Shown: piece by piece, positions 1-50,778 of the stretch
Numbering within the stretch: the first letter of the stretch is position 1
How the letters are laid out: every line of letters starts with the position of its first letter
From: a virus
Lineage: Duplodnaviria; Caudoviricetes
DNA length: 50,778 bases
Strand: one strand, 5' to 3'
IMG/VR virus record: IMGVR_UViG_3300036806_000033
Location: 1 to 50,778 of that record
The notes under the pieces: generated by a model
What the model saw: only the letters and a program-made list of their open reading frames with translations
Told to the model about the DNA's origin: nothing
The model's database searches: none
Made by a program: the position numbers and the translations under genes

Positions 1-127
1 CGATCACGCTGTGTCCATTCTCCTTGGAATTCTCTGGCTTTGAAGCGAAGGTTTTTAAGATAGTCGAAAAGAACTTCATAGTCACCTCTAGTCTCATCTG
101 TTGATAGACGTTCTAAATATTCTCTTA
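1..127. repeat. Exact 127-bp terminal overlap (copy 1), circular-assembly artefact
   Basis: 1-127 is identical to 50652-50778. 127 is a typical de Bruijn k-mer length and the overlap lies inside the portal gene. Confidence 0.97.
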
Positions 128-752
128 GTTCACCTAAAGATATAATAGATCTAACAAACTTAGGAGTATGGTAAAATGATTCAGCAGTAGGATTCATCAC
201 TACATCAAGAGGAGATAACCTCTTAATAGCAGGACCAATAAATCCTGTTTGCATCATTCCTGGTAATTGTTCAGCTCGGTTGTCCACCCATTGAACAGTA
301 GCGAAACAATTACCAAAGTCGATATAATCAGCAATAATCTTTTCTAATTCAGTGATGAAGTGAGGCTGATCAATAGCCCAGCCGATATAATTGATAATAG
401 CATCACGTTTAAGAACTTGCTGATCATCTAGTTCATTAGCTTCCCAGTAAATATTCTTACGCTGGGGTAACAATGTAGCGATGTAGTTCGCTAAAAGATT
501 GTCCCGAATTTGACAGGACTTTGGCACCGTTGTTTTGTTCTTCCACGGTAGAGTAGCGTTCGACGTCTGAGTTGTATCCGTTGCGAATATGTATCGACGG
601 ATCTCTTCCCAGTCGTTGACCTTCCGTTGACGTAATACGTTCCATTCTACAAATTTCTCCGTTAACCTAATAGCCAATCTATCAGGTACTAAGAATCCAG
701 TCGGTTGACCAGATCCTATTACATTTTCTAATGAGAGTACAGAACCAGTCAT
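1..752 (-). CDS. Portal protein, N-terminal part (continues across the origin into 50651-49535; about 622 aa in total)
   Basis: ATG at 752 opens MTGSVLSLENV...LPWKNKTTVPKSCQIRDNLLANY. The frame joins the 49535..50641 ORF after removing the overlap (1869 nt). It lies between terminase and scaffold. Confidence 0.9.
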   Translation of the reverse strand, partial: MTGSVLSLENVIGSGQPTGFLVPDRLAIRLTEKFVEWNVLRQRKVNDWEEIRRYIFATDTTQTSNATLPWKNKTTVPKSCQIRDNLLANYIATLLPQRKNIYWEANELDDQQVLKRDAIINYIGWAIDQPHFITELEKIIADYIDFGNCFATVQWVDNRAEQLPGMMQTGFIGPAIKRLSPLDVVMNPTAESFYHTPKFVRSIISLGELREYLERLSTDETRGDYEVLFDYLKNLRFKAREFQGEWTQRD

Positions 753-920
753 TTATGGCTGTTCTTTAAGATTCTTTCGTACTTGTCTTGAAATTCTCAA
801 TGCTTCACGTCCTTGCCGATAAGCCGGCGACTCCATAGTATCCGTGTCTTGTACGTTAGGTGTTACGACTGTTCCATCAGGACCAGGAGCAGGGTGGTCA
901 AAGTTTTGATCAATAGGCAT
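753..920 (-). CDS. Small hypothetical protein (55 aa)
   Basis: MPIDQNFDHPAPGPDG...KEQP exactly fills the gap between terminase and portal. Confidence 0.7.
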   Translation of the reverse strand: MPIDQNFDHPAPGPDGTVVTPNVQDTDTMESPAYRQGREALRISRQVRKNLKEQP

Positions 921-2486
921 TTATACTACGCCTCCAAAGCGTGGGTGGTATGTAAATAAGGGTTTATCTGTTTTATGTTGGTTAAGTGTCATTGGTGCTA
1001 ATACATTCTTGATTGCACAGGCTAAAGCGTCTTTGCAATCATCATGTGGAGGATTCTGAAGAATAAGTTCTTCTTCTAAAACCTGACAATTGCCCCCCGC
1101 GTAATGCCAGATCTGACGATTCTGGTACCGTGGTTCGAGGACTGCGAGTATACGCTCCGCCTTCGATCCTTCAAACCTAGATGGGGAGTATTCTTCGACT
1201 GAGAGAGAGAGACCAGCTGGTCTGATATAGTTGTCACGTATGTCCTCAACAATCATTCTTTGTCCGGCAGTTGTTTCTGCCATAAGCTTTCTAAAGCCCC
1301 ATTTCTCGTACATCTTGAAGAGACGTTTATAGACTTCAGATATTTTAGTAGTTTTGAATCTTTCAACTTCTAAGATATAGTAGTTGAGTTTCCCGTCGAC
1401 TCCAACAATGACGATTGAAGTATAGTCACTACGTAGCCCTGTGGTATATGCAAAGTCGACTGCCGCAATGAGGTTAAGTCTATTGCCCTTAAAGAACCAT
1501 CTACCGTCTCGTACACTAAGATGGCCGGGTTCATAGTACTGGAAGAGGTCTTTTCCAATTGGAGATGAATCGACGTCATGGGGATCATTATAGTATTGGG
1601 CTCTAAAGTGAGTTTGGTTGATATACTGCGACCGTTTTTCAGCCAATATTTTTTGGTCGAAACCGAACCATTTTCCATCGTAACGTTGCTGCCTAGGCCA
1701 TAAGAATTCTCCGGTACCGTCCCCGAGACTTTCGACGGGATATTCTTTAACATCGTAAAGAGGCCGTCTATGTATGATTTCACCGTAGTCATTATATTCA
1801 TCGACTGTCATTTCTTGTAAATGAGGATAGATATCTTTAGGATGATAACGTGTACCAACAACTAAGACACGTGGGTGGGTACTTTGAATAGACGATAAGT
1901 AACCATATTGTTCTCGAGTCTTTTCACGACCTTCTTCCGTGTAAGCATTAGAAGCAGTGACTCCATCATCGAACACAATAATATCACAATGAAGCCCCAC
2001 AATATTAGTGGTAAGGCCAGCAGTAATAATGGAAGGATCACGAATAGACTCAGCAGCACGTCTAGGATCATCAATTGATATCTCCCGTTCTGTCCATTTT
2101 TCTCGTTTAGCTTCATCTATATGAACCATTTCTGGCCACAATAAACGATAGTTAGTGGAGGTAAATATATCTTTAATAAACTTTAACTGCTTAGTAGCTA
2201 ACAATGAAGTAGAAGAAATATAAAGAACTCTGAGAGTAGGATCTTTAGTAAGTTGCCAAGCTACCCAATAAGCAGCAATAGCACTCTTCATATGGTCACG
2301 TGGTAGTAAAAGAAGCTGATAACTATTAGCGTTAGAAGCTGATAACCACCGACATATTTCTAAATGAATCGAACCTAGTAAACGTAAAGGATGAATAGTA
2401 TTAATAAAAAAGATAAAGTCTAATTCACACTTTAATCTGATTTCACTACGTTGGGCCTCAAGAACGGTCTTCTTAGGTCTTCCCAC
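921..2486 (-). CDS. terL: Terminase large subunit
   Basis: Walker A-like LLPRDHMKS, Walker B IIVFDD, coupling motif VGTRYH, nuclease acidic motifs AVDFA and HDDCKDALA. Confidence 0.95.
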   Translation of the reverse strand: MGRPKKTVLEAQRSEIRLKCELDFIFFINTIHPLRLLGSIHLEICRWLSASNANSYQLLLLPRDHMKSAIAAYWVAWQLTKDPTLRVLYISSTSLLATKQLKFIKDIFTSTNYRLLWPEMVHIDEAKREKWTEREISIDDPRRAAESIRDPSIITAGLTTNIVGLHCDIIVFDDGVTASNAYTEEGREKTREQYGYLSSIQSTHPRVLVVGTRYHPKDIYPHLQEMTVDEYNDYGEIIHRRPLYDVKEYPVESLGDGTGEFLWPRQQRYDGKWFGFDQKILAEKRSQYINQTHFRAQYYNDPHDVDSSPIGKDLFQYYEPGHLSVRDGRWFFKGNRLNLIAAVDFAYTTGLRSDYTSIVIVGVDGKLNYYILEVERFKTTKISEVYKRLFKMYEKWGFRKLMAETTAGQRMIVEDIRDNYIRPAGLSLSVEEYSPSRFEGSKAERILAVLEPRYQNRQIWHYAGGNCQVLEEELILQNPPHDDCKDALACAIKNVLAPMTLNQHKTDKPLFTYHPRFGGVV

Positions 2487-2491
2487 AAGAA

Positions 2492-2644
2492 CTATTCTTT
2501 CTCTTCTATTTTAGGTTTATTTTGTTCATTAACCTGCTGTTGTAACTTAACAATTAATCCTGAGACCGTCTTAAAAGGCATGTTGCCTAAAGATTCAGAA
2601 AGAATTAAAAGTTCTTGTTCAGTCAATGTTAAAGTATAAATCAT
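2492..2644 (-). CDS. Small helical protein, possible tail-fibre chaperone (50 aa)
   Basis: MIYTLTLTEQELLILSESLGNMPFKTVSGLIVKLQQQ; ATGA overlap with the tailspike stop codon. Confidence 0.6.
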   Translation of the reverse strand: MIYTLTLTEQELLILSESLGNMPFKTVSGLIVKLQQQVNEQNKPKIEEKE

Positions 2645-4275
2645 GATGCTGCGACTGTCCAATTAGTTCCGTTGTAATAACCAAGTACATGATTAGAACC
2701 TGTTCCAGCTATAGTTGCTCCCCATATAGCTGTAGTACTATCTGTAAAGGAAACTAACATTCCTTCAACTGCCGTAGAAGGTCTATTTGCAAATGTAACT
2801 GCTGTTCCACGTATTGAATTAGTCACTACATTATTGGGGAAAAGAGTAGGCAAGACAAACTGATTATTAGAATTATCTACAATCATATTTCCCACAGTTT
2901 CCCAACAAGGACCATCTCCGAGAAATGGATTACTAGAAGCTGTTGCAGAATTCCAAGTTATTATATTACCAATAGCTGTTGATCTAGAAGCTAAACCTCC
3001 GTTTGAGATAAAAAATGCTGGGCTATGCCCTGCCGCTGGGCTCTGAAATATATTTCCTAATAAATTAATATTTCCTCTAAATTTAAACCATATAACACGA
3101 TCATCAGCATTAATATTATTTGCAGCCCATCTACAACCTATAATATTTATAGGTTCAAGACCAGAACTTGGACCCCCAGTTAATAGTAATCTACTGGAAC
3201 CTTCTGTATTAGAACCTATAATAGATACAACATCATCGGGATTACCGATATCAAAGTCGGCTATAGAACAAGAACCTCCACCACCTCCGTACCACCTAAA
3301 ACTTCCTGAATTATTAGCCGAATTAGTAGCTTGAGTAGTAGAGACTCCTCTTTTACCGCTTAAAAATGTAGAGTTAATAAATGTATGGGTTTTAGATTGA
3401 GAATGTTCTATGCTATAAGCAGCATTAAAAAAGTTTTCAACGATACAATCATAAATTCCATCTAAATCATTATTAACATCACCACCAGCCCCATCAGAAG
3501 TATCATCTCCAATACACCATCTAAATCCTTTAGTAAGACCAGCTGATGCTGAATTAGTACCATTCATGGTTATATTTTGAAAATGTCTATTAGTAGACGT
3601 TGTTCCAGTTGCTGTCTCTAATCTAATACCTTCGGCTAAAGGAAAATTAATAGATGAATTAATTATAAAATCTTTGAAAGAAGAATCTCTACAACCACGT
3701 ATTCTAAACATAGGAGACGTAGTGTCACCTCTCCAAGTAAAGTTAGTTCCTTTTCCTGTTGAAGAAGATCCACAACCCAACCAACTTACAGAAGAAATAC
3801 CTGTCGGATTATATATATTTATAGTTCCTGTTACATTAAATGAACCTACAGGACCTAATATTTGAACATTATTTTTACTTATAGTAAAACCTGGAATTAC
3901 CCCACCAGAAGACAAACCTCTAGCATCTACAATACCTCCTGTAGATGGAAGAGCTGCAATAGCAGCTGCTATTTTATCTCCTGCTGTGTCTCCTGAAAAC
4001 ACTGCTGCGTAAAGGACAGGACCAGATGGACCAAATATAGTATTATTTAAATCACTTAAACGTACAGCTGAATTAGCTGTAGAAGGACTTCCTAGGTTTA
4101 TGATTTCATTAGAATTCATATCCAATTCAGAATTCATATAATTAGGAGATGTACCATCCCTAGATAACGTATTTTCTATTGCTGTAACAGTAGAAGAACT
4201 ATTGTTATTCAGTGTACTAGCCGCAGTAACTAAAGTTCCCTGACTTACTACATTATTTAAAATTAATTTAGACAT
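2641..4275 (-). CDS. Tailspike / receptor-binding protein with probable beta-helix (depolymerase-like) body
   Basis: N-terminal anchor (NTLSRDGTSPN..LDMNSN.I.NL..P) shared with 45528..46667; AAIAALPSTGGIV beta-helix cap; G/N/I-rich body; C-terminal YYNGTNW. Confidence 0.8.
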   Translation of the reverse strand: MSKLILNNVVSQGTLVTAASTLNNNSSSTVTAIENTLSRDGTSPNYMNSELDMNSNEIINLGSPSTANSAVRLSDLNNTIFGPSGPVLYAAVFSGDTAGDKIAAAIAALPSTGGIVDARGLSSGGVIPGFTISKNNVQILGPVGSFNVTGTINIYNPTGISSVSWLGCGSSSTGKGTNFTWRGDTTSPMFRIRGCRDSSFKDFIINSSINFPLAEGIRLETATGTTSTNRHFQNITMNGTNSASAGLTKGFRWCIGDDTSDGAGGDVNNDLDGIYDCIVENFFNAAYSIEHSQSKTHTFINSTFLSGKRGVSTTQATNSANNSGSFRWYGGGGGSCSIADFDIGNPDDVVSIIGSNTEGSSRLLLTGGPSSGLEPINIIGCRWAANNINADDRVIWFKFRGNINLLGNIFQSPAAGHSPAFFISNGGLASRSTAIGNIITWNSATASSNPFLGDGPCWETVGNMIVDNSNNQFVLPTLFPNNVVTNSIRGTAVTFANRPSTAVEGMLVSFTDSTTAIWGATIAGTGSNHVLGYYNGTNWTVAAS

Positions 4276-5004
4276 TTAAAAAATAGGAATATATCCAGTA
4301 GTACCACCACTATCTACGATAGTTAACCATTTTTGAACTGTTGTATGAGCACCTGCTGGACCTACAGAACCTAAAACTGTAGCTACTGTAGTATTAGCAG
4401 AAAAAGAACCTGCATCTACAAATTGAATGGGTCCCGAAGCTGCTGTAGTCGCTAAATTAAAACTTTGAGTATTACCATTATTTCTGAAATTCCATACACC
4501 GCTTGCTGAAGCTCCAAAACCACTGCCGTTAGTCCATTGATAACTGTTAACTCCAGAAGAAACAATAAATGTTGCTGCTCTAGAACTTTGAGTTGTTATT
4601 ATATCAGCTCCTGTTGCTGTCCAAGAATTTGCATTAGAGACGTTATAGTTAAATTTATCAACACCGTTTATTGAAATGCCTAATCCAGTAGTAGAAACAC
4701 TGTATAAACCAGTAGTTGTATTTCCAATTGATAAAGATGGAGTGGCTGCTGCTCCTGCTGAAGAAGTCCTGAGAAGACCCCCAGTCGTTACTGCTCCAGA
4801 AGAACCTGCATAAGTAAATCCAGCATCAGAAGATACTACACCACCTAAATTAAATAGAACTTGAGTAGTTGCCCCACCAGTAATAGTAGAAGTACCTATA
4901 GTAATTCCTCCACCGGCAGTAGCAAGATTACCTGCACCATCAGTAAGAGTTACATAAGAAGAAGCATCGGGTGCAAAAGCACCTTTTAATTGTTTTGCAG
5001 TCAA
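4276..5004 (-). CDS. Tail-fibre-like virion protein (TTG start)
   Basis: G/S/T-rich beta-type sequence, C-terminal GYIPIF, overlaps the stop codon of the upstream ORF. Confidence 0.65.
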   Translation of the reverse strand: MTAKQLKGAFAPDASSYVTLTDGAGNLATAGGGITIGTSTITGGATTQVLFNLGGVVSSDAGFTYAGSSGAVTTGGLLRTSSAGAAATPSLSIGNTTTGLYSVSTTGLGISINGVDKFNYNVSNANSWTATGADIITTQSSRAATFIVSSGVNSYQWTNGSGFGASASGVWNFRNNGNTQSFNLATTAASGPIQFVDAGSFSANTTVATVLGSVGPAGAHTTVQKWLTIVDSGGTTGYIPIF

Positions 5005-5174
5005 ATTAGTGTTCCATTTCCATCGGTGAATGTAATATGTTTAGAACCATCTCTAGCTTTAGAACCAAAGAGTTTAGTTCCTCCTCGAGTGAGTGTTCCG
5101 TTACCATCTGTTTGAGTTACATACATACTACCGTCAGGAGCAGTAGAACTTAAAAGAAGTTGTTTAGCAGTCAT
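5001..5174 (-). CDS. Small two-repeat protein (57 aa), paralogous to the N-terminus of the next gene
   Basis: MTAKQLLLSSTAPDGSMYVTQTDGNGTLTRGGTKLFGSKARDGSKHITFTDGNGTLI; AGGA RBS upstream. Confidence 0.75.
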   Translation of the reverse strand: MTAKQLLLSSTAPDGSMYVTQTDGNGTLTRGGTKLFGSKARDGSKHITFTDGNGTLI

Positions 5175-5182
5175 TTTATCCT

Positions 5183-5262
5183 ATACGTGCGCGCTTCCGC
5201 ACTTTTACTTTGTTATACTTGCCCGCTTCAAACTATTTAGGGTAGGCATACTTGCCCGCTTC
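5183..5262. repeat. Three 15-bp direct repeats ATAC(T/G)TGC(C/G)CGCTTC with 17-18 bp spacers
   Basis: Copies at 5183-5197 (13/15 match), 5215-5229 and 5248-5262 (identical). Confidence 0.85.
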
Positions 5263-5411
5263 GACCATCTAGTGTTGATAGCATGCGTCGCTATTTTTGA
5301 TAATTGTTTAGAAGATAAGGCTTCTGCTCTGGCAAATCCACCTTTAGAAGCTCCTAGAGCACCTAAAATTCTACCGTGCTCGCCGAGATTTTCCACTTTG
5401 TATGCCTCCAC
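5205..5411 (-). CDS. Small basic KGG-motif protein, or frameshifted tail of the upstream gene
   Basis: LGASKGGFARAEALSSKQLSKIATHAINTRW matches the KGG.ARA..L....IA..A...RW type of motif; the start codon is weak. Confidence 0.5.
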   Translation of the reverse strand: MEAYKVENLGEHGRILGALGASKGGFARAEALSSKQLSKIATHAINTRWSKRASMPTLNSLKRASITK

Positions 5412-7170
5412 GTGTTCCTAAAGCTACTGCTGCATAATGGTGATCCAGCTTTCTAATTCCTTCACGCCAGGGACGTGCGTGAATGTATTCGCTATCAATA
5501 GTTCTTCCACCTACTACTAATTGCGAAGATATGCCTAAAGCTTTACCTAATCCAGAAGCAGTGCCTACGGCTGAGATAGTAGTAAGAGATAATCCTACTG
5601 CAGCTGCAGTTCCTAAACCAGAAGCTTCAGCTAAAGCTGTTGTCGCTCCTGAAGATATTGCTAAAGCTGTGCCAGTACCACTTGAAGATGCTACTGCGTT
5701 AAATGTAACTGCACCAATACTTGTTGCAGTTCCTGTACCCGAAGATGAAGCTACAGCGTTAAATAGAGCATTTCCAGTACCATCTGCACTACCAACACCT
5801 GAAGCAGAGGCTATACCATTAAAGGTAGCCATGCCTGTGAAAGAAGCTGTGCCTGTACCTGTGGCAGAAGCAACGGAGGCTGCTACACTAGCGCCAATAC
5901 CTGTTGCACTACCTATACCGCTCGCAGAACCTAAAGAAGCTGCTACAGAAGCTCCTATACCGTCTGCTGTACCTGTGCCTGTAGCAGATGCTACTGAACC
6001 TGTAGAAAAAGCAACTCCTAAGGCTGTACCTGTTCCAGAAGCAGAACCAACTGCTACAGCAGTACTTGCACCGATAAATGAAGAACTGCCAACACCAGTG
6101 GCTGAAGCTACAGCTACATTTATTCCAGTTCCTATGAAGGAAGAAGAACCAGTTCCTTGTGCACTACCTACCGAAGCAGCTGTTGAAGCACCAATTCCTG
6201 AGGCTGTACCCGTACCTTGAGAAGCTGCAACTGCATTAAATGTAGCTGCGCCTATTACTGTAGAAGAGCCAATACCTGTGGCAGAAGCTGTTGAAGCAGC
6301 TGTAGAAAGACTTATTCCTGTTGCAGCGCCAGTTCCGGTGGAAGAACCAACTGCTACGTTGATTCCTGTACCTACAACTGTTGAAGAACCAGTACCTGTC
6401 GCTGAAGCTACCGCATTAAAAGTAGATTTACCGACAACAGAAGAAGAACCTGTACCGCTTGCCGCTGCTACTGAGGCTGCTGTAGCAGCACCTATACCTG
6501 TAGCTGTTCCTGTACCACTAGCTGAAGCAACATTACTTGCACCACCCGACATGAGGGTGACGCACCACATCTGGGTATCTGTGGAATTGCACGTTGCCGT
6601 CAGCGTTATAGCTGCGTTGGAGCTCAAAACCTGATGCGCGAATAACGCACCATTCCCATCAACGGTGTCCTGCGTCCAGGGCGAAGACGCTGCCGTGAAT
6701 GTGTTTCCAGCAACACCGAAACCGACCGCCGCCTCCGCTGAGGCGGATAAGGTTCCGGTAGATGCGCTGCTTTTCGGGCTAGTGTTCGTGGCATCGTTAG
6801 TGGCGACGTGTTTGTCGAACACAGCGCCGGTCAGTCCTGCGATCTCCCATATCCCGATATCGGCGTAACCTATAGTTCCGTTGAACGTAGCCGTAATCGT
6901 TTTCGATCCGGTCGTGGGACTTAGAAATCCCTGAACAAAGGCTTTGGTCCCGATGTTCGCATTGGAAACATTTCCGAGACCACAATCGACTGCTGTATCC
7001 CCTTTGTCGGTCGTGATTGTAACGGTCGTTGCTGAGGCGGGATCAAAATAACCAGCGACAGCGATTACAGAACCAGCAGCAATCCCGCTGGGGAACACTG
7101 CAACTATTGTCGTCCCCGTGGTCGGGCTAGTAGTGTTAGCGAATTGTCCAGATACGAATGAGATCGCCAT
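5371..7170 (-). CDS. Gly/Ala/Ser/Thr-rich repeat fibre protein with a globular N-terminal domain
   Basis: Many roughly 18-19 aa repeats of the AVASASGTGTA.G.G type after about residue 210; basic C-terminus. Confidence 0.8.
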   Translation of the reverse strand: MAISFVSGQFANTTSPTTGTTIVAVFPSGIAAGSVIAVAGYFDPASATTVTITTDKGDTAVDCGLGNVSNANIGTKAFVQGFLSPTTGSKTITATFNGTIGYADIGIWEIAGLTGAVFDKHVATNDATNTSPKSSASTGTLSASAEAAVGFGVAGNTFTAASSPWTQDTVDGNGALFAHQVLSSNAAITLTATCNSTDTQMWCVTLMSGGASNVASASGTGTATGIGAATAASVAAASGTGSSSVVGKSTFNAVASATGTGSSTVVGTGINVAVGSSTGTGAATGISLSTAASTASATGIGSSTVIGAATFNAVAASQGTGTASGIGASTAASVGSAQGTGSSSFIGTGINVAVASATGVGSSSFIGASTAVAVGSASGTGTALGVAFSTGSVASATGTGTADGIGASVAASLGSASGIGSATGIGASVAASVASATGTGTASFTGMATFNGIASASGVGSADGTGNALFNAVASSSGTGTATSIGAVTFNAVASSSGTGTALAISSGATTALAEASGLGTAAAVGLSLTTISAVGTASGLGKALGISSQLVVGGRTIDSEYIHARPWREGIRKLDHHYAAVALGTRGGIQSGKSRRAR

Positions 7171-7180
7171 TGGCGACCTA

Positions 7181-7630
7181 CTAACTTATAGATGCAACAA
7201 GTGCATTCAAAACAGTTTGAAGACCTACTGTTTGTGCAGGAGTAAATACCGACATAATACGCGTACCATCAGAATTGAGTTTCTCTGCTTGAATAAAACC
7301 ACCTGTATCCTTAGGAAAGTTAGATATAATCCAATCTATACATGCTTGAGACGCATTAACAACAGATGTTATATCACTGGTTAAAGTACCTGCATAACCA
7401 GGGATGTTAGCAGTTGCATATGTATTTAATCCAACAACATTCTTATATGCATTTAAATTTGTAATAACTCCAGACAACTGATCGAGCATTGAAAAGACAT
7501 AAGCAGTGTTGATGTTATTAGACTGAATAACAATTACAGCTGCAGCTGCTTGTTGTTTAATTCCAGCTGCATAGTTCTGTAATTGAGACAAAACAGCACC
7601 TAAAGATGGTTGTGTAGATGCCGGAAACAT
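7181..7630 (-). CDS. Hypothetical virion-module protein
   Basis: 149-aa ORF tightly packed in the late operon. Confidence 0.7.
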   Translation of the reverse strand: MFPASTQPSLGAVLSQLQNYAAGIKQQAAAAVIVIQSNNINTAYVFSMLDQLSGVITNLNAYKNVVGLNTYATANIPGYAGTLTSDITSVVNASQACIDWIISNFPKDTGGFIQAEKLNSDGTRIMSVFTPAQTVGLQTVLNALVASIS

Positions 7631-7631
7631 T

Positions 7632-7808
7632 TTACTTAACTTCTCTATATGCTTGAATCATCAATTTATGAATCTCTTTAGAATCTGTTATACCTTGTTC
7701 AGAAGCTAATAAAATAGCATCAGACATGGCTTTTTCTCGACGTTGTGAGAGTTCTTTATTCTCCGGCTTCAAAGAAGACGCAGAAACACCTACAGCTTCG
7801 ACTATCAT
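7632..7808 (-). CDS. Small hypothetical protein (58 aa)
   Basis: MIVEAVGVSASSLKPENKELSQRREKAMSDAI...; fills the gap with a TAATG junction. Confidence 0.7.
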   Translation of the reverse strand: MIVEAVGVSASSLKPENKELSQRREKAMSDAILLASEQGITDSKEIHKLMIQAYREVK

Positions 7809-8245
7809 TAGTCTAATGCAATCGTAGAAGCAGTAGTTAATTGAGGAGTAACGCCATTACCAGTGACGATATTGGGAGTTACTGTACCAGACCAATAGAT
7901 ATCAGAGGCACCACCGCCAGTTTTACCGACTGAGAAATGAGTAACCGTACCTGATCCACCGGTACCTGCAGGAAAGGTAATAGCTGCAACTGGAGAACAA
8001 ACAGTCGGATTAGTCCCGGAAACCGTCCAACCACCTGTATCCCTATTCACATTCACACGTGCGTAAGAAGTATAAGTAGCTTCAGAGGTAGATTGAGTAC
8101 CAGCATCACCTGGATCTGCAGTATGCAGGGCTACAGCTATCTGGGTAATGGGAGAAGCAGTAGCGTTAATAGCAACATTAGCCCAAGTAGTAGCATTGAA
8201 AATTAATTTAAGTATATTTGATTCTGTGACGTCTGCGATAGACAT
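7808..8245 (-). CDS. Conserved phage structural protein (ALHTADPG...YARV...ITFP...VTHF type)
   Basis: Motif string that I recall from small tail/fibre-associated proteins preceding Gly/Ala-rich fibres. Confidence 0.7.
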   Translation of the reverse strand: MSIADVTESNILKLIFNATTWANVAINATASPITQIAVALHTADPGDAGTQSTSEATYTSYARVNVNRDTGGWTVSGTNPTVCSPVAAITFPAGTGGSGTVTHFSVGKTGGGASDIYWSGTVTPNIVTGNGVTPQLTTASTIALD

Positions 8246-8391
8246 TAGCCTTTGACTTTCTTTAGATTAGGATTTTTACGTTTAGCTGCTGCGCTAGCAT
8301 TTCTAGAAGAAGAAGCTAGGATAGCGCCTGCACGTTTCCGTGAGACGCCTTCCTTTTTAGCGATCTTCGCTTGTACTGAAGCGAAAGACAT
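8245..8391 (-). CDS. Small basic protein (48 aa)
   Basis: MSFASVQAKIAKKEGVSRKRAGAILASSSRNASAAAKRKNPNLKKVKG; abuts both neighbours. Confidence 0.7.
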   Translation of the reverse strand: MSFASVQAKIAKKEGVSRKRAGAILASSSRNASAAAKRKNPNLKKVKG

Positions 8392-8796
8392 TTAGTTTAG
8401 AACTGCTGTGAGTCCAGTAGGAGCAGAAGGATCAGCTAAAGTAGACTTAACTTCAACAGATGCGACGTTACTATCGGCTGAAACATGACCGGCAGTGTCT
8501 ACGACAGCGACGGTAAAGTTATGAAAGCCAACGGTAAGTATATCGGTAGTGAAGGTAGTAGCTGGTCCGACAGCGGAACCAATCATGTGATGTGAAGGAT
8601 CTTCAGTAGAGACATCGAAGATAGAGACAGATGCAATATCTGTAGATGCGAGAGAAGAACCATCAGTGCGAGTTGTGGGGAGTACCCACGTAAGTGTTGA
8701 AGTAGACATGTGTAATATAGCCTTTAAATATGTAGGTTTACGAGGAGGAGATTGAAAAGATTTAATAAGGTTGATTAACCAGTCCCAGAAGGACAT
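8392..8796 (-). CDS. Fibronectin-III/Ig-like domain protein (may start at 8709)
   Basis: TLTW..PTTRTDGS.L ... HNFTVAVVDTAG.VSA.SN pattern. Confidence 0.7.
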   Translation of the reverse strand: MSFWDWLINLIKSFQSPPRKPTYLKAILHMSTSTLTWVLPTTRTDGSSLASTDIASVSIFDVSTEDPSHHMIGSAVGPATTFTTDILTVGFHNFTVAVVDTAGHVSADSNVASVEVKSTLADPSAPTGLTAVLN

Positions 8797-8924
8797 TTTA
8801 TTTCTTTCAATGTTTCTTGTATTGATTTAAGTTCTGTTAAAATTAAATCAAGTTTGTTGTTAAAATTATGTTCTATTGAAGTAGCTGCTCTTTGCAGCTC
8901 TTTCAAAACTGAAAGATTGAGCAT

Positions 8925-9095
8925 TTAATGAATTATAGGACCAAAGATACGCCAACCTAATAGAGCGAATAGGATCCATTGTACGACTGATCCAAAGCCT
9001 ATTAGGAAAGGACTATCTCTCCAAGCAGTAAATCCTCCAATAAGAGAGATTCCTGCTAGAATCATTAAGAACCAAAATAAGAGACCTACGTCCAT
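8925..9095 (-). CDS. Small two-TM membrane protein (56 aa)
   Basis: MDVGLLFWFLMILAGISLIGG...VQWILFALLGWRIFGPIIH; GAGG RBS. Confidence 0.7.
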   Translation of the reverse strand: MDVGLLFWFLMILAGISLIGGFTAWRDSPFLIGFGSVVQWILFALLGWRIFGPIIH

Positions 9096-9199
9096 TAGTA
9101 GCCTCTCTTTCGATCCATAGCTTCTTCAGCTTTAGAACCTTCTTTCATTTTCTTAGCTTTATTCTTCATTTTATCTTTATTCATTTGACCTTTAGCCAT
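9095..9199 (-). CDS. Lys/Met-rich micro-protein (34 aa)
   Basis: MAKGQMNKDKMKNKAKKMKEGSKAEEAMDRKRGY with AAGGA RBS. Confidence 0.6.
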   Translation of the reverse strand: MAKGQMNKDKMKNKAKKMKEGSKAEEAMDRKRGY

Positions 9200-9213
9200 T
9201 TATATGATATTCC

Positions 9214-9690
9214 TTATGAAGTTGCGAAGGGAGTAGCAAGTGTACCCGTCGCGGAAAGAGTACCTTCAATGTGCCATTGCGTGGGAGAAATAAGTACACA
9301 TTTGAAATAGTCACCAACCGTACCACCACCAGTAGTTTGAGCAGAACCTGCTAAGTTAATAGAACGAATAGTACTACCATTTGCTGCATATCGAGTGACT
9401 GTTAGTGCTTTGTCCATATAGACACCGCCAGCTAAGAAGGTAGTAGCAGCATCAGTAATAACCTTGTAGGTATTAGAAGTATTAACCACTCCTACGAAGA
9501 AATCAAACCTAGTACCGATTGGACATTTAGCAGGAGAAGGTAAAGTAACTGTAGCACCAGTTAGCGTATTAAACACAACATTTGCATTCGCTCCAGAAGG
9601 TAGTAAAGTATTAGCGGTAACAGTTATGGTATTAGATAGATTCATCAAAGCATTGTTTGAAAAATCTATTTGTCGAGAGATATCAACCAT
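9214..9690 (-). CDS. Probable virion decoration/structural protein, first gene of the late arm
   Basis: T/A/G-rich beta sequence (VTLP...GTRFDF; GG.VGD...W.IEG; ATPFATS); AAGGA RBS. Confidence 0.65.
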   Translation of the reverse strand: MVDISRQIDFSNNALMNLSNTITVTANTLLPSGANANVVFNTLTGATVTLPSPAKCPIGTRFDFFVGVVNTSNTYKVITDAATTFLAGGVYMDKALTVTRYAANGSTIRSINLAGSAQTTGGGTVGDYFKCVLISPTQWHIEGTLSATGTLATPFATS

Positions 9691-9862
9691 GTGAAATATA
9701 TATTCCTTTAGAAAAGATTAGAGCATACGTCTATGCTTGATAATCATTGTATCATAGAAAGAAACAGATGTCAACAACTAAATTAGATTATATTAAAATA
9801 AAAAGAGAAAGAAATGCATCAAGACAATCACAACAAGAATATATTGGAAAGAAGAGATATTC

Positions 9863-10066
9863 ATGAATAAACCTATTAAAGTAGTACAAGATTCTACTTA
9901 TCCAGATATGTATAGATTAGAATGGAAAGATGGTATATTATCACAAGACATGTACAATTTAAGCCGTGCTCATGATATTTTACGTAATTACCGAGAATAC
10001 CGTAAAAACATGACTTTACGCAGTGCTAATAGCCTCCCTGGTAAGAGTTTAGATAGTGCCAGCTAG
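9863..10066 (+). CDS. Small conserved hypothetical protein
   Basis: D..YPDMYRL.W.DG.LS.DMYNLSRA.D motif, recalled from Rhizobiales-associated small proteins. Confidence 0.6.
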   Translation: MNKPIKVVQDSTYPDMYRLEWKDGILSQDMYNLSRAHDILRNYREYRKNMTLRSANSLPGKSLDSAS

Positions 10067-10810
10067 GGTAGTAGCCACCTATGAAAAACAGCCTTAAATT
10101 GGCATATTTAGCTAATAAACCTAAGACTATTTGGTGGAAGGTAATAGCACCTAAAAATGCGAGATTATCACCAATTCAAAGATATGATTTAATTTATGAT
10201 GAGAAAGATTTAAAGATTAGGAGACTTATATAAATTTTTTTGTATATAATTTTTCTGTGAGATATTTTTAAGCAATGATAAAATTTTGTGAGTAATTTTG
10301 GAGAGGTGATTCATTCGGCCCTTTGCACCCCCCGTCACCCCCTCATACCCCGTCAAGGATTATAGCTTAGGCAGCTTTCCAACTGTCGTTATATAGGGCA
10401 ATATACTACGTTCTAAGGCAATATCTCGCGAGGTTATCATATTGTATCATATTGTATAGAAGAGTATAGAAGAGTCATTTTTTAATATGAATTCTTTTGT
10501 AACATACTATAAGATACAGTATAAACATATTGTTCTCATATTGATTATACTGTTTACAACTGTAAGTATACTATAACATACTAATGTATACTATTTAGTG
10601 GCAGGATAGACTGCCTCTTGAAAGTTGTAATGTAAGAGTAACTGGTTGTGCAACTTTAAGCATAGCGGTAAGTTGCATGTTGTGCAACTATAGCGTTAAG
10701 TGTGACGATATGCGACAGTACATAACATGAACAGCCACCTGGCAGACAATTGCTCTGCTTAAGTGGCTTTGCTATGTGTGGAATGTGCAATCAAGCACAA
10801 CGGAGCGAAG
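10067..10810. other. AT-rich non-coding region between the divergent arms; probable physical genome termini
   Basis: No credible ORF; C-tracts at 10328-10355; tandem 10-mers at 10435-10474; repeated TTGTGCAACT. Confidence 0.6.
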
Positions 10811-10812
10811 CT

Positions 10813-10956
10813 ATGACATTCAAGTATACCAAGCGAGGAGGAATGCGGTTCCTGAGAATAGGACGCATCCAACTAACTATCTGTATCTGCAAAACAGTAG
10901 CTTGGGTAATGCCTGAGATACTGGACCTTAACCGCAAACCTTATCAAGGGAGATAA
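10813..10956 (+). CDS. Small early protein
   Basis: GGAG RBS before ATG 10813 (MTFKYTKRGGMRFLRIGRIQLTIC), a better start than 10750. Confidence 0.55.
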   Translation: MTFKYTKRGGMRFLRIGRIQLTICICKTVAWVMPEILDLNRKPYQGR

Positions 10957-10958
10957 CC

Positions 10959-11192
10959 ATGTATTATTGTATCGTGAAACAAGAGCGGCCTAATCTCAAT
11001 GCTTGCTTAGGTAATGGTAAGCAATGCGATATATGTACTAACTATCAATCAGGTAATGAGCGTCCTCAATATCCCGTGCCTGCAATACCTGTTCTATTTG
11101 ATCCGATCACAGCATTCCATCAAGGTAAGGTGTATCACGGCACATTCATTGAACATGCAATAACAGGTGAAACACTGAATTGGTACGAATAG
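10959..11192 (+). CDS. Cys-rich small early protein
   Basis: GGAG RBS; C..C motif. Confidence 0.6.
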   Translation: MYYCIVKQERPNLNACLGNGKQCDICTNYQSGNERPQYPVPAIPVLFDPITAFHQGKVYHGTFIEHAITGETLNWYE

Positions 11193-11204
11193 CCCTAAAC
11201 CTAT

Positions 11205-11232
11205 TCGACATAACCATTAAACCTATTATAAT
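11205..11232 (+). promoter_or_regulatory. Sigma70-type early promoter P1
   Basis: TCGACA-16 bp-TATAAT; shares GACATAACC...TTATAATGG with the promoter at 14026. Confidence 0.65.
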
Positions 11233-11314
11233 GGTTATATTGATAGTTGCTACAGAGCGGCGATGGTATGTGCGCCGCTCTAAGCAGCAATCAAGCTGCA
11301 TAGGAGACTACGTT

Positions 11315-12904
11315 ATGGCTACGACAATCACTCTGAAGACTAAGAAGCCCGCCACTGCTAAGGTATCTAACAAGGTAGAGCAACCGGCTATGATCGATAA
11401 GGCATTAGAGAACGCTATTCGTGCGGCATACTCGCAGACATACTATGCTGACCCTGTGCTGCAACAAGGTGATGCGGTCTGCACTCTGTCACCTGAGTAC
11501 ATCACGCAAGTCGTGAACCATGTCAGGGCGCAGAATGCAAACGTTCCTATCACTGCCGCAACGTTCTCCATCAAGGATGGCGCATGGGAACATGAGATCG
11601 CAGGCATTGTGCTTGCGGCTGTGAGTGAGGCGGAGAGCAATCAAGCTAACCAGCAAGATACTTCGCCTGATCTCTCTCCAACCGAGATACGTTCTAGTGC
11701 TGCTGCTGCTGCAATGGTCATGAACAATGACGCTGAAATCAATGACGTGTTGTCGCGTGTTGTCATTAGCGAACACACAAGGCGTACTGCGCCGGCTCTG
11801 CTTGCCTTCAGACTGAAGAATGACTTTGTTCGCTTCGCGGATGACGGCACTCTGCTATGCAACATGATTGAAGGGACGGGACCGGAGTTCGACGGCAATG
11901 CTTATTCCCCTTGGCCGGCAATCGGTACGAAAGAGACCGACAAGGACGGCAAGAAGATCAACAATAACCCAGATATATCGAAGGTTAAGTCTACCGAAAA
12001 CAAGTCAGGGTTTGTCGAAGTCTCTTGGTATTACCAAGCTATCTGTATGTCCACCGAAGGGAAGAAGTTCGCTGCCCTTATCAAGGAATATCATGCGGCT
12101 GCGAATGAGAACCCTTCGGGTAGGTTTGCCGATAAGCACTCGCCTGATTATCTAGGACGTGGTGCCGCATCGAAGGAAGCCATTCGGTGCAAGTCAGCAT
12201 TGCAGGATATGACTAAGGCATTAAAGAAGGCGACCATGATACTCCGTCATATGTGGAGCGTTGACGAAATGGCACCTGAAGGACAGCCGCCTCGTTGCAC
12301 TGCCCGGTTTGACGTTGCTCATACTTGGGACGTGAAAGAGCAATGCTGGAATGATGACGAGACCAAACTGATGGAGTCAGCTGCGCCCATCATCGTCACA
12401 GACAACGTGTCCAGGGAAACCGAACGCTTTGACGTTAACCGTTTCTTGGGAATGGACACATACACGGCAGGCATCAACGGCGGCTCAATGTCGGACCTGC
12501 TAAAGGCCGTGGGCAAGGCAAAGATCAAGAGGACTCCCGGCAGTGGCACAGGACAGACACCACAAAGCCCGATCAACGAAAAGGCCACGGCAATGACGAT
12601 GGATGAAACGTCTACCGCCTTTGCACGTATGGCAACGACAGTCGAGACTACAGCGGCATGGGCCAATTATGAACGCTATCTCTCGACTGCCGATCATGAC
12701 GATGCACTGCAATCGACGTGGCGCATACTGGTTGCGGTGCAAGCCATGTTCCAAACTAAACCCGACTTCCGAGCTAGGATCGTCAAGCTGGAGAAGATGA
12801 AGGCCGAGTCGGTGGACGATATCGCAGGGCTGGGACCGAAGACGGTAGCACCTGCTGCTGGTGGCACACGAGAGAAGTTGATACTTGCTAGCAAGCGTGC
12901 CTAA
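11315..12904 (+). CDS. Large early protein of unknown function (529 aa)
   Basis: AGGAG RBS before ATG 11315, in frame with the ORF called from 11180; own promoter and terminator. Confidence 0.85.
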   Translation: MATTITLKTKKPATAKVSNKVEQPAMIDKALENAIRAAYSQTYYADPVLQQGDAVCTLSPEYITQVVNHVRAQNANVPITAATFSIKDGAWEHEIAGIVLAAVSEAESNQANQQDTSPDLSPTEIRSSAAAAAMVMNNDAEINDVLSRVVISEHTRRTAPALLAFRLKNDFVRFADDGTLLCNMIEGTGPEFDGNAYSPWPAIGTKETDKDGKKINNNPDISKVKSTENKSGFVEVSWYYQAICMSTEGKKFAALIKEYHAAANENPSGRFADKHSPDYLGRGAASKEAIRCKSALQDMTKALKKATMILRHMWSVDEMAPEGQPPRCTARFDVAHTWDVKEQCWNDDETKLMESAAPIIVTDNVSRETERFDVNRFLGMDTYTAGINGGSMSDLLKAVGKAKIKRTPGSGTGQTPQSPINEKATAMTMDETSTAFARMATTVETTAAWANYERYLSTADHDDALQSTWRILVAVQAMFQTKPDFRARIVKLEKMKAESVDDIAGLGPKTVAPAAGGTREKLILASKRA

Positions 12905-12925
12905 TCTATTTACCATCGAACTAAT

Positions 12926-12954
12926 GAGGGGGCAGAAATGCCCCCTCTTTTTTT
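12926..12954 (+). terminator. Rho-independent terminator
   Basis: GAGGGGGCA-GAAA-TGCCCCCTC followed by a T run. Confidence 0.92.
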
Positions 12955-13103
12955 ATGTCTTGCGTTGTATACGGTTGTATATAACCGAGCTCTTTTCTCA
13001 ATTCATTAAAACAAAAGACTGATGCATATAATATCATAGGTAGTGCAGCTATTGCACATACTATTAATATAAACTCTATCATTAACATGGTTGGTAGTAT
13101 CCT

Positions 13104-13208
13104 TTACGTGAATATAATATGGATTAAGTATACTGATCCTATTACTATAACTGATAATAGTATACCAGCTATAATGGTGAAGATAATATCTTGTAGGGAT
13201 AGAGGCAT
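13104..13208 (-). CDS. Single-TM micro-protein (34 aa)
   Basis: MPLSLQDIIFTIIAGILLSVIVIGSVYLIHIIFT; AGGA upstream. Confidence 0.5.
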   Translation of the reverse strand: MPLSLQDIIFTIIAGILLSVIVIGSVYLIHIIFT

Positions 13209-13450
13209 TTTGATTAAGTTCCTATCACGAATTGCTCGCGAGAAAGGCCCGGCTTATAGTGTTGTCGTGTGCTCCAAGGAATATCCACTAGGCTACGCTT
13301 AAACACGGCTCTGATACGCTTCTGGGTCTTTGTCATTACTGATATAAGAACATACATTGATTGGTGAAATGAACTGCTGAGCAGTCCCACATAACTGGAT
13401 CATTAATAATATCTAACGAATAGACCGATAAGGTTAACAGACTAAACATG

Positions 13451-13642
13451 TTATGTCAAGTTTTCTGGTTCATATTTAGCAATGCAGTATCCTTTATGTT
13501 CTAATTTATTTATAAACTCTCTGACAGTCTGTTGATCAGTATCTAATATACTCATCAAAGCTCTAAATCCAGGAGTAAAGATTTCACCTATTGGTGGAGA
13601 CCAACCAGAGACTTCTCCTGTACCTTCTATATTTAAGTCCAT
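13451..13642 (-). CDS. Small hypothetical protein (leftward mini-operon)
   Basis: 63-aa ORF coupled by TAATG to the upstream ORF. Confidence 0.55.
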   Translation of the reverse strand: MDLNIEGTGEVSGWSPPIGEIFTPGFRALMSILDTDQQTVREFINKLEHKGYCIAKYEPENLT

Positions 13643-13821
13643 TATGCTTCTAGATATAAATCTATCCTCTGTTTAAGTATCTCTTCTGTTGTCCACTGCT
13701 GATTAAGTTCTGGAATGGTAGTAGGGGTAGATACTGTCCAGAATAATGTTTCATTATTGTGATCTGCTGCTGTCTTTACTAGAGTAAATCCTCTGTATGT
13801 TACTGTATGTGTTATCGTCAT
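13642..13821 (-). CDS. Small hypothetical protein (59 aa, leftward mini-operon)
   Basis: MTITHTVTYRGFTLVKTAADHNNETLFWTV...LYLEA. Confidence 0.55.
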   Translation of the reverse strand: MTITHTVTYRGFTLVKTAADHNNETLFWTVSTPTTIPELNQQWTTEEILKQRIDLYLEA

Positions 13822-14025
13822 TTGTTCTCTTCTATATGCGCCTATCTCTTCTGTGTAAGCGCTCTATTATATATCTAGGTATTTATCCTAGACTCTTAAA
13901 ACCTTTTATCCTAGAGTTCGCTAGTGGACCTTCAGAACCAGTGCGACAAGAGCGTTACGCGTATCATATTTTGAGAGAAAAAGCAAGCATTATTTTAAAC
14001 TAAGGGAAAATAGTCCTAATCTCAT

Positions 14026-14053
14026 TTGACATAACCTCCTAATGCTTTATAAT
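14026..14053 (+). promoter_or_regulatory. Consensus sigma70 early promoter P2
   Basis: TTGACA-16 bp-TATAAT upstream of the AGGAGG RBS of 14095. Confidence 0.85.
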
Positions 14054-14094
14054 GGATAATATGAAGTTGCATCTGAGAAAAAGGAGGAGATCAG

Positions 14095-14385
14095 ATGGAA
14101 ATCACCACACTAAATCCTAAGCCAAGGATATCACCAAACATCGACAATCCCGTCGTCGATATCCTGTACCGCTGTTATCTTGAACAGCGTGGTCGGTTCA
14201 TCCGACACAACGAGATACCACGAGACTCGCAAGCGATGTATCGCAATGATGTCGCCAACATCGTGGACATTTACAATGGTCCGAGTGGTCGCTGGACTGT
14301 TGACGACATTCTCTCTGAGTTTCACTTGGCTGAGAAGGCTAGATATGTGCGACCTAAGTTTCTGTTGGAAACCTACAACATGTAA
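14095..14385 (+). CDS. Early hypothetical protein
   Basis: AGGAGG RBS, 96 aa. Confidence 0.75.
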   Translation: MEITTLNPKPRISPNIDNPVVDILYRCYLEQRGRFIRHNEIPRDSQAMYRNDVANIVDIYNGPSGRWTVDDILSEFHLAEKARYVRPKFLLETYNM

Positions 14386-14690
14386 TGGAGGAAAACATGT
14401 CTGGTGGCTATGTTGCAGTAGCGTCCCATGAAATGGGACACACGCTTGTGTTTGGTCCTTTCTATTATCAGAGAGATGCTCTCGACTTTATTGAAGGGGA
14501 ACGTCATAAAAAAGAAGCCAGACACTATAGTTTTCGTCTGGCCACTATACAGCCTGCTGAAAAGCGTTGGTACGGTAGCGACGGTAACCGACAATTCTAT
14601 AAAAGATTACGTCCAGAATGGAAGCGCAATAAAAAACAATGGCGCGAAGACTGGGCACAGTTAATGATCGACCTTCCGCTAGGAGGATGA
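14385..14690 (+). CDS. Early hypothetical protein (may start at 14397)
   Basis: GGAGG RBS; coupled to the upstream gene. Confidence 0.7.
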   Translation: MEENMSGGYVAVASHEMGHTLVFGPFYYQRDALDFIEGERHKKEARHYSFRLATIQPAEKRWYGSDGNRQFYKRLRPEWKRNKKQWREDWAQLMIDLPLGG

Positions 14691-14784
14691 TCCTCCTCAT
14701 CGTCGAACACCCATTGGTGTTCATGGCCTGCTCAGCTGTGGCTGAGTGGGTCTTCCTAATGTTTATCATCAGGAGATTTGTGTG

Positions 14785-14988
14785 ATGGCTAAGCTTCGAA
14801 AACTAGCCGGAGAAACAGTCGATGAGATAGCTGCTATTCAGCGTGTGTTGAAAGATCACATCAAAGACAGCACTGTAAGGCATGTTGTTGCACACAGCTG
14901 TGTGGCTGCAGCTAAGGCTGCACGTATTGCATTCTTTGAAGAGAACCTGAGAAGGGGAAAGAACGGAGATAACGACAATGGCACATAA
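14785..14988 (+). CDS. Early hypothetical protein
   Basis: AGGAG RBS before MAKLRKLAGETVDE. Confidence 0.65.
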   Translation: MAKLRKLAGETVDEIAAIQRVLKDHIKDSTVRHVVAHSCVAAAKAARIAFFEENLRRGKNGDNDNGT

Positions 14989-15295
14989 ACATGGAGCGCG
15001 TAAGCGCTGGAAGCAGGCTATCGCTGGTAAGATTGAAGCTGTACCAGGAACAGTCGTCAAGTCTTTCTCTACCCTTGTCTACCGTCTCCGAGGCGAGGGT
15101 TATCAGTACGATCAGGAGACAGACTTTTGGTATTACATCACTAACCCGGAGGAACGTGATGCGGCGATCGAAGCATACCGCAAAGAGCGAGAAGAAGCCA
15201 AAAGAGAAACAGCGGCGCTTACAAGGCAAGTTAAAGAAGAGCGTCGACGAAGCGCTAACCGTGGACAAATCAAGCTTACCACCATCTCCGCTTAA
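14978..15295 (+). CDS. Early basic / coiled-coil protein
   Basis: GGAG RBS; charged helical C-terminal half. Confidence 0.7.
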   Translation: MAHKHGARKRWKQAIAGKIEAVPGTVVKSFSTLVYRLRGEGYQYDQETDFWYYITNPEERDAAIEAYRKEREEAKRETAALTRQVKEERRRSANRGQIKLTTISA

Positions 15296-15521
15296 AGCAG
15301 GAGAAGTCCGCCGAGCTAAACGCGGACATAAAATTCTCATAGAATAGCACGGCTTAGAGCGCGTCTAAGTCTGTGCATAGGGGACGGAGAAGCCACCCGA
15401 ACGCACCAAAGGCACCCGTCCCCTACTTATTCACATAGGCTATCTAACTACCTCTTTTGTAATATCTCGCACCAGTGAGGCTCCTACGCTACTTCTAGGG
15501 GCATTTAAAATGGAGGAAGAG

Positions 15522-15647
15522 ATGGGACATGAACATGGATACAACTACTACATCATACCACTGATTGTGGTAGGCGTGTTATCTTGTGTGGCAGTGGCAG
15601 GACTATTCTTGCTCATTGCAACCAAGTTAATCTCTCTCATGTTTTAG
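15522..15647 (+). CDS. Single-TM micro-protein (41 aa)
   Basis: GGAGG RBS; IIPLIVVGVLSCVAVAGLFLLIA. Confidence 0.65.
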   Translation: MGHEHGYNYYIIPLIVVGVLSCVAVAGLFLLIATKLISLMF

Positions 15648-15656
15648 GAGGAATAG

Positions 15657-15827
15657 ATGGAAGGTCTCACACCAGAATTCGACTATGCTAAAGCTTGTCT
15701 AGATGCAAATAAGAAAATAGTTCATCTCGAGGAAATTCAATATAATTTATTATATTTAATACGCAAGAATTGTGACTCAGATGTCCAACGAATTGCACAC
15801 GCCTTAGTAAAGGATATAAATCAATGA
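15657..15827 (+). CDS. Small hypothetical protein (56 aa)
   Basis: AGGAGG RBS; MEGLTPEFDYAKACLD... Confidence 0.65.
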   Translation: MEGLTPEFDYAKACLDANKKIVHLEEIQYNLLYLIRKNCDSDVQRIAHALVKDINQ

Positions 15828-15977
15828 GCATACATTCAATGCCTCTGACAGCACGACTTGTATTGGAACCCACTATGCACACTGGTAGGTTCTCGCCACA
15901 CTTCGCCAGAATGTTGTGGAAGTGTGCACCAGTGAGCTTCCTACGAGGCTGGCGGGGCATTCTAAAGGAGGTCTAAC

Positions 15978-16229
15978 ATGATCTGGTTCTACGTAGCGTT
16001 TATCATATCTCTGGCAGCAAACGTAGGTTTCATCATTTACATCGTAATGATGGAACTAATGAATAAATGGGAGAAGAAAGATGCAATTCGGAACATTCCT
16101 AGTAGCGTGCGCAATCAGCCTCGGGCTTTTGTATTTAAGCCGGATAGTCAACCGGAAGGCGAAGCCGTCGTCAAAACCGAAGAACCAAGAATCAGCGACG
16201 CCATCATACGCGGACGCGGAGAAGGTTGA
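15978..16229 (+). CDS. Early protein with an N-terminal TM helix
   Basis: AAGGAGGT RBS; hydrophobic residues 1-28. Confidence 0.75.
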   Translation: MIWFYVAFIISLAANVGFIIYIVMMELMNKWEKKDAIRNIPSSVRNQPRAFVFKPDSQPEGEAVVKTEEPRISDAIIRGRGEG

Positions 16230-16253
16230 TATCACCAACCAAGGAGAATACCG

Positions 16254-16496
16254 ATGAAGGTCCGATCCTATAATGTCAAGGTAAAAGGCATTGAAGTAGA
16301 GGTCGAAAAGATCGTGATTACTCCTATCACGGTCGTGCAAACAGACCAATCCAGGCGTGTAATGTGGGTTGGTCACGTCTATTCAGCTGTGTATGATGAA
16401 CCGTTGTACACGACCATTCCAACCCTGACAGCGTCAGGAGCAACAGAGCGCGCCTTCGTGGCATGTATTGTTACCAAACATGGGGAACCGACATGA
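16254..16496 (+). CDS. Early hypothetical protein
   Basis: AAGGAG RBS. Confidence 0.7.
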   Translation: MKVRSYNVKVKGIEVEVEKIVITPITVVQTDQSRRVMWVGHVYSAVYDEPLYTTIPTLTASGATERAFVACIVTKHGEPT

Positions 16497-16678
16497 TTAT
16501 GCAATATCGGTGGTTCTTAGAATTTCGAAGGCAAGGAGAACTGGAGTGGGAAAGAGCAATGTTCGGAACTTACCCCACAGAAATAGTTGCTCTCAAAGAA
16601 TGTCGACGGCTTAATCTTTTACATTCCCCGATATTGCATTACCGTGTCTCATGGGAGGAAGTTCTAGATGACAAATGA
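16493..16678 (+). CDS. Early hypothetical protein
   Basis: ATGA-coupled start at 16493 within the ORF called 16463..16678. Confidence 0.55.
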   Translation: MIMQYRWFLEFRRQGELEWERAMFGTYPTEIVALKECRRLNLLHSPILHYRVSWEEVLDDK

Positions 16679-16970
16679 TATCGTCTTAGAAATTCTTAAT
16701 GGTCTTTCCGATGAAGATCATCAAGAGATTTCCGAACTCTCCAAGCCTATGGTTGGAGATGGAGTTTTCTCTCAAGAGAGAGAACTCGCGGGTTTGTATG
16801 CTGGAGGAGAAATCGTCGAGATCATCAAAGACGATGATGAGCCAACCTATCGAATAGCTTGGTGGGATGCTGAACAGGGTGGGTATATGAAAGATACTAC
16901 CGTCTATGAGCGAATGGATTTCTCGTATTTTAAGGACGGTAAAGCCGGAAGGACTTGGTACGCCCTGTAA
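16668..16970 (+). CDS. Acidic early hypothetical protein
   Basis: GGAGG RBS; D/E-rich. Confidence 0.75.
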   Translation: MTNDIVLEILNGLSDEDHQEISELSKPMVGDGVFSQERELAGLYAGGEIVEIIKDDDEPTYRIAWWDAEQGGYMKDTTVYERMDFSYFKDGKAGRTWYAL

Positions 16971-16975
16971 GTCAT

Positions 16976-17007
16976 TTGACTTAAGCCTTGAAAGAGGCTA
17001 GTATAAT
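16976..17007 (+). promoter_or_regulatory. Probable sigma70-type promoter P3
   Basis: TCATTTGACT...TAGTATAATGG resembles P2; 17-bp spacer to TAGTAT or 20 bp to TATAAT. Confidence 0.6.
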
Positions 17008-17032
17008 GGGATAGTCAAACAGGAGGAAAACT

Positions 17033-17440
17033 ATGCGACAGATACCGATGTTGTTGATCCTTGAAATTTTCGATGAAAATGACCTACGGTCGGACAGAGA
17101 GATCAGACATGATGTGGCAAAAAAACTAGACATAGAAATTCTTTCGTCTTCTCTCAGTGACGATCAAATGAAAAGATTATATCACATAGTGGAGGAAAAC
17201 ATGGTTGGAGGACCTTGGAAACGCGCAAAGGCAATCAATGCAAGTTCACCTACAAAATCCTGGATCAGAACCTGTCAAGAGTGTGGATCAACTCAACGGT
17301 ATAAATCTCCACATGATTACACGACAGACTCGTGGACAGAAACAAAATGTAAGAAGTGTCACAGCATAGCTCTTGACTACGGGAAGGAGGAACCCAGTGG
17401 GAAAGAACCGCAAGAAACCAAGAAAGAAGGGGAAGCATAG
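17033..17440 (+). CDS. Zinc-ribbon protein
   Basis: CQEC ... CKKC; AGGAGG RBS. Confidence 0.7.
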   Translation: MRQIPMLLILEIFDENDLRSDREIRHDVAKKLDIEILSSSLSDDQMKRLYHIVEENMVGGPWKRAKAINASSPTKSWIRTCQECGSTQRYKSPHDYTTDSWTETKCKKCHSIALDYGKEEPSGKEPQETKKEGEA

Positions 17441-17837
17441 GCGTTACGCCTTACGTTCTGAAGCTAAACCCTTCAACACTGGACCAACACCTGCTTCTGT
17501 CGAAGCCCATTGGCGTGAAGAGCGCAAAATAGAAGAGCAGAAGCGCAACACACAAAACCAAGTTTCTCTTTCCCAGATTAGAGAGATTTGGAAAGGATCA
17601 AGACGACAAGGTGAAATTGAGTATTACCGAATTGTTGTGAAAGAAATCAAACATTATTACCAACTCGCATTACAATTCAGTGGAAACCAGTTCGTCTGGG
17701 AATACACAGACTGGCGCACCGAGAAGCGTAAACTTTCGATAGTATATGGCTCTAAAGAAAGAGCCTTTGAAGTGATGAACTCCGAGCGAGGCATCACTTG
17801 GAAAACTGAAATGGATTTTGACGGTAACGTCAGATAG
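17373..17837 (+). CDS. Basic hypothetical protein (start uncertain)
   Basis: 154-aa ORF filling the operon. Confidence 0.6.
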   Translation: MTTGRRNPVGKNRKKPRKKGKHRRYALRSEAKPFNTGPTPASVEAHWREERKIEEQKRNTQNQVSLSQIREIWKGSRRQGEIEYYRIVVKEIKHYYQLALQFSGNQFVWEYTDWRTEKRKLSIVYGSKERAFEVMNSERGITWKTEMDFDGNVR

Positions 17838-17995
17838 AGCTAGTGCTGCCCGTTCTCCTCCCTCGGGCAGTGCGAGGGGGAGAGGTACTCCACGTTCTCG
17901 GACAACGTGTAGAAACAGGCGTTGCGTTCCTGTTGTATCTCTCCCCCGTGTTTACTTGTAGGTGGAATGAAACCTTCTAACTTGAAAGGAGATAA

Positions 17996-18520
17996 ATGAC
18001 CGAGTGGACGGCCCAGAAGGTTGCGGACAGCTTTGATGCTGCCGGAGCCTTCCTTCGTGAGTTCCTTATGCAGTACCCCATCCTAGTTTCAATATTGGGT
18101 GGAGTTTTGTTGGGACTCGTCATTCTCAACCTCGTCATTAAGCCGTTGCGCATCGCTTGGTGGCGTATCTCTATCTGGAGGGCTAGAGTGGCTGGGAAAG
18201 TGATGCATTGGAGCTACGACTCCGATGTTGCTGATGCCATCGTCTCAATCACCAACCGCTACTGGACATCAGGTCGTATGTCTAGCAAGCAACGAAAGGA
18301 GAAGTTGCGCATCCTAGCGCAAGCATTGAACTTGCCTGAGTTGCATCAAGAACGCAAATATCGCTCACTGCATCCGTATTTGCTAGCACAATTGCGAGCA
18401 AAAACGGTTAATGCTTTGGGCGGAGCGGAACGAGCAGCTCAAAAGCTGATCACAGCGAAGGCCAACAAGGCTCGGCCTAAGGTGAAGTTGACAATTGTCA
18501 ATGGCACCAAAGCAGCCTGA
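17996..18520 (+). CDS. Membrane-anchored basic protein
   Basis: AAGGAG RBS; TM segment ILVSILGGVLLGLVILNLVI; ends in KAA. Confidence 0.8.
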   Translation: MTEWTAQKVADSFDAAGAFLREFLMQYPILVSILGGVLLGLVILNLVIKPLRIAWWRISIWRARVAGKVMHWSYDSDVADAIVSITNRYWTSGRMSSKQRKEKLRILAQALNLPELHQERKYRSLHPYLLAQLRAKTVNALGGAERAAQKLITAKANKARPKVKLTIVNGTKAA

Positions 18521-18535
18521 CGTTAACCTCAGCAA

Positions 18536-19894
18536 ATGCTGATTGGAGCGAACCAAATGTATATGTTCTCGAAAAAGGGTCACATCCCTCCGTTAACCGC
18601 TTTCGAAGCTGCGACCAAGGATCACAGAGAAGCCTTTGGCATGGCAGCTGTTGTCGATAACGACATCGTCCATCAGGTCGGCGCTCTGCCGTGGGAAGAC
18701 GACAAAAAGCAAGTGGCTGACCTCCATGCTATGGCCGAGTCCTATAAGGACAACACCTGCTTATACTGGTTCAGCGACAGTGTCGTCCCAACTGAACAAC
18801 CCTTCATCATCTTTGAAGCAGAAGTCGAAGGCAAGACTTCCATTCAGGCCGTAATTGCTCTGGCTGGTGATTACGAAAAGCATGAAGACGAGAACGTGCC
18901 TGAAAGCCCTGAGAAGATTTGTTTTGACAATCTTCTCAAGCCACGGCTAGATGAGATTGCCACTAAGGTAAAGTTCGAACCTGACGGCATCCAATCTTAT
19001 CTCCAAGACAAAGATCAAGCCACTGCGTTTCTCGACGGTGCCACGTCTGAAACATCGGACATCTGTCTGATGTTCGCCAGCGGCGGAGACGAAGGCAAAG
19101 GTTTCCTGATGAATTTCGAGGGCTCCGAAAGCCCTTGCAAGCATTTCTCGTGGGGATACATGAGCGATCCCCTCGGCTATACCGAAGACAAGGCTGGCGC
19201 CACTACCAAAGGTGGCAAGATTTCTTTAGCGCCGAAGAAGAACATTACCGCCGAGATGGATAAAGCCATCGGCACAAAAATACTCATTTCGATGCATCCG
19301 CCGAAGTCTGTCAAGTCTTCCAAAGACTTGGTCACGTGGTATCAGACATGGAACGAAGCCAAAGACAGCAAAGGCAAAGGCATCGTTCCTGAGAACATGA
19401 CCAAGCGTCCGCCGATTGATGTAGATAAAGCAAAGTGGGAAGCCGAGCCCTTTCAGAAAGGTGTTAAAGGAACTACAGCAACCTCTGTTCCACCTACTGC
19501 CGGCACCACCTCAACCAAAATTGCTACGGCTACCCAAAAAACCGGGGTTCATCATGTGACTTTCAACCCTACGCTTTCAGCGGCAGACAAAGCCGAACTG
19601 ACGGGTGGATGGTTGCGTGAAGGTTTTATCAACGATGCCACTACTGCAACCAAATCTCTGGCAGATGCTGAATATAAAGTCCCTACGTTCGTCGAAGTTA
19701 CCGGCATCTCCGCGAATGATTTGTTGCGCCATACACCAACGTCACTCAACTACCTCGTGCGTAAGCATGAAACATTGGCTACCAACCTAATTGTCGAACT
19801 GCTTCGATTGTGCGCCCAAAAGGGCGTTCTAACGGTGAAGTCTCCCACCGATAAGCCGGCTACGAAGATCCAATTGAAAGGCAAAGCTGCTTGA
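18536..19894 (+). CDS. Degenerate class II glutamine amidotransferase-like N-terminal domain plus unknown C-terminal domains (likely start 18557)
   Basis: MYMFSKKGHIPP...A..DH.EAFGMAAV...EQPF pattern resembles phage Ntn GATase-II but has no N-terminal Cys; adjacent to a GGCT-like gene. Confidence 0.5.
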   Translation: MLIGANQMYMFSKKGHIPPLTAFEAATKDHREAFGMAAVVDNDIVHQVGALPWEDDKKQVADLHAMAESYKDNTCLYWFSDSVVPTEQPFIIFEAEVEGKTSIQAVIALAGDYEKHEDENVPESPEKICFDNLLKPRLDEIATKVKFEPDGIQSYLQDKDQATAFLDGATSETSDICLMFASGGDEGKGFLMNFEGSESPCKHFSWGYMSDPLGYTEDKAGATTKGGKISLAPKKNITAEMDKAIGTKILISMHPPKSVKSSKDLVTWYQTWNEAKDSKGKGIVPENMTKRPPIDVDKAKWEAEPFQKGVKGTTATSVPPTAGTTSTKIATATQKTGVHHVTFNPTLSAADKAELTGGWLREGFINDATTATKSLADAEYKVPTFVEVTGISANDLLRHTPTSLNYLVRKHETLATNLIVELLRLCAQKGVLTVKSPTDKPATKIQLKGKAA

Positions 19895-20043
19895 TCGATC
19901 TTCGTTCGGCATAGTCCATCCTCACCTGGACCACAGGGCGCCCCTCGCCCTGCGAGGATGGACAGCAGGCGAGCCGTAGCATGCCCATTTCCCCCATGCG
20001 AAAGCTCGCCTGCCCTTTCCCTCCCAGCCGGAGACAAATCCCC

Positions 20044-20715
20044 ATGCTCAGAGAACTTAGCAACATGATCAACGGCAGAGATATGCCGTCGACGGTTTGG
20101 AATGTGGATGCGTTGGTGAACTCTAAATACACTCCTGACCTTCCTCAACTGTTCACCAAGACGCATTGGTGGGTATTCATGTACGACGACTATCCAGTAG
20201 AGGAGGAAGCTCAACGTGTCGCATTCACGAACGAAGATTATCTCCTCTATCGTAAGAAGGAGAATGATGGACTGGTTGCTCTTGCGGCAACGGAGAAAGA
20301 TTCAACAGCTTTACAACGACCTTCATGGGCTGACCCTATACGTCGTTCAGCAGCGTGGACTTCTGCCCCGGCTACCCGGATCAAAGGCACGATCCATTTA
20401 CTCACTCCGGACCAAGTTATTTCAATTGACAAAGATGTCCAAAACGGAGTAGAGTTTGAACGTAGACGTATTACGCTCCTCATTCCTACCCGGCAGCTGG
20501 TCACGTTTCCTGACCATTGGAAAACGAACGGAGGAAAGAAAATTAAACCCTTTTTCCAGATGTTCGTTCATCAGCTGCAAGCCTGGATATGGGAGGGTAA
20601 TCGCGCACTATTTGATCAGCGGATCAATGGCATTGACTATGAACCCGCTGATATTATCACTCCTGCCTCCCTTTGGATCGGCTCATTTTATACAAAAGAA
20701 AAATGTCGAAGATAG
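20044..20715 (+). CDS. Gamma-glutamylcyclotransferase (GGCT/AIG2)-fold protein, degenerate
   Basis: WVFMYD...IKGTIHLL....VISID....GVEFERRRI...AWIW parallels FVYG...V.GEVY....L..LD..E...Y.R..V...AW.Y; GGAG RBS before 20044. Confidence 0.65.
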   Translation: MLRELSNMINGRDMPSTVWNVDALVNSKYTPDLPQLFTKTHWWVFMYDDYPVEEEAQRVAFTNEDYLLYRKKENDGLVALAATEKDSTALQRPSWADPIRRSAAWTSAPATRIKGTIHLLTPDQVISIDKDVQNGVEFERRRITLLIPTRQLVTFPDHWKTNGGKKIKPFFQMFVHQLQAWIWEGNRALFDQRINGIDYEPADIITPASLWIGSFYTKEKCRR

Positions 20716-22262
20716 TAGAACTCCACAAGCCGTGTCCCAGTCCTAACTGCTCTAGCAGTAATGCGTATTGCAAATGGGATGACGGACACGGCTACTGTTT
20801 CTCCTGCCATTCATTCTTCAAACCAAATGGTGATAGGAGCAACGATCCACAATACACTTACGAGTACCTTCCATGGCGTGGAGTCACCAAAGAGAGCTTC
20901 GAATTCTATGGTGTTAAAACTAAGATAGCACCTAATGGTGAACCTCTGGCGATTGGTTTTCCTTATCCAAATAGCAGTGTCAAACATCGCTACTTAGATA
21001 AGAAAGACTTTCGCTGGTCTGGTGATGTCCAGCCAGGGTTGTTTGGTATGAATAAGTTCACTCCAGGCGCCTCCAAATACATCACCATCACAGAAGGAGA
21101 GTTAGATGCTATCTCACTCAGACAAGCCTTACTTGACGGAAGAGGATTTGGTGGAACCCAAACGCCCCAGTCGTCTACGACGGATTTTCACGTCGTCTCC
21201 GTCTCTTCTGCTTCTAGCGCAGTTAGGGATTGTACTAGTGCTCGATCCTGGCTTGACCAATACGAGCGCATACTTCTCTGCTTTGATGAGGACGCCGTCG
21301 GGCTTGCTGCTGCAAGACGTGTCGCGACGCTCTTTGATAGTCGTAAAGTCTACCATGTGCGTCTTGGACACCGAAAAGATGCCAATGACTTTCTGCAGGT
21401 AGGTGATCCTGCTGCACTCAAAGAGTTATGGTGGAAAGCAAAGAAGTTCATGCTTGACACCATAACCTCCACCTTCGCAGAAATGCGAGCATGTCTGTTT
21501 ACTCCTGATCCACCATCTATTCCTTTTCCGTGGCAGTCATGGAATAACTCCCTGTATGGCTTACGCCAAGGAGAGAGTTATTTGATTACTGCGTTAGAAG
21601 GAGTTGGAAAGACTGAAGTGATGCACCACCTTGAGCATCACCTGCTTAAGGAGACAGATGCCAATGTCGGATCAATCTTCCTCGAAGAGCCTACTAAAGA
21701 TCATTACAAAGCTATCGCCCGGCTGGAATTACGGCAGCCTGTACATCTCCCGAACAGCGGTGTGGACCGCATTGCAATCGCCGAAGCTGTGGAAAAAGTT
21801 ACTCGGAGGGATGAGCGTCTGTTCGTTCATACTCATCATGGGTCAGACAATCCAGATACTATTCTCGACACCATTCGGTTTCTCGTTACTTCGTGTGACT
21901 GCAAGTATATTCTTTTGGACCACATTGGGATGGCTTGTGTTGGACTCGAAGGAGACTCCGAACGAATAGCGTTAGATTATATGTCCAATCGTTTACAAAT
22001 GATGGTTGTAGAACTAGGTTTTTGTTTAATTGTTGCTAGCCATGTTAACGATTTTGGTGAAACTAGAGGCAGTCGAATGATTGCTAAAGTTGCTAACAAT
22101 CGTATCAACCTGTTTCGTGATGTGAAAAATGGAGAAACTTTCACTCATGTTCACGTTGCAAAAAACCGGTTTGGAAGCAAGACCGGACCACTTCTAGACC
22201 TTTGCTTCAATCTTTCAACCTTCTCTTACACGGAATATCAAGAAAGCCTAAACAATGGTTAA
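20703..22262 (+). CDS. T7 gp4-like DNA primase-helicase
   Basis: Zn finger CP..NC...CFSC, TOPRIM ITEGELDA/CFDED/KDAND, Walker A EGVGKT, ILLDH, KNRFG. Confidence 0.95.
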   Translation: MSKIVELHKPCPSPNCSSSNAYCKWDDGHGYCFSCHSFFKPNGDRSNDPQYTYEYLPWRGVTKESFEFYGVKTKIAPNGEPLAIGFPYPNSSVKHRYLDKKDFRWSGDVQPGLFGMNKFTPGASKYITITEGELDAISLRQALLDGRGFGGTQTPQSSTTDFHVVSVSSASSAVRDCTSARSWLDQYERILLCFDEDAVGLAAARRVATLFDSRKVYHVRLGHRKDANDFLQVGDPAALKELWWKAKKFMLDTITSTFAEMRACLFTPDPPSIPFPWQSWNNSLYGLRQGESYLITALEGVGKTEVMHHLEHHLLKETDANVGSIFLEEPTKDHYKAIARLELRQPVHLPNSGVDRIAIAEAVEKVTRRDERLFVHTHHGSDNPDTILDTIRFLVTSCDCKYILLDHIGMACVGLEGDSERIALDYMSNRLQMMVVELGFCLIVASHVNDFGETRGSRMIAKVANNRINLFRDVKNGETFTHVHVAKNRFGSKTGPLLDLCFNLSTFSYTEYQESLNNG

Positions 22263-22280
22263 AATGGGAGAAAAACCGTC

Positions 22281-22718
22281 GTGCCAAAGATAACCGTCTA
22301 TAACAATGCTGATAAACCCCACAAGGGTCGCATTAAGAACTGGACACAATTAGCAACAGAAGGAAACATCATCTGCGGTTTCTACGTAGACCATCCAGAT
22401 TTCAAAAACAAATGGGGGCACACAAGTTCTATCAAGCATATAGCTGAACCAAACCAGTTCGGCTATCGTGAACTTGAAACTAAGAATTCCAGATATACTC
22501 TCGTAGGTAAAGAACTGACCTGGGAAGAGTATGTAAAGGTCCGGCAACAATTGGAAAGTGATCAACATGCTAAAGCGTATAAGTTACTTTCCCCCGATCC
22601 CCGGCCTACACCTGTTCAAACAGTTCTCCAACCAACCAATAACAAATCGAAAAAACTTAATGACAAACCTTATTACTCCAAAAAAACCCAACCTCGTCCT
22701 ATTAACGGGCGGAACTGA
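22281..22718 (+). CDS. Conserved phage hypothetical protein
   Basis: I.NW...G....HP.F.....HTS.I...ETKNSRYTL motif; GGAG RBS with GTG start. Confidence 0.7.
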   Translation: MPKITVYNNADKPHKGRIKNWTQLATEGNIICGFYVDHPDFKNKWGHTSSIKHIAEPNQFGYRELETKNSRYTLVGKELTWEEYVKVRQQLESDQHAKAYKLLSPDPRPTPVQTVLQPTNNKSKKLNDKPYYSKKTQPRPINGRN

Positions 22719-22998
22719 TGGCGATGGAGATTATCTTACTCCACTGCCAATAGGTACAAAGTTCCTTGCCAAAAAGGAATCGTCCATGTTAGGATACGAC
22801 TTACAGATGTGGACGGTAGTAAACAAGAGTAGACGTTCTCGTTTGCTTACTATTGGTGGACAACCACTCTGGGTACAACCATTTGATTTTTGTCAAAAGA
22901 ATAAACTGATTGAGGTATTAGATGATAATTGGACCGATAGACCGAGAGACTTGGAACCTGCTACGGCAGATCAACACAAGCTTGACGTGGATGCGTAA
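22660..22998 (+). CDS. Hypothetical protein
   Basis: MTNLITPKKPNLVLLTGG... within the ORF called 22558..22998. Confidence 0.6.
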   Translation: MTNLITPKKPNLVLLTGGTDGDGDYLTPLPIGTKFLAKKESSMLGYDLQMWTVVNKSRRSRLLTIGGQPLWVQPFDFCQKNKLIEVLDDNWTDRPRDLEPATADQHKLDVDA

Positions 22999-23079
22999 TC
23001 AACCTACTAGCAGATGGGATATATGTATTGAAAAAGAAGGTGCTATTTATGAAGAATTGAAACAACGGTATGTTGCTTA

Positions 23080-25062
23080 ATGCGATTAATAATTGACGTT
23101 GAGGCAAACTCTCTTGACAATCCTACTAAGATATGGTGCATTGTAACGAAAGACCTGGACACAGGAGTCGTCGATGTTTATCGCAATCTTACTGAGGATG
23201 CAAACGAGGCTGCTAGGTTCAAAGCCGTCTGGGATCAAAGACCTATTCTTATTGGCCATAATGTACTTGGTTGGGACTTTGATAATCTTGGGCGTTTGCT
23301 TAACCTTAATCTCGACGATATTGATGATCGCACGATTGATACACTGATACTTTCAAAATTGGTGGACTATCCGCGTGATGGCCACAGCATTGAAAGTTAC
23401 GGTGTTGAGTTCGGCTTTGAGAAGTTGGCATTCACCGACTTCTCTAAGCTGAGCGAAGAAATGGTGACCTATTGCACGCGGGACGTTGAAATATCCGAGA
23501 AGATATTTCTGAAGTATCGTAAGGTAATCAACGATCCCCGGTGGAAGCAATCCATACTCACTGAACATCAATTTCAGTGGCGTGCAGTTAACGCTATGAA
23601 GAGGAATGGATTTGCATTTAATACAGAAAAATGTAAAAAACTTCTTGACAAAGTCACAAAAGAGTTAGAAATTCTCGATGAACAAATCAATAAATTTCCA
23701 CCTATCTGGAAACTTCTAAGCATTGTTACACCTAAAGCTACGAAGTTTGGAACTATTGCTCAAAATTCTCTTCCCAAAATTTGGAGAAGCAGAACATGCG
23801 AATTAACAGTTGGTGTACCATTCGAACATGGTGAATGGATCAAATTCAACCCATCATCTGTTAAGCAAGTAGTAGACCTTCTATGGCAGGCTGGTTGGAA
23901 ACCAGAAGATCGCACTAAGACTGCTATTCTCACTGAGCGTGAGTTAGGGAAACTAGAACGCGACAAATCCAAAGACCAGTCTGCCATAGATCTTCTTAAA
24001 AAAAAGCAAGAGAAATTCAAGAAATATGGTTGGAAGATTAATGAAAATAATCTCCATACTTTACCGAATACTGCCCCTGAGGCAGCGAGAACTCTAGCAC
24101 GTAGAATTCTCGTCGAATCCAGACGCCGAACCCTAACGGAATGGCTCAACCTCGTTAAGGAAACAGGACGTATCCACAGTCAGTTCCAAGGGATCGGCGC
24201 CTGGACCCATCGCATGGCTCATCAGAAGCCAAACATGGCGAACATACCGAACCATTTAGATACTCAAAAAAGAGTTCGGTACTTGGGCGCTGAAATGCGG
24301 TCACTGTTTATATCCCCACGAAAAAGGCTGCTCGTCGGTGTAGATGCTGCGGCAATCCAGCTGCGCATCTTCGCCCATTACATCGACGATGCAGCCTTTA
24401 CTAAAGCCCTTGTTGAAGGTAAAAAGGAGAATAAAAGTGACCCACATTCTCTTAACAAAAACACCCTTGGCAGAGTTTGTAGATCAAGAGATGCAGCTAA
24501 GCGGTACATTTTTGCCTTGTTATTGGGAGCGGGATCCGGTAAGCTTGCCGAGATATTGGAATGTTCAGCTGAAGAAGCGGATGCCGCTCTTCAGAACATT
24601 ATGGAGCGATATACCGGGTTCACTTTTCTTAAACAGTCTACAATACCGGCCGATGCCAAGAGAGGGTGGTTCTATGGTCTTGACGGTCGAAAAGTTAGGA
24701 TACCTGGAGACACCATCAGCGAGAGACGGCACCTTGCTATGTCTGGGTATCTACAAAATGGTGAAGCGGTTATCATGAAGATGGCAACTCTTCTTTGGAT
24801 CAAGTATCTCGAAGAAGAGTTTGCTAAACCAGAGTGGAAAGACATAGACCACAACTGGCTTCTAGTGAATTTAGTTCATGATGAATGGCAAACTGAATGT
24901 GACTATTACATGGATGTTGCACTAAAAATTGCGGAACTGCAAGATAAAGCTTTACAAGACGTTGGTAATATGTTACACCTTAAGTGTCCTTTAGCAGGAA
25001 GCTATCGAGATGAGGATCGTAACGATTACACTATCGGCACGAACTGGAAATTAACACACTAG
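23080..25062 (+). CDS. polA: Family A DNA polymerase with 3'-5' exonuclease (T7 gp5-like)
   Basis: ExoI DVEAN, ExoII GHNVLGWD, ExoIII YCTRD; motif A VGVDAAAIQLR; motif B RDAAKRYIFALLLG; motif C VHDEWQ. Confidence 0.96.
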   Translation: MRLIIDVEANSLDNPTKIWCIVTKDLDTGVVDVYRNLTEDANEAARFKAVWDQRPILIGHNVLGWDFDNLGRLLNLNLDDIDDRTIDTLILSKLVDYPRDGHSIESYGVEFGFEKLAFTDFSKLSEEMVTYCTRDVEISEKIFLKYRKVINDPRWKQSILTEHQFQWRAVNAMKRNGFAFNTEKCKKLLDKVTKELEILDEQINKFPPIWKLLSIVTPKATKFGTIAQNSLPKIWRSRTCELTVGVPFEHGEWIKFNPSSVKQVVDLLWQAGWKPEDRTKTAILTERELGKLERDKSKDQSAIDLLKKKQEKFKKYGWKINENNLHTLPNTAPEAARTLARRILVESRRRTLTEWLNLVKETGRIHSQFQGIGAWTHRMAHQKPNMANIPNHLDTQKRVRYLGAEMRSLFISPRKRLLVGVDAAAIQLRIFAHYIDDAAFTKALVEGKKENKSDPHSLNKNTLGRVCRSRDAAKRYIFALLLGAGSGKLAEILECSAEEADAALQNIMERYTGFTFLKQSTIPADAKRGWFYGLDGRKVRIPGDTISERRHLAMSGYLQNGEAVIMKMATLLWIKYLEEEFAKPEWKDIDHNWLLVNLVHDEWQTECDYYMDVALKIAELQDKALQDVGNMLHLKCPLAGSYRDEDRNDYTIGTNWKLTH

Positions 25063-25084
25063 TGTTTCGAAATTAAATTAATTT

Positions 25085-25561
25085 ATGGCTACTAAACAAA
25101 TATATTTAAGCGGTAAATGTAGATATTGTCACATTCACGCTCCTGACAGATTTGGCCACTGGTCAACTATGCTTTACTTAGATGATAAATCTAAAACTAT
25201 CTGGCAACAGTTAAAAGAAGAAGGCATTCAAAACCGTATGAAAACGGATCAAGATGGGGCATTCGTAACACTACGGTGTCCTATCGAAAAGAAGATACGT
25301 GGAACAATGACCAAGATGAACCCAATCCTTGCGATTAAGGATCAAGTTCCTTATATCGGAATGATTGGTGATGGTTCAGATATCACGTGTATGGTTACGG
25401 TATATGACTACCGTAAACCGATCACCAACGAGGCAGGTAAAGCAATTAGATTGTCGGCTATTAAAATAAACAATTTAGTTGAACCTACCTTAAAAGCCTT
25501 ACCTCAAGCGGGTCAAGAGCAGGCTGCGGCGTTGATCGGTCAAGCTGACCCAATCTGGTGA
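25085..25561 (+). CDS. Probable ssDNA-binding protein (T7 gp2.5-like OB fold)
   Basis: Follows the polymerase; GK..Y..I..PD..G.W...L, IGDGS.....V.VY, IRLSAI.I.NLVE. Confidence 0.7.
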   Translation: MATKQIYLSGKCRYCHIHAPDRFGHWSTMLYLDDKSKTIWQQLKEEGIQNRMKTDQDGAFVTLRCPIEKKIRGTMTKMNPILAIKDQVPYIGMIGDGSDITCMVTVYDYRKPITNEAGKAIRLSAIKINNLVEPTLKALPQAGQEQAAALIGQADPIW

Positions 25562-25565
25562 GACT

Positions 25566-25826
25566 ATGGAGTATTATTATAAACTCTATAGGCCAGAATA
25601 TATCACTGTAACAATCAGTGATCCAAAGGAGAGTACCATGAGTAAAACCTACGAGACTGTAAAGTGGCGTGTCGCATATAACGAGTTTGACACGTTCGAA
25701 GAAGCTAAGACTGACGCTGACAAGCGAGCTCTGAAAGATTGGGAAGATGTCCCTGTCTGGAAGACCGTTGGTGTGGCAAGGTCTGCCTTCGCGCCTACCG
25801 CAGTTACCTGGACTGACCTCCAGTAA
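25566..25826 (+). CDS. Hypothetical protein (strong internal start at 25638)
   Basis: AAGGAG RBS before MSKTYETVKW. Confidence 0.7.
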   Translation: MEYYYKLYRPEYITVTISDPKESTMSKTYETVKWRVAYNEFDTFEEAKTDADKRALKDWEDVPVWKTVGVARSAFAPTAVTWTDLQ

Positions 25827-25863
25827 CACCGTGGCTTGTTGGTAAAAGTAACCCTCTGTAAAT

Positions 25864-25901
25864 CGAAAGGGCATTAGCGAAAGTTAGTGCCCTTTCGTTT
25901 T
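25864..25901 (+). terminator. Rho-independent terminator
   Basis: CGAAAGGGCATTAGC-GAAA-GTTAGTGCCCTTTCG followed by TTTT. Confidence 0.85.
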
Positions 25902-25916
25902 CCAAAGGAGGAAGGA

Positions 25917-26126
25917 ATGCACGATGATGTCAGATATTACAAACGAGTCTCAGTCTGTGAAAAGGTGGCCATTCAAAAGATGGTCAGCGCAGGAAGAGGA
26001 AGACGGAGACGTGTCAAGACAGTCTTCAAATGGCAGTGTAGACCATCTATTCGCATGATCAATGAGGGTGAGTACCCAATCATGAATGAAATTCAGAAGA
26101 TCTCATATAAATTGACGATCTTCTAA
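25917..26126 (+). CDS. Small basic protein (69 aa)
   Basis: AAGGAGG RBS before ATG 25917; Arg-rich. Confidence 0.6.
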   Translation: MHDDVRYYKRVSVCEKVAIQKMVSAGRGRRRRVKTVFKWQCRPSIRMINEGEYPIMNEIQKISYKLTIF

Positions 26127-26802
26127 CGAAGTAACCCCGGTAGTCCTGGCAGTATTTGTGTGCTTTTATGCACTGGCCCTGATGACTGGCGCCAGCCTAA
26201 GTCGTCCTAGGCAAAGGAGTGTAGTTGTAGCTGGATGCGCTCTATACGCACAAGGACGCCGGGGTTACACTAATTCAGTTTAGGAACTGCGAAGACTGGT
26301 GAGCATTCAGCCACCGACTAGTGGTTACCTAATCCCGAGAATACCTTCACGACTATGTTAGCCAGATCACGGTCACGGTATCAGCCAGTTGTGATGCCCG
26401 CTGTCCAGTGTTGTCCAATGTAGTGCTGAGTGCGAAGATTTCTCGGCCTACCGAACCCATGGGTACGTATTAAGACCTAGATCGGCACGCGTATGTATGG
26501 CTGAAGTAGGGTGCACTCATCTGAGTGTGATGTAGGGGTGCGATCCCGCCCGTCTTGTATCCCGTGCGGTACGATGGAGGCTAAAAAGTAACTGCATTCG
26601 GGAATAGGAAAGGCCTGCTCTCCGCAGGCTATGGCAAACAGTGAGGACGTGCAGCAGGTGTTCAAAAGACAAGCCAGATAGACGTGAAAGGCGGTGAATG
26701 CCTCTAGTCAATGTGATCCTGGTAACTAGTCTTAGTAATCTTCCTAGATTTTGACAGATACAGGGCCGATTGTGCAGTTAGCCCTGCCCGTTTGGAAACG
26801 GC

Positions 26803-26871
26803 TGTCTTAATCATGCAGGTTCGATCCCTGCCAGTGGTGTGTAACCGCTGTGGCGTAAAAAGTCGGGGACA
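26803..26871 (+). ncRNA. Circularly permuted tRNA-like module (YrlA/Y-RNA-like order: T arm, closed acceptor stem, D-like arm)
   Basis: GCAGG-TTCGATC-CCTGC, then CAGTGGT-gtgta-ACCGCTG, then TGGCGTAA; closed by TGTCTT/GGGACA. Confidence 0.6.
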
Positions 26872-27280
26872 AGTTTGTGGTGATCCAAACACTGGCTAGT
26901 TTGGCCCCCCTAGGCAACCGTAAGGAAGATAGCATCGGCAATAAAAGTTCAAACATGAACAGGAGATCATCCCAGTCGACTGAAAACTGTCCCATGGTGA
27001 ATGGATTACAGAAAGATTGTCGACGACTCACCTTAGTAATGGATGAATGAACAAGACAAGCACGGACAAGTAAGGGTTATCCCTCGGAAATCTCATCTTC
27101 ATGAGATACCTAAGATGCTAAAAGAGCAACAGTCCATACTCGACACGGTGCCCGAAAAGGCCTTTCACCAAGAGGATTTATCCCCACCACATTAAGTGGA
27201 GTGGACTAACGTCCGCTTTAATATTGTGGACATGGATGTGCAGCTTTCATCGGGGCAGGAGACTGCTCAAACCCTGGACA

Positions 27281-27374
27281 CGCGCTAAGGGCTGAAACGA
27301 TGTTAAGTGCTCTCCTCAGTCAGTAGACCTGTTAAAAGGTTAAGGTATTGTAGGTTCGAACCCTACCAGCGCGA
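27281..27374 (+). tRNA. Non-canonical tRNA-like element (possibly Asn-derived), no encoded CCA
   Basis: Acceptor CGCGCT/AGCGCG, T arm GTAGG-TTCGAAC-CCTAC, oversized D arm, GACCT-gttaaa-AGGTT anticodon-like arm. Confidence 0.55.
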
Positions 27375-28272
27375 ATGCTGATCGCTGACTTAGTATGTGA
27401 GATGGCTCGATCTAGCAACATCTAGGGAGCTTGGGTGAAACCAAGTGTCATTCAGTCTGAATAACTGAATGTTGTGGGAGTGATGAACCATCCGTGGCTT
27501 ATGACTGATCTGCTGTAGGATAATGCTCTAGTTAAATGCTTCGTAATTGGACGATGTCATGAACTGGAAAGCAAGCCCTGAAACAAACTTTGGTGTATAA
27601 TAACGTTCCTCAGGTGGAATAGGAAAACCAAAGCAAAAGTACCAATACCCCGTTAACTCCGCAGTGAAGTGAAGAACTAGCTGATGGGGATAAGAGGCTC
27701 CAGTAGCGTAAGTAGTCTGCCAAGAAAGCTGATCCCAATGTACATGATCAGTGACGGTGATGCGTTTGTACCACCCCATCTGCTACGAATAGAGGAGCAG
27801 TATAAAAGGTGTGGGAGCTAAATGTGAGATACCGTGTAGGCACGAAACGTGAAAGATAGGCCCTCCTTTACGGGCTGACTTAACCAAAGGAAGAAAATAA
27901 AGATGCCTGAGATGACATAGGAGCCATTCTAGCGGCTATTCACCTTCATCTTTAGCATAATAAAACTTCCTCGCGACTCCAAAGCACGCCAGATTAGCGT
28001 ACACTAGGAGCTAGAAGCGTGTCAGAAGTATTCAGGCTGGTAGTTTCCCAGTTCTGTCGAAAATGGCATTGGTAGCGAGAACGTTAAGTCTCGCTAAATT
28101 CCTCAAACGGAAGGAGATGAAAATGGGCATCACTCTGGACATGCGAGATGAGATAACTGTTAAACAACCTTGGAGCACGGGTCCGCCTTAAGATGCTGCG
28201 CGCGTAGAACATGCCGCAGCGGGGGAGGAGGCTTAACAGCCACTCCCCCCACATTCATAGGAGACTGTCGAC

Positions 28273-28581
28273 ATGAACCAACCAATCATCATAGTTCCTG
28301 GGGGACAAGGCGGGGGATACAACAATCACCCTCGTCCACCGAGACGAAGGAAGAACAGAGCTGACAAAAAAGCTGACTCTGAAAAAGAAAAGAAAAAAAA
28401 GGAAGCTGAAACTAAAAAACAGTTGCGTTTGCGTATATTTTATGCTATAAGCATTTTTGTTCTCCCACTATTCGGCATTTCTGCCGCATTCGTTCTCCTC
28501 GCCGTTGGATTAGGTGCAGTTAAACTCACAGAGATTTCTGCATATCTCCTACGACTCATAGTTAATCAATCAGCACATTGA
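28273..28581 (+). CDS. Membrane protein with a basic N-terminus
   Basis: AGGAG RBS; K/R-rich stretch followed by a long hydrophobic segment. Confidence 0.7.
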   Translation: MNQPIIIVPGGQGGGYNNHPRPPRRRKNRADKKADSEKEKKKKEAETKKQLRLRIFYAISIFVLPLFGISAAFVLLAVGLGAVKLTEISAYLLRLIVNQSAH

Positions 28582-29534
28582 AAACAATACATACTCTAAT
28601 ACCCGACATTTACAAGATCGTTAACACGAACTGGATGACGGATGAACTAGCCAACATACTGGCTAGGGACATCGCCAGTCGACTAGGGACCGGTAGGCAG
28701 GCGCGAAGGGCTCTGCGCCTTTCTGAACTCAGGCCTAGATGTCCCAAAGCCTTATGGCACAGTGTCCATACTCCTGAACTCGCAGCGCCGCTCCCGCCGT
28801 GGGTTCATATAAAGTTGATGTATGGACACATTCTTGAAGCCCTTGTCTTAACGCTAGCTAGAGCCGCTGGACATAAGGTTGAAGGAGAACAAGATGAATT
28901 GGTCTGCTGTGGGGTCGTGGGTCATCGGGACGCTGTTATTGATGGCTGCGTGGTCGATGTTAAGTCTTCTAGCGTTCTGGCTCTGGACAAGCTCAAAACT
29001 GGGTCCATTGAGCAGAACGACGGGTTTGGTTATCTTGATCAGCTTGACGCTTATATTGGCGGGAGTGCAACTGACTCACTTACAACCGTGAAAGATAAAG
29101 GCTATCTATTGGGCATTGGTAAAGAATTAGGACATTTAGCATTACATGAACACAAGTACAGAGCCAGTCATATTGAAGAAAGAATTCGGGATTATCAAAG
29201 GATTATTGCTCTCCCTGAACCGCCGAATTGCGAATGTGGAACTGAAGCTTTCACAAATGGAAACACGAAGCTTGATACCAGAGCAAGTTACGATGAAATG
29301 CGCTACGTCTGCTGGCCAAAACTTAGAACCTTTATCTACGCCAAAGGTCCAGTCTACCTGACCAACGTAGTTAAAGCACCTAAAGACGTCCCGGAGCTTG
29401 ACAAACACGGGAGGATATGTTATAATGGGCTGTATAATGTTACGTGGCCGATGCAAATGTCTGAACCCGTGGCAGGAGTGCAAGCACATTCATCCTCTTC
29501 AGCGTCATCCCAAACCGGAAGACTACTACAATGA
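28578..29534 (+). CDS. PD-(D/E)XK (Cas4/RecB-like) phage exonuclease
   Basis: LRLS....C...LW, GHILE, GHRDAVIDG.VVDVKS, Y..QL.AY. Confidence 0.88.
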   Translation: MKTIHTLIPDIYKIVNTNWMTDELANILARDIASRLGTGRQARRALRLSELRPRCPKALWHSVHTPELAAPLPPWVHIKLMYGHILEALVLTLARAAGHKVEGEQDELVCCGVVGHRDAVIDGCVVDVKSSSVLALDKLKTGSIEQNDGFGYLDQLDAYIGGSATDSLTTVKDKGYLLGIGKELGHLALHEHKYRASHIEERIRDYQRIIALPEPPNCECGTEAFTNGNTKLDTRASYDEMRYVCWPKLRTFIYAKGPVYLTNVVKAPKDVPELDKHGRICYNGLYNVTWPMQMSEPVAGVQAHSSSSASSQTGRLLQ

Positions 29535-29578
29535 GTTGCCCAATATCGACTATGTGCTAACAATAATACAAAACGCCG

Positions 29579-30130
29579 ATGGGGCAACTTCGCAATTCTT
29601 TCGAGAAAAAGACACTCGAACATTTAGAACAAAAATCTATCCATGTTGAATACGAGACAGAAAAGTTTGATTATGTCGTCTACGGCACTTACTGGTCAGA
29701 CTTTAAAATTCACCGAGTTCTTCAAGAACCATTATATGTTGAAACCAAAGGTTACCTAAGACCTGAAGATAAAATCAAACTTAGGGCAGTTAAGATCACT
29801 CATCCGGAATTAGACCTGCGTATACTGTTTTATGCCTACAAAAAGAAAGATACCCGTTGGGCAGACAAGTATCAGTTTAAATACGCGATCGGTACAATTC
29901 CAGATGAATGGTTAAAGGATGCAGAACATGTCACTCAAAATGGTGATTGCAGTCCGTCAAGACATTCAAATGAACAAAGGCAAGACAGCTGCACAAGTAG
30001 CCCACGCCGCAGTCGGTTGCCTCGCAGACGTAAAAACAAGACATCCAATCGTAGATCGTTGGTTATCCACAGGAGAAGCAAAGATCGTGGTCAAAGCAAC
30101 AGACTTGCAACAAATATACGATCTGGCTGA
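29579..30130 (+). CDS. T7 endonuclease I-like Holliday junction resolvase with a C-terminal run-on into pth2
   Basis: RNSFE...YE...Y.SDF...YVETKG...D..K...HPELDLR..F...WA.K..F.YA...IP.EWL. Confidence 0.88.
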   Translation: MGQLRNSFEKKTLEHLEQKSIHVEYETEKFDYVVYGTYWSDFKIHRVLQEPLYVETKGYLRPEDKIKLRAVKITHPELDLRILFYAYKKKDTRWADKYQFKYAIGTIPDEWLKDAEHVTQNGDCSPSRHSNEQRQDSCTSSPRRSRLPRRRKNKTSNRRSLVIHRRSKDRGQSNRLATNIRSG

Positions 30131-30278
30131 TCTTTGTCAGGCTCAAGGTTTAATGTACAACACTGTAACAGATAGTGGTAAAACTGTCTTTCATCAACCA
30201 ACAGTAACGTGTATCGCAATTGGTCCTGATACCGTTGAACAAGTTGACTTAGTGACCAAAGGACTCAAACTCCTATGA
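29928..30278 (+). CDS. pth2: Peptidyl-tRNA hydrolase, PTH2 family
   Basis: KMVIAVR.D..M.KGK.AAQ.AHA ... KIVVK ... DSGKT...PTVTCIAIGP...VD.VT.GLKLL; AAGGA RBS before 29928. Confidence 0.93.
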   Translation: MSLKMVIAVRQDIQMNKGKTAAQVAHAAVGCLADVKTRHPIVDRWLSTGEAKIVVKATDLQQIYDLADLCQAQGLMYNTVTDSGKTVFHQPTVTCIAIGPDTVEQVDLVTKGLKLL

Positions 30279-30353
30279 ACGAAATAGCAAAGATTGGTTA
30301 TTTCACTTTAGGTCTAATCTTAGGTGGAATGATCATGTGGATGGTAGACTACT

Positions 30354-30575
30354 TTGTCTACTTTGAATACTTCAAAGCAATCCTTCGTATATGTGGAGCA
30401 CCGTGTGCGAACACTTAAGCATCCACATAGCCGGTTAGAACGGATGGAGGCGAGTAAGCAACATGAACGCCCAAAGGCCGGTACCAAAGGTCCACGTATC
30501 CGAGAAGTCTTGGAAGACGCGGAAACCAAACAACAACTCATACGAGTCAAGAATTTTGGAGAAGTCGATCTCTGA
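30354..30575 (+). CDS. Small hypothetical protein (start uncertain)
   Basis: ORF track; overlapping candidates make the start ambiguous. Confidence 0.45.
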   Translation: MSTLNTSKQSFVYVEHRVRTLKHPHSRLERMEASKQHERPKAGTKGPRIREVLEDAETKQQLIRVKNFGEVDL

Positions 30576-30768
30576 TGATCACATTCTCTCTTTCGTAGAA
30601 ATCTACTTTCGTTCTAGAACGATGGGACTTATACGAAAAGATGATGAAGTAAAAAAGAGATGGTTAGACGTGAATGATAATGGGGACATTGTGGTAAAAT
30701 TCCTCCTTCGCGGTCCTCCAATGAAAATAAATAAGAAGGGGGTGAAGATTACCATCATCAATGCATAA
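30463..30768 (+). CDS. Hypothetical protein
   Basis: GGAGG RBS before ATG 30463. Confidence 0.55.
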   Translation: MNAQRPVPKVHVSEKSWKTRKPNNNSYESRILEKSISDDHILSFVEIYFRSRTMGLIRKDDEVKKRWLDVNDNGDIVVKFLLRGPPMKINKKGVKITIINA

Positions 30769-30991
30769 CTATCCTAAAGAAACTAAATACGAAGACAGTG
30801 CTGCGCAGGTCAGACGTCGAGAAGCTCGCAATCGAGCTAGAGCTAAAGCAGCTAAAGCCGGTAAAGTTCACAAAGGTGATAACCGAGAGGTAGATCATCT
30901 TGGATTCCATAGAACTGGATCACTTGACAAAGTGAAGACAGCTGTGGTATCTAAACATGCTAACAGAATTAGACAACCTAAAAGAAAATAA
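30761..30991 (+). CDS. Small HNH-like protein typical of podoviruses
   Basis: R.ARNRAR......G.VHKGD.REVDH...HANR. Confidence 0.75.
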   Translation: MHNYPKETKYEDSAAQVRRREARNRARAKAAKAGKVHKGDNREVDHLGFHRTGSLDKVKTAVVSKHANRIRQPKRK

Positions 30992-31107
30992 GCGTCCAGC
31001 GGTCGTGCGCACCGGATGCAAAATGCTCCTAGCACGACTAGGGGCTACCAATTCCTCGAAAGAGGAACAACCGCCCAGCAATGGGCCAACAAAGGAGTAA
31101 GCAAAAA

Positions 31108-31254
31108 TGAAGCTTACCACGCTCGATGCCAACACCCAGACTAAGCCGGTGAAGGCAGACCCTAATACTGAGATGAACAAGCCTCAGGTTATGGTTGAGT
31201 ACCAGGATGAGACCGATCTTAACGGTCAACCCCTGCCTACCCCTGCTCAGTAAT
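31108..31254 (+). CDS. Small hypothetical protein (48 aa)
   Basis: AAGGAG RBS; MKLTTLDANTQTKPVKADPN... Confidence 0.65.
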
Positions 31255-31327
31255 GAGCAATAGAGAATAGATGAGAAGTGACCTTGACAGACTTTTCATC
31301 TATTCTCTTTCTTTCAGGAGAAAGACA

Positions 31328-31792
31328 ATGAGTTACGACTGTTACGAATGTGTCATCGAAGTCGATACCGAAGATTATATCGACCGACCACAACGAAAGG
31401 AGAAAACTACAATGAATGATTTCCGATCTTATCTTAACCGACGAGTTGATCGCGTCTTTGAAGATGGAAGGATTACTCTAGCCAAGAAGTTTTTCTTGCT
31501 AGAGGATAATCCTCCGCAAACGGCTGAAGCCCTTGTTGAAGTCATCAAATCTGGTAAGTATCAACTGCCAACCAAAGATGAAAAGACTGGGTTGACGTCT
31601 TACGGTATGGGTCCCTACGGGATTATCTTCCGTGATCCTGCTAATGTTGCTGATCCTACTGGATTTGAAGCAGCGTTGAAGGAGTTGAAGAAGGAAAAGA
31701 TGAAAGCTCTTGATGTTATCAATATCCTGGATGAGGTTACCTCTAAACAGGCTCTTGATAACTTCATGACTTACGTTGAGTCCTTGAACTAA
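31328..31792 (+). CDS. Hypothetical protein (second in-frame start at 31412)
   Basis: AGGAG RBS before both MSYDCY and MNDFRS; last gene of the plus arm. Confidence 0.75.
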   Translation: MSYDCYECVIEVDTEDYIDRPQRKEKTTMNDFRSYLNRRVDRVFEDGRITLAKKFFLLEDNPPQTAEALVEVIKSGKYQLPTKDEKTGLTSYGMGPYGIIFRDPANVADPTGFEAALKELKKEKMKALDVINILDEVTSKQALDNFMTYVESLN

Positions 31793-31839
31793 CCTACCCC
31801 GCTCCAGTGGGCGCTCCAACGCTCTAGCGGGAATAGAAG

Positions 31840-31876
31840 AAGCCTCGGTGGCCTTTCATGGCTGCCGAGGCTTTTT
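31840..31876. terminator. Terminator at the convergence of the two arms (probably bidirectional)
   Basis: AAGCCTCGGTGGCC-tttcat-GGCTGCCGAGGCTT followed by TTT; A-rich 5' flank. Confidence 0.88.
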
Positions 31877-31902
31877 CATGTCTAAATTCTAAATAAGGTC
31901 TG

Positions 31903-32040
31903 TTATGCTCTTCCACGGCCTACGGCCTGAGCACCTTTATGTTTACTATTCCATATTTTAGCTGCTTTAGTTTTAGCTGCTTTAGTTGACATTCCTTTAG
32001 CAATAAAGGAATCTCTTATTTTTTCATATCCTGCTGGCAT
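31903..32040 (-). CDS. Small basic protein (45 aa)
   Basis: MPAGYEKIRDSFIAKGMSTKAAKTKAAKIWNSKHKG; TAATG coupling. Confidence 0.7.
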   Translation of the reverse strand: MPAGYEKIRDSFIAKGMSTKAAKTKAAKIWNSKHKGAQAVGRGRA

Positions 32041-32540
32041 TAGAATTTCTTTCTTTTATCATTATCATTGGCTGGCTTAGGAGGTTTACTTAATCCACCA
32101 GCTATATTAGGCACAGTTGTTCCTAAGTTAGGTGGAATATTATCATTCTGTGCATATACAACTGGTTTACCTAAATCTTTAGAACGTATATAATCTTCCT
32201 CTCCAGGTCTTATAACTCTACCTTTTTCTCCTGGTGAAGGTATTTTAAAAGTATCTAAAATCTGCTGATCATTACGTTTATCCTCAATATACTTTTTATA
32301 ATCTTTCATAGTATCTGAAGGTACCATATATCCTTGAGGAGGTAAATCAGTTAACACTTCACTTTCCCAATCTCCTTTCGGAGTAGGTGCATTAACAGGT
32401 CCGACTGGAGGTTTAGGTTTATCAGATTTAGTGTATCCATATAAAGCATTAAACCCCTCAGCAATATATTCTGAAGGAGAATTCCCCATGAAATTCTCTA
32501 ATGAATCATAACGTTCACCGCTAGAAGTAGTTATAGACAT
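32040..32540 (-). CDS. Pro-rich hypothetical late protein
   Basis: 166 aa, coupled to both neighbours; PANDN near the C-terminus. Confidence 0.75.
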   Translation of the reverse strand: MSITTSSGERYDSLENFMGNSPSEYIAEGFNALYGYTKSDKPKPPVGPVNAPTPKGDWESEVLTDLPPQGYMVPSDTMKDYKKYIEDKRNDQQILDTFKIPSPGEKGRVIRPGEEDYIRSKDLGKPVVYAQNDNIPPNLGTTVPNIAGGLSKPPKPANDNDKRKKF

Positions 32541-34741
32541 TACTTACCCTCTTCATATGCTTTCTTAATACGAGCTTTAGCTGCAGCAATATCTTCACCA
32601 GGCTGAAGCGTGACAGGTTTCGCACTTGTAGACTTCTCAACGGCACCTAACATCTCAGCTGGGATACCAGAGAAACCTTCAAAATTGAAGTTAAGTTCTC
32701 TAAGCTTTTGTAAGGTATAAACCGTTGAAGAATGTCCATCTTTCTTAGCTATATAATTAAGAGAATCTAATCCAGTATTAACCTGATCAATAACTCTTTT
32801 TACAGCTGGAGGAACGTCTTTAAAAGTAGTTGTGCCTGCCTTAGGTTTAACATGAAAATGACCTTCCTTGTCATCCCAACCAAAATCTAAATCTTTAAAA
32901 TATTTATTCTCAGTAAATTGATCTAGCTGTTTAAGTTGACCAGTAAATAATATATCTCCATGTTCATGTTCAACATATGTCTTATACATATTCCATGTTT
33001 CAGGACCAAGACGTTTCATCTCATCAGCATTAGCATCTTTAGTCATACGCTTAAAGATTGCCATACGTCCTGGCTTATATTGTAATACTCCATTACGATC
33101 ACGTTCATAACTGTCGTTAGGAAAGTTCTTTAAGAAACCTTGGTTAGCTGCGTCAAAGAATGATTTAGCAACATTACGCTTTTGATTATCATCTCTTAAA
33201 CCACCATCTTTAGCAGGCTTACTAATTAAATCTACTTTTTCAACAAGACTTCTAGCTGCCTGAGGATTCTTACCATAATCTATTAAGACTTTAGCTGCAT
33301 CATTAGCAGGAGTTCCTTTAGTGACCATTCCTACTTCACGATTCTTATCCCAGGCTTGCAATGCTTCAGATACATCTGGATGATTTGCTTCATATAACTT
33401 CTGTCCCCATTCCGGACTTATCTTAGCAGCTGCTCCAAGATTAATCATGTGAGGACCTAAATCTTTATCATCTAACATGGATTTAGTGGCTGCTTGAACC
33501 ATAGCATTATGTTGAGCAGGTATATAAGAAGCTAATCCAAAATCTTTATTTTCTACTGCTTGAATTACACGATCAACAGCCCCTAATGCAGTTTGAATCT
33601 GTGCTCGTCCTTTAGCTGCTCCATCTTCTCCACCGGCTCCAAGTAATGTAGCTGTAGTCTTACCACTATTTTTTTCAAGAGGTCTAAACAACTCTTTTTC
33701 CATAGCTGCTTCTTGCTGATCTCTGAGCAAATGAAGAGTCTGTTTAAGTTTCTCAACCTCTAAAGGATTAGTAGCAGCAGCACCACCTGCTTGAATCTCT
33801 TGAACACGTGCATTTATCTGCTCCAGATTCTTGTATCCTGCTTTGTCATACATGGTTTGAAAACCACCATTGACAACATTAGAAGTATAATCTGCCCAAG
33901 ATTTACCAGCTGCATCTTTAGTAAATTTATTACTAGCATCAAGCTGTTCAACACTAAGCTTTAAACCATCCTTAGCCGACTCATAACGTCTGACTGCTCT
34001 TTCAAGAACAGGAATAGCTGTTCTATCTCCAGCATGTAAACGATCTACTAAAGTATCAATACCTGGAACATCTGAATGAGAATGCGCATAACTAATAGAA
34101 TTCTTTAAGTCTTCGTCTTTACCAGCATTAGCTGATAAGAAATATTGTTGAAGAGCTTGCATTTTAGCGTTAGCAGTATTACCAAAACCTGCTCTAGCAA
34201 ATTCATGGTCAATATAATCAACATGATCTGGAAATCTAGCACGTAATGCTTTAGCTTGTCTGTCTACTTCGGCTGTTAATAGAACACTATTAATTTTAGT
34301 ATCCAACTTTGCTTGAGATAATTGTCCAGCAATTTGTGGAACAGTTCTAAGATCAGTCGGAAGAGTCTTCTTATCTACACCAGGTTGTAGAAGTTCTATA
34401 CCAGCATTAGGAGCATTAATAGAAGTTTGAAGTTCTTTATCTCCTATAGTCTGATTATAAAAGTTCTCATATGCAGCTGTAGCTTGATCTCTAGCTTTTT
34501 CAGCCAATTTTATTTCATTCTCACCTTCAAGACCAGGAGAATTCTCAATCTGTTGTCTAGTCTGAAACTCTTGAACCTTACCAATGTCCTTAACCATCTC
34601 ACCAGCATGAGCTAATCCTTGACCTACTCCAGTCAAAGCTGTGCCTATAGCCTTATTACCTTCCACAGGTGATATAGGTCGAGAATAATTCCGAAAGTCT
34701 TCTTCCTGAACTTGTTGTGGATTTGGGTTAAATACGTTCAA
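32540..34741 (-). CDS. Internal virion (ejection) protein
   Basis: 733-aa A/Q/K-rich helical protein in the internal-protein position. Confidence 0.7.
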   Translation of the reverse strand: MNVFNPNPQQVQEEDFRNYSRPISPVEGNKAIGTALTGVGQGLAHAGEMVKDIGKVQEFQTRQQIENSPGLEGENEIKLAEKARDQATAAYENFYNQTIGDKELQTSINAPNAGIELLQPGVDKKTLPTDLRTVPQIAGQLSQAKLDTKINSVLLTAEVDRQAKALRARFPDHVDYIDHEFARAGFGNTANAKMQALQQYFLSANAGKDEDLKNSISYAHSHSDVPGIDTLVDRLHAGDRTAIPVLERAVRRYESAKDGLKLSVEQLDASNKFTKDAAGKSWADYTSNVVNGGFQTMYDKAGYKNLEQINARVQEIQAGGAAATNPLEVEKLKQTLHLLRDQQEAAMEKELFRPLEKNSGKTTATLLGAGGEDGAAKGRAQIQTALGAVDRVIQAVENKDFGLASYIPAQHNAMVQAATKSMLDDKDLGPHMINLGAAAKISPEWGQKLYEANHPDVSEALQAWDKNREVGMVTKGTPANDAAKVLIDYGKNPQAARSLVEKVDLISKPAKDGGLRDDNQKRNVAKSFFDAANQGFLKNFPNDSYERDRNGVLQYKPGRMAIFKRMTKDANADEMKRLGPETWNMYKTYVEHEHGDILFTGQLKQLDQFTENKYFKDLDFGWDDKEGHFHVKPKAGTTTFKDVPPAVKRVIDQVNTGLDSLNYIAKKDGHSSTVYTLQKLRELNFNFEGFSGIPAEMLGAVEKSTSAKPVTLQPGEDIAAAKARIKKAYEEGK

Positions 34742-35061
34742 TTTAATTCACCTTTTACATACTGTAAAGCTCGACTTATTCCTTCTTCATTGTCACCTAA
34801 CATTCCAAGACCTATGTTACAATTCTTACATAACAATCCACGAACTTTATCTGTTTCATGATCATGATCTATATGTAAATGTTTTTGATCCAAACTTAAA
34901 AAGAAAACACCACATATCGCACACTGACTATTCTGTTTATCTAAAAGATTATAAAATTCTTCTTTAGTTAAACTATATGTATTAAAAACAGTTTTCCATT
35001 TACGCTGTTCTTTATTTTTCAAATACCAATTTGCCAAATCTTTTTTATTTTTATAAGCCAT
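34738..35061 (-). CDS. Endonuclease VII-family His-Me homing endonuclease
   Basis: Q...CAIC...HIDHDH.T.KVRGLLC..CN..LG; AT-rich insert between virion genes. Confidence 0.92.
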   Translation of the reverse strand: MAYKNKKDLANWYLKNKEQRKWKTVFNTYSLTKEEFYNLLDKQNSQCAICGVFFLSLDQKHLHIDHDHETDKVRGLLCKNCNIGLGMLGDNEEGISRALQYVKGELN

Positions 35062-35064
35062 AGT

Positions 35065-38000
35065 TTACTTCTTCATATTTTTCATTATATCATTGTAGAT
35101 ATTGTTCATACGATATCTATCTTCAGGATCAACATTCTGTATCCAGTAATTCCAAAGTTCACGCTCAGGTAATGTTCTACCTGACAACGCAGCATTCCAT
35201 GCTTGTGAATACTTTTCTTCTGGATAACCAGCAATCTTTAAGGCAGCTTTAGCATTGTTAAAAAAGACATTAGCTTGTTGTGGATCTTTATTCTTAATAG
35301 CATCTTGAGCTCTATGAACATTTTTAATAAAGTCATTCAAACCATGTTTCTGTAATTCTTCTCGCTGATCCTTAAGTCTATTCAAACTTTGTGTATCAAT
35401 AATTTTTGGTTGAAGACCAGTCGCAGACATAAAAATAGCATCCATTACAGAAGTATTATTCTTTAATGGAGTTTCATTCTTTGACATCCACACACCAGTG
35501 TTTACTGCCATATCTGTACGCCAAAGATTGTTTACTTCTGCGAAGGATTTAAATGGTTGTATAAAATCAGCTGAAGTCATACCATATTGTTTATCTGGTC
35601 CTCTAAAGAAATTACCTACCCATTTCCAATAACCATCCATACCTTCCCAAGCTCCGCTCACAAGTGAACCTGAAGCTCCTGCATATGTTTCTAACACAGT
35701 TTTATCTTTAGCAAAGAAATCTCTAATAACATCTAGACCTGGATTACCATATCTTTCAGGTAAGTTATAAGTATTTCCTGTAACTAATTTTAAGAAAGCT
35801 GAAGGTAATCCTTCATTAACCAAAGATGCTACCGATAACTCATCTGGATTATACCCAGCCTTCTGAATAGAATCTTTCCAAGAGTCTCCAAAATAAGAAA
35901 CACCACTAATACCAGCAGCTACAGGTAATCCATAAGCAGCCCAATAAGTTCCAAACAATCTAATTTTCTGCGGAGGAGTCAAACGATGACCTAATGCAAG
36001 TTCAGTAAGACGCATAGAATAACCAAGGAACTGCGTGGGAAAAGACAACACACCTCTTTGTAAGCCAGACTTAGAAGCTAAAGTCATATTACCAGCAAGA
36101 TCATCAGCACGCTGAAGAACTTTAGCTCTGGCTAATTCATCAAATCTGCCTACAGGGTTTGCATCACGCCATTCTTTGAAAGACGTATACCACGCTCCGT
36201 AACGTCCCATACGTTCACCTTCTTTAAAGGGTAAGTCACCCATCTCAAGAAAGGAACGTCCGGCTGATCTAAATATACCGTCTGCTTTAGTGTACCCATA
36301 CATGGAATTAGTTTCGTTTGAAACATAATCAAATCCAGTTCCTTTAATAGCGTTGTTAGCTTCTAGGAATTCACCAGGTTTCCAACCAAATGCTTGAAGC
36401 TTACGATCCATTGTACGAAGAATAGCTGGATCTTTATTAAACCTAGACCAAGTATGCATCAAGGCAGCTGAACCGCCTTGTGCTGCTTTACCCCAACCAG
36501 CTACACCTGCTATAGTCACAAAAGTATTAGCTTGCACAAAGAACTGTGGAAGACTGAACATACCTAAACCAGCTTTAAAGGCCATATAACGTAAGAATGA
36601 AGGACCATCTTTAATTGCTGTCACACCCCATTTACCTATGGTAGCTGCAGCATATTTCTTATTCCAACCTCCTGCTCCATAGATGTCATCCATGAAACGA
36701 TCCTGCATCGCTGCAAGAGTAGTATCCCATACTGAAGGAGTACCATTAAACTGTTTAATCATCCAACGTTCTGCTTCTATCTGTGAAGCTTTAGTCTTGG
36801 CAACACCACTCTTAATCTTCGATTCCATAAAATGATAAAACGGTGCTGACATAAGATCAGGTTCACCAAGACCACTTACATCTAAATGTTCTAAATTACG
36901 TCTAATCCAATTCTCCATAGAAGAGATCTTAACATCATCCATAAACATCGAATTAGTTATGCGAGATAATGCACGATTCATACTCGTGATAGGATCCATC
37001 GGCTGTGCTGGATCATAGCTATATTGAGGATTATAACGAGTACCTTTATTATTCATCTCCATGACTTCATAGGCATCACGTTGTCCAGTAAACTCTATTT
37101 GAAACTGTCGTGCCGGAGATCCAAATCTAGTACCATCTCTAAAGTTAAAATCTTTATATTTCTGAGCCAAAGAATTATCCATGTCGATAATTCGCTTATC
37201 TTTAGGAACTACTCTAAAGTCTTCAGTTAGATTAAACCTAGGACGAATCTTTTCTCCTCCAGGTCCTCTCTTTTCTTCAAACCAACTCTTAAGTTCTTTC
37301 CAACTAATAGGTAATTGTTTAGCTGCTAATTCAGCTTCTGCATCTCTTTTATTTAATAAATGATTTCTTACTTCATTCATAATCTTAGAAAGATCTTCAC
37401 CCATCAATCGATTTTGAAGAAGCATAGCTGTCGCATCACCTTCATACCAATGGTAAGTAGTATCACCCACAGTATTCCTACGAATGTCTGCTTGCTTCAT
37501 ATACCAAGGATGTTCATATAAAAGATGAAAACCAGGAAGACGAGGTATCTGATCAAATGAAAGTGGACGTGTTTCTACATTCTTAGTTATAATATACTGA
37601 GGACGTTGAGTCTCAATACCACTAAATCCATTCAAAGGATCTTCATGAGTCCGCCAAATCTTAACTAACTTATACTGACCAGTTTGAAGTTTTGGTATAA
37701 TTTCATTACCAATAGCTGATCTCGCAAAAGTATCTGCCTTCTGAATCTTTAATTCTTCAGCATGTTCACCAGTATAAGCAATTACTGCATCACCAGGTAT
37801 ACTCAATCGTGCAGTAGATCTTTTTCCAGGACTTACTGCGACTGTATACGTTCTACCACTCTCTCCTGTAAACGTCCTAGTTTCAAAAGGAATGTTATGA
37901 GCAGTTGTTAAAGTACGTTCAACCCTAGAATCAACAGGAGCAGCAGGAAGTTCTCCAGCTGCACGTTGAGTAATTATCTCACCTTCAGGTTTAATAACTG

Positions 38001-40275
38001 CACCGACTATCCATTTAGAATAAGTCTTACCATCTAATCCAACAGTATAAAAACGATGTTCTTCATTACCAGCCCTAGCTGAATTCTTAATCTCCATCAA
38101 ATTACGAAAATTATAGTCAGCAGCCATACCGCGCTTAGCTGCAAAGTATCCATCATATTCAACAGGATCAGGAACACGTTTAAAGTTCTGCATATAATAT
38201 GCATAGACATCTTGAGGACTATCTAAAAACTTCCCAGGCTTACCAGTATCAAGATTCATCGAACGTTGAAGATCATCTAACATTCGTTGAAACTGAGAAC
38301 CTTTACCTAGATTTGCAAATACTTCTTGCGGACTTGCACCTCTAAGTCTAGCTTTAGCTGCTTGAACATCTGAAGATATATGCTTTTCTAATATTTCACG
38401 CATAGCTGCAGGACCATAGATAGCAATCTTACGATTCATATTCTCTAAAGAAGGCAATACTTCATCAGGAGTTCTTCCCCAACCTAAACCTAAACTGTTA
38501 AGAAGACCATGATTTCCAGCTTTAGATTCTTCTGTTTCAATCACACCATCTCGAATATAATGTTCAATTTCTTTAATAGGCCGAGAAACATAGGCATAAT
38601 ATTTACCACCGACGTTTCCTATTGATACACCACTCTCACCAGGCTTAACACCTTCAAGCTTCTGACCATCAATCATAACAACTCTAAGACCGTTATGTTC
38701 AACTGTATTAATAGCTTCTTCTTTATTGTTAAATAACTCTGCAGAATTACGACCAAAGACAGTATCTACGTCATAATTACCAGTTAACTTATTAGGTTTA
38801 GGTAAAGACATATCAATAACATTATCAGATAGACCCATCGATCTACCTTTAATCTCATCCCAAACTTTCTCTAAAACCTTACGATTAGCTAACACATTTC
38901 CAATACGTAACACTCGCTGCATAGCAAGTGTAGTATTCATAAACTCTCCGACAAAATTATCATGCTTCTCTACTAAACGATTAAATATCTCACGAGCAAG
39001 CTGAGGTTTAGTAGCTGCTAATTCATTAGCTTTCTTATATTCATCTAATTGAGTTTTTATTTGTTCAAGATTAGCAAGAGCTTCTGGATCCTTTATATCC
39101 TTACCAAATTCAAGAGTTTGCTCCATACCCTTAATTACTTCTTGAACACGTTCAGGAGTATTAGCAACAGCTAAATCTCTATCACCTTTCATCACACTCA
39201 TCATACCTTCCATCGCTGTACGCTCTGGAGTCATACGTGTGGCTTCTTGATCAACAATGCGGTTAACAGTCTGTTGTAAAGCTGCATCAACAATACGTCC
39301 TGAAGCCTCAGGAACAGATACTGAAGGTGGAACTATGTCACCTTTAGCCATTTCATCAGTAATATTATCAACTAAACCTTTAATAGCTGAACGTCTAACA
39401 GCCACCTTAGATAATCCTTTACCTAATATGGCAGCTGATTTAACATCTAAAGCACTTAAAACAGTCCAAGCATTATTAATGAATCTATCTGAAAGAGACT
39501 GACCATACATAGCCTGTGCCCAAGCAACAGCCATAGATGGATTATCTTGTTTAAGTTGCTTAAGTTTAGTTTGGTATGCAGAAGCAAACTGATCATCATC
39601 AGGAAGATCCCAAAGACCTATACGTTGCTTCTCTAACTGTTCTCCAAGAAGACCGCCTTCAAAAGCTCCAACTCCAGGGACATTACCTCTAAGTTTAACT
39701 TCTGGATAAATCTGAGTAAAAGACTTAAGTTGATCTAACCCCCAACCAAAATATGATTGAGCTTTATAAGTAGATTGCGCATCAATTAGTCCATTTAAAA
39801 GAATCTGACGACGAGCTAATATACTTTTACCTGTTCCTAAATCATCTGCCATTCCGACAGGATCTTCTTTAGCTGCATCTCTAAGTTCAGTAGAAGCTTC
39901 ATCTACAGAATTATCTGTATAATCTACTAGACTATTAACAGCTTTATCTGCGTATTTACGTTCAACTACATCTACCGGATTCTTAGCAGCAAGCATTGAA
40001 GATAAAGTATTCGCATTAACTGAATAAGGATTACGTCTTAGAACCGAAGCAATATCATCTGTCTGAGTCTTAGTCTCTTCTGCAGCAAGACTACCTCTTA
40101 AATCATCTTCATAACCACCAGTTAAAGAATTATAAACATCAGCATAAGGTTTATCAAACGACCAAGATATTCTACCAGCAAGTGGACTAGCTACGTCAGG
40201 AGACATAGGCATCTTAGCCGATGACAATGTCAACGCTGGGGTGTCTTCAAAAGTTTGATCGAGAGGTGCGTACAT
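35065..40275 (-). CDS. Large internal virion (ejection) protein
   Basis: 1736 aa, largest ORF, downstream of the tail genes as for T7 gp16 analogues. Confidence 0.8.
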   Translation of the reverse strand: MYAPLDQTFEDTPALTLSSAKMPMSPDVASPLAGRISWSFDKPYADVYNSLTGGYEDDLRGSLAAEETKTQTDDIASVLRRNPYSVNANTLSSMLAAKNPVDVVERKYADKAVNSLVDYTDNSVDEASTELRDAAKEDPVGMADDLGTGKSILARRQILLNGLIDAQSTYKAQSYFGWGLDQLKSFTQIYPEVKLRGNVPGVGAFEGGLLGEQLEKQRIGLWDLPDDDQFASAYQTKLKQLKQDNPSMAVAWAQAMYGQSLSDRFINNAWTVLSALDVKSAAILGKGLSKVAVRRSAIKGLVDNITDEMAKGDIVPPSVSVPEASGRIVDAALQQTVNRIVDQEATRMTPERTAMEGMMSVMKGDRDLAVANTPERVQEVIKGMEQTLEFGKDIKDPEALANLEQIKTQLDEYKKANELAATKPQLAREIFNRLVEKHDNFVGEFMNTTLAMQRVLRIGNVLANRKVLEKVWDEIKGRSMGLSDNVIDMSLPKPNKLTGNYDVDTVFGRNSAELFNNKEEAINTVEHNGLRVVMIDGQKLEGVKPGESGVSIGNVGGKYYAYVSRPIKEIEHYIRDGVIETEESKAGNHGLLNSLGLGWGRTPDEVLPSLENMNRKIAIYGPAAMREILEKHISSDVQAAKARLRGASPQEVFANLGKGSQFQRMLDDLQRSMNLDTGKPGKFLDSPQDVYAYYMQNFKRVPDPVEYDGYFAAKRGMAADYNFRNLMEIKNSARAGNEEHRFYTVGLDGKTYSKWIVGAVIKPEGEIITQRAAGELPAAPVDSRVERTLTTAHNIPFETRTFTGESGRTYTVAVSPGKRSTARLSIPGDAVIAYTGEHAEELKIQKADTFARSAIGNEIIPKLQTGQYKLVKIWRTHEDPLNGFSGIETQRPQYIITKNVETRPLSFDQIPRLPGFHLLYEHPWYMKQADIRRNTVGDTTYHWYEGDATAMLLQNRLMGEDLSKIMNEVRNHLLNKRDAEAELAAKQLPISWKELKSWFEEKRGPGGEKIRPRFNLTEDFRVVPKDKRIIDMDNSLAQKYKDFNFRDGTRFGSPARQFQIEFTGQRDAYEVMEMNNKGTRYNPQYSYDPAQPMDPITSMNRALSRITNSMFMDDVKISSMENWIRRNLEHLDVSGLGEPDLMSAPFYHFMESKIKSGVAKTKASQIEAERWMIKQFNGTPSVWDTTLAAMQDRFMDDIYGAGGWNKKYAAATIGKWGVTAIKDGPSFLRYMAFKAGLGMFSLPQFFVQANTFVTIAGVAGWGKAAQGGSAALMHTWSRFNKDPAILRTMDRKLQAFGWKPGEFLEANNAIKGTGFDYVSNETNSMYGYTKADGIFRSAGRSFLEMGDLPFKEGERMGRYGAWYTSFKEWRDANPVGRFDELARAKVLQRADDLAGNMTLASKSGLQRGVLSFPTQFLGYSMRLTELALGHRLTPPQKIRLFGTYWAAYGLPVAAGISGVSYFGDSWKDSIQKAGYNPDELSVASLVNEGLPSAFLKLVTGNTYNLPERYGNPGLDVIRDFFAKDKTVLETYAGASGSLVSGAWEGMDGYWKWVGNFFRGPDKQYGMTSADFIQPFKSFAEVNNLWRTDMAVNTGVWMSKNETPLKNNTSVMDAIFMSATGLQPKIIDTQSLNRLKDQREELQKHGLNDFIKNVHRAQDAIKNKDPQQANVFFNNAKAALKIAGYPEEKYSQAWNAALSGRTLPERELWNYWIQNVDPEDRYRMNNIYNDIMKNMKK

Positions 40276-40814
40276 TAATAACCAGGTGCTCCTGGGTTAT
40301 ATTTAGATGGAGTACCATAAGAGACTAAACCTTGTCCTAATGAGAAGGCTCCAGAACTCATAGAACTAATACCACCAGCTGTAGCTGCTTGACCTTGATA
40401 CTTAGACAAAGCCAACTGTTGATTAGTAATATCTTGATTATATGTAGAAATAGTCTCACCAATCTTAAGATTTTGATTAATACCTAACAAGTTAGTTCCT
40501 GCTCTACCTTGGATCTGACCGTATCCACCTTGGAGACCACTACCAAACTGAGCACCTTGTCCCGTGGCTGAAGTTAATGCCAAAGATCTAGCACTCTGAG
40601 CATTCCGAATAACCTCAGTCTGTGCACGTCTAGCATTCAACTTCATCTGAATAAGATTCTGTTCATTAATAGCTTGCTGGTCTTTAGCTATGTTTTGATT
40701 AGCTTGGCTGATACCTTGCTGAGCTTGATAACCCATATATGCACCAACACCTTGACCAATTAAACCTCCAGCTTCTAATCCTAACCCAGCAGGGCTTGCC
40801 ATATCCGTAAACAT
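40275..40814 (-). CDS. Small internal virion protein (gp14-like)
   Basis: G/A/Q-rich with hydrophobic Gly-rich ends; follows the nozzle gene. Confidence 0.75.
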   Translation of the reverse strand: MFTDMASPAGLGLEAGGLIGQGVGAYMGYQAQQGISQANQNIAKDQQAINEQNLIQMKLNARRAQTEVIRNAQSARSLALTSATGQGAQFGSGLQGGYGQIQGRAGTNLLGINQNLKIGETISTYNQDITNQQLALSKYQGQAATAGGISSMSSGAFSLGQGLVSYGTPSKYNPGAPGY

Positions 40815-43168
40815 TATATTCCTACGTTGATATTCTCATAAAGAGCCCAACCACTAAAATCAAATGGTTGTCCATCTTCTGAAGTTATTTTAAGTTGTAA
40901 AGCGTTACCGCGTCCTCTGATTCGAACTCTGTTAAACATCTTATCGTAATTGCTATCTATCAAAGTAAAGATCTGAGTATTAGTCCATTTACCTGAATTA
41001 CCAGTAGCAGAATAGTTCCAAAGGCCATTGATCTTGTAAGAGCCATCATTTGAATTCAGGAACATATAGACATACGGCACTTGGAACTTCATAGCAGCTT
41101 TGCCATGTAGCATGTACCCAGTCGTGAATGTAGAAACAAAGTTTACTGGTGTGCCGCTGGCAAAGTCTGTAAAGGTAGAAAAATCGTTCTCTTCTGCAAA
41201 TGTAACATTAGTACCAGAAGAAACGATATATTTTACGGTAGGGTCAGGAGCTCCAGAGGAACCAGGGCTAGAGACATAGATAACGTCATGAATACGAGTG
41301 TTGCCGGAAAAAGAATAAACATAGAAAGCCTTATTAGCTGCATTGTGAACCAATGCTTTATCATATTGATATCTATCTGTTATAGAAGATTCAGGTGTAC
41401 TGCGAAATAACCATGTCGTCGTATATTCTAAGGGATTGTAGGCTCCCCGAGCGAATTTCTTCGATGCCAAGGGTATAGAGTTATAATAGGATGCGATCGT
41501 CCCGATAACGAGATTGTTGACTTCCAAACCTCCTCCTTGCTGACTGGGAGTGACGGTGTAAATTCCCTCCTCGTTCCAAAAGATCGGCCACCCCAAGACG
41601 TCGACAAAAGATGTCGAGGAGTCGCAGCGTACGCCGGATATCTTCGTGACAGTATAGTCATTCGCAATAAATCCTATTCCTGTAGATCCTGTAATAAACC
41701 AAATACCATTAGCCGCAAATACAAGCATTCCATTCTGTACTGGAAATAGTTTATAAATCTGACCTGATCCTTGAATATAAATCACTCCACCGTCATCTGG
41801 AAGCTCATCAAAAAAGTCTGGACCAGTAGGATCATTTTGTTGATAACAATATCCTACTTGATTAACATTCGTTATAATACGTGAGAAATAAATATTCTCT
41901 GTCCAAGTATAAAATGGAGCATCTCCAACAGCTTGTTGTGAAGCATTTATACCCGTATACCAAACTCTACCTTGAAACCACGCTCCATTAGTAGGACGTG
42001 CTAAGGTAATTACATCAGTTAAACCTAAAACACTTGAAACAGTAGATCTAGTCTGATTAAATGCATTTAAAATAATTGAACCTTGTGGTGCTTGATTATT
42101 ATTTAAAACAACATAATCTGTTGTTAAAGACGGTTTAAAAGTACCATCAGGAGTAGCAGCAGTTACATTAGTTGATCTATATTGCCACCATTGTTCTGCA
42201 TTAGACGGATACGCATTTAAATTAAAAGCTGCAACAGCCGTATCTCCTCCAAGACCAACTTTAGCCTTAGTAAAAAAAGTATCTATATAATTAGGAATAG
42301 GTGTAATAGTCCAAGCATTAACTGTTTGACCTACACCAAAACTAGAAGTTTGAGCTATAGTTAACACATTACCTACATAGGAAGTAACAGTACCTTTAAT
42401 AAAAATAGAAGGATTGGTAGGCCAAAAAGCATTAATTACCTGTCCTACAATAATAGATAAACTACTTGAAGCAACTGTAAAAACAACAGTTGGCGTACCA
42501 CTTGCAATAACTATACTTGTTGTAGATGAAGTAGACCAGTCTGATCCCCAACCTTGGTTAAGTAAATTATATTGATGCTCTGGAGTAAGTGTTGAAGGTC
42601 TAAAATTAAATGCGACACCAGGTTCAGGTATACCGGCAAAGTCTCTCTGCTGTACAGTAATTGCTGTGGCAGTCATAGTAGAGACACCATTATATAAAAC
42701 ATAAAATGGTTCACAGACTGGATTATAGACAAATAAATAGCCGTTCCCCGCAGCGTATGTACATTCATACTGCGATGGATCGGCTGCACTTCCTGAGACA
42801 AGGAAGGTAGATATAGAGATTGTAGAAGCTAACTTCTGGGTAGAGAGAGGAGAAGCAACACTAGCAGCGCTAGACTTATAAAAATATAGATTAGATCCAA
42901 TTTGTTGCACTACCATCTGGGTTGAACCGTCTCCGCCTACATTCTCCCACTTAAAGGATGATTTAGCCGCAGCGGAGACTCCGATAGCATTGAGTTGAAA
43001 ATTACCTTCGTAATTAATGCCACCACGGCGAGTGACGTCCCCAATGACGGAGTAAATACAATTGTCAGTGTCTGTGACAGCATTCTCTGGAAAATTAAGT
43101 CCAGTGAACTCGGTCTTTAAACCACCTATAAAACTATTCTGTACTTGTAAGTTATTATTCTGAGGCAA
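40814..43168 (-). CDS. Tail tubular protein B / nozzle
   Basis: 784 aa; F.GGL.TE...N.....G...RR.G N-terminus and RIRGRG.ALQL.I.S C-terminus. Confidence 0.88.
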   Translation of the reverse strand: MPQNNNLQVQNSFIGGLKTEFTGLNFPENAVTDTDNCIYSVIGDVTRRGGINYEGNFQLNAIGVSAAAKSSFKWENVGGDGSTQMVVQQIGSNLYFYKSSAASVASPLSTQKLASTISISTFLVSGSAADPSQYECTYAAGNGYLFVYNPVCEPFYVLYNGVSTMTATAITVQQRDFAGIPEPGVAFNFRPSTLTPEHQYNLLNQGWGSDWSTSSTTSIVIASGTPTVVFTVASSSLSIIVGQVINAFWPTNPSIFIKGTVTSYVGNVLTIAQTSSFGVGQTVNAWTITPIPNYIDTFFTKAKVGLGGDTAVAAFNLNAYPSNAEQWWQYRSTNVTAATPDGTFKPSLTTDYVVLNNNQAPQGSIILNAFNQTRSTVSSVLGLTDVITLARPTNGAWFQGRVWYTGINASQQAVGDAPFYTWTENIYFSRIITNVNQVGYCYQQNDPTGPDFFDELPDDGGVIYIQGSGQIYKLFPVQNGMLVFAANGIWFITGSTGIGFIANDYTVTKISGVRCDSSTSFVDVLGWPIFWNEEGIYTVTPSQQGGGLEVNNLVIGTIASYYNSIPLASKKFARGAYNPLEYTTTWLFRSTPESSITDRYQYDKALVHNAANKAFYVYSFSGNTRIHDVIYVSSPGSSGAPDPTVKYIVSSGTNVTFAEENDFSTFTDFASGTPVNFVSTFTTGYMLHGKAAMKFQVPYVYMFLNSNDGSYKINGLWNYSATGNSGKWTNTQIFTLIDSNYDKMFNRVRIRGRGNALQLKITSEDGQPFDFSGWALYENINVGI

Positions 43169-43171
43169 TGA

Positions 43172-43489
43172 TTATTCTTCAATACGGGTTATAGAGAGGT
43201 TCCTCTGCTTATAATAATCCTCAACATCTGTGACACAGCGACTAAAGTGTGTCCAACGTTGGTTTAAAGCAGGAGGAATAGCTCCCATCTCGTATTTAAG
43301 ATACCACAGACCTTCTCCATCGCGTTGAGCATGGAGCCTGTTTCCACCTTTAAAGAGGCGGGGGTCGGCTAGACCAAGTGAGTTTTTAGGAGCTTGTTCG
43401 TCAATAAGTTGAAATGTAATTATACGATCTTCGCTACGGTTGGTCTTGATATGGTCATCAGTCGTAGAGTTATGAAATAGTGAAGCCAT
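43172..43489 (-). CDS. Hypothetical late protein
   Basis: 105 aa; G.IP..L...WT.F motif. Confidence 0.7.
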   Translation of the reverse strand: MASLFHNSTTDDHIKTNRSEDRIITFQLIDEQAPKNSLGLADPRLFKGGNRLHAQRDGEGLWYLKYEMGAIPPALNQRWTHFSRCVTDVEDYYKQRNLSITRIEE

Positions 43490-43725
43490 TATCTATCCGG
43501 TTTTGGAACTAGAGTAAGAGCAGGTTTACCCAAGTCCTTGCTTAATTTTTTCCAACTTTGATCAATCATGGCATCCATATAAGGATCAGATATCTGCTTA
43601 CTTTCTCGATTATCATTAGCCGCTTTAGGCGTATTCATAGCTAATTGAGTACCTTTATGTTCATATTCAGCTTCTCCAGGTCCTGGAGCAGGATGTGGAA
43701 GTTCTTCATGGTTTTCTGTTTGCAT
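43489..43725 (-). CDS. Small disordered late protein (78 aa)
   Basis: AAGGA RBS before MQTENHEELPHPAPGP; contains AANDN. Confidence 0.7.
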   Translation of the reverse strand: MQTENHEELPHPAPGPGEAEYEHKGTQLAMNTPKAANDNRESKQISDPYMDAMIDQSWKKLSKDLGKPALTLVPKPDR

Positions 43726-43726
43726 T

Positions 43727-44491
43727 TTATTTCCTTCCGAAATGAGGTAAAGCATCAAAGTAAGTAGGAGCGTTAAACAGTCCTTTGTTCTTCTGAACTG
43801 AAGACCACTGTCGTTTAGTTTCCTGGTCAATCTTAGGATTAACAGTTTGCTTAAGAGTTACAAATGCATTAGACTTGGCTTCTGCAAGCAACAATGCAAA
43901 ATTTGCATCATCAATATCTGGAACAAAAGTATCCGTCATGGTAAATGGCACCATGATCTGTGCAGATACCATAGAATTACTTGTTTGTAAGGTAGACTCT
44001 ATAGCTGAATTATACATATCAAACAGAATGTAATAATTCTCTAAGATTGCACATGTCTGTGGTTGCTTATCATTAAAGAACCTTAAGTTGAAATTATAAG
44101 GAGGTTCATTAAATGTCCAACTACCAACATTAGAATCATTCGGATTCATCTGATTTATTGTAGATAAGAACTGTTCTAATGGAACTATCCGAACATATTC
44201 AAACTCTAATACAGCTAGACTAGGATCAGCATTGTAATATTTAATCCAATCTATCTGATTAGTTCCAGCTGGAGCATACATCAAGACAGGTTTAAGAGAA
44301 TCTCCTGATGCATTCAATTGAATAAGACGATGGTGTTCAGGTAAAGAAGACCTAGAGACAATATCATTATACTTAGTCTTTACAATATTAGCTATTTGTA
44401 AAGACTCAGTAGTATCTGAGATAGAGTTTACTTCATCCGAATCTAAATCAGATAAAATATTCTGAACTATCTCTAATAGAGTCATACTCAT
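43727..44491 (-). CDS. Tail tubular protein A / adaptor
   Basis: MTLLEIVQNILSDLDSDEVNSISDT.ES.QIA N-terminus; LLLAEAKS.AF..LKQ. Confidence 0.88.
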   Translation of the reverse strand: MSMTLLEIVQNILSDLDSDEVNSISDTTESLQIANIVKTKYNDIVSRSSLPEHHRLIQLNASGDSLKPVLMYAPAGTNQIDWIKYYNADPSLAVLEFEYVRIVPLEQFLSTINQMNPNDSNVGSWTFNEPPYNFNLRFFNDKQPQTCAILENYYILFDMYNSAIESTLQTSNSMVSAQIMVPFTMTDTFVPDIDDANFALLLAEAKSNAFVTLKQTVNPKIDQETKRQWSSVQKNKGLFNAPTYFDALPHFGRK

Positions 44492-44668
44492 TTAAGGACC
44501 ACTGTGCCAATCAAATCCAGGTCCTTGATCAGTTTGTTTAACAGTATTCACAATCTGAGCATGAGCCTGTGGATTAATTTCAGAAATGAATTTCAGTATT
44601 GCCGGAAGATTCCTAAGAACATACGGCAATACTGTTTCAATAATGAAGGCTATTAATGCTGGACTCAT
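44492..44668 (-). CDS. Small lysis-module protein (58 aa)
   Basis: MSPALIAFIIETVLPYVLRNLPAILKFI...; ATGA coupling to the lysin. Confidence 0.6.
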   Translation of the reverse strand: MSPALIAFIIETVLPYVLRNLPAILKFISEINPQAHAQIVNTVKQTDQGPGFDWHSGP

Positions 44669-45528
44669 TTAGTTAATTCAGCAATAGCACCAGACTTCTG
44701 GACTTCTGCTGGAGTAGAATGCACGTCAGAGTCTTTAGCGAACATCAAGCCGATAGCAGCAAGAACTGCAGGGATTACAGTTGAAAGGTGAGACCAATCA
44801 AGAGTCCCGGTTGAAGTAAACATAGTACCAATAGCAGCAAGAATTGCGGCAATACCAGCAGTTGTAGTTTTCCAATTGAACATTTTATTATCCTTTGTAG
44901 TGGGAATTGTAGTGGGAGTAATTTTTATAATAGGCGTTCCAAACTTAATAGTTGGATCTAACTGCATCATAATTTTTATGATAGGAGCACAGCCTGGTTG
45001 CACATCAATTGTAGTAGAACTGAAGACTCCATCGGCAACGTATTTACCTGTAGTGTATTGATCAGAACCTGACCAAACATAAGGACTTGGTATACCTTTA
45101 TTATAATAACCAAGACCGTTATATTCTTCTAACAGAGTTAAAGCTCCGCCAGGAGACCAATCCTTCCATTTAGAAGCATGAGGAGCACAATCAATTAATG
45201 CATCTAAAGCGCCACGATAAAAAGCATCGTGACCAGGAGGATCATTAGGATGATTAAGAAAGGGTCCGCGCCCTTTTGGAACATGAGTAGAAACTTGAGA
45301 GAGAGGATCACCTTGAGCTAATTGCCTAGAGAAATTCTGAGAAGCTTCACGTTCATGAATAACAGCAATAATAAACCAGGGAACTCCTGTTGTTGCTTCA
45401 ATATATTGATAGCGTTCTTTAGCCATAGGATTAATCAATCTTTTAGCAACATTAGCTAAACCATCGACACGAGATGCATGAATATGCATATTATCCCAAC
45501 GTTGTTGATTCTTTTGAATTAAAGACAT
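44665..45528 (-). CDS. Lysozyme-family endolysin fused in frame to a two-TM holin-like domain
   Basis: RY..I...TGVPW..IAVIHERE, E.YNGLGY, SPY.WSG, GKYVADG; C-terminal NWKTT.AG...GL.FAKD. Confidence 0.85.
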   Translation of the reverse strand: MSLIQKNQQRWDNMHIHASRVDGLANVAKRLINPMAKERYQYIEATTGVPWFIIAVIHEREASQNFSRQLAQGDPLSQVSTHVPKGRGPFLNHPNDPPGHDAFYRGALDALIDCAPHASKWKDWSPGGALTLLEEYNGLGYYNKGIPSPYVWSGSDQYTTGKYVADGVFSSTTIDVQPGCAPIIKIMMQLDPTIKFGTPIIKITPTTIPTTKDNKMFNWKTTTAGIAAILAAIGTMFTSTGTLDWSHLSTVIPAVLAAIGLMFAKDSDVHSTPAEVQKSGAIAELTK

Positions 45529-46667
45529 TAACGAACCCTTCTTGCTCTAAGTATTCCATAAGCACTTAAGGTACTTGCACTAAATGTACCTTGAACAACA
45601 AGATTAATTGTTTGAGAGCCTGACGAAGAAAATCGAAGGGGTCCTATTAATTGATTAACATTTGCTGTCGTAGCAGTATTTGTATTGTTAAGAGTACTTT
45701 GAATTACAATATTAGTTCTACCATTCGTTTGATCAAATGTTACAGATGTCGTAGACAATCCTGTAATAGTGCAAGACAATGCTGTAGAAGATGTCCCAAC
45801 AAAAGTTACATTACCAGCAACTTCCCAATCACCTGCTCCTAAAGTAAGACTTGTTAAATTTTTAGCATTAGAGTTTAAAGTAGCTCCGCTAGTTAAAGAT
45901 GTTGCTGAACCTAAAGCAATAACACTTTCTTGGTATTCTTGAACATTACCGGCAGCAGCATTACTACCATTAGTAACTCCAGTTAACGTCGGAGTAGTTA
46001 ACGTCGCGGTAATAAGAGTTGGACTAGTAGCAAGAACAACAGCACCAGTGCCGGTGACTGTAGAAGAAGTAACGCCTCCAAATTTGATAACATTTCCAGT
46101 ACCTGCTGTATCTAGAGTTTTATTAGTTAATGTATCTGTAGTAGCTTTGCCAACAAGAGTATCGGTAGCGGCAGGAAGAGTGAGGCTACCAGAAGCAACA
46201 ACAGTAGCTTGAACGGTTGTGGTTCCACTAGTAGATCCTTTAAAATTTATTAAACCATTATTACCAGCATTAGCTCCTACCGTAATAGGAGCAGCATTAG
46301 TAAAAGTGTTAGTACCTGAGAAAGTATTATTACCAGAGAATATTTCATTCCCTGAGTATGTATTGTTTCCATTAAGAAAACCTACGACTGCCCCCGAGGT
46401 ACCTGTTGGAGGGACAGAAGAAATTATAGTAGACGTAGTAACATCTTGTAATCTAGCTGGAGATGTGGCTGATCCAGGAGAAGGTAAATTATAAATCTGG
46501 TTACTATTCATATCCAGATTATTCATCATCTGATTAGGAGTAGTACCATCACGAGATAGAGTATTATCAAAACTAGAAACAATTGTATCAGAATTAGCGT
46601 TGACTTCAGAGACGGCTGTGTTTTCATTCTGAAGATTCGCTAATTGTGTTAAAACAATCTTAGTCAT
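45528..46667 (-). CDS. Tail fibre protein
   Basis: Anchor NTLSRDGTTPN..LDMNSN; LTLPAATDTLVG...TDTLTNKT fibre repeats; C-terminal L.AGDW.V.G...ARRVR. Confidence 0.85.
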   Translation of the reverse strand: MTKIVLTQLANLQNENTAVSEVNANSDTIVSSFDNTLSRDGTTPNQMMNNLDMNSNQIYNLPSPGSATSPARLQDVTTSTIISSVPPTGTSGAVVGFLNGNNTYSGNEIFSGNNTFSGTNTFTNAAPITVGANAGNNGLINFKGSTSGTTTVQATVVASGSLTLPAATDTLVGKATTDTLTNKTLDTAGTGNVIKFGGVTSSTVTGTGAVVLATSPTLITATLTTPTLTGVTNGSNAAAGNVQEYQESVIALGSATSLTSGATLNSNAKNLTSLTLGAGDWEVAGNVTFVGTSSTALSCTITGLSTTSVTFDQTNGRTNIVIQSTLNNTNTATTANVNQLIGPLRFSSSGSQTINLVVQGTFSASTLSAYGILRARRVR

Positions 46668-46909
46668 TTAACTAATCCTTGACCATGTCTAAGTTCATAT
46701 AAAGTTTTTTCCATTATGTCTAAACGTTGTGTTTGTAATGCTAAATCAACTATAACTTTGTTAAGAGATTTTAATTCTAATTTAATATCAACTACATCTT
46801 CTCTAAAATTAGTTGTATCGTTCTTTAATCTCCAATATAGCCCCGTTAATGTAAATACTGTTGTTGCCATAATTAGAAGAGAACCAATGTTAATAGTCCA
46901 TTCAAACAT
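46664..46909 (-). CDS. TM plus coiled-coil small protein (holin-like candidate)
   Basis: N-terminal hydrophobic helix then heptads; AAGGA RBS. Confidence 0.6.
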   Translation of the reverse strand: MFEWTINIGSLLIMATTVFTLTGLYWRLKNDTTNFREDVVDIKLELKSLNKVIVDLALQTQRLDIMEKTLYELRHGQGLVK

Positions 46910-46927
46910 TTATTTTCCTTAATAGTA

Positions 46928-46944
46928 GGGGGCTTGCGCCCCCC
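46928..46944 (-). terminator. Hairpin / weak terminator after the capsid genes
   Basis: GGGGGC-GCAA-GCCCCC on the minus strand with an imperfect U-tract. Confidence 0.65.
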
Positions 46945-46949
46945 ACATA

Positions 46950-47492
46950 TTATTGGGTAGTCACAGTACCAGAGCGATACCGAATACGAACCTTGATAAG
47001 ACCCGTTGTAAAGGTCGAACCAGTGATCTTAGCGGTAAAGTAGCTCGGAGCATTACTAGTTGTAGTAGTAGTGCCTAGAACTGAACCAGCCTTAGCAACG
47101 CCAGGGAAATAAGTAAGCTTATTGCCCAAGACAGACCAAACGCCAGTCACTTCAGCTGCGATAATAGCAGCATCTGTGGCATCGGCACTATCTCGTGTTG
47201 AAGACTTAACGAGTCCAACAGAGAAGGTAGTACCAGTAGCGCCAGCAATCTGAACGTCAATATCGGCAGATTCAACCCACACGTTTAAAGGCATGTAGAC
47301 TTGTTCGTCGATAATCTGTGCAGTTGTAGTGAGTTTAGTCAAATCTAGCATAAACTCGATTTCACGAGTTTCACTAGGATTCCTATATTCACCGCCTGTA
47401 GCAGGAACAGTTTTATCCGTTCCATAACGTCGGAAGAGACCATCGTTATCGAAATAGTTCTGAGTACCCGTCAGAGATGTAAGTACAGTCAT
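46950..47492 (-). CDS. Virion structural protein (capsid decoration / minor capsid)
   Basis: Directly after the major capsid gene; DGL...YG N-terminus; beta-rich. Confidence 0.75.
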   Translation of the reverse strand: MTVLTSLTGTQNYFDNDGLFRRYGTDKTVPATGGEYRNPSETREIEFMLDLTKLTTTAQIIDEQVYMPLNVWVESADIDVQIAGATGTTFSVGLVKSSTRDSADATDAAIIAAEVTGVWSVLGNKLTYFPGVAKAGSVLGTTTTTSNAPSYFTAKITGSTFTTGLIKVRIRYRSGTVTTQ

Positions 47493-47504
47493 AGAGTTCT
47501 CCTA

Positions 47505-48464
47505 TTAGGTGACGATGGTGGTATCGGTCATAATCTGAATATAATTCTCAGGACGATACAGCTTATAACCGTATTCGGTAATCGTCATATACTCCTCTTG
47601 CTGGAGATCTTTGTTGAACTCCGAGTAGACGGTAGGCATTTGACGGAAGCAACCGACGAAGGGCATAATGTCCCCGGCGGCAGCTGAGAAGAATTGATTA
47701 GCGACACCATTGGTGAGCACCACGCTGTTTACCGTTTCCGATATACCACGTGGCAGATAGTTAGAGACATAGACGTCAAACCCGTAAATATTGTACATAA
47801 ACTGGAAGCCAGTCATTGCACTGTTATTCACAATTGGCTGCCAACGTTGGTTGGGAGTCAAAAGGTTAACGAGGTTAGTCTGTGTCTGTAGTGTGTAGGC
47901 AACGGAAGGATCGACTACGCAACAGAGATTACGAAGAGGAACGTTAGCACGTTGAAGTGCAAACTGCGCCTTAGCGAAATCCTGTAGAGCAATAGAGTTA
48001 CTTGTACCTGAGCCAACAAAGCGGTGATTACCACCGTTGATAGCATTCAAATTCGAAGCAGTCTGTCCAGCATTACCACGGCTGAGAATACGAGCCTCGA
48101 TACGCTCCATGAGGGCACGGTGCTGTCGTGGAACGAAAGCAGCCATGACTTCCTGGGAGTACCAAGAATCACGCTTAAACTTAGCAGAGATGGAATTTGC
48201 ACTATAGATATACTGATCAATGGTAAAGGTAAAATTACCTGTGTCCATCTTATTATACTTTATAGCATTACCTTCTGCAAAGTCCGCGGTTTCAGCTTCA
48301 CCGAGCGACGGAATATTCAGCGTAGTGCCGTCCGTAAAATCGGGAATCATGCGAACAAACTTCGTCGCATTCAGATCATCAAGCAAAAGCTCTTTAAGTT
48401 GTCGTTCCCACACGTTGGAACGAATCAAATGTTCGTTCGTAAGTGTAGTAAAACCACTAGCCAT
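47505..48464 (-). CDS. Major capsid protein
   Basis: HLIRS.VW...LKE.L.D, F.DGTTLNIPSLG, YG.KLYRPE; follows the scaffold. Confidence 0.92.
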   Translation of the reverse strand: MASGFTTLTNEHLIRSNVWERQLKELLLDDLNATKFVRMIPDFTDGTTLNIPSLGEAETADFAEGNAIKYNKMDTGNFTFTIDQYIYSANSISAKFKRDSWYSQEVMAAFVPRQHRALMERIEARILSRGNAGQTASNLNAINGGNHRFVGSGTSNSIALQDFAKAQFALQRANVPLRNLCCVVDPSVAYTLQTQTNLVNLLTPNQRWQPIVNNSAMTGFQFMYNIYGFDVYVSNYLPRGISETVNSVVLTNGVANQFFSAAAGDIMPFVGCFRQMPTVYSEFNKDLQQEEYMTITEYGYKLYRPENYIQIMTDTTIVT

Positions 48465-48489
48465 TGTTAAATTTCTTTATGTTGTTAAG

Positions 48490-49281
48490 TTATGTGAGAG
48501 AGAACGGCTTTGAGAAATCTCTGTGATAATCACCATCTTGAAAGGCATCACCTTGTTCAATGGCATCACGTTGCATCTGTAGAGCAGTTCGTGGGTTATT
48601 GTAGGTGTCTGGGTCTGTCTTCTTCATTTCTTGATAGTAAGACCAAGTACGCTTCTTCTCTCCTTGAGGCGCAAAGCGCTGTGTGGTAGTAGGAGCATGC
48701 ATGTTTACTGGTTGAACTTGCTGATCAAGACCTAAGGTTTTATACAAAACAGAAGGATGATCTTTAGCTAAGCTATTCAAGAACGTCGGAGAAACTCCCA
48801 GTTCATCTGCTTTTGCTTTTAGAACTTCTGAAAAATTACTTCCAAAACGTTCTGTCAGCTTTCCGCGCACTTCTGCGACATTCGCAGTCTGACGTTTATG
48901 AGTATCCCACTGGCTGATCTTAGTGGAAACTAGTTCGTCGATCTTGGTTGAATCAAGTGCTGGGGCTATAACCTGCGACTCTACTTTGCTCTCCGGGGTA
49001 TTTGGAATAGTGGTAGTAGTTGGGTTTTTATTAGTAAGTTGAGTAATCAACTCTTCGAGTCTTGCCCTTGTCTCGAATTCTTTCTTTAGTTCTTGTCGTT
49101 CAGCTTCCTTTTGATCTAGGCGCTTTTCGAGAAGACTGATATATGTATCTGCGTGATACTTGCTTTTGGCAAGATCTTCAGGCGTTTTGAACTTCTTGCC
49201 TTCACCGACATAATCAGGAAGGTAGTTCTTATTAGGGTCTATTACAATTTCATTATTTGGTAAAAACAGGTCGTCGGTCAT
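48490..49281 (-). CDS. Capsid scaffolding protein
   Basis: VGEGKKFK..EDLAKS...AD.YI..LE coiled coil; between portal and capsid. Confidence 0.85.
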   Translation of the reverse strand: MTDDLFLPNNEIVIDPNKNYLPDYVGEGKKFKTPEDLAKSKYHADTYISLLEKRLDQKEAERQELKKEFETRARLEELITQLTNKNPTTTTIPNTPESKVESQVIAPALDSTKIDELVSTKISQWDTHKRQTANVAEVRGKLTERFGSNFSEVLKAKADELGVSPTFLNSLAKDHPSVLYKTLGLDQQVQPVNMHAPTTTQRFAPQGEKKRTWSYYQEMKKTDPDTYNNPRTALQMQRDAIEQGDAFQDGDYHRDFSKPFSLT

Positions 49282-49534
49282 CTGTATCTCTTTGATCTAG
49301 GAGACTTTTGAATTGAGATAAACACTGTTTAAAACCGTTATAATGAGCTTGTAAGTGACTCCAGTTTGCACAATCATATACTTTAGGAGACTGTTCAGAA
49401 CGTTCTACGGCGCTTTCGAACTCGTCGCACATCGCTCTAAGTCTATCTAAGACTGATCGTGCTCTGTAGATGCTTTCCTTAAAGTCTTCTTGATCTTTAG
49501 TTTCTTTAAGATGTTGCGTCCATTTAGTCAGCAT
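49253..49534 (-). CDS. Conserved small protein after the portal
   Basis: Y...NWS.LQA..NG motif; position between portal and scaffold. Confidence 0.75.
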   Translation of the reverse strand: MLTKWTQHLKETKDQEDFKESIYRARSVLDRLRAMCDEFESAVERSEQSPKVYDCANWSHLQAHYNGFKQCLSQFKSLLDQRDTDDRRPVFTK

Positions 49535-50651
49535 TTATCCTGGTCCATTGGTCATGGGTTGCGGTTGCATTTGTTGGGCCATCTGTGGAACAGGAGACCC
49601 AGGTTGTATATCAAAATCATCACCCATGCCGGTCGGCGTACTAATCATCTTCTGCGTTTGCTCTTCCAAAGAATGAGAAAGCTGTTGCATCTCTGCTTGT
49701 TCAGCCAGAGCGATATTAGGTGTGACGATATGATAATCTTTCATATTAAAGGAAGTCTCAAACATCTGTGCGAGTTTGACTCCTGAGAAATGTGGTTGAA
49801 CTATTGGCCAGAGTTGACTGCCAGCGAGGGAGGTGAGATTCTGTACCAGTTCTGCTTGTTCTGCAAAGTGCCTTGCTGCAATAGGCTTAATACGGCCAAT
49901 ACCCGTGATATCCTCCACGGTAAGCTCCTGAAAAGTGGCCGCTTGGAGTTTATCGTTAAATACCTGGATAATCTGAACACCAGTAAGATTACGTCTAGCT
50001 AATTCAAGCATAGCGTTAAGCAAAGGCTCAACAAGTTGTATTTCAAACTGTTTTATTTTGTTTTGAAATAATCTTGCAGCTGCATTCTCAAGTCGCTGGA
50101 CTTCGTATTTTGTTTTTTCGCCAGGGCTTCTAAAACCCATGGCTTCTCGCGGAGCTCCTGCCATTTCCTCCATGAGGCGTTCAATACGGTCGAGTTCAAG
50201 GTTGGCATTGAGAGCATTAACATCTGGTGAAACAATGTCTACATCACCTTCTTCAGTAACGTAAATCTTTTCACCTGGTTGCCAAGTAAAGTCATCTACG
50301 AATCCTTTAATCTTTTGCACTGGGAAGGCTGTGAAGTCCCAGACATCCGCTTTGAGATTTTCCACATGGTCCATGCGATACTGCATTCCGATAAGATTAT
50401 CGAGAGGGCCCATACCCCAAAGATTATCCTGTTTTCGACGCCATGGAACATGGAATATAGGAGGGTAACTATAAAAAGAAGGGTTGGGACGGTTAGCGAT
50501 GAGCTTATGTCTGTCCACAACTGTAATAATTCTATTCTTTTGGAATTCATCATTTACATAATCATACCAGTCGCCATAGAAGGTAATTACTTCACAGTAG
50601 TCAGAAAGCAAGTAATTACGAAAACTAGTAAAGCCATCCATAGCATAAAGG
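49535..50651 (-). CDS. Portal protein, C-terminal part
   Basis: WR...DNLWGMGPLDNLIGMQYR.DH.EN, EEMAGAPREAMG.R.PGEKT..EVQ.L.NAA. Confidence 0.92.
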
Positions 50652-50778
50652 CGATCACGCTGTGTCCATTCTCCTTGGAATTCTCTGGCTTTGAAGCGAA
50701 GGTTTTTAAGATAGTCGAAAAGAACTTCATAGTCACCTCTAGTCTCATCTGTTGATAGACGTTCTAAATATTCTCTTA
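50652..50778. repeat. Exact 127-bp terminal overlap (copy 2)
   Basis: Identical to 1-127. Confidence 0.97.

Follow-up and report, generated by a model that had tools for sequence, protein, structure and literature searches.

A plus-strand locus punctuated by tRNA mimics, probably a multi-domain non-coding RNA locus, in a soil podophage

What a phage encodes in two kilobases that hold hardly any ORF is the question raised by the gap at 26127-28272 in an uncultured soil phage. The window, that is, the whole stretch of DNA that we analysed (50,778 nt), is a complete genome of 50.8 kb, and the gap is its largest ORF-poor stretch; at a cut-off of 100 aa, the longest ORF-free stretch of the genome is 25875-28272. 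The locus lies in the replication arm of a lytic-type podophage. The longest + strand ORF within 26127-28272 was 57 aa, and no ORF in this interval was conserved except a 22-codon leader ORF at the 3' end. Stop-codon recoding was ruled out, as TAA, TAG and TGA were all dense across the six frames of the gap. In the alignment with the close relative L002, 29 of 40 indels were not multiples of three. Together, the short ORFs, the stops in six frames and the non-triplet indels bore out the original prediction that the stretch contains no credible gene. The results also showed a G+C of 0.45-0.50 and no direct repeats, iterons or CRISPR in the locus. The repeat search recovered an inverted repeat (I1) at 25853-25908 on the + strand, a G+C hairpin followed by a T run, which is a candidate terminator upstream of the small gene preceding the locus; a weak Rfam match, BjrC68, aligned it as its terminal hairpin. 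A scan for sigma-70-type promoters found 4 sites, fewer than the mean of 5.8 in shuffles, and terminator sites were no more numerous than in shuffles, with neither a promoter nor a terminator bounding the locus and no repeated phage promoter motif.

We then compared the locus with those of related phages, whose polymerases (pol) are 49-77% identical. The relatives keep the order pol, SSB-like gene, gap, exonuclease and endonuclease I, and the ORF-free stretch has a median of 1130 nt across 83 distinct loci; in a more distant group (L081-L088) it is just 96-489 nt. This marker polymerase was encoded by more than 150 IMG/VR contigs and at least 300 metagenome stretches, and among the matches listed in the metagenome scan none exceeded 59% pol identity. 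A DNA similarity search against 50,697 phage records gave no match, and a 20-mer of domain B (26277-26750) searched in IMG/VR matched solely the contig of L002. Conserved blocks of the gap were up to 100% identical, while the pol genes of the same phages were 76% identical in DNA. The large domains A, B and D were seen in three lineages only (the window, L002 and L050), and one hairpin of this set was also present in L034 and L118. Strain variants among the DNA contigs were few, lay in domains A and D, and were too few for use; no RNA run was listed as containing the sequence.

The most widespread element of the gap is a tRNA-mimic module, of which the window carries two putative copies on the + strand. 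Each is modelled as a T arm stacked directly on a loop-sealed acceptor-like stem, to which the first copy adds a D-like arm. In mimic 1 (26811-26872), the T arm (26815-26831) is followed by a 7-bp acceptor-like hairpin with a 5-nt loop (26832-26850) and then by a degenerate D-like arm; the hairpin, CAGUGGU/ACCGCUG in the window, is formed in L002 by two other strands that are likewise complementary. Mimic 2 (27346-27390) consists of a T arm (27350-27366) and a closed hairpin, CAGCG...CGCUG, without a D arm. The T-loop sequence of the mimics is canonical. Because the D-like arm of mimic 1, in our reading of the alignment, is without the GG of the tRNA D loop, its mimicry of the tRNA elbow may be incomplete. 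We do not claim a closing stem for mimic 1 (TGTCTT with GGGACA), as its equivalent was not found by eye in L002.

A covariance model of the module, R1, scored mimic 1 at 54.4 bits, mimic 1 being one of its seed sequences, and matched 27346-27404 (mimic 2) at 17.6 bits (E 0.0019 in 1.1 Mb). At E<=1, R1 gave 97 matches from 83 sources, with 95 on the + strand; the 38 matches with E<1e-4 were all on the + strand, downstream of pol and, where the locus includes that gene, upstream of the exonuclease. The module thus recurs at the same place, between pol and the exonuclease, in dozens of related soil phages, with one to three copies per locus in many of them. Across the family, the T stem was 100% paired and the acceptor-like stem 78% paired, and in 9 of 10 pairs both sides had changed; covariation was 0.605, compared with 0.149 in shuffles (0/500) and at most 0.12 when the partners were slid. 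These results confirm a permuted tRNA-like unit, originally placed at about 26803-26871, in the form of a mimic with the arm order of YrlA RNAs. The cloverleaf read by eye at 27281-27374 did not hold: its acceptor pairing and "D arm", by our reading of the alignment, are not kept in L002, where the model aligned 12476-12508 as a T arm and a CAGGC/GCCUG hairpin.

Domain A (26131-26268, + strand), which begins 4 nt after a stop codon, is predicted to fold into a multibranch RNA with an 11-bp closing stem. Its single-sequence folding z-score was -4.40, and none of 200 shuffles was as stable. Comparison with L002 revealed 5 compensatory pairs, 4 of them in the closing stem, and the covariance model of this domain, R2, matched L050:7067-7212 (26 bits, E 6e-4 in 1.2 Mb). 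In the three phages, 16 of 48 pairs were changed on both sides, compared with 5.6 in shuffles (0/500), and 97% of the alignment cells were paired, in three-sequence alignments that are fitted to the models and so favour pairing. These findings support the closed fold proposed for domain A. G-U pairs on the + strand, previously noted by eye, were likewise found, in 16 of 136 cells of this alignment (counted from the pair table).

The strand and pairing data also bear on whether the stretch is a decaying tRNA gene array, a functionless sequence relic or an element that acts as DNA, for instance a replication origin. T arms in several relatives lie 63-119 nt apart, which is the spacing of tRNA genes, genuine tRNA genes occupy this gap in a few relatives (L018, L062), and the locus sits within a replication module. 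However, the strand 3' of each T arm finds its partner in the sequence that follows it and not some 70 nt upstream on the 5' side, and the closed hairpin after the T arm covaries, which is unexpected for a relic, as is block identity exceeding that of pol. The strand bias of R1 also counts against this reading; moreover, G-U pairing on the + strand would turn into A-C mismatches on the opposite strand or in a DNA cruciform, and the locus has no iterons and is not AT-rich. We therefore consider a relic or DNA element very improbable.

The remaining large domains gave more uneven results. Domain B (26277-26750, + strand) contains conserved blocks and predicted long-range helices, of which the core hairpins at 26530-26615 are the supported part. 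RNAalifold on the window and L002 gave 111 pairs, 18 of them compensatory, with two-sequence statistics that do not discriminate; nhmmer matched L050:7384-7457 to 26538-26609 within the core (E 0.0075), and the three-way fold of the core had 25 pairs, 6 of them compensatory and several broken in L050. Domain C (26880-27280, + strand), the spacer between the two mimics, is a candidate structure whose block at 27045-27162 shares 79% identity with L002; by our reading of the alignment, its 50-aa ORF meets a stop after 3 codons in L002, with a 1-nt indel in addition. In domain D (27405-28100, + strand), one hairpin of a sub-domain at 27545-27735 bears the conserved loop string GAAGUGAnGRACUAG (27666-27680), a motif found in 5 distinct lineages among 169 loci. 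The model of this sub-domain, R3, matched L050:8166-8338 (48.7 bits, E 4.6e-9) and had a local match in L034; 16 of 39 pairs were changed on both sides, compared with 6.7 in shuffles (0/500), and helix 2 has no letters in L050.

Single-sequence folding z-scores were weaker outside domain A: -2.25 for B, -2.14 for 26751-27400 and -1.41 for D. Two-sequence alifold windows in domain C scored z -1.2 to -2.9, not above the coding control. Since the pol coding control scored equally negative values (mean -2.9, down to -7.5), the column-shuffle alifold z-scores carry little weight and were dropped as evidence for B, C and D. The sequence comparisons support domain A and part of D, at the least, as conserved folded domains; B and C are less certain and weakly supported as RNA structure. 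The original prediction that nearly all of the stretch folds into closed domains holds for A, the B core and the D sub-domain; for the rest, closure was overstated.

To place the locus among known RNAs, we searched it with Rfam 15. No family matched the window at gathering score, GOLLD, ROOL, tRNA and tmRNA included, and at E<=10 the interval 25800-28400 gave just three matches, all weak and unrelated; the claim of novelty, as far as Rfam 15 reaches, stands. On the loci of eight relatives, the only matches at gathering score were 3 true tRNAs upstream of pol. ARAGORN found neither a tRNA nor a tmRNA in the window; among 69 relatives' loci scanned, it called a tRNA between pol and the exonuclease in 3 (L018, L053 and L062) and made no call at the R1 module sites. 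A tRNA identity was rejected on these negative searches and on the lack of a cloverleaf with free acceptor ends and an anticodon arm. A tmRNA, including the permuted two-piece form, was rejected because the acceptor loops, of 2-6 nt in most modules, show no CCA and no conserved tag ORF was seen.

The closest known RNA is YrlA (Y RNA-like A, RF02553; PMC4201824). As described there, YrlA shares with mimic 1 the order of T arm, loop-closed acceptor stem and D arm as well as a canonical T loop, the 7-bp acceptor-like stem matches the Mycobacterium smegmatis form cut by RNase P, and YrlA RNAs likewise occur in phages. The same arm order runs through the 38 family matches of R1 with E<1e-4. The YrlA model aligned to L078:10859-10926 in a relative, covering the enclosing stem, T, AS and D (positions 23-89), at a score far below threshold (29.4 bits compared with a cut-off of 69, E 0.026). 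These likenesses would fit mimics that act as the effector halves of Y-RNA-like RNPs, recruiting host Ro60/Rsr or an unrecognised RNA-binding protein, with the large domains as scaffold. However, YrlA had no match at E<=10 in 25800-28400, and a TROVE/Ro60 domain (PF05731) was found in 0 of 6 genomes (the window genome and five complete or near-complete genomes of relatives), while positive controls were detected. The Ro-binding motif GNCGAAN0-1G was absent from 26101-28300, in which a single GNCGAA without the closing G lies at 28056, distant from both mimics. A Pfam scan of 40 window ORFs, a set that leaves out about 10 long ORFs, including one of 1736 aa, found neither DUF7873 nor another RNA-binding family. 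Furthermore, YrlA as described is an RNA of 100-200 nt built on a stem that binds Ro, whereas the phage modules are embedded in a 2-kb locus, with up to three per locus, and mimic 2 has the T arm and acceptor-like stem without a D arm. We regard a Y-RNA-like RNP as unlikely.

Alternatively, the modules could act as decoys or sponges that sequester host factors recognising the acceptor/T-arm half of a tRNA (for example modification enzymes, nucleotidyltransferase toxins or tRNA-targeting defence nucleases), and would then protect host or phage translation during infection. The mimics retain the acceptor/T minihelix and have lost the anticodon arm, the modules recur in many relatives, and a peptidyl-tRNA hydrolase (PTH2, Pfam 1.5e-34) is encoded 1.6 kb downstream of the locus in the window. 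Against this, tblastn found PTH2 in just 2 of 89 sequences (the window and L058), indicating that PTH2 does not travel with the RNA. In addition, anticodon nucleases would not recognise RNAs without an anticodon arm, and the locus showed no link to any defence system. We give such decoys little credence.

The 3' end of the gap is of another kind. Its last ~170 nt, which extend beyond the end originally given (28105), carry a 22-codon leader ORF (28123-28191, + strand) with a Shine-Dalgarno site and the end Gly-Pro-Pro-TAA, identical in length and end in L002 and L050. An SD-preceded ORF of 12-40 aa ending Pro-Pro-stop was present on the + strand of 71 of the 83 distinct loci; the reverse complement gave 3, and eight other doubled residues at the end, in place of Pro-Pro, gave 0-6. 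TAA was the stop in 69 of the 71, and the ends included QPP (29), RPP (28) and GPP (2, with the window). Between this ORF and the ribosome-binding site of the next gene lie two conserved hairpins (28195-28252, + strand; ~95% identity to L002), with an equivalent G-rich/C-rich stem in L050 by our reading. The first gene 3' of the locus (28273-28581, + strand) encodes a 102-aa protein with a basic N-terminus, a hydrophobic C-terminus and no Pfam family; L050 encodes a similar 97-aa ORF, and the exonuclease gene comes next. RAPP-like arrest peptides, as described in PMC10951233 and PMC12992588, are likewise encoded by a short upstream ORF ending (R/Q/G)-Pro-Pro ahead of a gene whose small product is probably membrane-bound, a likeness that concerns the leader ORF only; unlike those described, the phage leader is phage-encoded, very short (12-40 aa) and has TAA directly after Pro-Pro. 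These last ~170 nt are a predicted translated leader peptide with hairpins and not ncRNA, and they probably tune expression of the next operon.

A leader at the 3' end raises the alternative that the whole stretch is one long structured 5' leader, a cis-regulatory mRNA of the downstream operon, and not a set of free-standing RNAs. The locus is co-oriented and contiguous with the leader ORF and the next genes, and the scan found no terminator-like site between domain D and the leader ORF. However, two kilobases far exceeds known bacterial leaders, and the tRNA mimics suggest processing. In L002, a 52-aa SD-preceded ORF lies between domains A and B, indicating that the domains are separable modules. 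We consider a single long leader distinctly improbable.

Taken together, 26127-28100 is, with a fair degree of probability, a + strand multi-domain ncRNA locus punctuated by tRNA mimics that are probably handled by host tRNA-processing enzymes. The locus would be transcribed either together with the small gene before it or after that gene. The minihelices of 7 bp and 5 bp would be recognised by host tRNA enzymes, namely RNase P and possibly those for 3' trimming and CCA addition; cleavage at the mimics would release separate stable RNAs and set the 5' end of the downstream message. Recognition by RNase P is suggested by analogy with one mycobacterial precedent, the YrlA of M. smegmatis, which has a 7-bp "acceptor stem", is cleaved by RNase P and acquires CCA in vivo, as described by Chen et al. 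2014 (PMC4201824). The original multi-RNA proposal is retained as to its non-coding nature, + strand structure, position outside Rfam 15 and permuted first unit; the cloverleaf of the second unit and the closure of every domain are not.

GOLLD and ROOL, as described by Kretsch et al. (10.1101/2024.12.08.627333), are likewise large, phage-encoded and tRNA-associated RNAs with functions unknown, and this association resembles the domains separated by tRNA-like units here. The likeness extends to size and setting only: the linked units are non-decoding mimics and not tRNAs, and neither covariance model matched at gathering score or at E<=10. A multi-module tRNA-mimic locus is not described in the literature searched, on which the list of YrlA phages in the supplement of Chen et al. 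2014 may bear. A bolder reading, which we advance tentatively and rate as unlikely, is that of giant phage RNA(s) of a new class, in which ornate domains A, B and D are strung by sealed tRNA-elbow modules that dock on the host tRNA machinery (RNase P, the ribosome or the CCA enzyme). Coupled to the Pro-Pro-stop arrest peptide directly downstream, these would form an RNA device sensing or rewiring host translation.

Other viruses make non-decoding tRNA-like RNAs from gene-free clusters, co-transcribing them and leaving their release to tRNA-processing enzymes of the host: stable RNA species 1 and 2, part of the T4 tRNA cluster, and the TMERs (tRNA-like/miRNA units) of murine gammaherpesvirus 68. 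Those RNAs have free acceptor ends and the normal tRNA order, whereas the phage mimics have a sealed acceptor and a permuted order, with no sequence relation between them. To our knowledge, few large structured RNAs have been described from phages, and none of them has been assigned a function; this locus is a further, clade-wide example. In it, the kind of tRNA-mimic module found in Ro60-bound Y RNAs is used again without Ro60, in multiple copies and beside uncatalogued domains. The Pro-Pro-stop leader is a candidate phage arrest peptide that is directly testable. If the modules are RNase P substrates, they would represent tRNA punctuation of a bacterial virus's non-coding transcript.

The gap runs from a small gene, whose stop codon is at 26126, to a 102-aa gene starting at 28273; at a 100-aa cut-off, no ORF-free stretch in the genome is longer. 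Its longest + strand ORF is 57 aa, all three types of stop codon are frequent in all six frames, and, relative to L002, the sole close relative, 29 of 40 indels have lengths not divisible by three, in agreement with the original prediction that it holds no credible gene. That it could not be assigned to a known family was likewise borne out: across the entire window, Rfam 15 gave 0 matches at gathering score, and within the gap just three weak, unrelated matches at E ≤ 10. ARAGORN found neither tRNA nor tmRNA in the window, and nothing resembling this locus turned up among the papers searched.

We searched IMG/VR with the window polymerase (pol) alone, which found 9 loci, and with a polymerase alignment, which found 155 loci, 80 of which were kept. 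The same alignment found at least 309 stretches in metagenomes, of which 80 were kept. Among the relatives listed, the gap aligned at the DNA level with L002 only (77% pol identity); the others among the matches listed had pol identities of ≤59%. The gene order of pol, SSB-like gene, gap, exonuclease and endonuclease I was constant throughout the 49–77% pol-identity group. Gap size, measured between pol and exonuclease as the longest + strand run free of 70-aa ORFs, had a median of 1130 nt in 83 distinct loci, with the window's being the largest, and was 96–489 nt in the 7/8 loci measurable of a distant group (L081–L088, 40–45% pol identity). The locus is real and conserved. In L002, an SD-preceded 52-aa ORF (L002:11274-11432), absent from the window, is inserted between domains A and B, indicating that the domains are separable modules.

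The window record is complete, with 50,778 bases and direct terminal repeats of 127 bases. Pfam searches identified a T7-type terminase nuclease domain, a podophage fibre protein, a Toprim/DnaB primase-helicase and, in the replication arm, endonuclease I. Besides the latter, an endonuclease VII gene (34738-35061, - strand, 6.6e-21) lies among the structural genes. A PTH2-type peptidyl-tRNA hydrolase (29919-30278, Pfam 1.5e-34) is encoded in a different frame from the endonuclease I ORF, whose tail it overlaps; tblastn over 89 sequences found it in only two, the window's own and L058, and it is therefore unlinked to the RNA locus. For the family A DNA polymerase, identity to cultured-phage polymerases is at most 37.5%, with Roseobacter and Lentibacter podophages matching best, and the DNA runs containing the window sequence carry a soil metagenome label.

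In most loci, a canonical T-arm pattern (5-bp stem, loop TTCRANN) has matches downstream of pol on the + strand; matches are almost absent from the opposite strand. A hairpin lies directly 3' of each T arm, followed in many loci by TGGCG and a D-arm-like sequence. We built a covariance model, R1, on 13 T-arm/hairpin units. The results showed 97 matches in 83 sources at E ≤ 1, 95 of them on the + strand, and 18 further matches at E ≤ 0.001 in the 80 kept metagenome loci, a set that includes several duplicates of IMG/VR contigs. In a 40-source set, all 38 matches at E < 1e-4 lay downstream of pol and, wherever an exonuclease gene was present, upstream of it. In the alignment of these 38 matches, which was fitted to the model and so favours pairing, the T stem was 100% and the acceptor-like stem 78% paired, 9/10 pairs had changes on both sides, and the covariation score was 0.605 versus 0.149 for shuffles (0/500) and ≤0.12 with partners slid.

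In the window, the first predicted tRNA-like unit (26803-26871) was recovered as mimic 1 (26811-26872, + strand, 54.4 bits, a seed sequence of R1), in which a 7-bp stem abuts the 5-bp T stem directly, as in tRNA. The predicted cloverleaf at 27281-27374 did not survive, as our reading of the alignment showed that its required acceptor stem and "D arm" are not kept in L002. Mimic 2 (27346-27404, + strand, 17.6 bits, E 0.0019) instead consists of a T arm and closed hairpin without a D arm, a reading that also fits L002, with two pairs exchanged. Some relatives (L013:10076-10256, L014:9911-10086, L028:5820-6003 and L078:10662-10867) carry three T arms 63–119 nt apart within the gap, a tandem array of tRNA-mimic units denser than the window's. 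Among 69 relatives' loci scanned, ARAGORN called no tRNA at R1 module sites, and called tRNAs between pol and exonuclease in three: Ile-GAU (L018:10425-10496), a 96-nt Lys-CUU (L062:11341-11436) and a 4-base anticodon call (L053:10065-10160), indicating that in a few relatives the gap doubles as a tRNA island.

We compared the module with YrlA, which Chen et al. (2014, PMC4201824) describe as a succession of the stem-loops T, AS and D, with a GNCGAAN0-1G motif, lying no more than about 4 kb from Ro60 and on that gene's strand; in M. smegmatis YrlA, a 7-bp stem permits RNase P cleavage and then CCA addition. The phage module shares the T-AS-D order of that description, whereas no GNCGAAN0-1G motif occurs in the locus, and the TROVE domain is absent from 6/6 genomes (the window's and relatives'). 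The Rfam YrlA model gave no match in the window gap at E ≤ 10; its positions 23–89 aligned to L078:10859-10926 with 29.4 bits, below the cut-off of 69. The shared order, together with the sub-threshold score and the absent TROVE domain and motif, indicates a YrlA-like module in a locus that is itself not a YrlA gene; by analogy, the module would work like YrlA's tRNA-like half.

The original prediction also held that nearly all of the gap folds into closed domains. Among the four stretches folded as single sequences, domain A (26131-26268) alone folded clearly better than shuffles (z -4.40, shuffles as stable 0/200), and the claim proved weaker for B (26277-26750; z -2.25, 2/100), 26751-27400 (z -2.14, 1/20) and D (27375-28105; z -1.41, 1/20). 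Domain A is about 85% identical to L002, with four consecutive closing-stem pairs and one inner-hairpin pair exchanged. A model of these two sequences, R2, was run over 1.2 Mb and picked up one more full-length match, L050:7067-7212 (26 bits, E 6e-4), at the very start of that locus's 1.85-kb gap. In the three sequences, 97% of cells were paired, and 16/48 pairs changed on both sides versus 5.6 in shuffles (0/500) and ≤5 with partners slid.

The D sub-domain model R3 (27545-27735) matched L050:8166-8338 with 48.7 bits (E 4.6e-9), and in L034 it matched a single hairpin. Here 16/39 pairs changed on both sides versus 6.7 in shuffles (0/500); helix 2 is missing from L050, which limits its support to two close phages. 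Across 169 loci, five distinct lineages carried the loop string GAAGUGAnGRACUAG. The order in L050 was that of the window: A, B-core (nhmmer E 0.0075), mimic 1 (7610-7668), T arm (7993), D match and leader ORF. Domain A, part of D and both mimics are demonstrably structured.

For domain B, RNAalifold on the window and L002 predicted 111 pairs, 18 of them compensatory; with L050 included, 6/25 core pairs were compensatory and several were broken. Sliding alifold z-scores for D (window and L002) reached -7.15, and a coding control, the pol alignment under the identical procedure, gave a mean of -2.9 and a lowest value of -7.5. Because the control scored as low, these scores were dropped as structure evidence. 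Two-sequence windows at z about -7 lay in the pol gene at ~23880-24580: either column shuffling produces an artefact on coding sequence, or the mRNA is truly structured there.

G-U pairs, which the original prediction placed on the + strand, occupied 16/136 cells of the domain A alignment (counted from the pair table) and would be A-C on the opposite strand. Together with the R1 strand bias (95/97) and the canonical T-loop sequence, they point to + strand RNA, and away from both DNA hairpins and a transcript of the minus strand. No direct evidence of transcription was found among the sequencing runs searched for the window sequence. Most likely, the structured RNAs would be co-transcribed as a set, and host tRNA enzymes would cut the transcript apart at the tRNA-mimic minihelices.

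At the 3' end, a 22-codon leader ORF (28123-28191, + strand), SD-preceded and ending Pro-Pro-TAA, was the only SD-preceded small ORF common to the window, L002 and L050. It is followed by two conserved hairpins and then the next gene's ribosome-binding site, just upstream of the genes for a small hydrophobic-tailed protein and the exonuclease. We surveyed SD-preceded ORFs of 12–40 aa from pol to exonuclease in the 83 distinct loci. The results showed a Pro-Pro-stop ORF on the + strand in 71/83 loci and on the reverse complement in 3. For eight other residues doubled at the end, the corresponding counts were 0–6 loci. QPP (29) and RPP (28) made up most of the ends, with GPP also occurring, and the stop was TAA in 69/71. 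The ORF resembles a leader that arrests termination or elongation, and the nearest kind described is that of the C-terminal RAPP-like arrest peptides (PMC10951233 and PMC12992588). The leader ORF is a candidate ribosome-arrest peptide conserved across the phage clade.

What the first reader, a model, noticed from the sequence alone, without database searches (positions are those of the whole stretch)
26277..26750. ncRNA domain B: about 475-nt RNA with three nested long-range helices and a pseudoknot
Nested pairings: AGTTTAGGAA (26277-86)/TTCCTAGATT (26741-50); GACTAG..TTACC (26316-29)/GGTAACTAGTC (26721-31); TTCACG-A-CTAT (26346-56)/ATAG-A-CGTGAA (26678-88); then TGGCT/AGCCA, GTCTT/AAGAC, CTGCA/TGCAG and GCCTGC/GCAGGC. 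The loop of the GGTG/CACC hairpin (GCATTCA, 26303-09) is complementary to TGAATGC (26695-701), which crosses the second helix. The size and topology are in the range of large ribozymes, but RNase P and group I signature sequences are absent. Inference: candidate new large RNA class.
Basis: partly seen in the sequence, partly recalled or inferred. Interest (0 to 1): 0.8.

Follow-up and report, generated by a model that had tools for sequence, protein, structure and literature searches.

The report
Conserved phage RNA, differently folded
This stretch is the front part of a 2-kb gene-free, conserved and probably structured RNA region in an uncultured soil phage, but it folds as a row of local hairpins and not as the three nested long-range helices and pseudoknot that were proposed.

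Summary
As a fold they fail. Helices of that size arise by chance: 58 of 100 dinucleotide shuffles hold a stack of at least 10 bp. In the only reachable homologue (L002, a second soil phage), 30 of the 63 proposed pairs vary: 20 break and 1 is compensated.

The region is nevertheless real. 26276-28264 is a conserved block without codon periodicity or frame-preserving indels. It matches no Rfam family, ROOL and GOLLD included.

Domain B folds alike in both phages. Local modules P1-P4 are followed by a nearly invariant core of about 180 nt. Compensatory pairs are about twice as frequent as in coding controls.

Only two distinct genomes exist, so the detailed fold and the function stay open. The scan noted this locus before: e1-3748626 on a near-identical copy, and e1-6293368 on L002's genome.

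Verdict: probably a new large phage RNA, with the topology wrongly drawn.

The parts
26276..28264 (+). Conserved gene-free block; domain B is its first quarter
   Evidence: One blastn alignment to L002:11399-13401, 65.5% identity over 2123 columns. Mismatches by codon position 204/209/197, and 10 of 39 indels are multiples of 3.
26280..26332 (+). P1, extended hairpin (TTAGG/CCTAA, ACTGC/GTGGT, apical GGTG/CACC)
   Evidence: Same shape in both phages, z -3.0 and -3.5. 15 consensus pairs, 4 compensatory, none broken.
26335..26446 (+). P2 domain, closed by CCGAGAA/TTCTCGG, enclosing the invariant blocks 26363-26416
   Evidence: Closed alike in both phages; L002's outer stem is 16 bp. 28 consensus pairs, 3 compensatory, 5 changed on one side.
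26447..26510 (+). P3, long irregular hairpin (CCTAC/GTAGG, CCAT/ATGG, CGT/ACG)
   Evidence: 14 pairs, 7 compensatory, 100% paired; 3 of 500 shuffles reach this; slid partners pair at 21-43%.
26513..26528 (+). P4 hairpin GCACTC/GAGTGT
   Evidence: L002 has a different 7-bp hairpin at the same place. z -2.5 and -3.0; p 0.97-0.98 in all three contexts folded.
26532..26712 (+). Nearly invariant core (about 90% identity; 66 nt with one change at 26641-26706)
   Evidence: Alignments. Its open frames change frame between the two genomes.
26536..26551 (+). P5 hairpin GGGTG/CGCCC (invariant)
   Evidence: No variation, so untested.
26566..26595 (+). P6c helix GCGGTAC/GT(A)ACTGC with a conserved 15-nt loop holding GGAGG
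   Evidence: 7 pairs: 1 compensatory (A-U to G-C) and 1 changed on one side (G-U to G-C).
26612..26630 (+).
   Evidence: p 0.99-1.0. In L002: 1 compensatory pair, one inserted base pair and the same loop. The loop could pair with GGAGG at 26576-80 in both phages; this is inferred.
26726..26747 (+). P8 small hairpin CTAG/CTAG
   Evidence: U-A becomes G-C in L002 (columns 501-504 with 519-522).
26815..26831 (+). First tRNA T-arm look-alike downstream (context, not part of domain B)
   Evidence: GCAGG-TTCGATC-CCTGC. Such hairpins occur in the same gap in 8 of 9 sequences from all four clades, with differing stems. ARAGORN and Rfam do not call a tRNA.
27350..27366 (+). Second T-arm look-alike (context)
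   Evidence: GTAGG/CCTAC here, GGAGG/CCTCC in L002.

Best explanation
Domain B is not a self-closed 475-nt RNA. It is the 5' quarter of a roughly 2.0-kb conserved, non-coding, plus-strand RNA locus (26276-28264). The locus sits in the replication gene cluster of a complete 50.8-kb soil phage, between DNA polymerase A and a Cas4-like exonuclease.

Fold: four independently folding stem-loop modules in a row, P1 26280-26332, P2 26335-26446, P3 26447-26510 and P4 26513-26528. They are followed by a nearly invariant core of about 180 nt (26532-26712) that holds hairpins P5, P6 and P7.

Shown: non-coding conservation, equal local folds in two phages, compensatory changes, and no membership in any Rfam family.

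Inferred:
- It is transcribed with the flanking plus-strand genes.
- The two downstream tRNA-arm look-alikes draw host tRNA-processing enzymes that cut the precursor, releasing a stable RNA of about 0.5 kb that carries domain B.
- The invariant core is the working site, binding a host or phage factor.
- The target is most likely in translation or tRNA metabolism, given the tRNA mimics and a PTH2 peptidyl-tRNA hydrolase gene 1.6 kb downstream.

In lifestyle it resembles GOLLD and ROOL RNAs.
For: - Context: the window is a whole virus record with terminal repeats. The neighbours are primase-helicase, DNA polymerase A, a Cas4-like exonuclease and endonuclease I.
- No ORF of 100 aa or more lies in 25875-28272; alternative codes give no plus-strand frame across the region.
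- Non-coding conservation with L002: mismatches 204/209/197 by codon position, against a third-position excess in pol (126/63/260), exo and primase. 10 of 39 indels are multiples of 3, against 11 of 12 in the coding controls. Identical runs reach 33 nt.
- The five modules fold into the same shapes in both phages, z -1.6 to -4.7.
- Consensus folds of the four segments give 80 pairs, 15 of them compensatory. P3 has 7 of 14, and 3 of 500 shuffles reach that.
- Hand-curated set: 56 pairs, 42 unchanged, 3 changed on one side, 11 compensatory, 0 broken.
- Blind test on domains defined from the window's own MFE: compensatory pairs are 52 of 235 in the RNA block (17 of 91 in domain B) against 43 of 653 in pol, primase and exo. 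Domains with 3 or more: 9 of 25 against 5 of 57, Fisher p 0.0045.
- G-U pairs in P1, P5, P6c and P7, and the T-loop motif, fit the plus strand only. Strand z-scores are -2.25 (plus) and -1.04 (minus).
- G+C is 0.51 here against 0.38-0.45 in most flanking windows.
- T-arm hairpins with differing stems lie in the same gap in all four clades of this phage family.
Against: - Only two distinct genomes carry it, so no statistically sound covariation test (R-scape type) is possible.
- The consensus folds were derived from the same alignments on which the pairs were counted.
- Generic tests do not separate it from coding DNA. Column-shuffle alifold z averages -2.7 here and -3.1 in the polymerase gene. 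Alifold on 500-column windows finds 13-19 'compensatory' pairs here and 4-16 in coding controls. L002 segments mapped from window domains fold with mean z -2.07 here and -2.35 in pol.
- The core is invariant, so its fold is untested and several rival pairings exist.
- No consensus promoter or terminator delimits the RNA.
- The three other clades of the phage family share no sequence with domain B.
Confidence: 0.6

Rival explanations
1. One reading: a closed 475-nt RNA (26277-26750) held by three nested long-range helices, with a pseudoknot between the GGTG/CACC hairpin loop and 26695-701. It would be a ribozyme-sized new class.
For: All strands are complementary in the window. H1 is in the MFE of the excised 474 nt, with p 0.93. 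With a shifted alignment, L002 can form a TTTACG/CGTGAA version of H3a. One pair of H2a is compensated.
Against: - In L002, 20 of the 30 varying pairs break and 1 is compensated. H2a keeps 3 of 6 pairs, H3a 2 of 6, H6 3 of 5, and the pseudoknot 5 of 7 with two central mismatches.
- The 3' strands are invariant, while the 5' strands change without compensation.
- H1 drops to p 0.01-0.02 with flanks; the other helices stay at or below 0.16.
- Helices of this size are expected by chance.
- The 5' strands of H1, H2, H3 and H4 are used by P1, P2 and P3, which carry compensatory changes.
Confidence: 0.04
2. The locus is not one large RNA but a string of separate small stable RNAs or processing intermediates. 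Domain B itself would hold several units (P1, P2, P3-P4, core) with unrelated roles.
For: The modules fold independently and abut one another. No long-range helix is supported. T-arm look-alikes could serve as cutting signals. Other clades have only about 1-1.5 kb here and no counterpart of domain B.
Against: Conservation is continuous from 26276 to 28264 with no spacer-like breaks at module borders. No internal promoters or terminators were found. There are no data on RNA ends.
Confidence: 0.15
3. The conservation acts at the DNA or mRNA-leader level: a replication origin, protein-binding sites, or a long regulatory leader for the exonuclease operon. Stable RNA structure would play no functional part.
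For: The locus lies inside the replication module. The invariant 66-nt stretch shows no covariation. Generic structure tests do not beat coding controls.
Against: No direct repeats or iterons. G+C is higher, not lower, than in the flanks. Compensatory changes are enriched about twofold over coding controls. Strand-specific G-U pairs and T-loop motifs are present. Two kilobases is far beyond known origins or leaders (this last point is recalled, not tested).
Confidence: 0.13
4. It encodes one or more small proteins, or is a decayed gene.
For: Small frames exist (41-83 aa). L002 has a 155-aa minus-strand frame over its core.
Against: Mismatches show no codon periodicity, and 29 of 39 indels shift the frame. 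The window's longest open frames match L002 only in pieces that change frame. A decayed gene would not keep identical runs of up to 33 nt.
Confidence: 0.02

Closest known systems
GOLLD RNA (Rfam RF02032)
   Same: A large phage or prophage non-coding RNA of unknown function, often near tRNA genes. tRNAs sometimes sit inside its linker, and its 3' part is more conserved than its 5' part (passages of PMC12286853 read). Here too there is a large gene-free phage RNA block with tRNA-arm look-alikes inside it, and a variable 5' part before an invariant core.
   Different: No match to the GOLLD model at E<=10 anywhere in the genome. The embedded elements are not callable tRNAs. The block is about 2 kb, whereas GOLLD is described as often exceeding 800 nt. 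Multimer formation is unknown.
ROOL RNA (Rfam RF03087)
   Same: A large ornate RNA of phages and prophages near tRNA islands, with no known protein partner (passages of PMC12286853).
   Different: No match to the 574-position ROOL model at E<=10. The tool's control genomes gave no hit either, so this test is weaker; the full Rfam scans also gave nothing. Sequence and fold are unrelated.
Small stable RNAs co-transcribed with the tRNA cluster of phage T4 (recalled, no call)
   Same: Non-coding RNAs that are made from one precursor with tRNA-shaped elements and released by host tRNA-processing enzymes. This is the processing route inferred here.
   Different: Those RNAs are about 120-140 nt and lie among true tRNAs. 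Here the units are far larger, and the tRNA-shaped elements are not callable tRNAs.
Bacterial Y RNAs (YrlA) with a tRNA-like module (PMC4201824; seen only in the listing)
   Same: A non-coding RNA that carries a tRNA mimic with a T-arm. This was suggested by note e1-6299278 for the element at 26803-26871, next to domain B.
   Different: Y RNAs are small, and no Ro60 gene was seen among the proteins scanned (not all ORFs were scanned). Domain B itself has no tRNA-like part.

Membership tests
GOLLD (RF02032) | Match to the family covariance model | tested here: not met
   0 matches at E<=10 in the whole 50,778-nt genome. Nothing in the Rfam scans.
GOLLD (RF02032) | Phage or prophage location next to or around tRNA genes | tested here: inconclusive
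   The phage location is met. Only T-arm look-alikes are present; there are 0 tRNA genes by ARAGORN and no tRNA model hit at E<=10.
ROOL (RF03087) | Match to the family covariance model | tested here: not met
   0 matches at E<=10. The tool's control genomes also gave none, so sensitivity is unproven. Searches agree.
RNase P RNA, group I and group II introns, known self-cleaving ribozymes | Match to any Rfam model of these classes | tested here: not met
   cmscan of 25800-28600 at E<=10 gave 5 weak hits, none to these classes. At gathering scores there were 0 hits in the whole window.
Structured non-coding RNA (general) | Conserved without coding signature | tested here: met
   (flat mismatch phase, frame-shifting indels, frames not preserved).
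Structured non-coding RNA (general) | Statistically significant covariation over many homologues | tested here: inconclusive
   Two genomes only. There is enrichment over coding controls (9 of 25 against 5 of 57 domains with 3 or more compensatory pairs, p 0.0045), but generic z-score tests do not discriminate.
Structured non-coding RNA (general) | Expressed as a stable RNA | not testable with these tools
   No RNA run is listed among the 4 holders.
   Of 30 varying pairs, 20 are broken and 1 is compensatory.

The most novel reading that the evidence does not exclude
The invariant core of about 180 nt in domain B is the active centre of a new class of giant (about 2 kb) phage RNA. The RNA carries its own tRNA mimics and, like GOLLD and ROOL, works as an RNA-only machine or assembly acting on the host translation or tRNA apparatus. 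The conserved GGAGG loop (26576-80) and TCTCC loop (26619-23) would form a tertiary or intermolecular contact.
Probability: 0.15. Interest if true: 0.8.

Novelty: new variant of a known kind. Interest (0 to 1): 0.5.

Why it matters
Large structured RNAs of phages (GOLLD, ROOL) are few and their function is still unknown. A third, unrelated and larger example would widen the class. It sits in a soil podophage family whose nearest cultured relatives infect alphaproteobacteria, it is built around tRNA mimics, and a peptidyl-tRNA hydrolase gene lies close by. That points the search for function towards translation.

For the scan, the practical lesson is that long-range helices read off a single sequence are unreliable. 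Here the single homologue was enough to replace them with a different, testable fold.

Tried and rejected
- Homologue hunting by nucleotide search: blastn against 50,697 phage records gave no match. A profile (nhmmer) search of loci L002-L020 gave, at E<=10, only the L002/L012 locus and 6 weak chance hits with E 0.94-6.9.
- Homologue hunting by pattern scan: ten exact-pattern scans (viral contigs; metagenome contigs; genome contigs) returned only L002's contig, an identical copy of the window in a MAG (L058), and chance hits. This was checked by blastn and by eye.
- The DNA polymerase search gave 9 loci, of which only L002 carries the RNA.
- The exonuclease search listed closer relatives in Logan assemblies (P0002-P0007, 69-79% identity).
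- Sequencing runs: 4 soil DNA holders and no RNA holder listed. Laid contigs gave one variant letter in domain B (26532 G>A, in an unpaired linker in both models), which is uninformative.
- Shared 9- to 11-mers with the three other clades: one 9-mer and nothing longer.
- Structure-aware MAFFT modes are not installed.
- An all-against-all listing of matching stacks was too noisy to use.
- My first coordinates for two candidate long-range pairings between invariant blocks were wrong (the rows LR1 and LR2 there are void). These pairings remain untestable because neither side varies.
- Column-shuffle z-scores (-3.35; 18 compensatory pairs against 9.6 +/- 2.6) looked good, until coding controls gave the same values. 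I do not count them as support.
- RF01998 was a wrongly recalled accession (it is a group II intron piece); its one sub-threshold hit at 35529-35600 is irrelevant.
- No covariance model was built. With two sequences and an invariant core it would add little to the profile search.
- Supplementary tables of PMC10690425 were not seen. They might list a short motif from this region, although that survey required three or more regions and its motifs average 67 nt.
- Searches for print on this RNA: searches found nothing on a 2-kb RNA in such phages.

Full report
WHAT THE WINDOW IS. The window is a whole IMG/VR virus record of 50,778 bp with 127-nt direct terminal repeats, rated 100% complete. Near-identical contigs occur in four soil metagenome runs. 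The plus-strand cluster around the finding encodes a primase-helicase (20673-22262), DNA polymerase A (23080-25062), three small proteins, a 102-aa protein (28273-28581), a Cas4-like exonuclease (28578-29534), endonuclease I (29579-30130) and a PTH2 peptidyl-tRNA hydrolase (29919-30278). Between 26127 and 28272 no frame reaches 90 aa, and 25875-28272 holds no ORF of 100 aa. The nearest cultured phages are podophages of alphaproteobacteria, with under 40% exonuclease identity.

THE OBSERVATION. The set is not beyond chance. 58 of 100 dinucleotide shuffles of the 474 nt contain a stack of at least 10 bp with at most two G-U, like H1. Perfect runs of 7 or more number 7, against 4.3 +/- 1.8. Folding the excised 474 nt gives -160.1 kcal/mol, z -2.25 (minus strand -1.04), and keeps H1 but not H2 or H3 as drawn. 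H2-H6 and the pseudoknot stay at or below 0.16. Only the local hairpins GCCTGC/GCAGGC and GCACTC/GAGTGT are robust, at 0.97-1.0.

THE HOMOLOGUE. A DNA polymerase search of IMG/VR gave nine related loci. Only L002 (polymerase 77% identical, a 51,265-bp contig) aligns with the gap: L002:11399-13401 against 26276-28264, 65.5% identity over 2123 columns. Perfect blocks of up to 33 nt sit between stretches of about 40-50% identity. The 150 nt upstream ('domain A') are not conserved. Ten pattern scans of three collections found no third genome. L058, a contig binned into a MAG, is an identical copy. Closer relatives exist in Logan assemblies but could not be fetched.

The model has 63 pairs, of which 33 never vary. 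Of the 30 that vary, 9 keep pairing through a change on one side, 1 is compensated and 20 break. Per helix in L002: H1 8 of 10, H2a 3 of 6, H2b 3 of 5, H3a 2 of 6, H3b 3 of 4, H4 4 of 5, H5 5 of 5 (invariant), H6 3 of 5, pseudoknot 5 of 7. The 3' strands lie in invariant blocks, while the 5' strands drift freely. A shifted alignment lets L002 form a TTTACG/CGTGAA version of H3a, so H3a is not fully excluded, but it crosses P2.

WHAT FOLDS INSTEAD. Five segments fold into the same shapes in both phages.
- P1 26280-26332: z -3.0 and -3.5.
- P2 26335-26446: z -1.9 and -3.8. L002's outer stem is 16 bp.
- P3 26447-26510: z -1.6 and -1.8.
- P4 26513-26528: z -2.5 and -3.0. The hairpin is replaced wholesale in L002.
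- P7 26612-26630: z -3.7 and -4.7.

Consensus folds of the segments give: P1, 15 pairs with 4 compensatory; P2, 28 pairs with 3 compensatory and 5 changed on one side; P3, 14 pairs with 7 compensatory; P5-P6, 23 pairs with 1 compensatory and 2 changed on one side. For P3, 3 of 500 shuffles reach the observed values, and for P1, 22 of 500. Slid partners pair at 21-48%. A hand-curated set of 56 pairs has 42 unchanged, 3 changed on one side, 11 compensatory and 0 broken.

The substitutions in H1's strands at 26282 and 26284 are matched by 26330 and 26328 in P1, and 26746 is matched by 26727 in a small 3' hairpin. The conserved P6c loop (GGAGG) and P7 loop (TCTCC) could pair in both phages, with one G-U to A-U change. 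This loop contact is an inference.

CONTROLS, FOR AND AGAINST. Generic tests do not separate the block from coding DNA. The column-shuffle z averages -2.7 here and -3.1 in the polymerase gene. Alifold on 500-column windows gives 13-19 compensatory pairs here and 4-16 in coding controls. L002 segments mapped from window-defined domains fold with mean z -2.07 here, -2.35 in pol, -1.52 in primase and -0.30 in exo. I therefore drop my early z of -3.35 as support.

A blind domain-level test does discriminate. Domains were taken from the window's MFE alone, then each was aligned and folded with its L002 counterpart. Compensatory pairs are 52 of 235 in the RNA block (17 of 91 in domain B) against 43 of 653 in coding controls. 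The share of mismatch columns lying in such pairs is 0.25 (0.31 in domain B) against 0.12 (Mann-Whitney p 0.006). Domains with three or more such pairs number 9 of 25 against 5 of 57 (Fisher p 0.0045). With two sequences this is suggestive, not proof.

NON-CODING. Mismatches fall evenly on the three phases (204/209/197; domain B 50/43/43). The phases in pol are 126/63/260, in exo 66/27/102 and in primase 105/63/220. Ten of 39 indels are multiples of three, against 11 of 12 in the coding controls. The window's longest open frames match L002 only in pieces that change frame. Table 4 and TAG=Q open no plus-strand frame across the region. There are no direct repeats. G+C is raised, at 0.51.

KNOWN FAMILIES. 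Rfam gives no hit at gathering scores in the window or in eight related loci, apart from three ordinary tRNAs elsewhere in those loci. At E<=10 over 25800-28600 there are five weak hits; four are chance hits and the fifth overlies the terminator-like hairpin at 25864-25900. ROOL and GOLLD models give nothing at E<=10. ARAGORN finds no tRNA. The published survey of structured RNAs in IMG/VR required three or more regions, and its motifs average 67 nt (passages), so it would not have caught this locus.

HOW IT PROBABLY WORKS. All four clades of this phage family keep a gap of about 1 to 2 kb at this place. In 8 of the 9 sequences it holds one to three T-arm look-alikes whose stems differ (GCAGG, GTAGG/GGAGG, GTTGG, GCTGG, ACTGG, GATGG, GAAGG), which speaks for an RNA-level role on the plus strand. 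Domain B has no counterpart in the other three clades. It looks like a clade-specific elaboration upstream of the first tRNA mimic.

I infer co-transcription with the replication genes, since no consensus promoter or terminator lies inside. I also infer cutting at the tRNA mimics by host tRNA enzymes, and a working site in the invariant core. The tRNA mimics and the PTH2 gene point to translation. None of these steps is shown. GOLLD and ROOL, which are phage RNAs near tRNAs and in GOLLD's case sometimes enclose them, are the nearest analogues, but membership is excluded.

EARLIER NOTES OF THE SCAN. e1-3748626 is on a near-identical copy of this phage: it shares 152 of 180 words, and its 2146 letters equal 26127-28272. 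Its follow-up reached the same locus-level reading. e1-6293368 is on L002's genome: its coordinates 36837-52 and 36736-51 map to L002:11462-77 and 11563-78, the 16-bp outer stem of P2. These notes are not independent evidence.

VERDICT.

Noticed in passing
window 29919-30278: A PTH2-type peptidyl-tRNA hydrolase gene (Pfam PF01981, E 1.5e-34). Its frame overlaps the end of the endonuclease I frame (29579-30130) by about 210 nt, and the endonuclease domain itself ends near residue 118-122.
   Followed up: partly
window 26815-26831 and 27350-27366; L002-L010 in the same gap: T-arm look-alike hairpins (5-bp stem, GGTTCRA loop start) occur one to three times in the gap between the p158 homologue and the exonuclease, in 8 of 9 sequences spanning all four clades (L005's single motif has no matching 3' strand). 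The stems differ between clades. Neither ARAGORN nor Rfam calls any of them a tRNA.
   Followed up: partly
The soil variant in run X4 carries three substitutions and a 1-nt deletion at 26220-26226.
   Followed up: partly
window 23409-23454, 23880-24430 and 20949-21014: Segments inside the polymerase and primase genes fold with very negative z-scores in both phages (-5 to -7; column-shuffle z down to -8.8). This is as strong as anything in the RNA block. They may be mRNA structures or an artefact of the shuffles.
   Followed up: no
L058 (genome contigs): A 50,792-bp contig filed in a MAG labelled Rhabdochlamydiaceae is 100% identical to the window over the 4,600 bases compared (25001-29600). 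It is most likely a phage contig swept into a bin, and says nothing about the host.
   Followed up: partly
window 25864-25900: A terminator-like hairpin followed by a T run lies between the 86-aa and 79-aa genes. It was picked up as a weak partial hit to an unrelated sRNA model.
   Followed up: no
window 5371-7170 (minus-strand 599-aa ORF): Eight to ten copies of a degenerate repeat with 60-nt periodicity lie inside the ORF, suggesting a repetitive fibre-like structural protein. There was no PHROG hit.
   Followed up: no
L002 13390-13880: Between the RNA block and the p102 homologue, L002 carries two extra small ORFs, each preceded by a copy of the same hairpin-plus-RBS block that ends the RNA region in the window.
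   Followed up: no

What the first reader, a model, noticed from the sequence alone, without database searches (positions are those of the whole stretch)
27375..28105. ncRNA domain D: about 700-nt GOLLD/ROOL-sized RNA directly after the tRNA-like unit, with switchable pairing
Helices include CTTGG/CCAAG (27430-45), CATTCAGT/ACTGAATG (27449-71), CTTTGGT/ACCAAAG (27588-633), GCTCC/GGAGC with GTAGC/GCTAC (27697-798), CTGATC/GATCAG, GGAAG/CTTCC, TAAAGATG/CATCTTTA (27898-954) and AGCGAGA/TCTCGCT, joined by A-rich linkers. GATGGGG (27683-89) can pair either with CCCCGTT (about 27648) or with CCCCATC (27774-80); the second option makes a pseudoknot. This could be a switch or an intermolecular contact.
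Basis: partly seen in the sequence, partly recalled or inferred. Interest (0 to 1): 0.72.

Follow-up and report, generated by a model that had tools for sequence, protein, structure and literature searches.

The report
Large structured phage RNA domain
This 730-base stretch of an uncultured soil phage encodes no protein; it is one folded domain of a roughly 2-kb structured RNA that matches no catalogued RNA family and whose function is unknown.

Summary
Real feature, partly misread. On its own the fold is no better than chance (MFE z -1.4). The evidence is comparative.

Against the only reachable close relative (L001, 62% identity), a fold predicted from the window alone keeps 24 pairs through changes on both sides. 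The null is 7.2+-2.4, and 0-3 with slid partners. There is no codon periodicity, and 16 of 18 indels are not multiples of 3.

The proposed switch is not supported beyond chance: GATGGGG has a better-supported third partner.

Rfam shows no GOLLD, ROOL or tRNA match, even at E<=10.

All 25 related loci examined carry an ORF-poor, covarying stretch in the same genomic slot. It holds tRNA T-arm look-alikes in many of them, a CAGAYNA-loop hairpin in 13 of 25, and ends in a Pro-Pro-stop mini-ORF in all.

Best reading: a new class of large phage RNA. Function and expression are untested. The scan reached the same reading earlier on other DNA (e1-3748626).

The parts
26129..28105 (+). Whole ORF-poor structured RNA locus. 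Domains A and B, a T-arm hairpin, domain C, a second T-arm hairpin, then domain D.
   Evidence: No ORF of 90 aa or more between 25875 and 28272. Homologous to L001 10831-13401 at 68-93% in patches. Covariation z for double changes: domain A +8.4, domain B +4.3, domain D +6.9, domain C +0.5; coding controls -0.5 to +2.8. GC 0.480 against 0.418 for the genome.
27350..27366 (+). T-arm look-alike hairpin (5-bp stem, loop TTCGAAC closed by G-C) at the 5' edge of domain D.
   Evidence: Window GTAGG/CCTAC, L001 GGAGG/CCTCC: one compensated pair. ARAGORN and the Rfam tRNA model do not call a tRNA here. The acceptor-like pairing is 6/7 in the window and has no counterpart in L001.
27375..28105 (+). Domain D, the stretch of the finding.
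   Evidence: RNAalifold z -12.0 on +, -4.9 on -; coding controls -1.9 to -6.7. 24 double-compensated pairs against a null of 7.2+-2.4; 39 broken pairs against 70+-5. 0 of 500 shuffles reach the observed values, and slid partners give 0-3.
27425..28049 (+). Closed core of domain D: long-range helix 27425-29 / 28045-49.
   Evidence: 5 bp, 1 double and 2 single changes, none broken in L001.
27430..27445 (+). Hairpin CTTGG-GTGAAA-CCAAG.
   Evidence: L001 reads GTTGG-GTGAAA-CCAAC, so the first pair is compensated. Read by eye from the alignment.
27527..27568 (+). Long hairpin in two segments: 27527-33/27562-68 and 27536-44/27551-60.
   Evidence: 15 bp, 3 double and 2 single changes, none broken.
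27588..27633 (+). Hairpin CTTTGGT/ACCAAAG with an inner stem 27605-09/27616-20.
   Evidence: Outer stem 7/7 kept with 1 single change. Inner stem has 2 double changes.
27657..27689 (+). Hairpin CUCCGCAGU / GCUGAUGGGG.
   Evidence: 9 bp, 4 double changes, none broken in L001.
27728..27752 (+). Hairpin GCTGATC/GATCAGT.
   Evidence: 7 bp, 2 double and 2 single changes.
27758..28024 (+). Sub-domain closed by the 12-bp long-range helix 27758-70 / 28012-24.
   Evidence: 12 bp, 2 single changes, none broken. There are no double changes, so the support is weaker.
27771..27814 (+). Hairpin CCACCCC/GGUGUGG plus CUGC/GCAG. L001 carries a 41-nt insertion at its tip.
   Evidence: 6 bp with 4 double changes, and 4 bp with 2 double changes.
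27888..27971 (+). Arm AGGAAG/CUUCCU enclosing 27911-15/27946-50 and 27922-25/27934-37.
   Evidence: 1, 2 and 2 double changes respectively, none broken.
27986..28000 (+). Hairpin ACGC-CAGATTA-GCGT, shared across phage clusters.
   Evidence: Hairpins with a CAGAYNA loop: 13 in the syntenic gaps (34.0 kb) of 13 of 25 loci, against 8 in 648 kb elsewhere on both strands. Stems differ between clusters.
28073..28096 (+). 3'-terminal hairpin UAGCGAG/CUCGCUA.
   Evidence: 7 bp, 1 double change.
28123..28191 (+). 22-codon mini-ORF ending Pro-Pro-stop. It marks the 3' end of the RNA locus and lies outside the finding.
   Evidence: AAGGAG sits 6 nt before the ATG. The peptide ends WSTGPP* in the window and in L001. 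A CCNCCN-stop lies at the same place in 9 of 9 loci and within 4 kb upstream of the exonuclease gene in 17 of 17 further loci.

Best explanation
Domain D is the 3' domain of a roughly 2-kb non-coding, heavily base-paired RNA encoded on the + strand of a complete 50.8-kb podovirus-like phage. The locus lies between the family-A DNA polymerase module and a Cas4-domain exonuclease gene.

Shown:
- The stretch does not code for protein.
- Its base pairs are maintained by compensatory change.
- Its core is closed by long-range helices into a multi-junction fold of about 625 nt.
- It begins after a T-arm look-alike and ends just before a Pro-Pro-stop mini-ORF.
- Related phages carry a structured RNA of 0.85-2.1 kb in the same slot. 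All carry the mini-ORF. Many carry T-arm hairpins, and 13 of 25 carry a CAGAYNA-loop hairpin.

Inferred working model:
- The region is transcribed by the host polymerase together with the DNA-metabolism genes and folds domain by domain.
- The T-arm hairpins act as handles for host tRNA-processing or tRNA-modifying enzymes, which trim or stabilise the domains.
- Domain D persists as a stable RNA particle that acts in trans as a scaffold or decoy, in the way proposed for GOLLD and ROOL.

It belongs to neither of those families. It represents a new class of large phage RNA.
For: Non-coding: 6-24 stops in every frame. Mismatches by codon phase 68/73/65 (p=0.82), and 16 of 18 indels are not multiples of 3. 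In DNAP, the exonuclease gene and p79, p is 4e-30, 2.5e-9 and 0.03, and 0 of 8 indels break frame.

Structure under selection: a fold predicted from the window alone, tested in L001, has 24 double-compensated pairs (null 7.2+-2.4) and 39 broken pairs (null 70+-5). The reverse test, L001's fold tested in the window, gives 29 against 8.2. Four coding controls give z for double changes of -0.5 to +2.8, against +6.9 here. Slid-partner controls give 0-3 double changes, and 0 of 500 shuffles reach the observed measures.

Strand: alifold z is -12.0 on + and -4.9 on -.

RNA-like composition: A makes up 0.41 of unpaired and 0.16 of paired positions.

Indels fall at hairpins: one hairpin is deleted in L001, and a 41-nt insertion sits at a helix tip.

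Family level:
- Synteny DNAP - p158 - gap - exonuclease - endonuclease I holds in 8 of 9 IMG/VR loci; the ninth is too short.
- Covariation excess is seen in three other clusters, and is better on the + strand.
- T-arm hairpins lie in the gap in 9 of 10 sources and in 9 of 17 further loci.
- The CAGAYNA hairpin is about 31-fold enriched in the gaps.
- The Pro-Pro-stop mini-ORF is present in 26 of 26 loci.

Not a known family: Rfam gives 0 matches in the window. At E<=10 there are only three weak, unrelated matches, none inside domain D. The gaps of 21 relatives' loci give none either.

Context: passages of 10.1101/2024.12.08.627333 and PMC5737381 say that GOLLD and ROOL are phage or prophage RNAs, often near tRNA islands, with tRNAs sometimes in the GOLLD linker.
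Against: - Only two sequences (window and L001) carry a recognisable domain D, so every covariation count rests on one pairwise comparison and one MAFFT alignment.
- The single-sequence fold is not more stable than shuffles (z -1.4).
- One coding control also showed fewer broken pairs than its null (z -4.7), so the 'broken' measure alone is not specific.
- No sequence-level homology of domain D to the other clusters was found. Only short motifs are shared, and the CAGAYNA hairpin sits at different distances from the mini-ORF in different clusters (73-905 nt).
- Expression, transcript ends, processing at the T-arm, stability and any trans action are all untested.
- The mini-ORF at the 3' end of every gap fits a cis-acting leader at least as well as a free RNA.
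- The full tRNA-like fold is not conserved in L001, which weakens the processing-handle idea.
Confidence: 0.6

Rival explanations
1. Cis-acting giant leader. The structured stretch is the 5' untranslated part of the mRNA for the downstream genes: the mini-ORF, the 102-aa protein and the Cas4-domain exonuclease. Its compact fold shields a long untranslated stretch from Rho and nucleases. Its 3' hairpins, together with the Pro-Pro-stop mini-ORF, set how much the downstream genes are translated.
For: Same strand as the flanking genes, with no terminator-like site between the RNA and the mini-ORF. The Pro-Pro-stop mini-ORF directly follows the gap in all 26 loci checked. A UCCU/AGGA hairpin (28100-03/28112-15) overlaps the mini-ORF's Shine-Dalgarno sequence in the window and in L001. 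GC-rich hairpins lie between the mini-ORF stop and the next ribosome-binding site in three clusters.
Against: 0.7-2 kb with multi-junction domains is far more than any leader of this kind needs. Gap size and domain content vary between clusters (0.85-2.1 kb) while the mini-ORF stays. T-arm hairpins have no obvious role in a leader. Neither reading was tested experimentally.
Confidence: 0.22
2. Decayed tRNA island. The locus is the remnant of a phage tRNA gene cluster of which only the T-arms survive, and the sequence between them, including domain D, is drifting spacer.
For: T-arm hairpins with the exact G-TTCRANN-C loop and 5-bp stems. Some relatives carry true tRNA genes elsewhere in their loci.
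Against: Drifting spacer would not keep 24 pairs through double changes or give an alifold z of -12. Domain D is about 10 tRNA lengths with no further T-arm inside it. The T-arm stems themselves covary, so they are under selection.
Confidence: 0.05
3. DNA-level element, such as a replication origin or recombination site whose hairpins form in single-stranded DNA, or protein-coding sequence read in an unusual way.
For: Location among replication genes. Helices are by nature also present on the other strand, which still shows some excess (z -4.9; 21 double changes).
Against: The + strand fits clearly better, as expected if G-U pairs count. GC is above the genome mean, not AT-rich. No repeats or iterons were found in the region. 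No frame is open and there is no periodicity.
Confidence: 0.05

Closest known systems
[quoted passage not shown]
   Same: Phage-encoded, very large, many-helix RNA of unknown function that is associated with tRNA elements. GOLLD has a conserved 3' region and a variable 5' region, with tRNAs sometimes in the linker (passages of 10.1101/2024.12.08.627333). Here a 3' domain D follows T-arm look-alikes and more variable 5' domains.
   Different: No match to the Rfam model even at E<=10. The tRNA-like parts are not real tRNAs. The host phages are soil podovirus-like genomes of about 50 kb. Multimer formation is untested.
ROOL RNA (Rumen-Originating, Ornate, Large)
   Same: Similar size: ROOL averages 581 nt (PMC5737381 passages), and the domain D core is about 625 nt. 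Same phage or prophage context near tRNAs, and a multi-junction fold.
   Different: No match to the Rfam model. [quoted passage not shown] No pseudoknot here is supported beyond chance.
tRNA T-arm and tRNA-like processing modules (for example mascRNA at the 3' end of MALAT1, or tRNA punctuation; recalled, not from a call)
   Same: A hairpin with a 5-bp stem and a 7-nt loop G-TTCRANN-C, exactly the T-arm consensus, lies at domain boundaries.
   Different: No complete cloverleaf. ARAGORN and the Rfam tRNA model find nothing. Acceptor pairing is not conserved in L001. Cleavage by RNase P or RNase Z is untested.
Ribosome-arrest or leader peptides ending in proline-stop (such as TnaC; recalled, not from a call)
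   Same: The mini-ORF at the 3' edge always ends Pro-Pro-stop, with only the wobble base of the first Pro codon varying.
   Different: The peptides are otherwise unrelated between clusters. Stalling is untested. This element lies outside the finding.

Membership tests
GOLLD RNA | Match to the Rfam covariance model (sequence plus structure) | tested here: not met
   cmscan of the whole window at gathering thresholds gave 0 matches. cmscan of 25800-28400 at E<=10 with permissive filters gave only BjrC68, Mico1 and sR12 below threshold, none in domain D.
GOLLD RNA | Phage or prophage location next to tRNA genes, with a conserved 3' half and a variable 5' half | tested here: inconclusive
   The phage location is met (complete virus record with terminal repeats). 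Only T-arm look-alikes are present, not tRNAs. 3' domain D is alignable with L001 throughout, whereas domain C is poorly conserved.
GOLLD RNA | Homo-oligomeric nanocage | not testable with these tools
   Needs cryo-EM or mass photometry. The palindromic loop sequences seen in the window are not kept in L001 (by eye).
ROOL RNA | Match to the Rfam covariance model | tested here: not met
   as for GOLLD. There are also no matches in 21 loci of relatives.
ROOL RNA | [quoted passage not shown] | tested here: inconclusive
   The size is comparable (core 27425-28049). Junction-rich nested folds were predicted. No pseudoknot is supported beyond chance: 4 non-nested candidates where shuffles give 2.2+-1.6 such helices in all.
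tRNA | Cloverleaf recognised by ARAGORN or by Rfam RF00005 | tested here: not met
   ARAGORN found 0 genes in the window. There is no tRNA match at E<=10 in 25800-28400. True tRNAs in L003, L004 and L007 were found by both tools, so the tools work on these phages.
Large ornate phage RNAs (the kind, not a sequence family) | Several hundred nt, non-coding, many helices maintained by covariation, phage-encoded, near tRNA-type elements | tested here: met

The most novel reading that the evidence does not exclude
Domain D is the core of a new, widespread class of phage RNA that works as a free particle like GOLLD and ROOL. In this reading it is cut out of the middle-gene transcript at the T-arm look-alikes by the host's tRNA-processing enzymes. 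It then assembles, alone or as a multimer, into a scaffold or cage that captures a host translation or tRNA factor during infection. The Pro-Pro-stop mini-ORF senses the state of that machinery and couples it to expression of the downstream exonuclease genes.
Probability: 0.15. Interest if true: 0.9.

Novelty: new variant of a known kind. Interest (0 to 1): 0.7.

Why it matters
Very few large (over 500 nt) structured non-coding RNAs are known in bacteria and phages. Passages of PMC5737381 say that only rRNA, group II introns and GOLLD exceed ROOL. The known ones turned out to form unprecedented RNA-only cages (10.1101/2024.12.08.627333).

A further class would widen that small set. This one is conserved in a fixed genomic slot across at least ten sequence clusters of soil phages. 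It is built around T-arm look-alikes and always ends in a Pro-Pro-stop mini-ORF.

That would give a tractable comparative system, with many diverged versions of one locus, for asking what such RNAs do for a phage.

Three literature searches turned up no description of it. Subscription journals and supplements were not searchable, so it may be in print unseen.

Tried and rejected
Expression: the look-up of sequencing runs (kind rna) listed no RNA holder, so read laying could not be used. This says nothing about expression.

More close relatives:
- blastn of 25800-28300 against the phage collection found no match.
- Three exact-pattern scans of viral contigs returned only the L001 contig as a true relative. 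The other hits showed at most the 20-25-nt pattern itself.
- The metagenome scan with DNAP gave 24 loci, none closer than L001.
- The genome-contig scan returned one locus, L091. It is 100% identical to the window over 12,954 nt and adds nothing.

Cross-cluster homology of domain D:
- nhmmer with the window/L001 profile found nothing below E=3.
- blastn between gaps linked only close relatives.
- An 8-sequence MAFFT alignment was noise apart from the T-arm and the Pro-Pro-stop.
- Side-by-side folds around the shared CCTGAAACAAAC motif were not alignable by eye.
- Covariance models were not built. The useful sub-domains exceed the size the tool can calibrate, and a 2-sequence model seemed unlikely to add to the motif result.

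Other negatives:
- No consistent complementary partner for the CAGAYNA loop in 13 loci.
- No repeated promoter-like motif in the genome.
- Sigma-70-like sites are not above shuffles in 25000-29000.
- The PF00940 (T7-type RNA polymerase) search of the genome was blank, but its control rang nowhere, so it is uninformative.
- Structural aligners (mafft-qinsi and mafft-xinsi) are not installed.
- Kissing-loop palindromes (AUGUACAU in the 27728-52 loop, AACGUU in the 28073-96 loop) are not kept in L001 (by eye), so there is no support for intermolecular contacts.

Supplements of the cited papers were closed. They may hold motif lists in which this RNA could appear.

Full report
**Setting.** The window is a complete virus record of 50,778 bp with 127-bp direct terminal repeats. 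Around the finding, the + strand carries:
- a primase-helicase (20673-22262);
- a family-A DNA polymerase (23080-25062);
- small ORFs, p158 (25085-25561) among them;
- a stretch from 25875 to 28272 with no ORF of 90 aa or more;
- a 102-aa ORF;
- a Cas4-domain exonuclease (28578-29534);
- endonuclease I;
- a PTH2 peptidyl-tRNA hydrolase.

The finding (27375-28105) is the 3' third of that ORF-poor stretch.

**Observation.**
- Taken alone this means little. The MFE of the 731-nt stretch is only 1.4 sd better than 20 dinucleotide shuffles, and the reverse strand does as well (z -1.6).
- Rfam gives no match in the window at gathering thresholds. Three weak unrelated matches appear at E<=10 in 25800-28400, none inside domain D, and none to GOLLD, ROOL, tRNA, tmRNA or introns.
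- ARAGORN finds no tRNA.

**Non-coding.** Every frame of domain D holds 6-24 stops.
- Against the only reachable close relative, mismatches fall evenly on the three codon phases (68/73/65, p=0.82), and 16 of 18 indels are not multiples of three. That relative is L001, an IMG/VR contig of 51,265 bp with 77% DNAP identity.
- In DNAP, the exonuclease gene and p79, the phases are strongly skewed and 0 of 8 indels break frame.

**Conserved structure.**
- The window's 25935-28264 matches L001 10831-13401 in patches of 68-93% identity. Domain D aligns end to end at 62% column identity.
- A fold predicted from the window alone and then tested in L001 keeps 24 pairs through changes on both sides. The null from permuted substitutions is 7.2+-2.4. 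It breaks 39 pairs (null 70+-5). The converse test gives 29 against 8.2.
- Four coding controls give z for double changes between -0.5 and +2.8, against +6.9 for domain D. One control did show fewer broken pairs than expected (z -4.7), so I rely on the double changes.
- The independent counting tool agrees: 24 double changes against 0-3 when partners are slid by 1-3 columns, and 0 of 500 shuffles reach any of the five measures.
- RNAalifold energy is 12.0 sd below column shuffles on the + strand and 4.9 sd below on the - strand. Coding controls reach -1.9 to -6.7.
- Unpaired positions are A-rich (0.41 against 0.16 in paired positions).
- Indels sit at hairpins. One perfect 8-bp hairpin of the window is simply absent from L001, and L001 has a 41-nt insertion at the tip of the 27780-83/27797-800 stem.

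I conclude that domain D is a structured RNA read from the + strand. The limit is that all of this rests on one pair of sequences.

**Anatomy.** A 5-bp long-range helix (27425-29/28045-49) closes a core of about 625 nt. Inside it are:
- a 5' group of hairpins: 27430-45, 27527-68 and 27588-633;
- two central hairpins: 27657-89 and 27728-52;
- a sub-domain closed by a 12-bp helix (27758-70/28012-24);
- within that sub-domain, the arms 27771-814, 27833-51, 27860-75 and 27888-971, and the hairpin 27986-28000.

A last hairpin (28073-96) and a short stem overlapping a Shine-Dalgarno sequence follow.

- Five of the nine helices survive in L001, four of them with compensated pairs.
- Three do not survive: GCTCC/GGAGC, GTAGC/GCTAC and TAAAGATG/CATCTTTA.
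- One is absent from L001.
- GATGGGG pairs best with CUCCGCAGU just upstream (9 bp, 4 double changes). CCCCATC lies in a helix with GGUGUGG (6 bp, 4 double changes).
- The second alternative keeps a weak 5-bp core (2 G-U pairs) with two double changes. A scan for all such helices finds 8: 4 nested and 4 not. Column-shuffled alignments give 2.2+-1.6 in all, so this candidate is within chance.

The switch is therefore unsupported, though not excluded.

**Beyond the finding.**
- Domains A (26129-26270, z +8.4) and B (z +4.3) covary too. Domain C and the full tRNA-like fold do not.
- Relatives with 49-58% DNAP or exonuclease identity keep the gene order. Each has an ORF-poor stretch of 0.85-2.1 kb in the same place.
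- These stretches fall into at least ten sequence clusters with no alignable similarity to the window. Three clusters tested pairwise show the same excess of compensated pairs, better on the + strand.
- Rfam finds nothing in the gaps of 21 relatives' loci.

Three small features recur across clusters:
- T-arm look-alikes with covarying stems lie almost only in the gaps and only on the + strand. They occur in 9 of 10 sources, and in 9 of 17 further loci (two of those loci are near-duplicates).
- A hairpin with loop CAGAYNA is domain D's 27986-28000. There are 13 in 34 kb of gaps, against 8 in 648 kb elsewhere, and the stems differ between clusters.
- A mini-ORF ends Pro-Pro-stop. It is present in 9 of 9 and 17 of 17 loci, and the only variable base is the wobble of the first Pro codon.

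Short shared strings were also seen, CGATGGAGGCTAAAA in domain B and CCTGAAACAAAC in domain D.

**Interpretation.**
- The best-supported statement is that domain D is one domain of a new class of large phage RNA.
- It resembles GOLLD and ROOL in kind: phage-encoded, large, ornate and tied to tRNA-type elements (passages read). It fails their only testable membership criterion, the covariance models.
- The working model of a free, stable particle processed at the T-arms is inference.
- The main rival is a giant cis-acting leader for the mini-ORF and the exonuclease operon. The invariable mini-ORF favours that rival.
- No expression data could be obtained.

**Earlier work in this scan.** A follow-up on another genome that shares 96 of 135 short words with this stretch (e1-3748626) reached the same reading: a giant structured RNA locus with T-arm look-alikes, no known family and a Pro-Pro-stop leader. 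I arrived at these points from my own calls before seeing it. It is agreement, not independent evidence.

Noticed in passing
window 28123-28191 (also L001 near 13320; L002, L009, L035, L003, L004, L006, L007, L068-L086): A mini-ORF of 13 to about 25 codons always ends Pro-Pro-stop (CCN CCN TAA, usually followed by G). It sits at the 3' end of the RNA locus in every related phage checked. Window and L001 share ...D(L/M)RD...WSTGPP*. It looks like a conserved translational sensor or arrest peptide.
   Followed up: partly
window 28196-28250: Two GC-rich hairpins (CTGCG...CGCAG and GGGGGAGGAGGC...GCCACTCCCCC) lie between the mini-ORF stop and the ribosome-binding site of the 102-aa gene. They are conserved in L001. 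Analogous hairpins occur in other clusters.
   Followed up: no
window 26815-26831 and 27350-27366: Two hairpins carry the exact tRNA T-arm consensus, and the stems covary with L001. No tRNA is called by ARAGORN or Rfam, and the acceptor-like pairing of the second unit (6/7) has no counterpart in L001.
   Followed up: partly
window 26129-26270 and 26271-26760: Domains A and B of the same locus also show compensated pairs (z +8.4 and +4.3). The string CGATGGAGGCTAAAA (26572-26586) recurs in 5 other sequence clusters.
   Followed up: partly
window 26761-27280: Domain C and the first T-arm region show no covariation excess against L001 (z +0.5). A 45-nt stretch of L001's domain C is shared with L084.
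   Followed up: no
window 29919-30278: PTH2-type peptidyl-tRNA hydrolase (Pfam E 1.5e-34). Its ORF overlaps the end of the endonuclease I ORF (29579-30130). No tblastn match in L001-L009, so it is not linked to the RNA locus.
   Followed up: partly
window 25842-25902: Strong terminator-like hairpin followed by a T-run, after the 86-aa ORF and just before the p79 ORF. It showed up as a sub-threshold BjrC68 match.
   Followed up: no
window 5540-6533: Imperfect repeats with a 60-nt period (8-10 copies) inside the 599-aa minus-strand ORF 5371-7170. Probably a repetitive structural (tail or fibre) protein.
   Followed up: no
L091 1-12954: A record of the genome-contig collection is 100% identical to window 22578-35531. 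The same phage genome has therefore been deposited inside a bacterial genome bin. This gives no reliable host.
   Followed up: partly
window 27739-27746 and 28080-28085: Palindromes AUGUACAU and AACGUU lie in hairpin loops, which would suit kissing-loop dimerisation. Neither is kept in L001 (by eye).
   Followed up: partly
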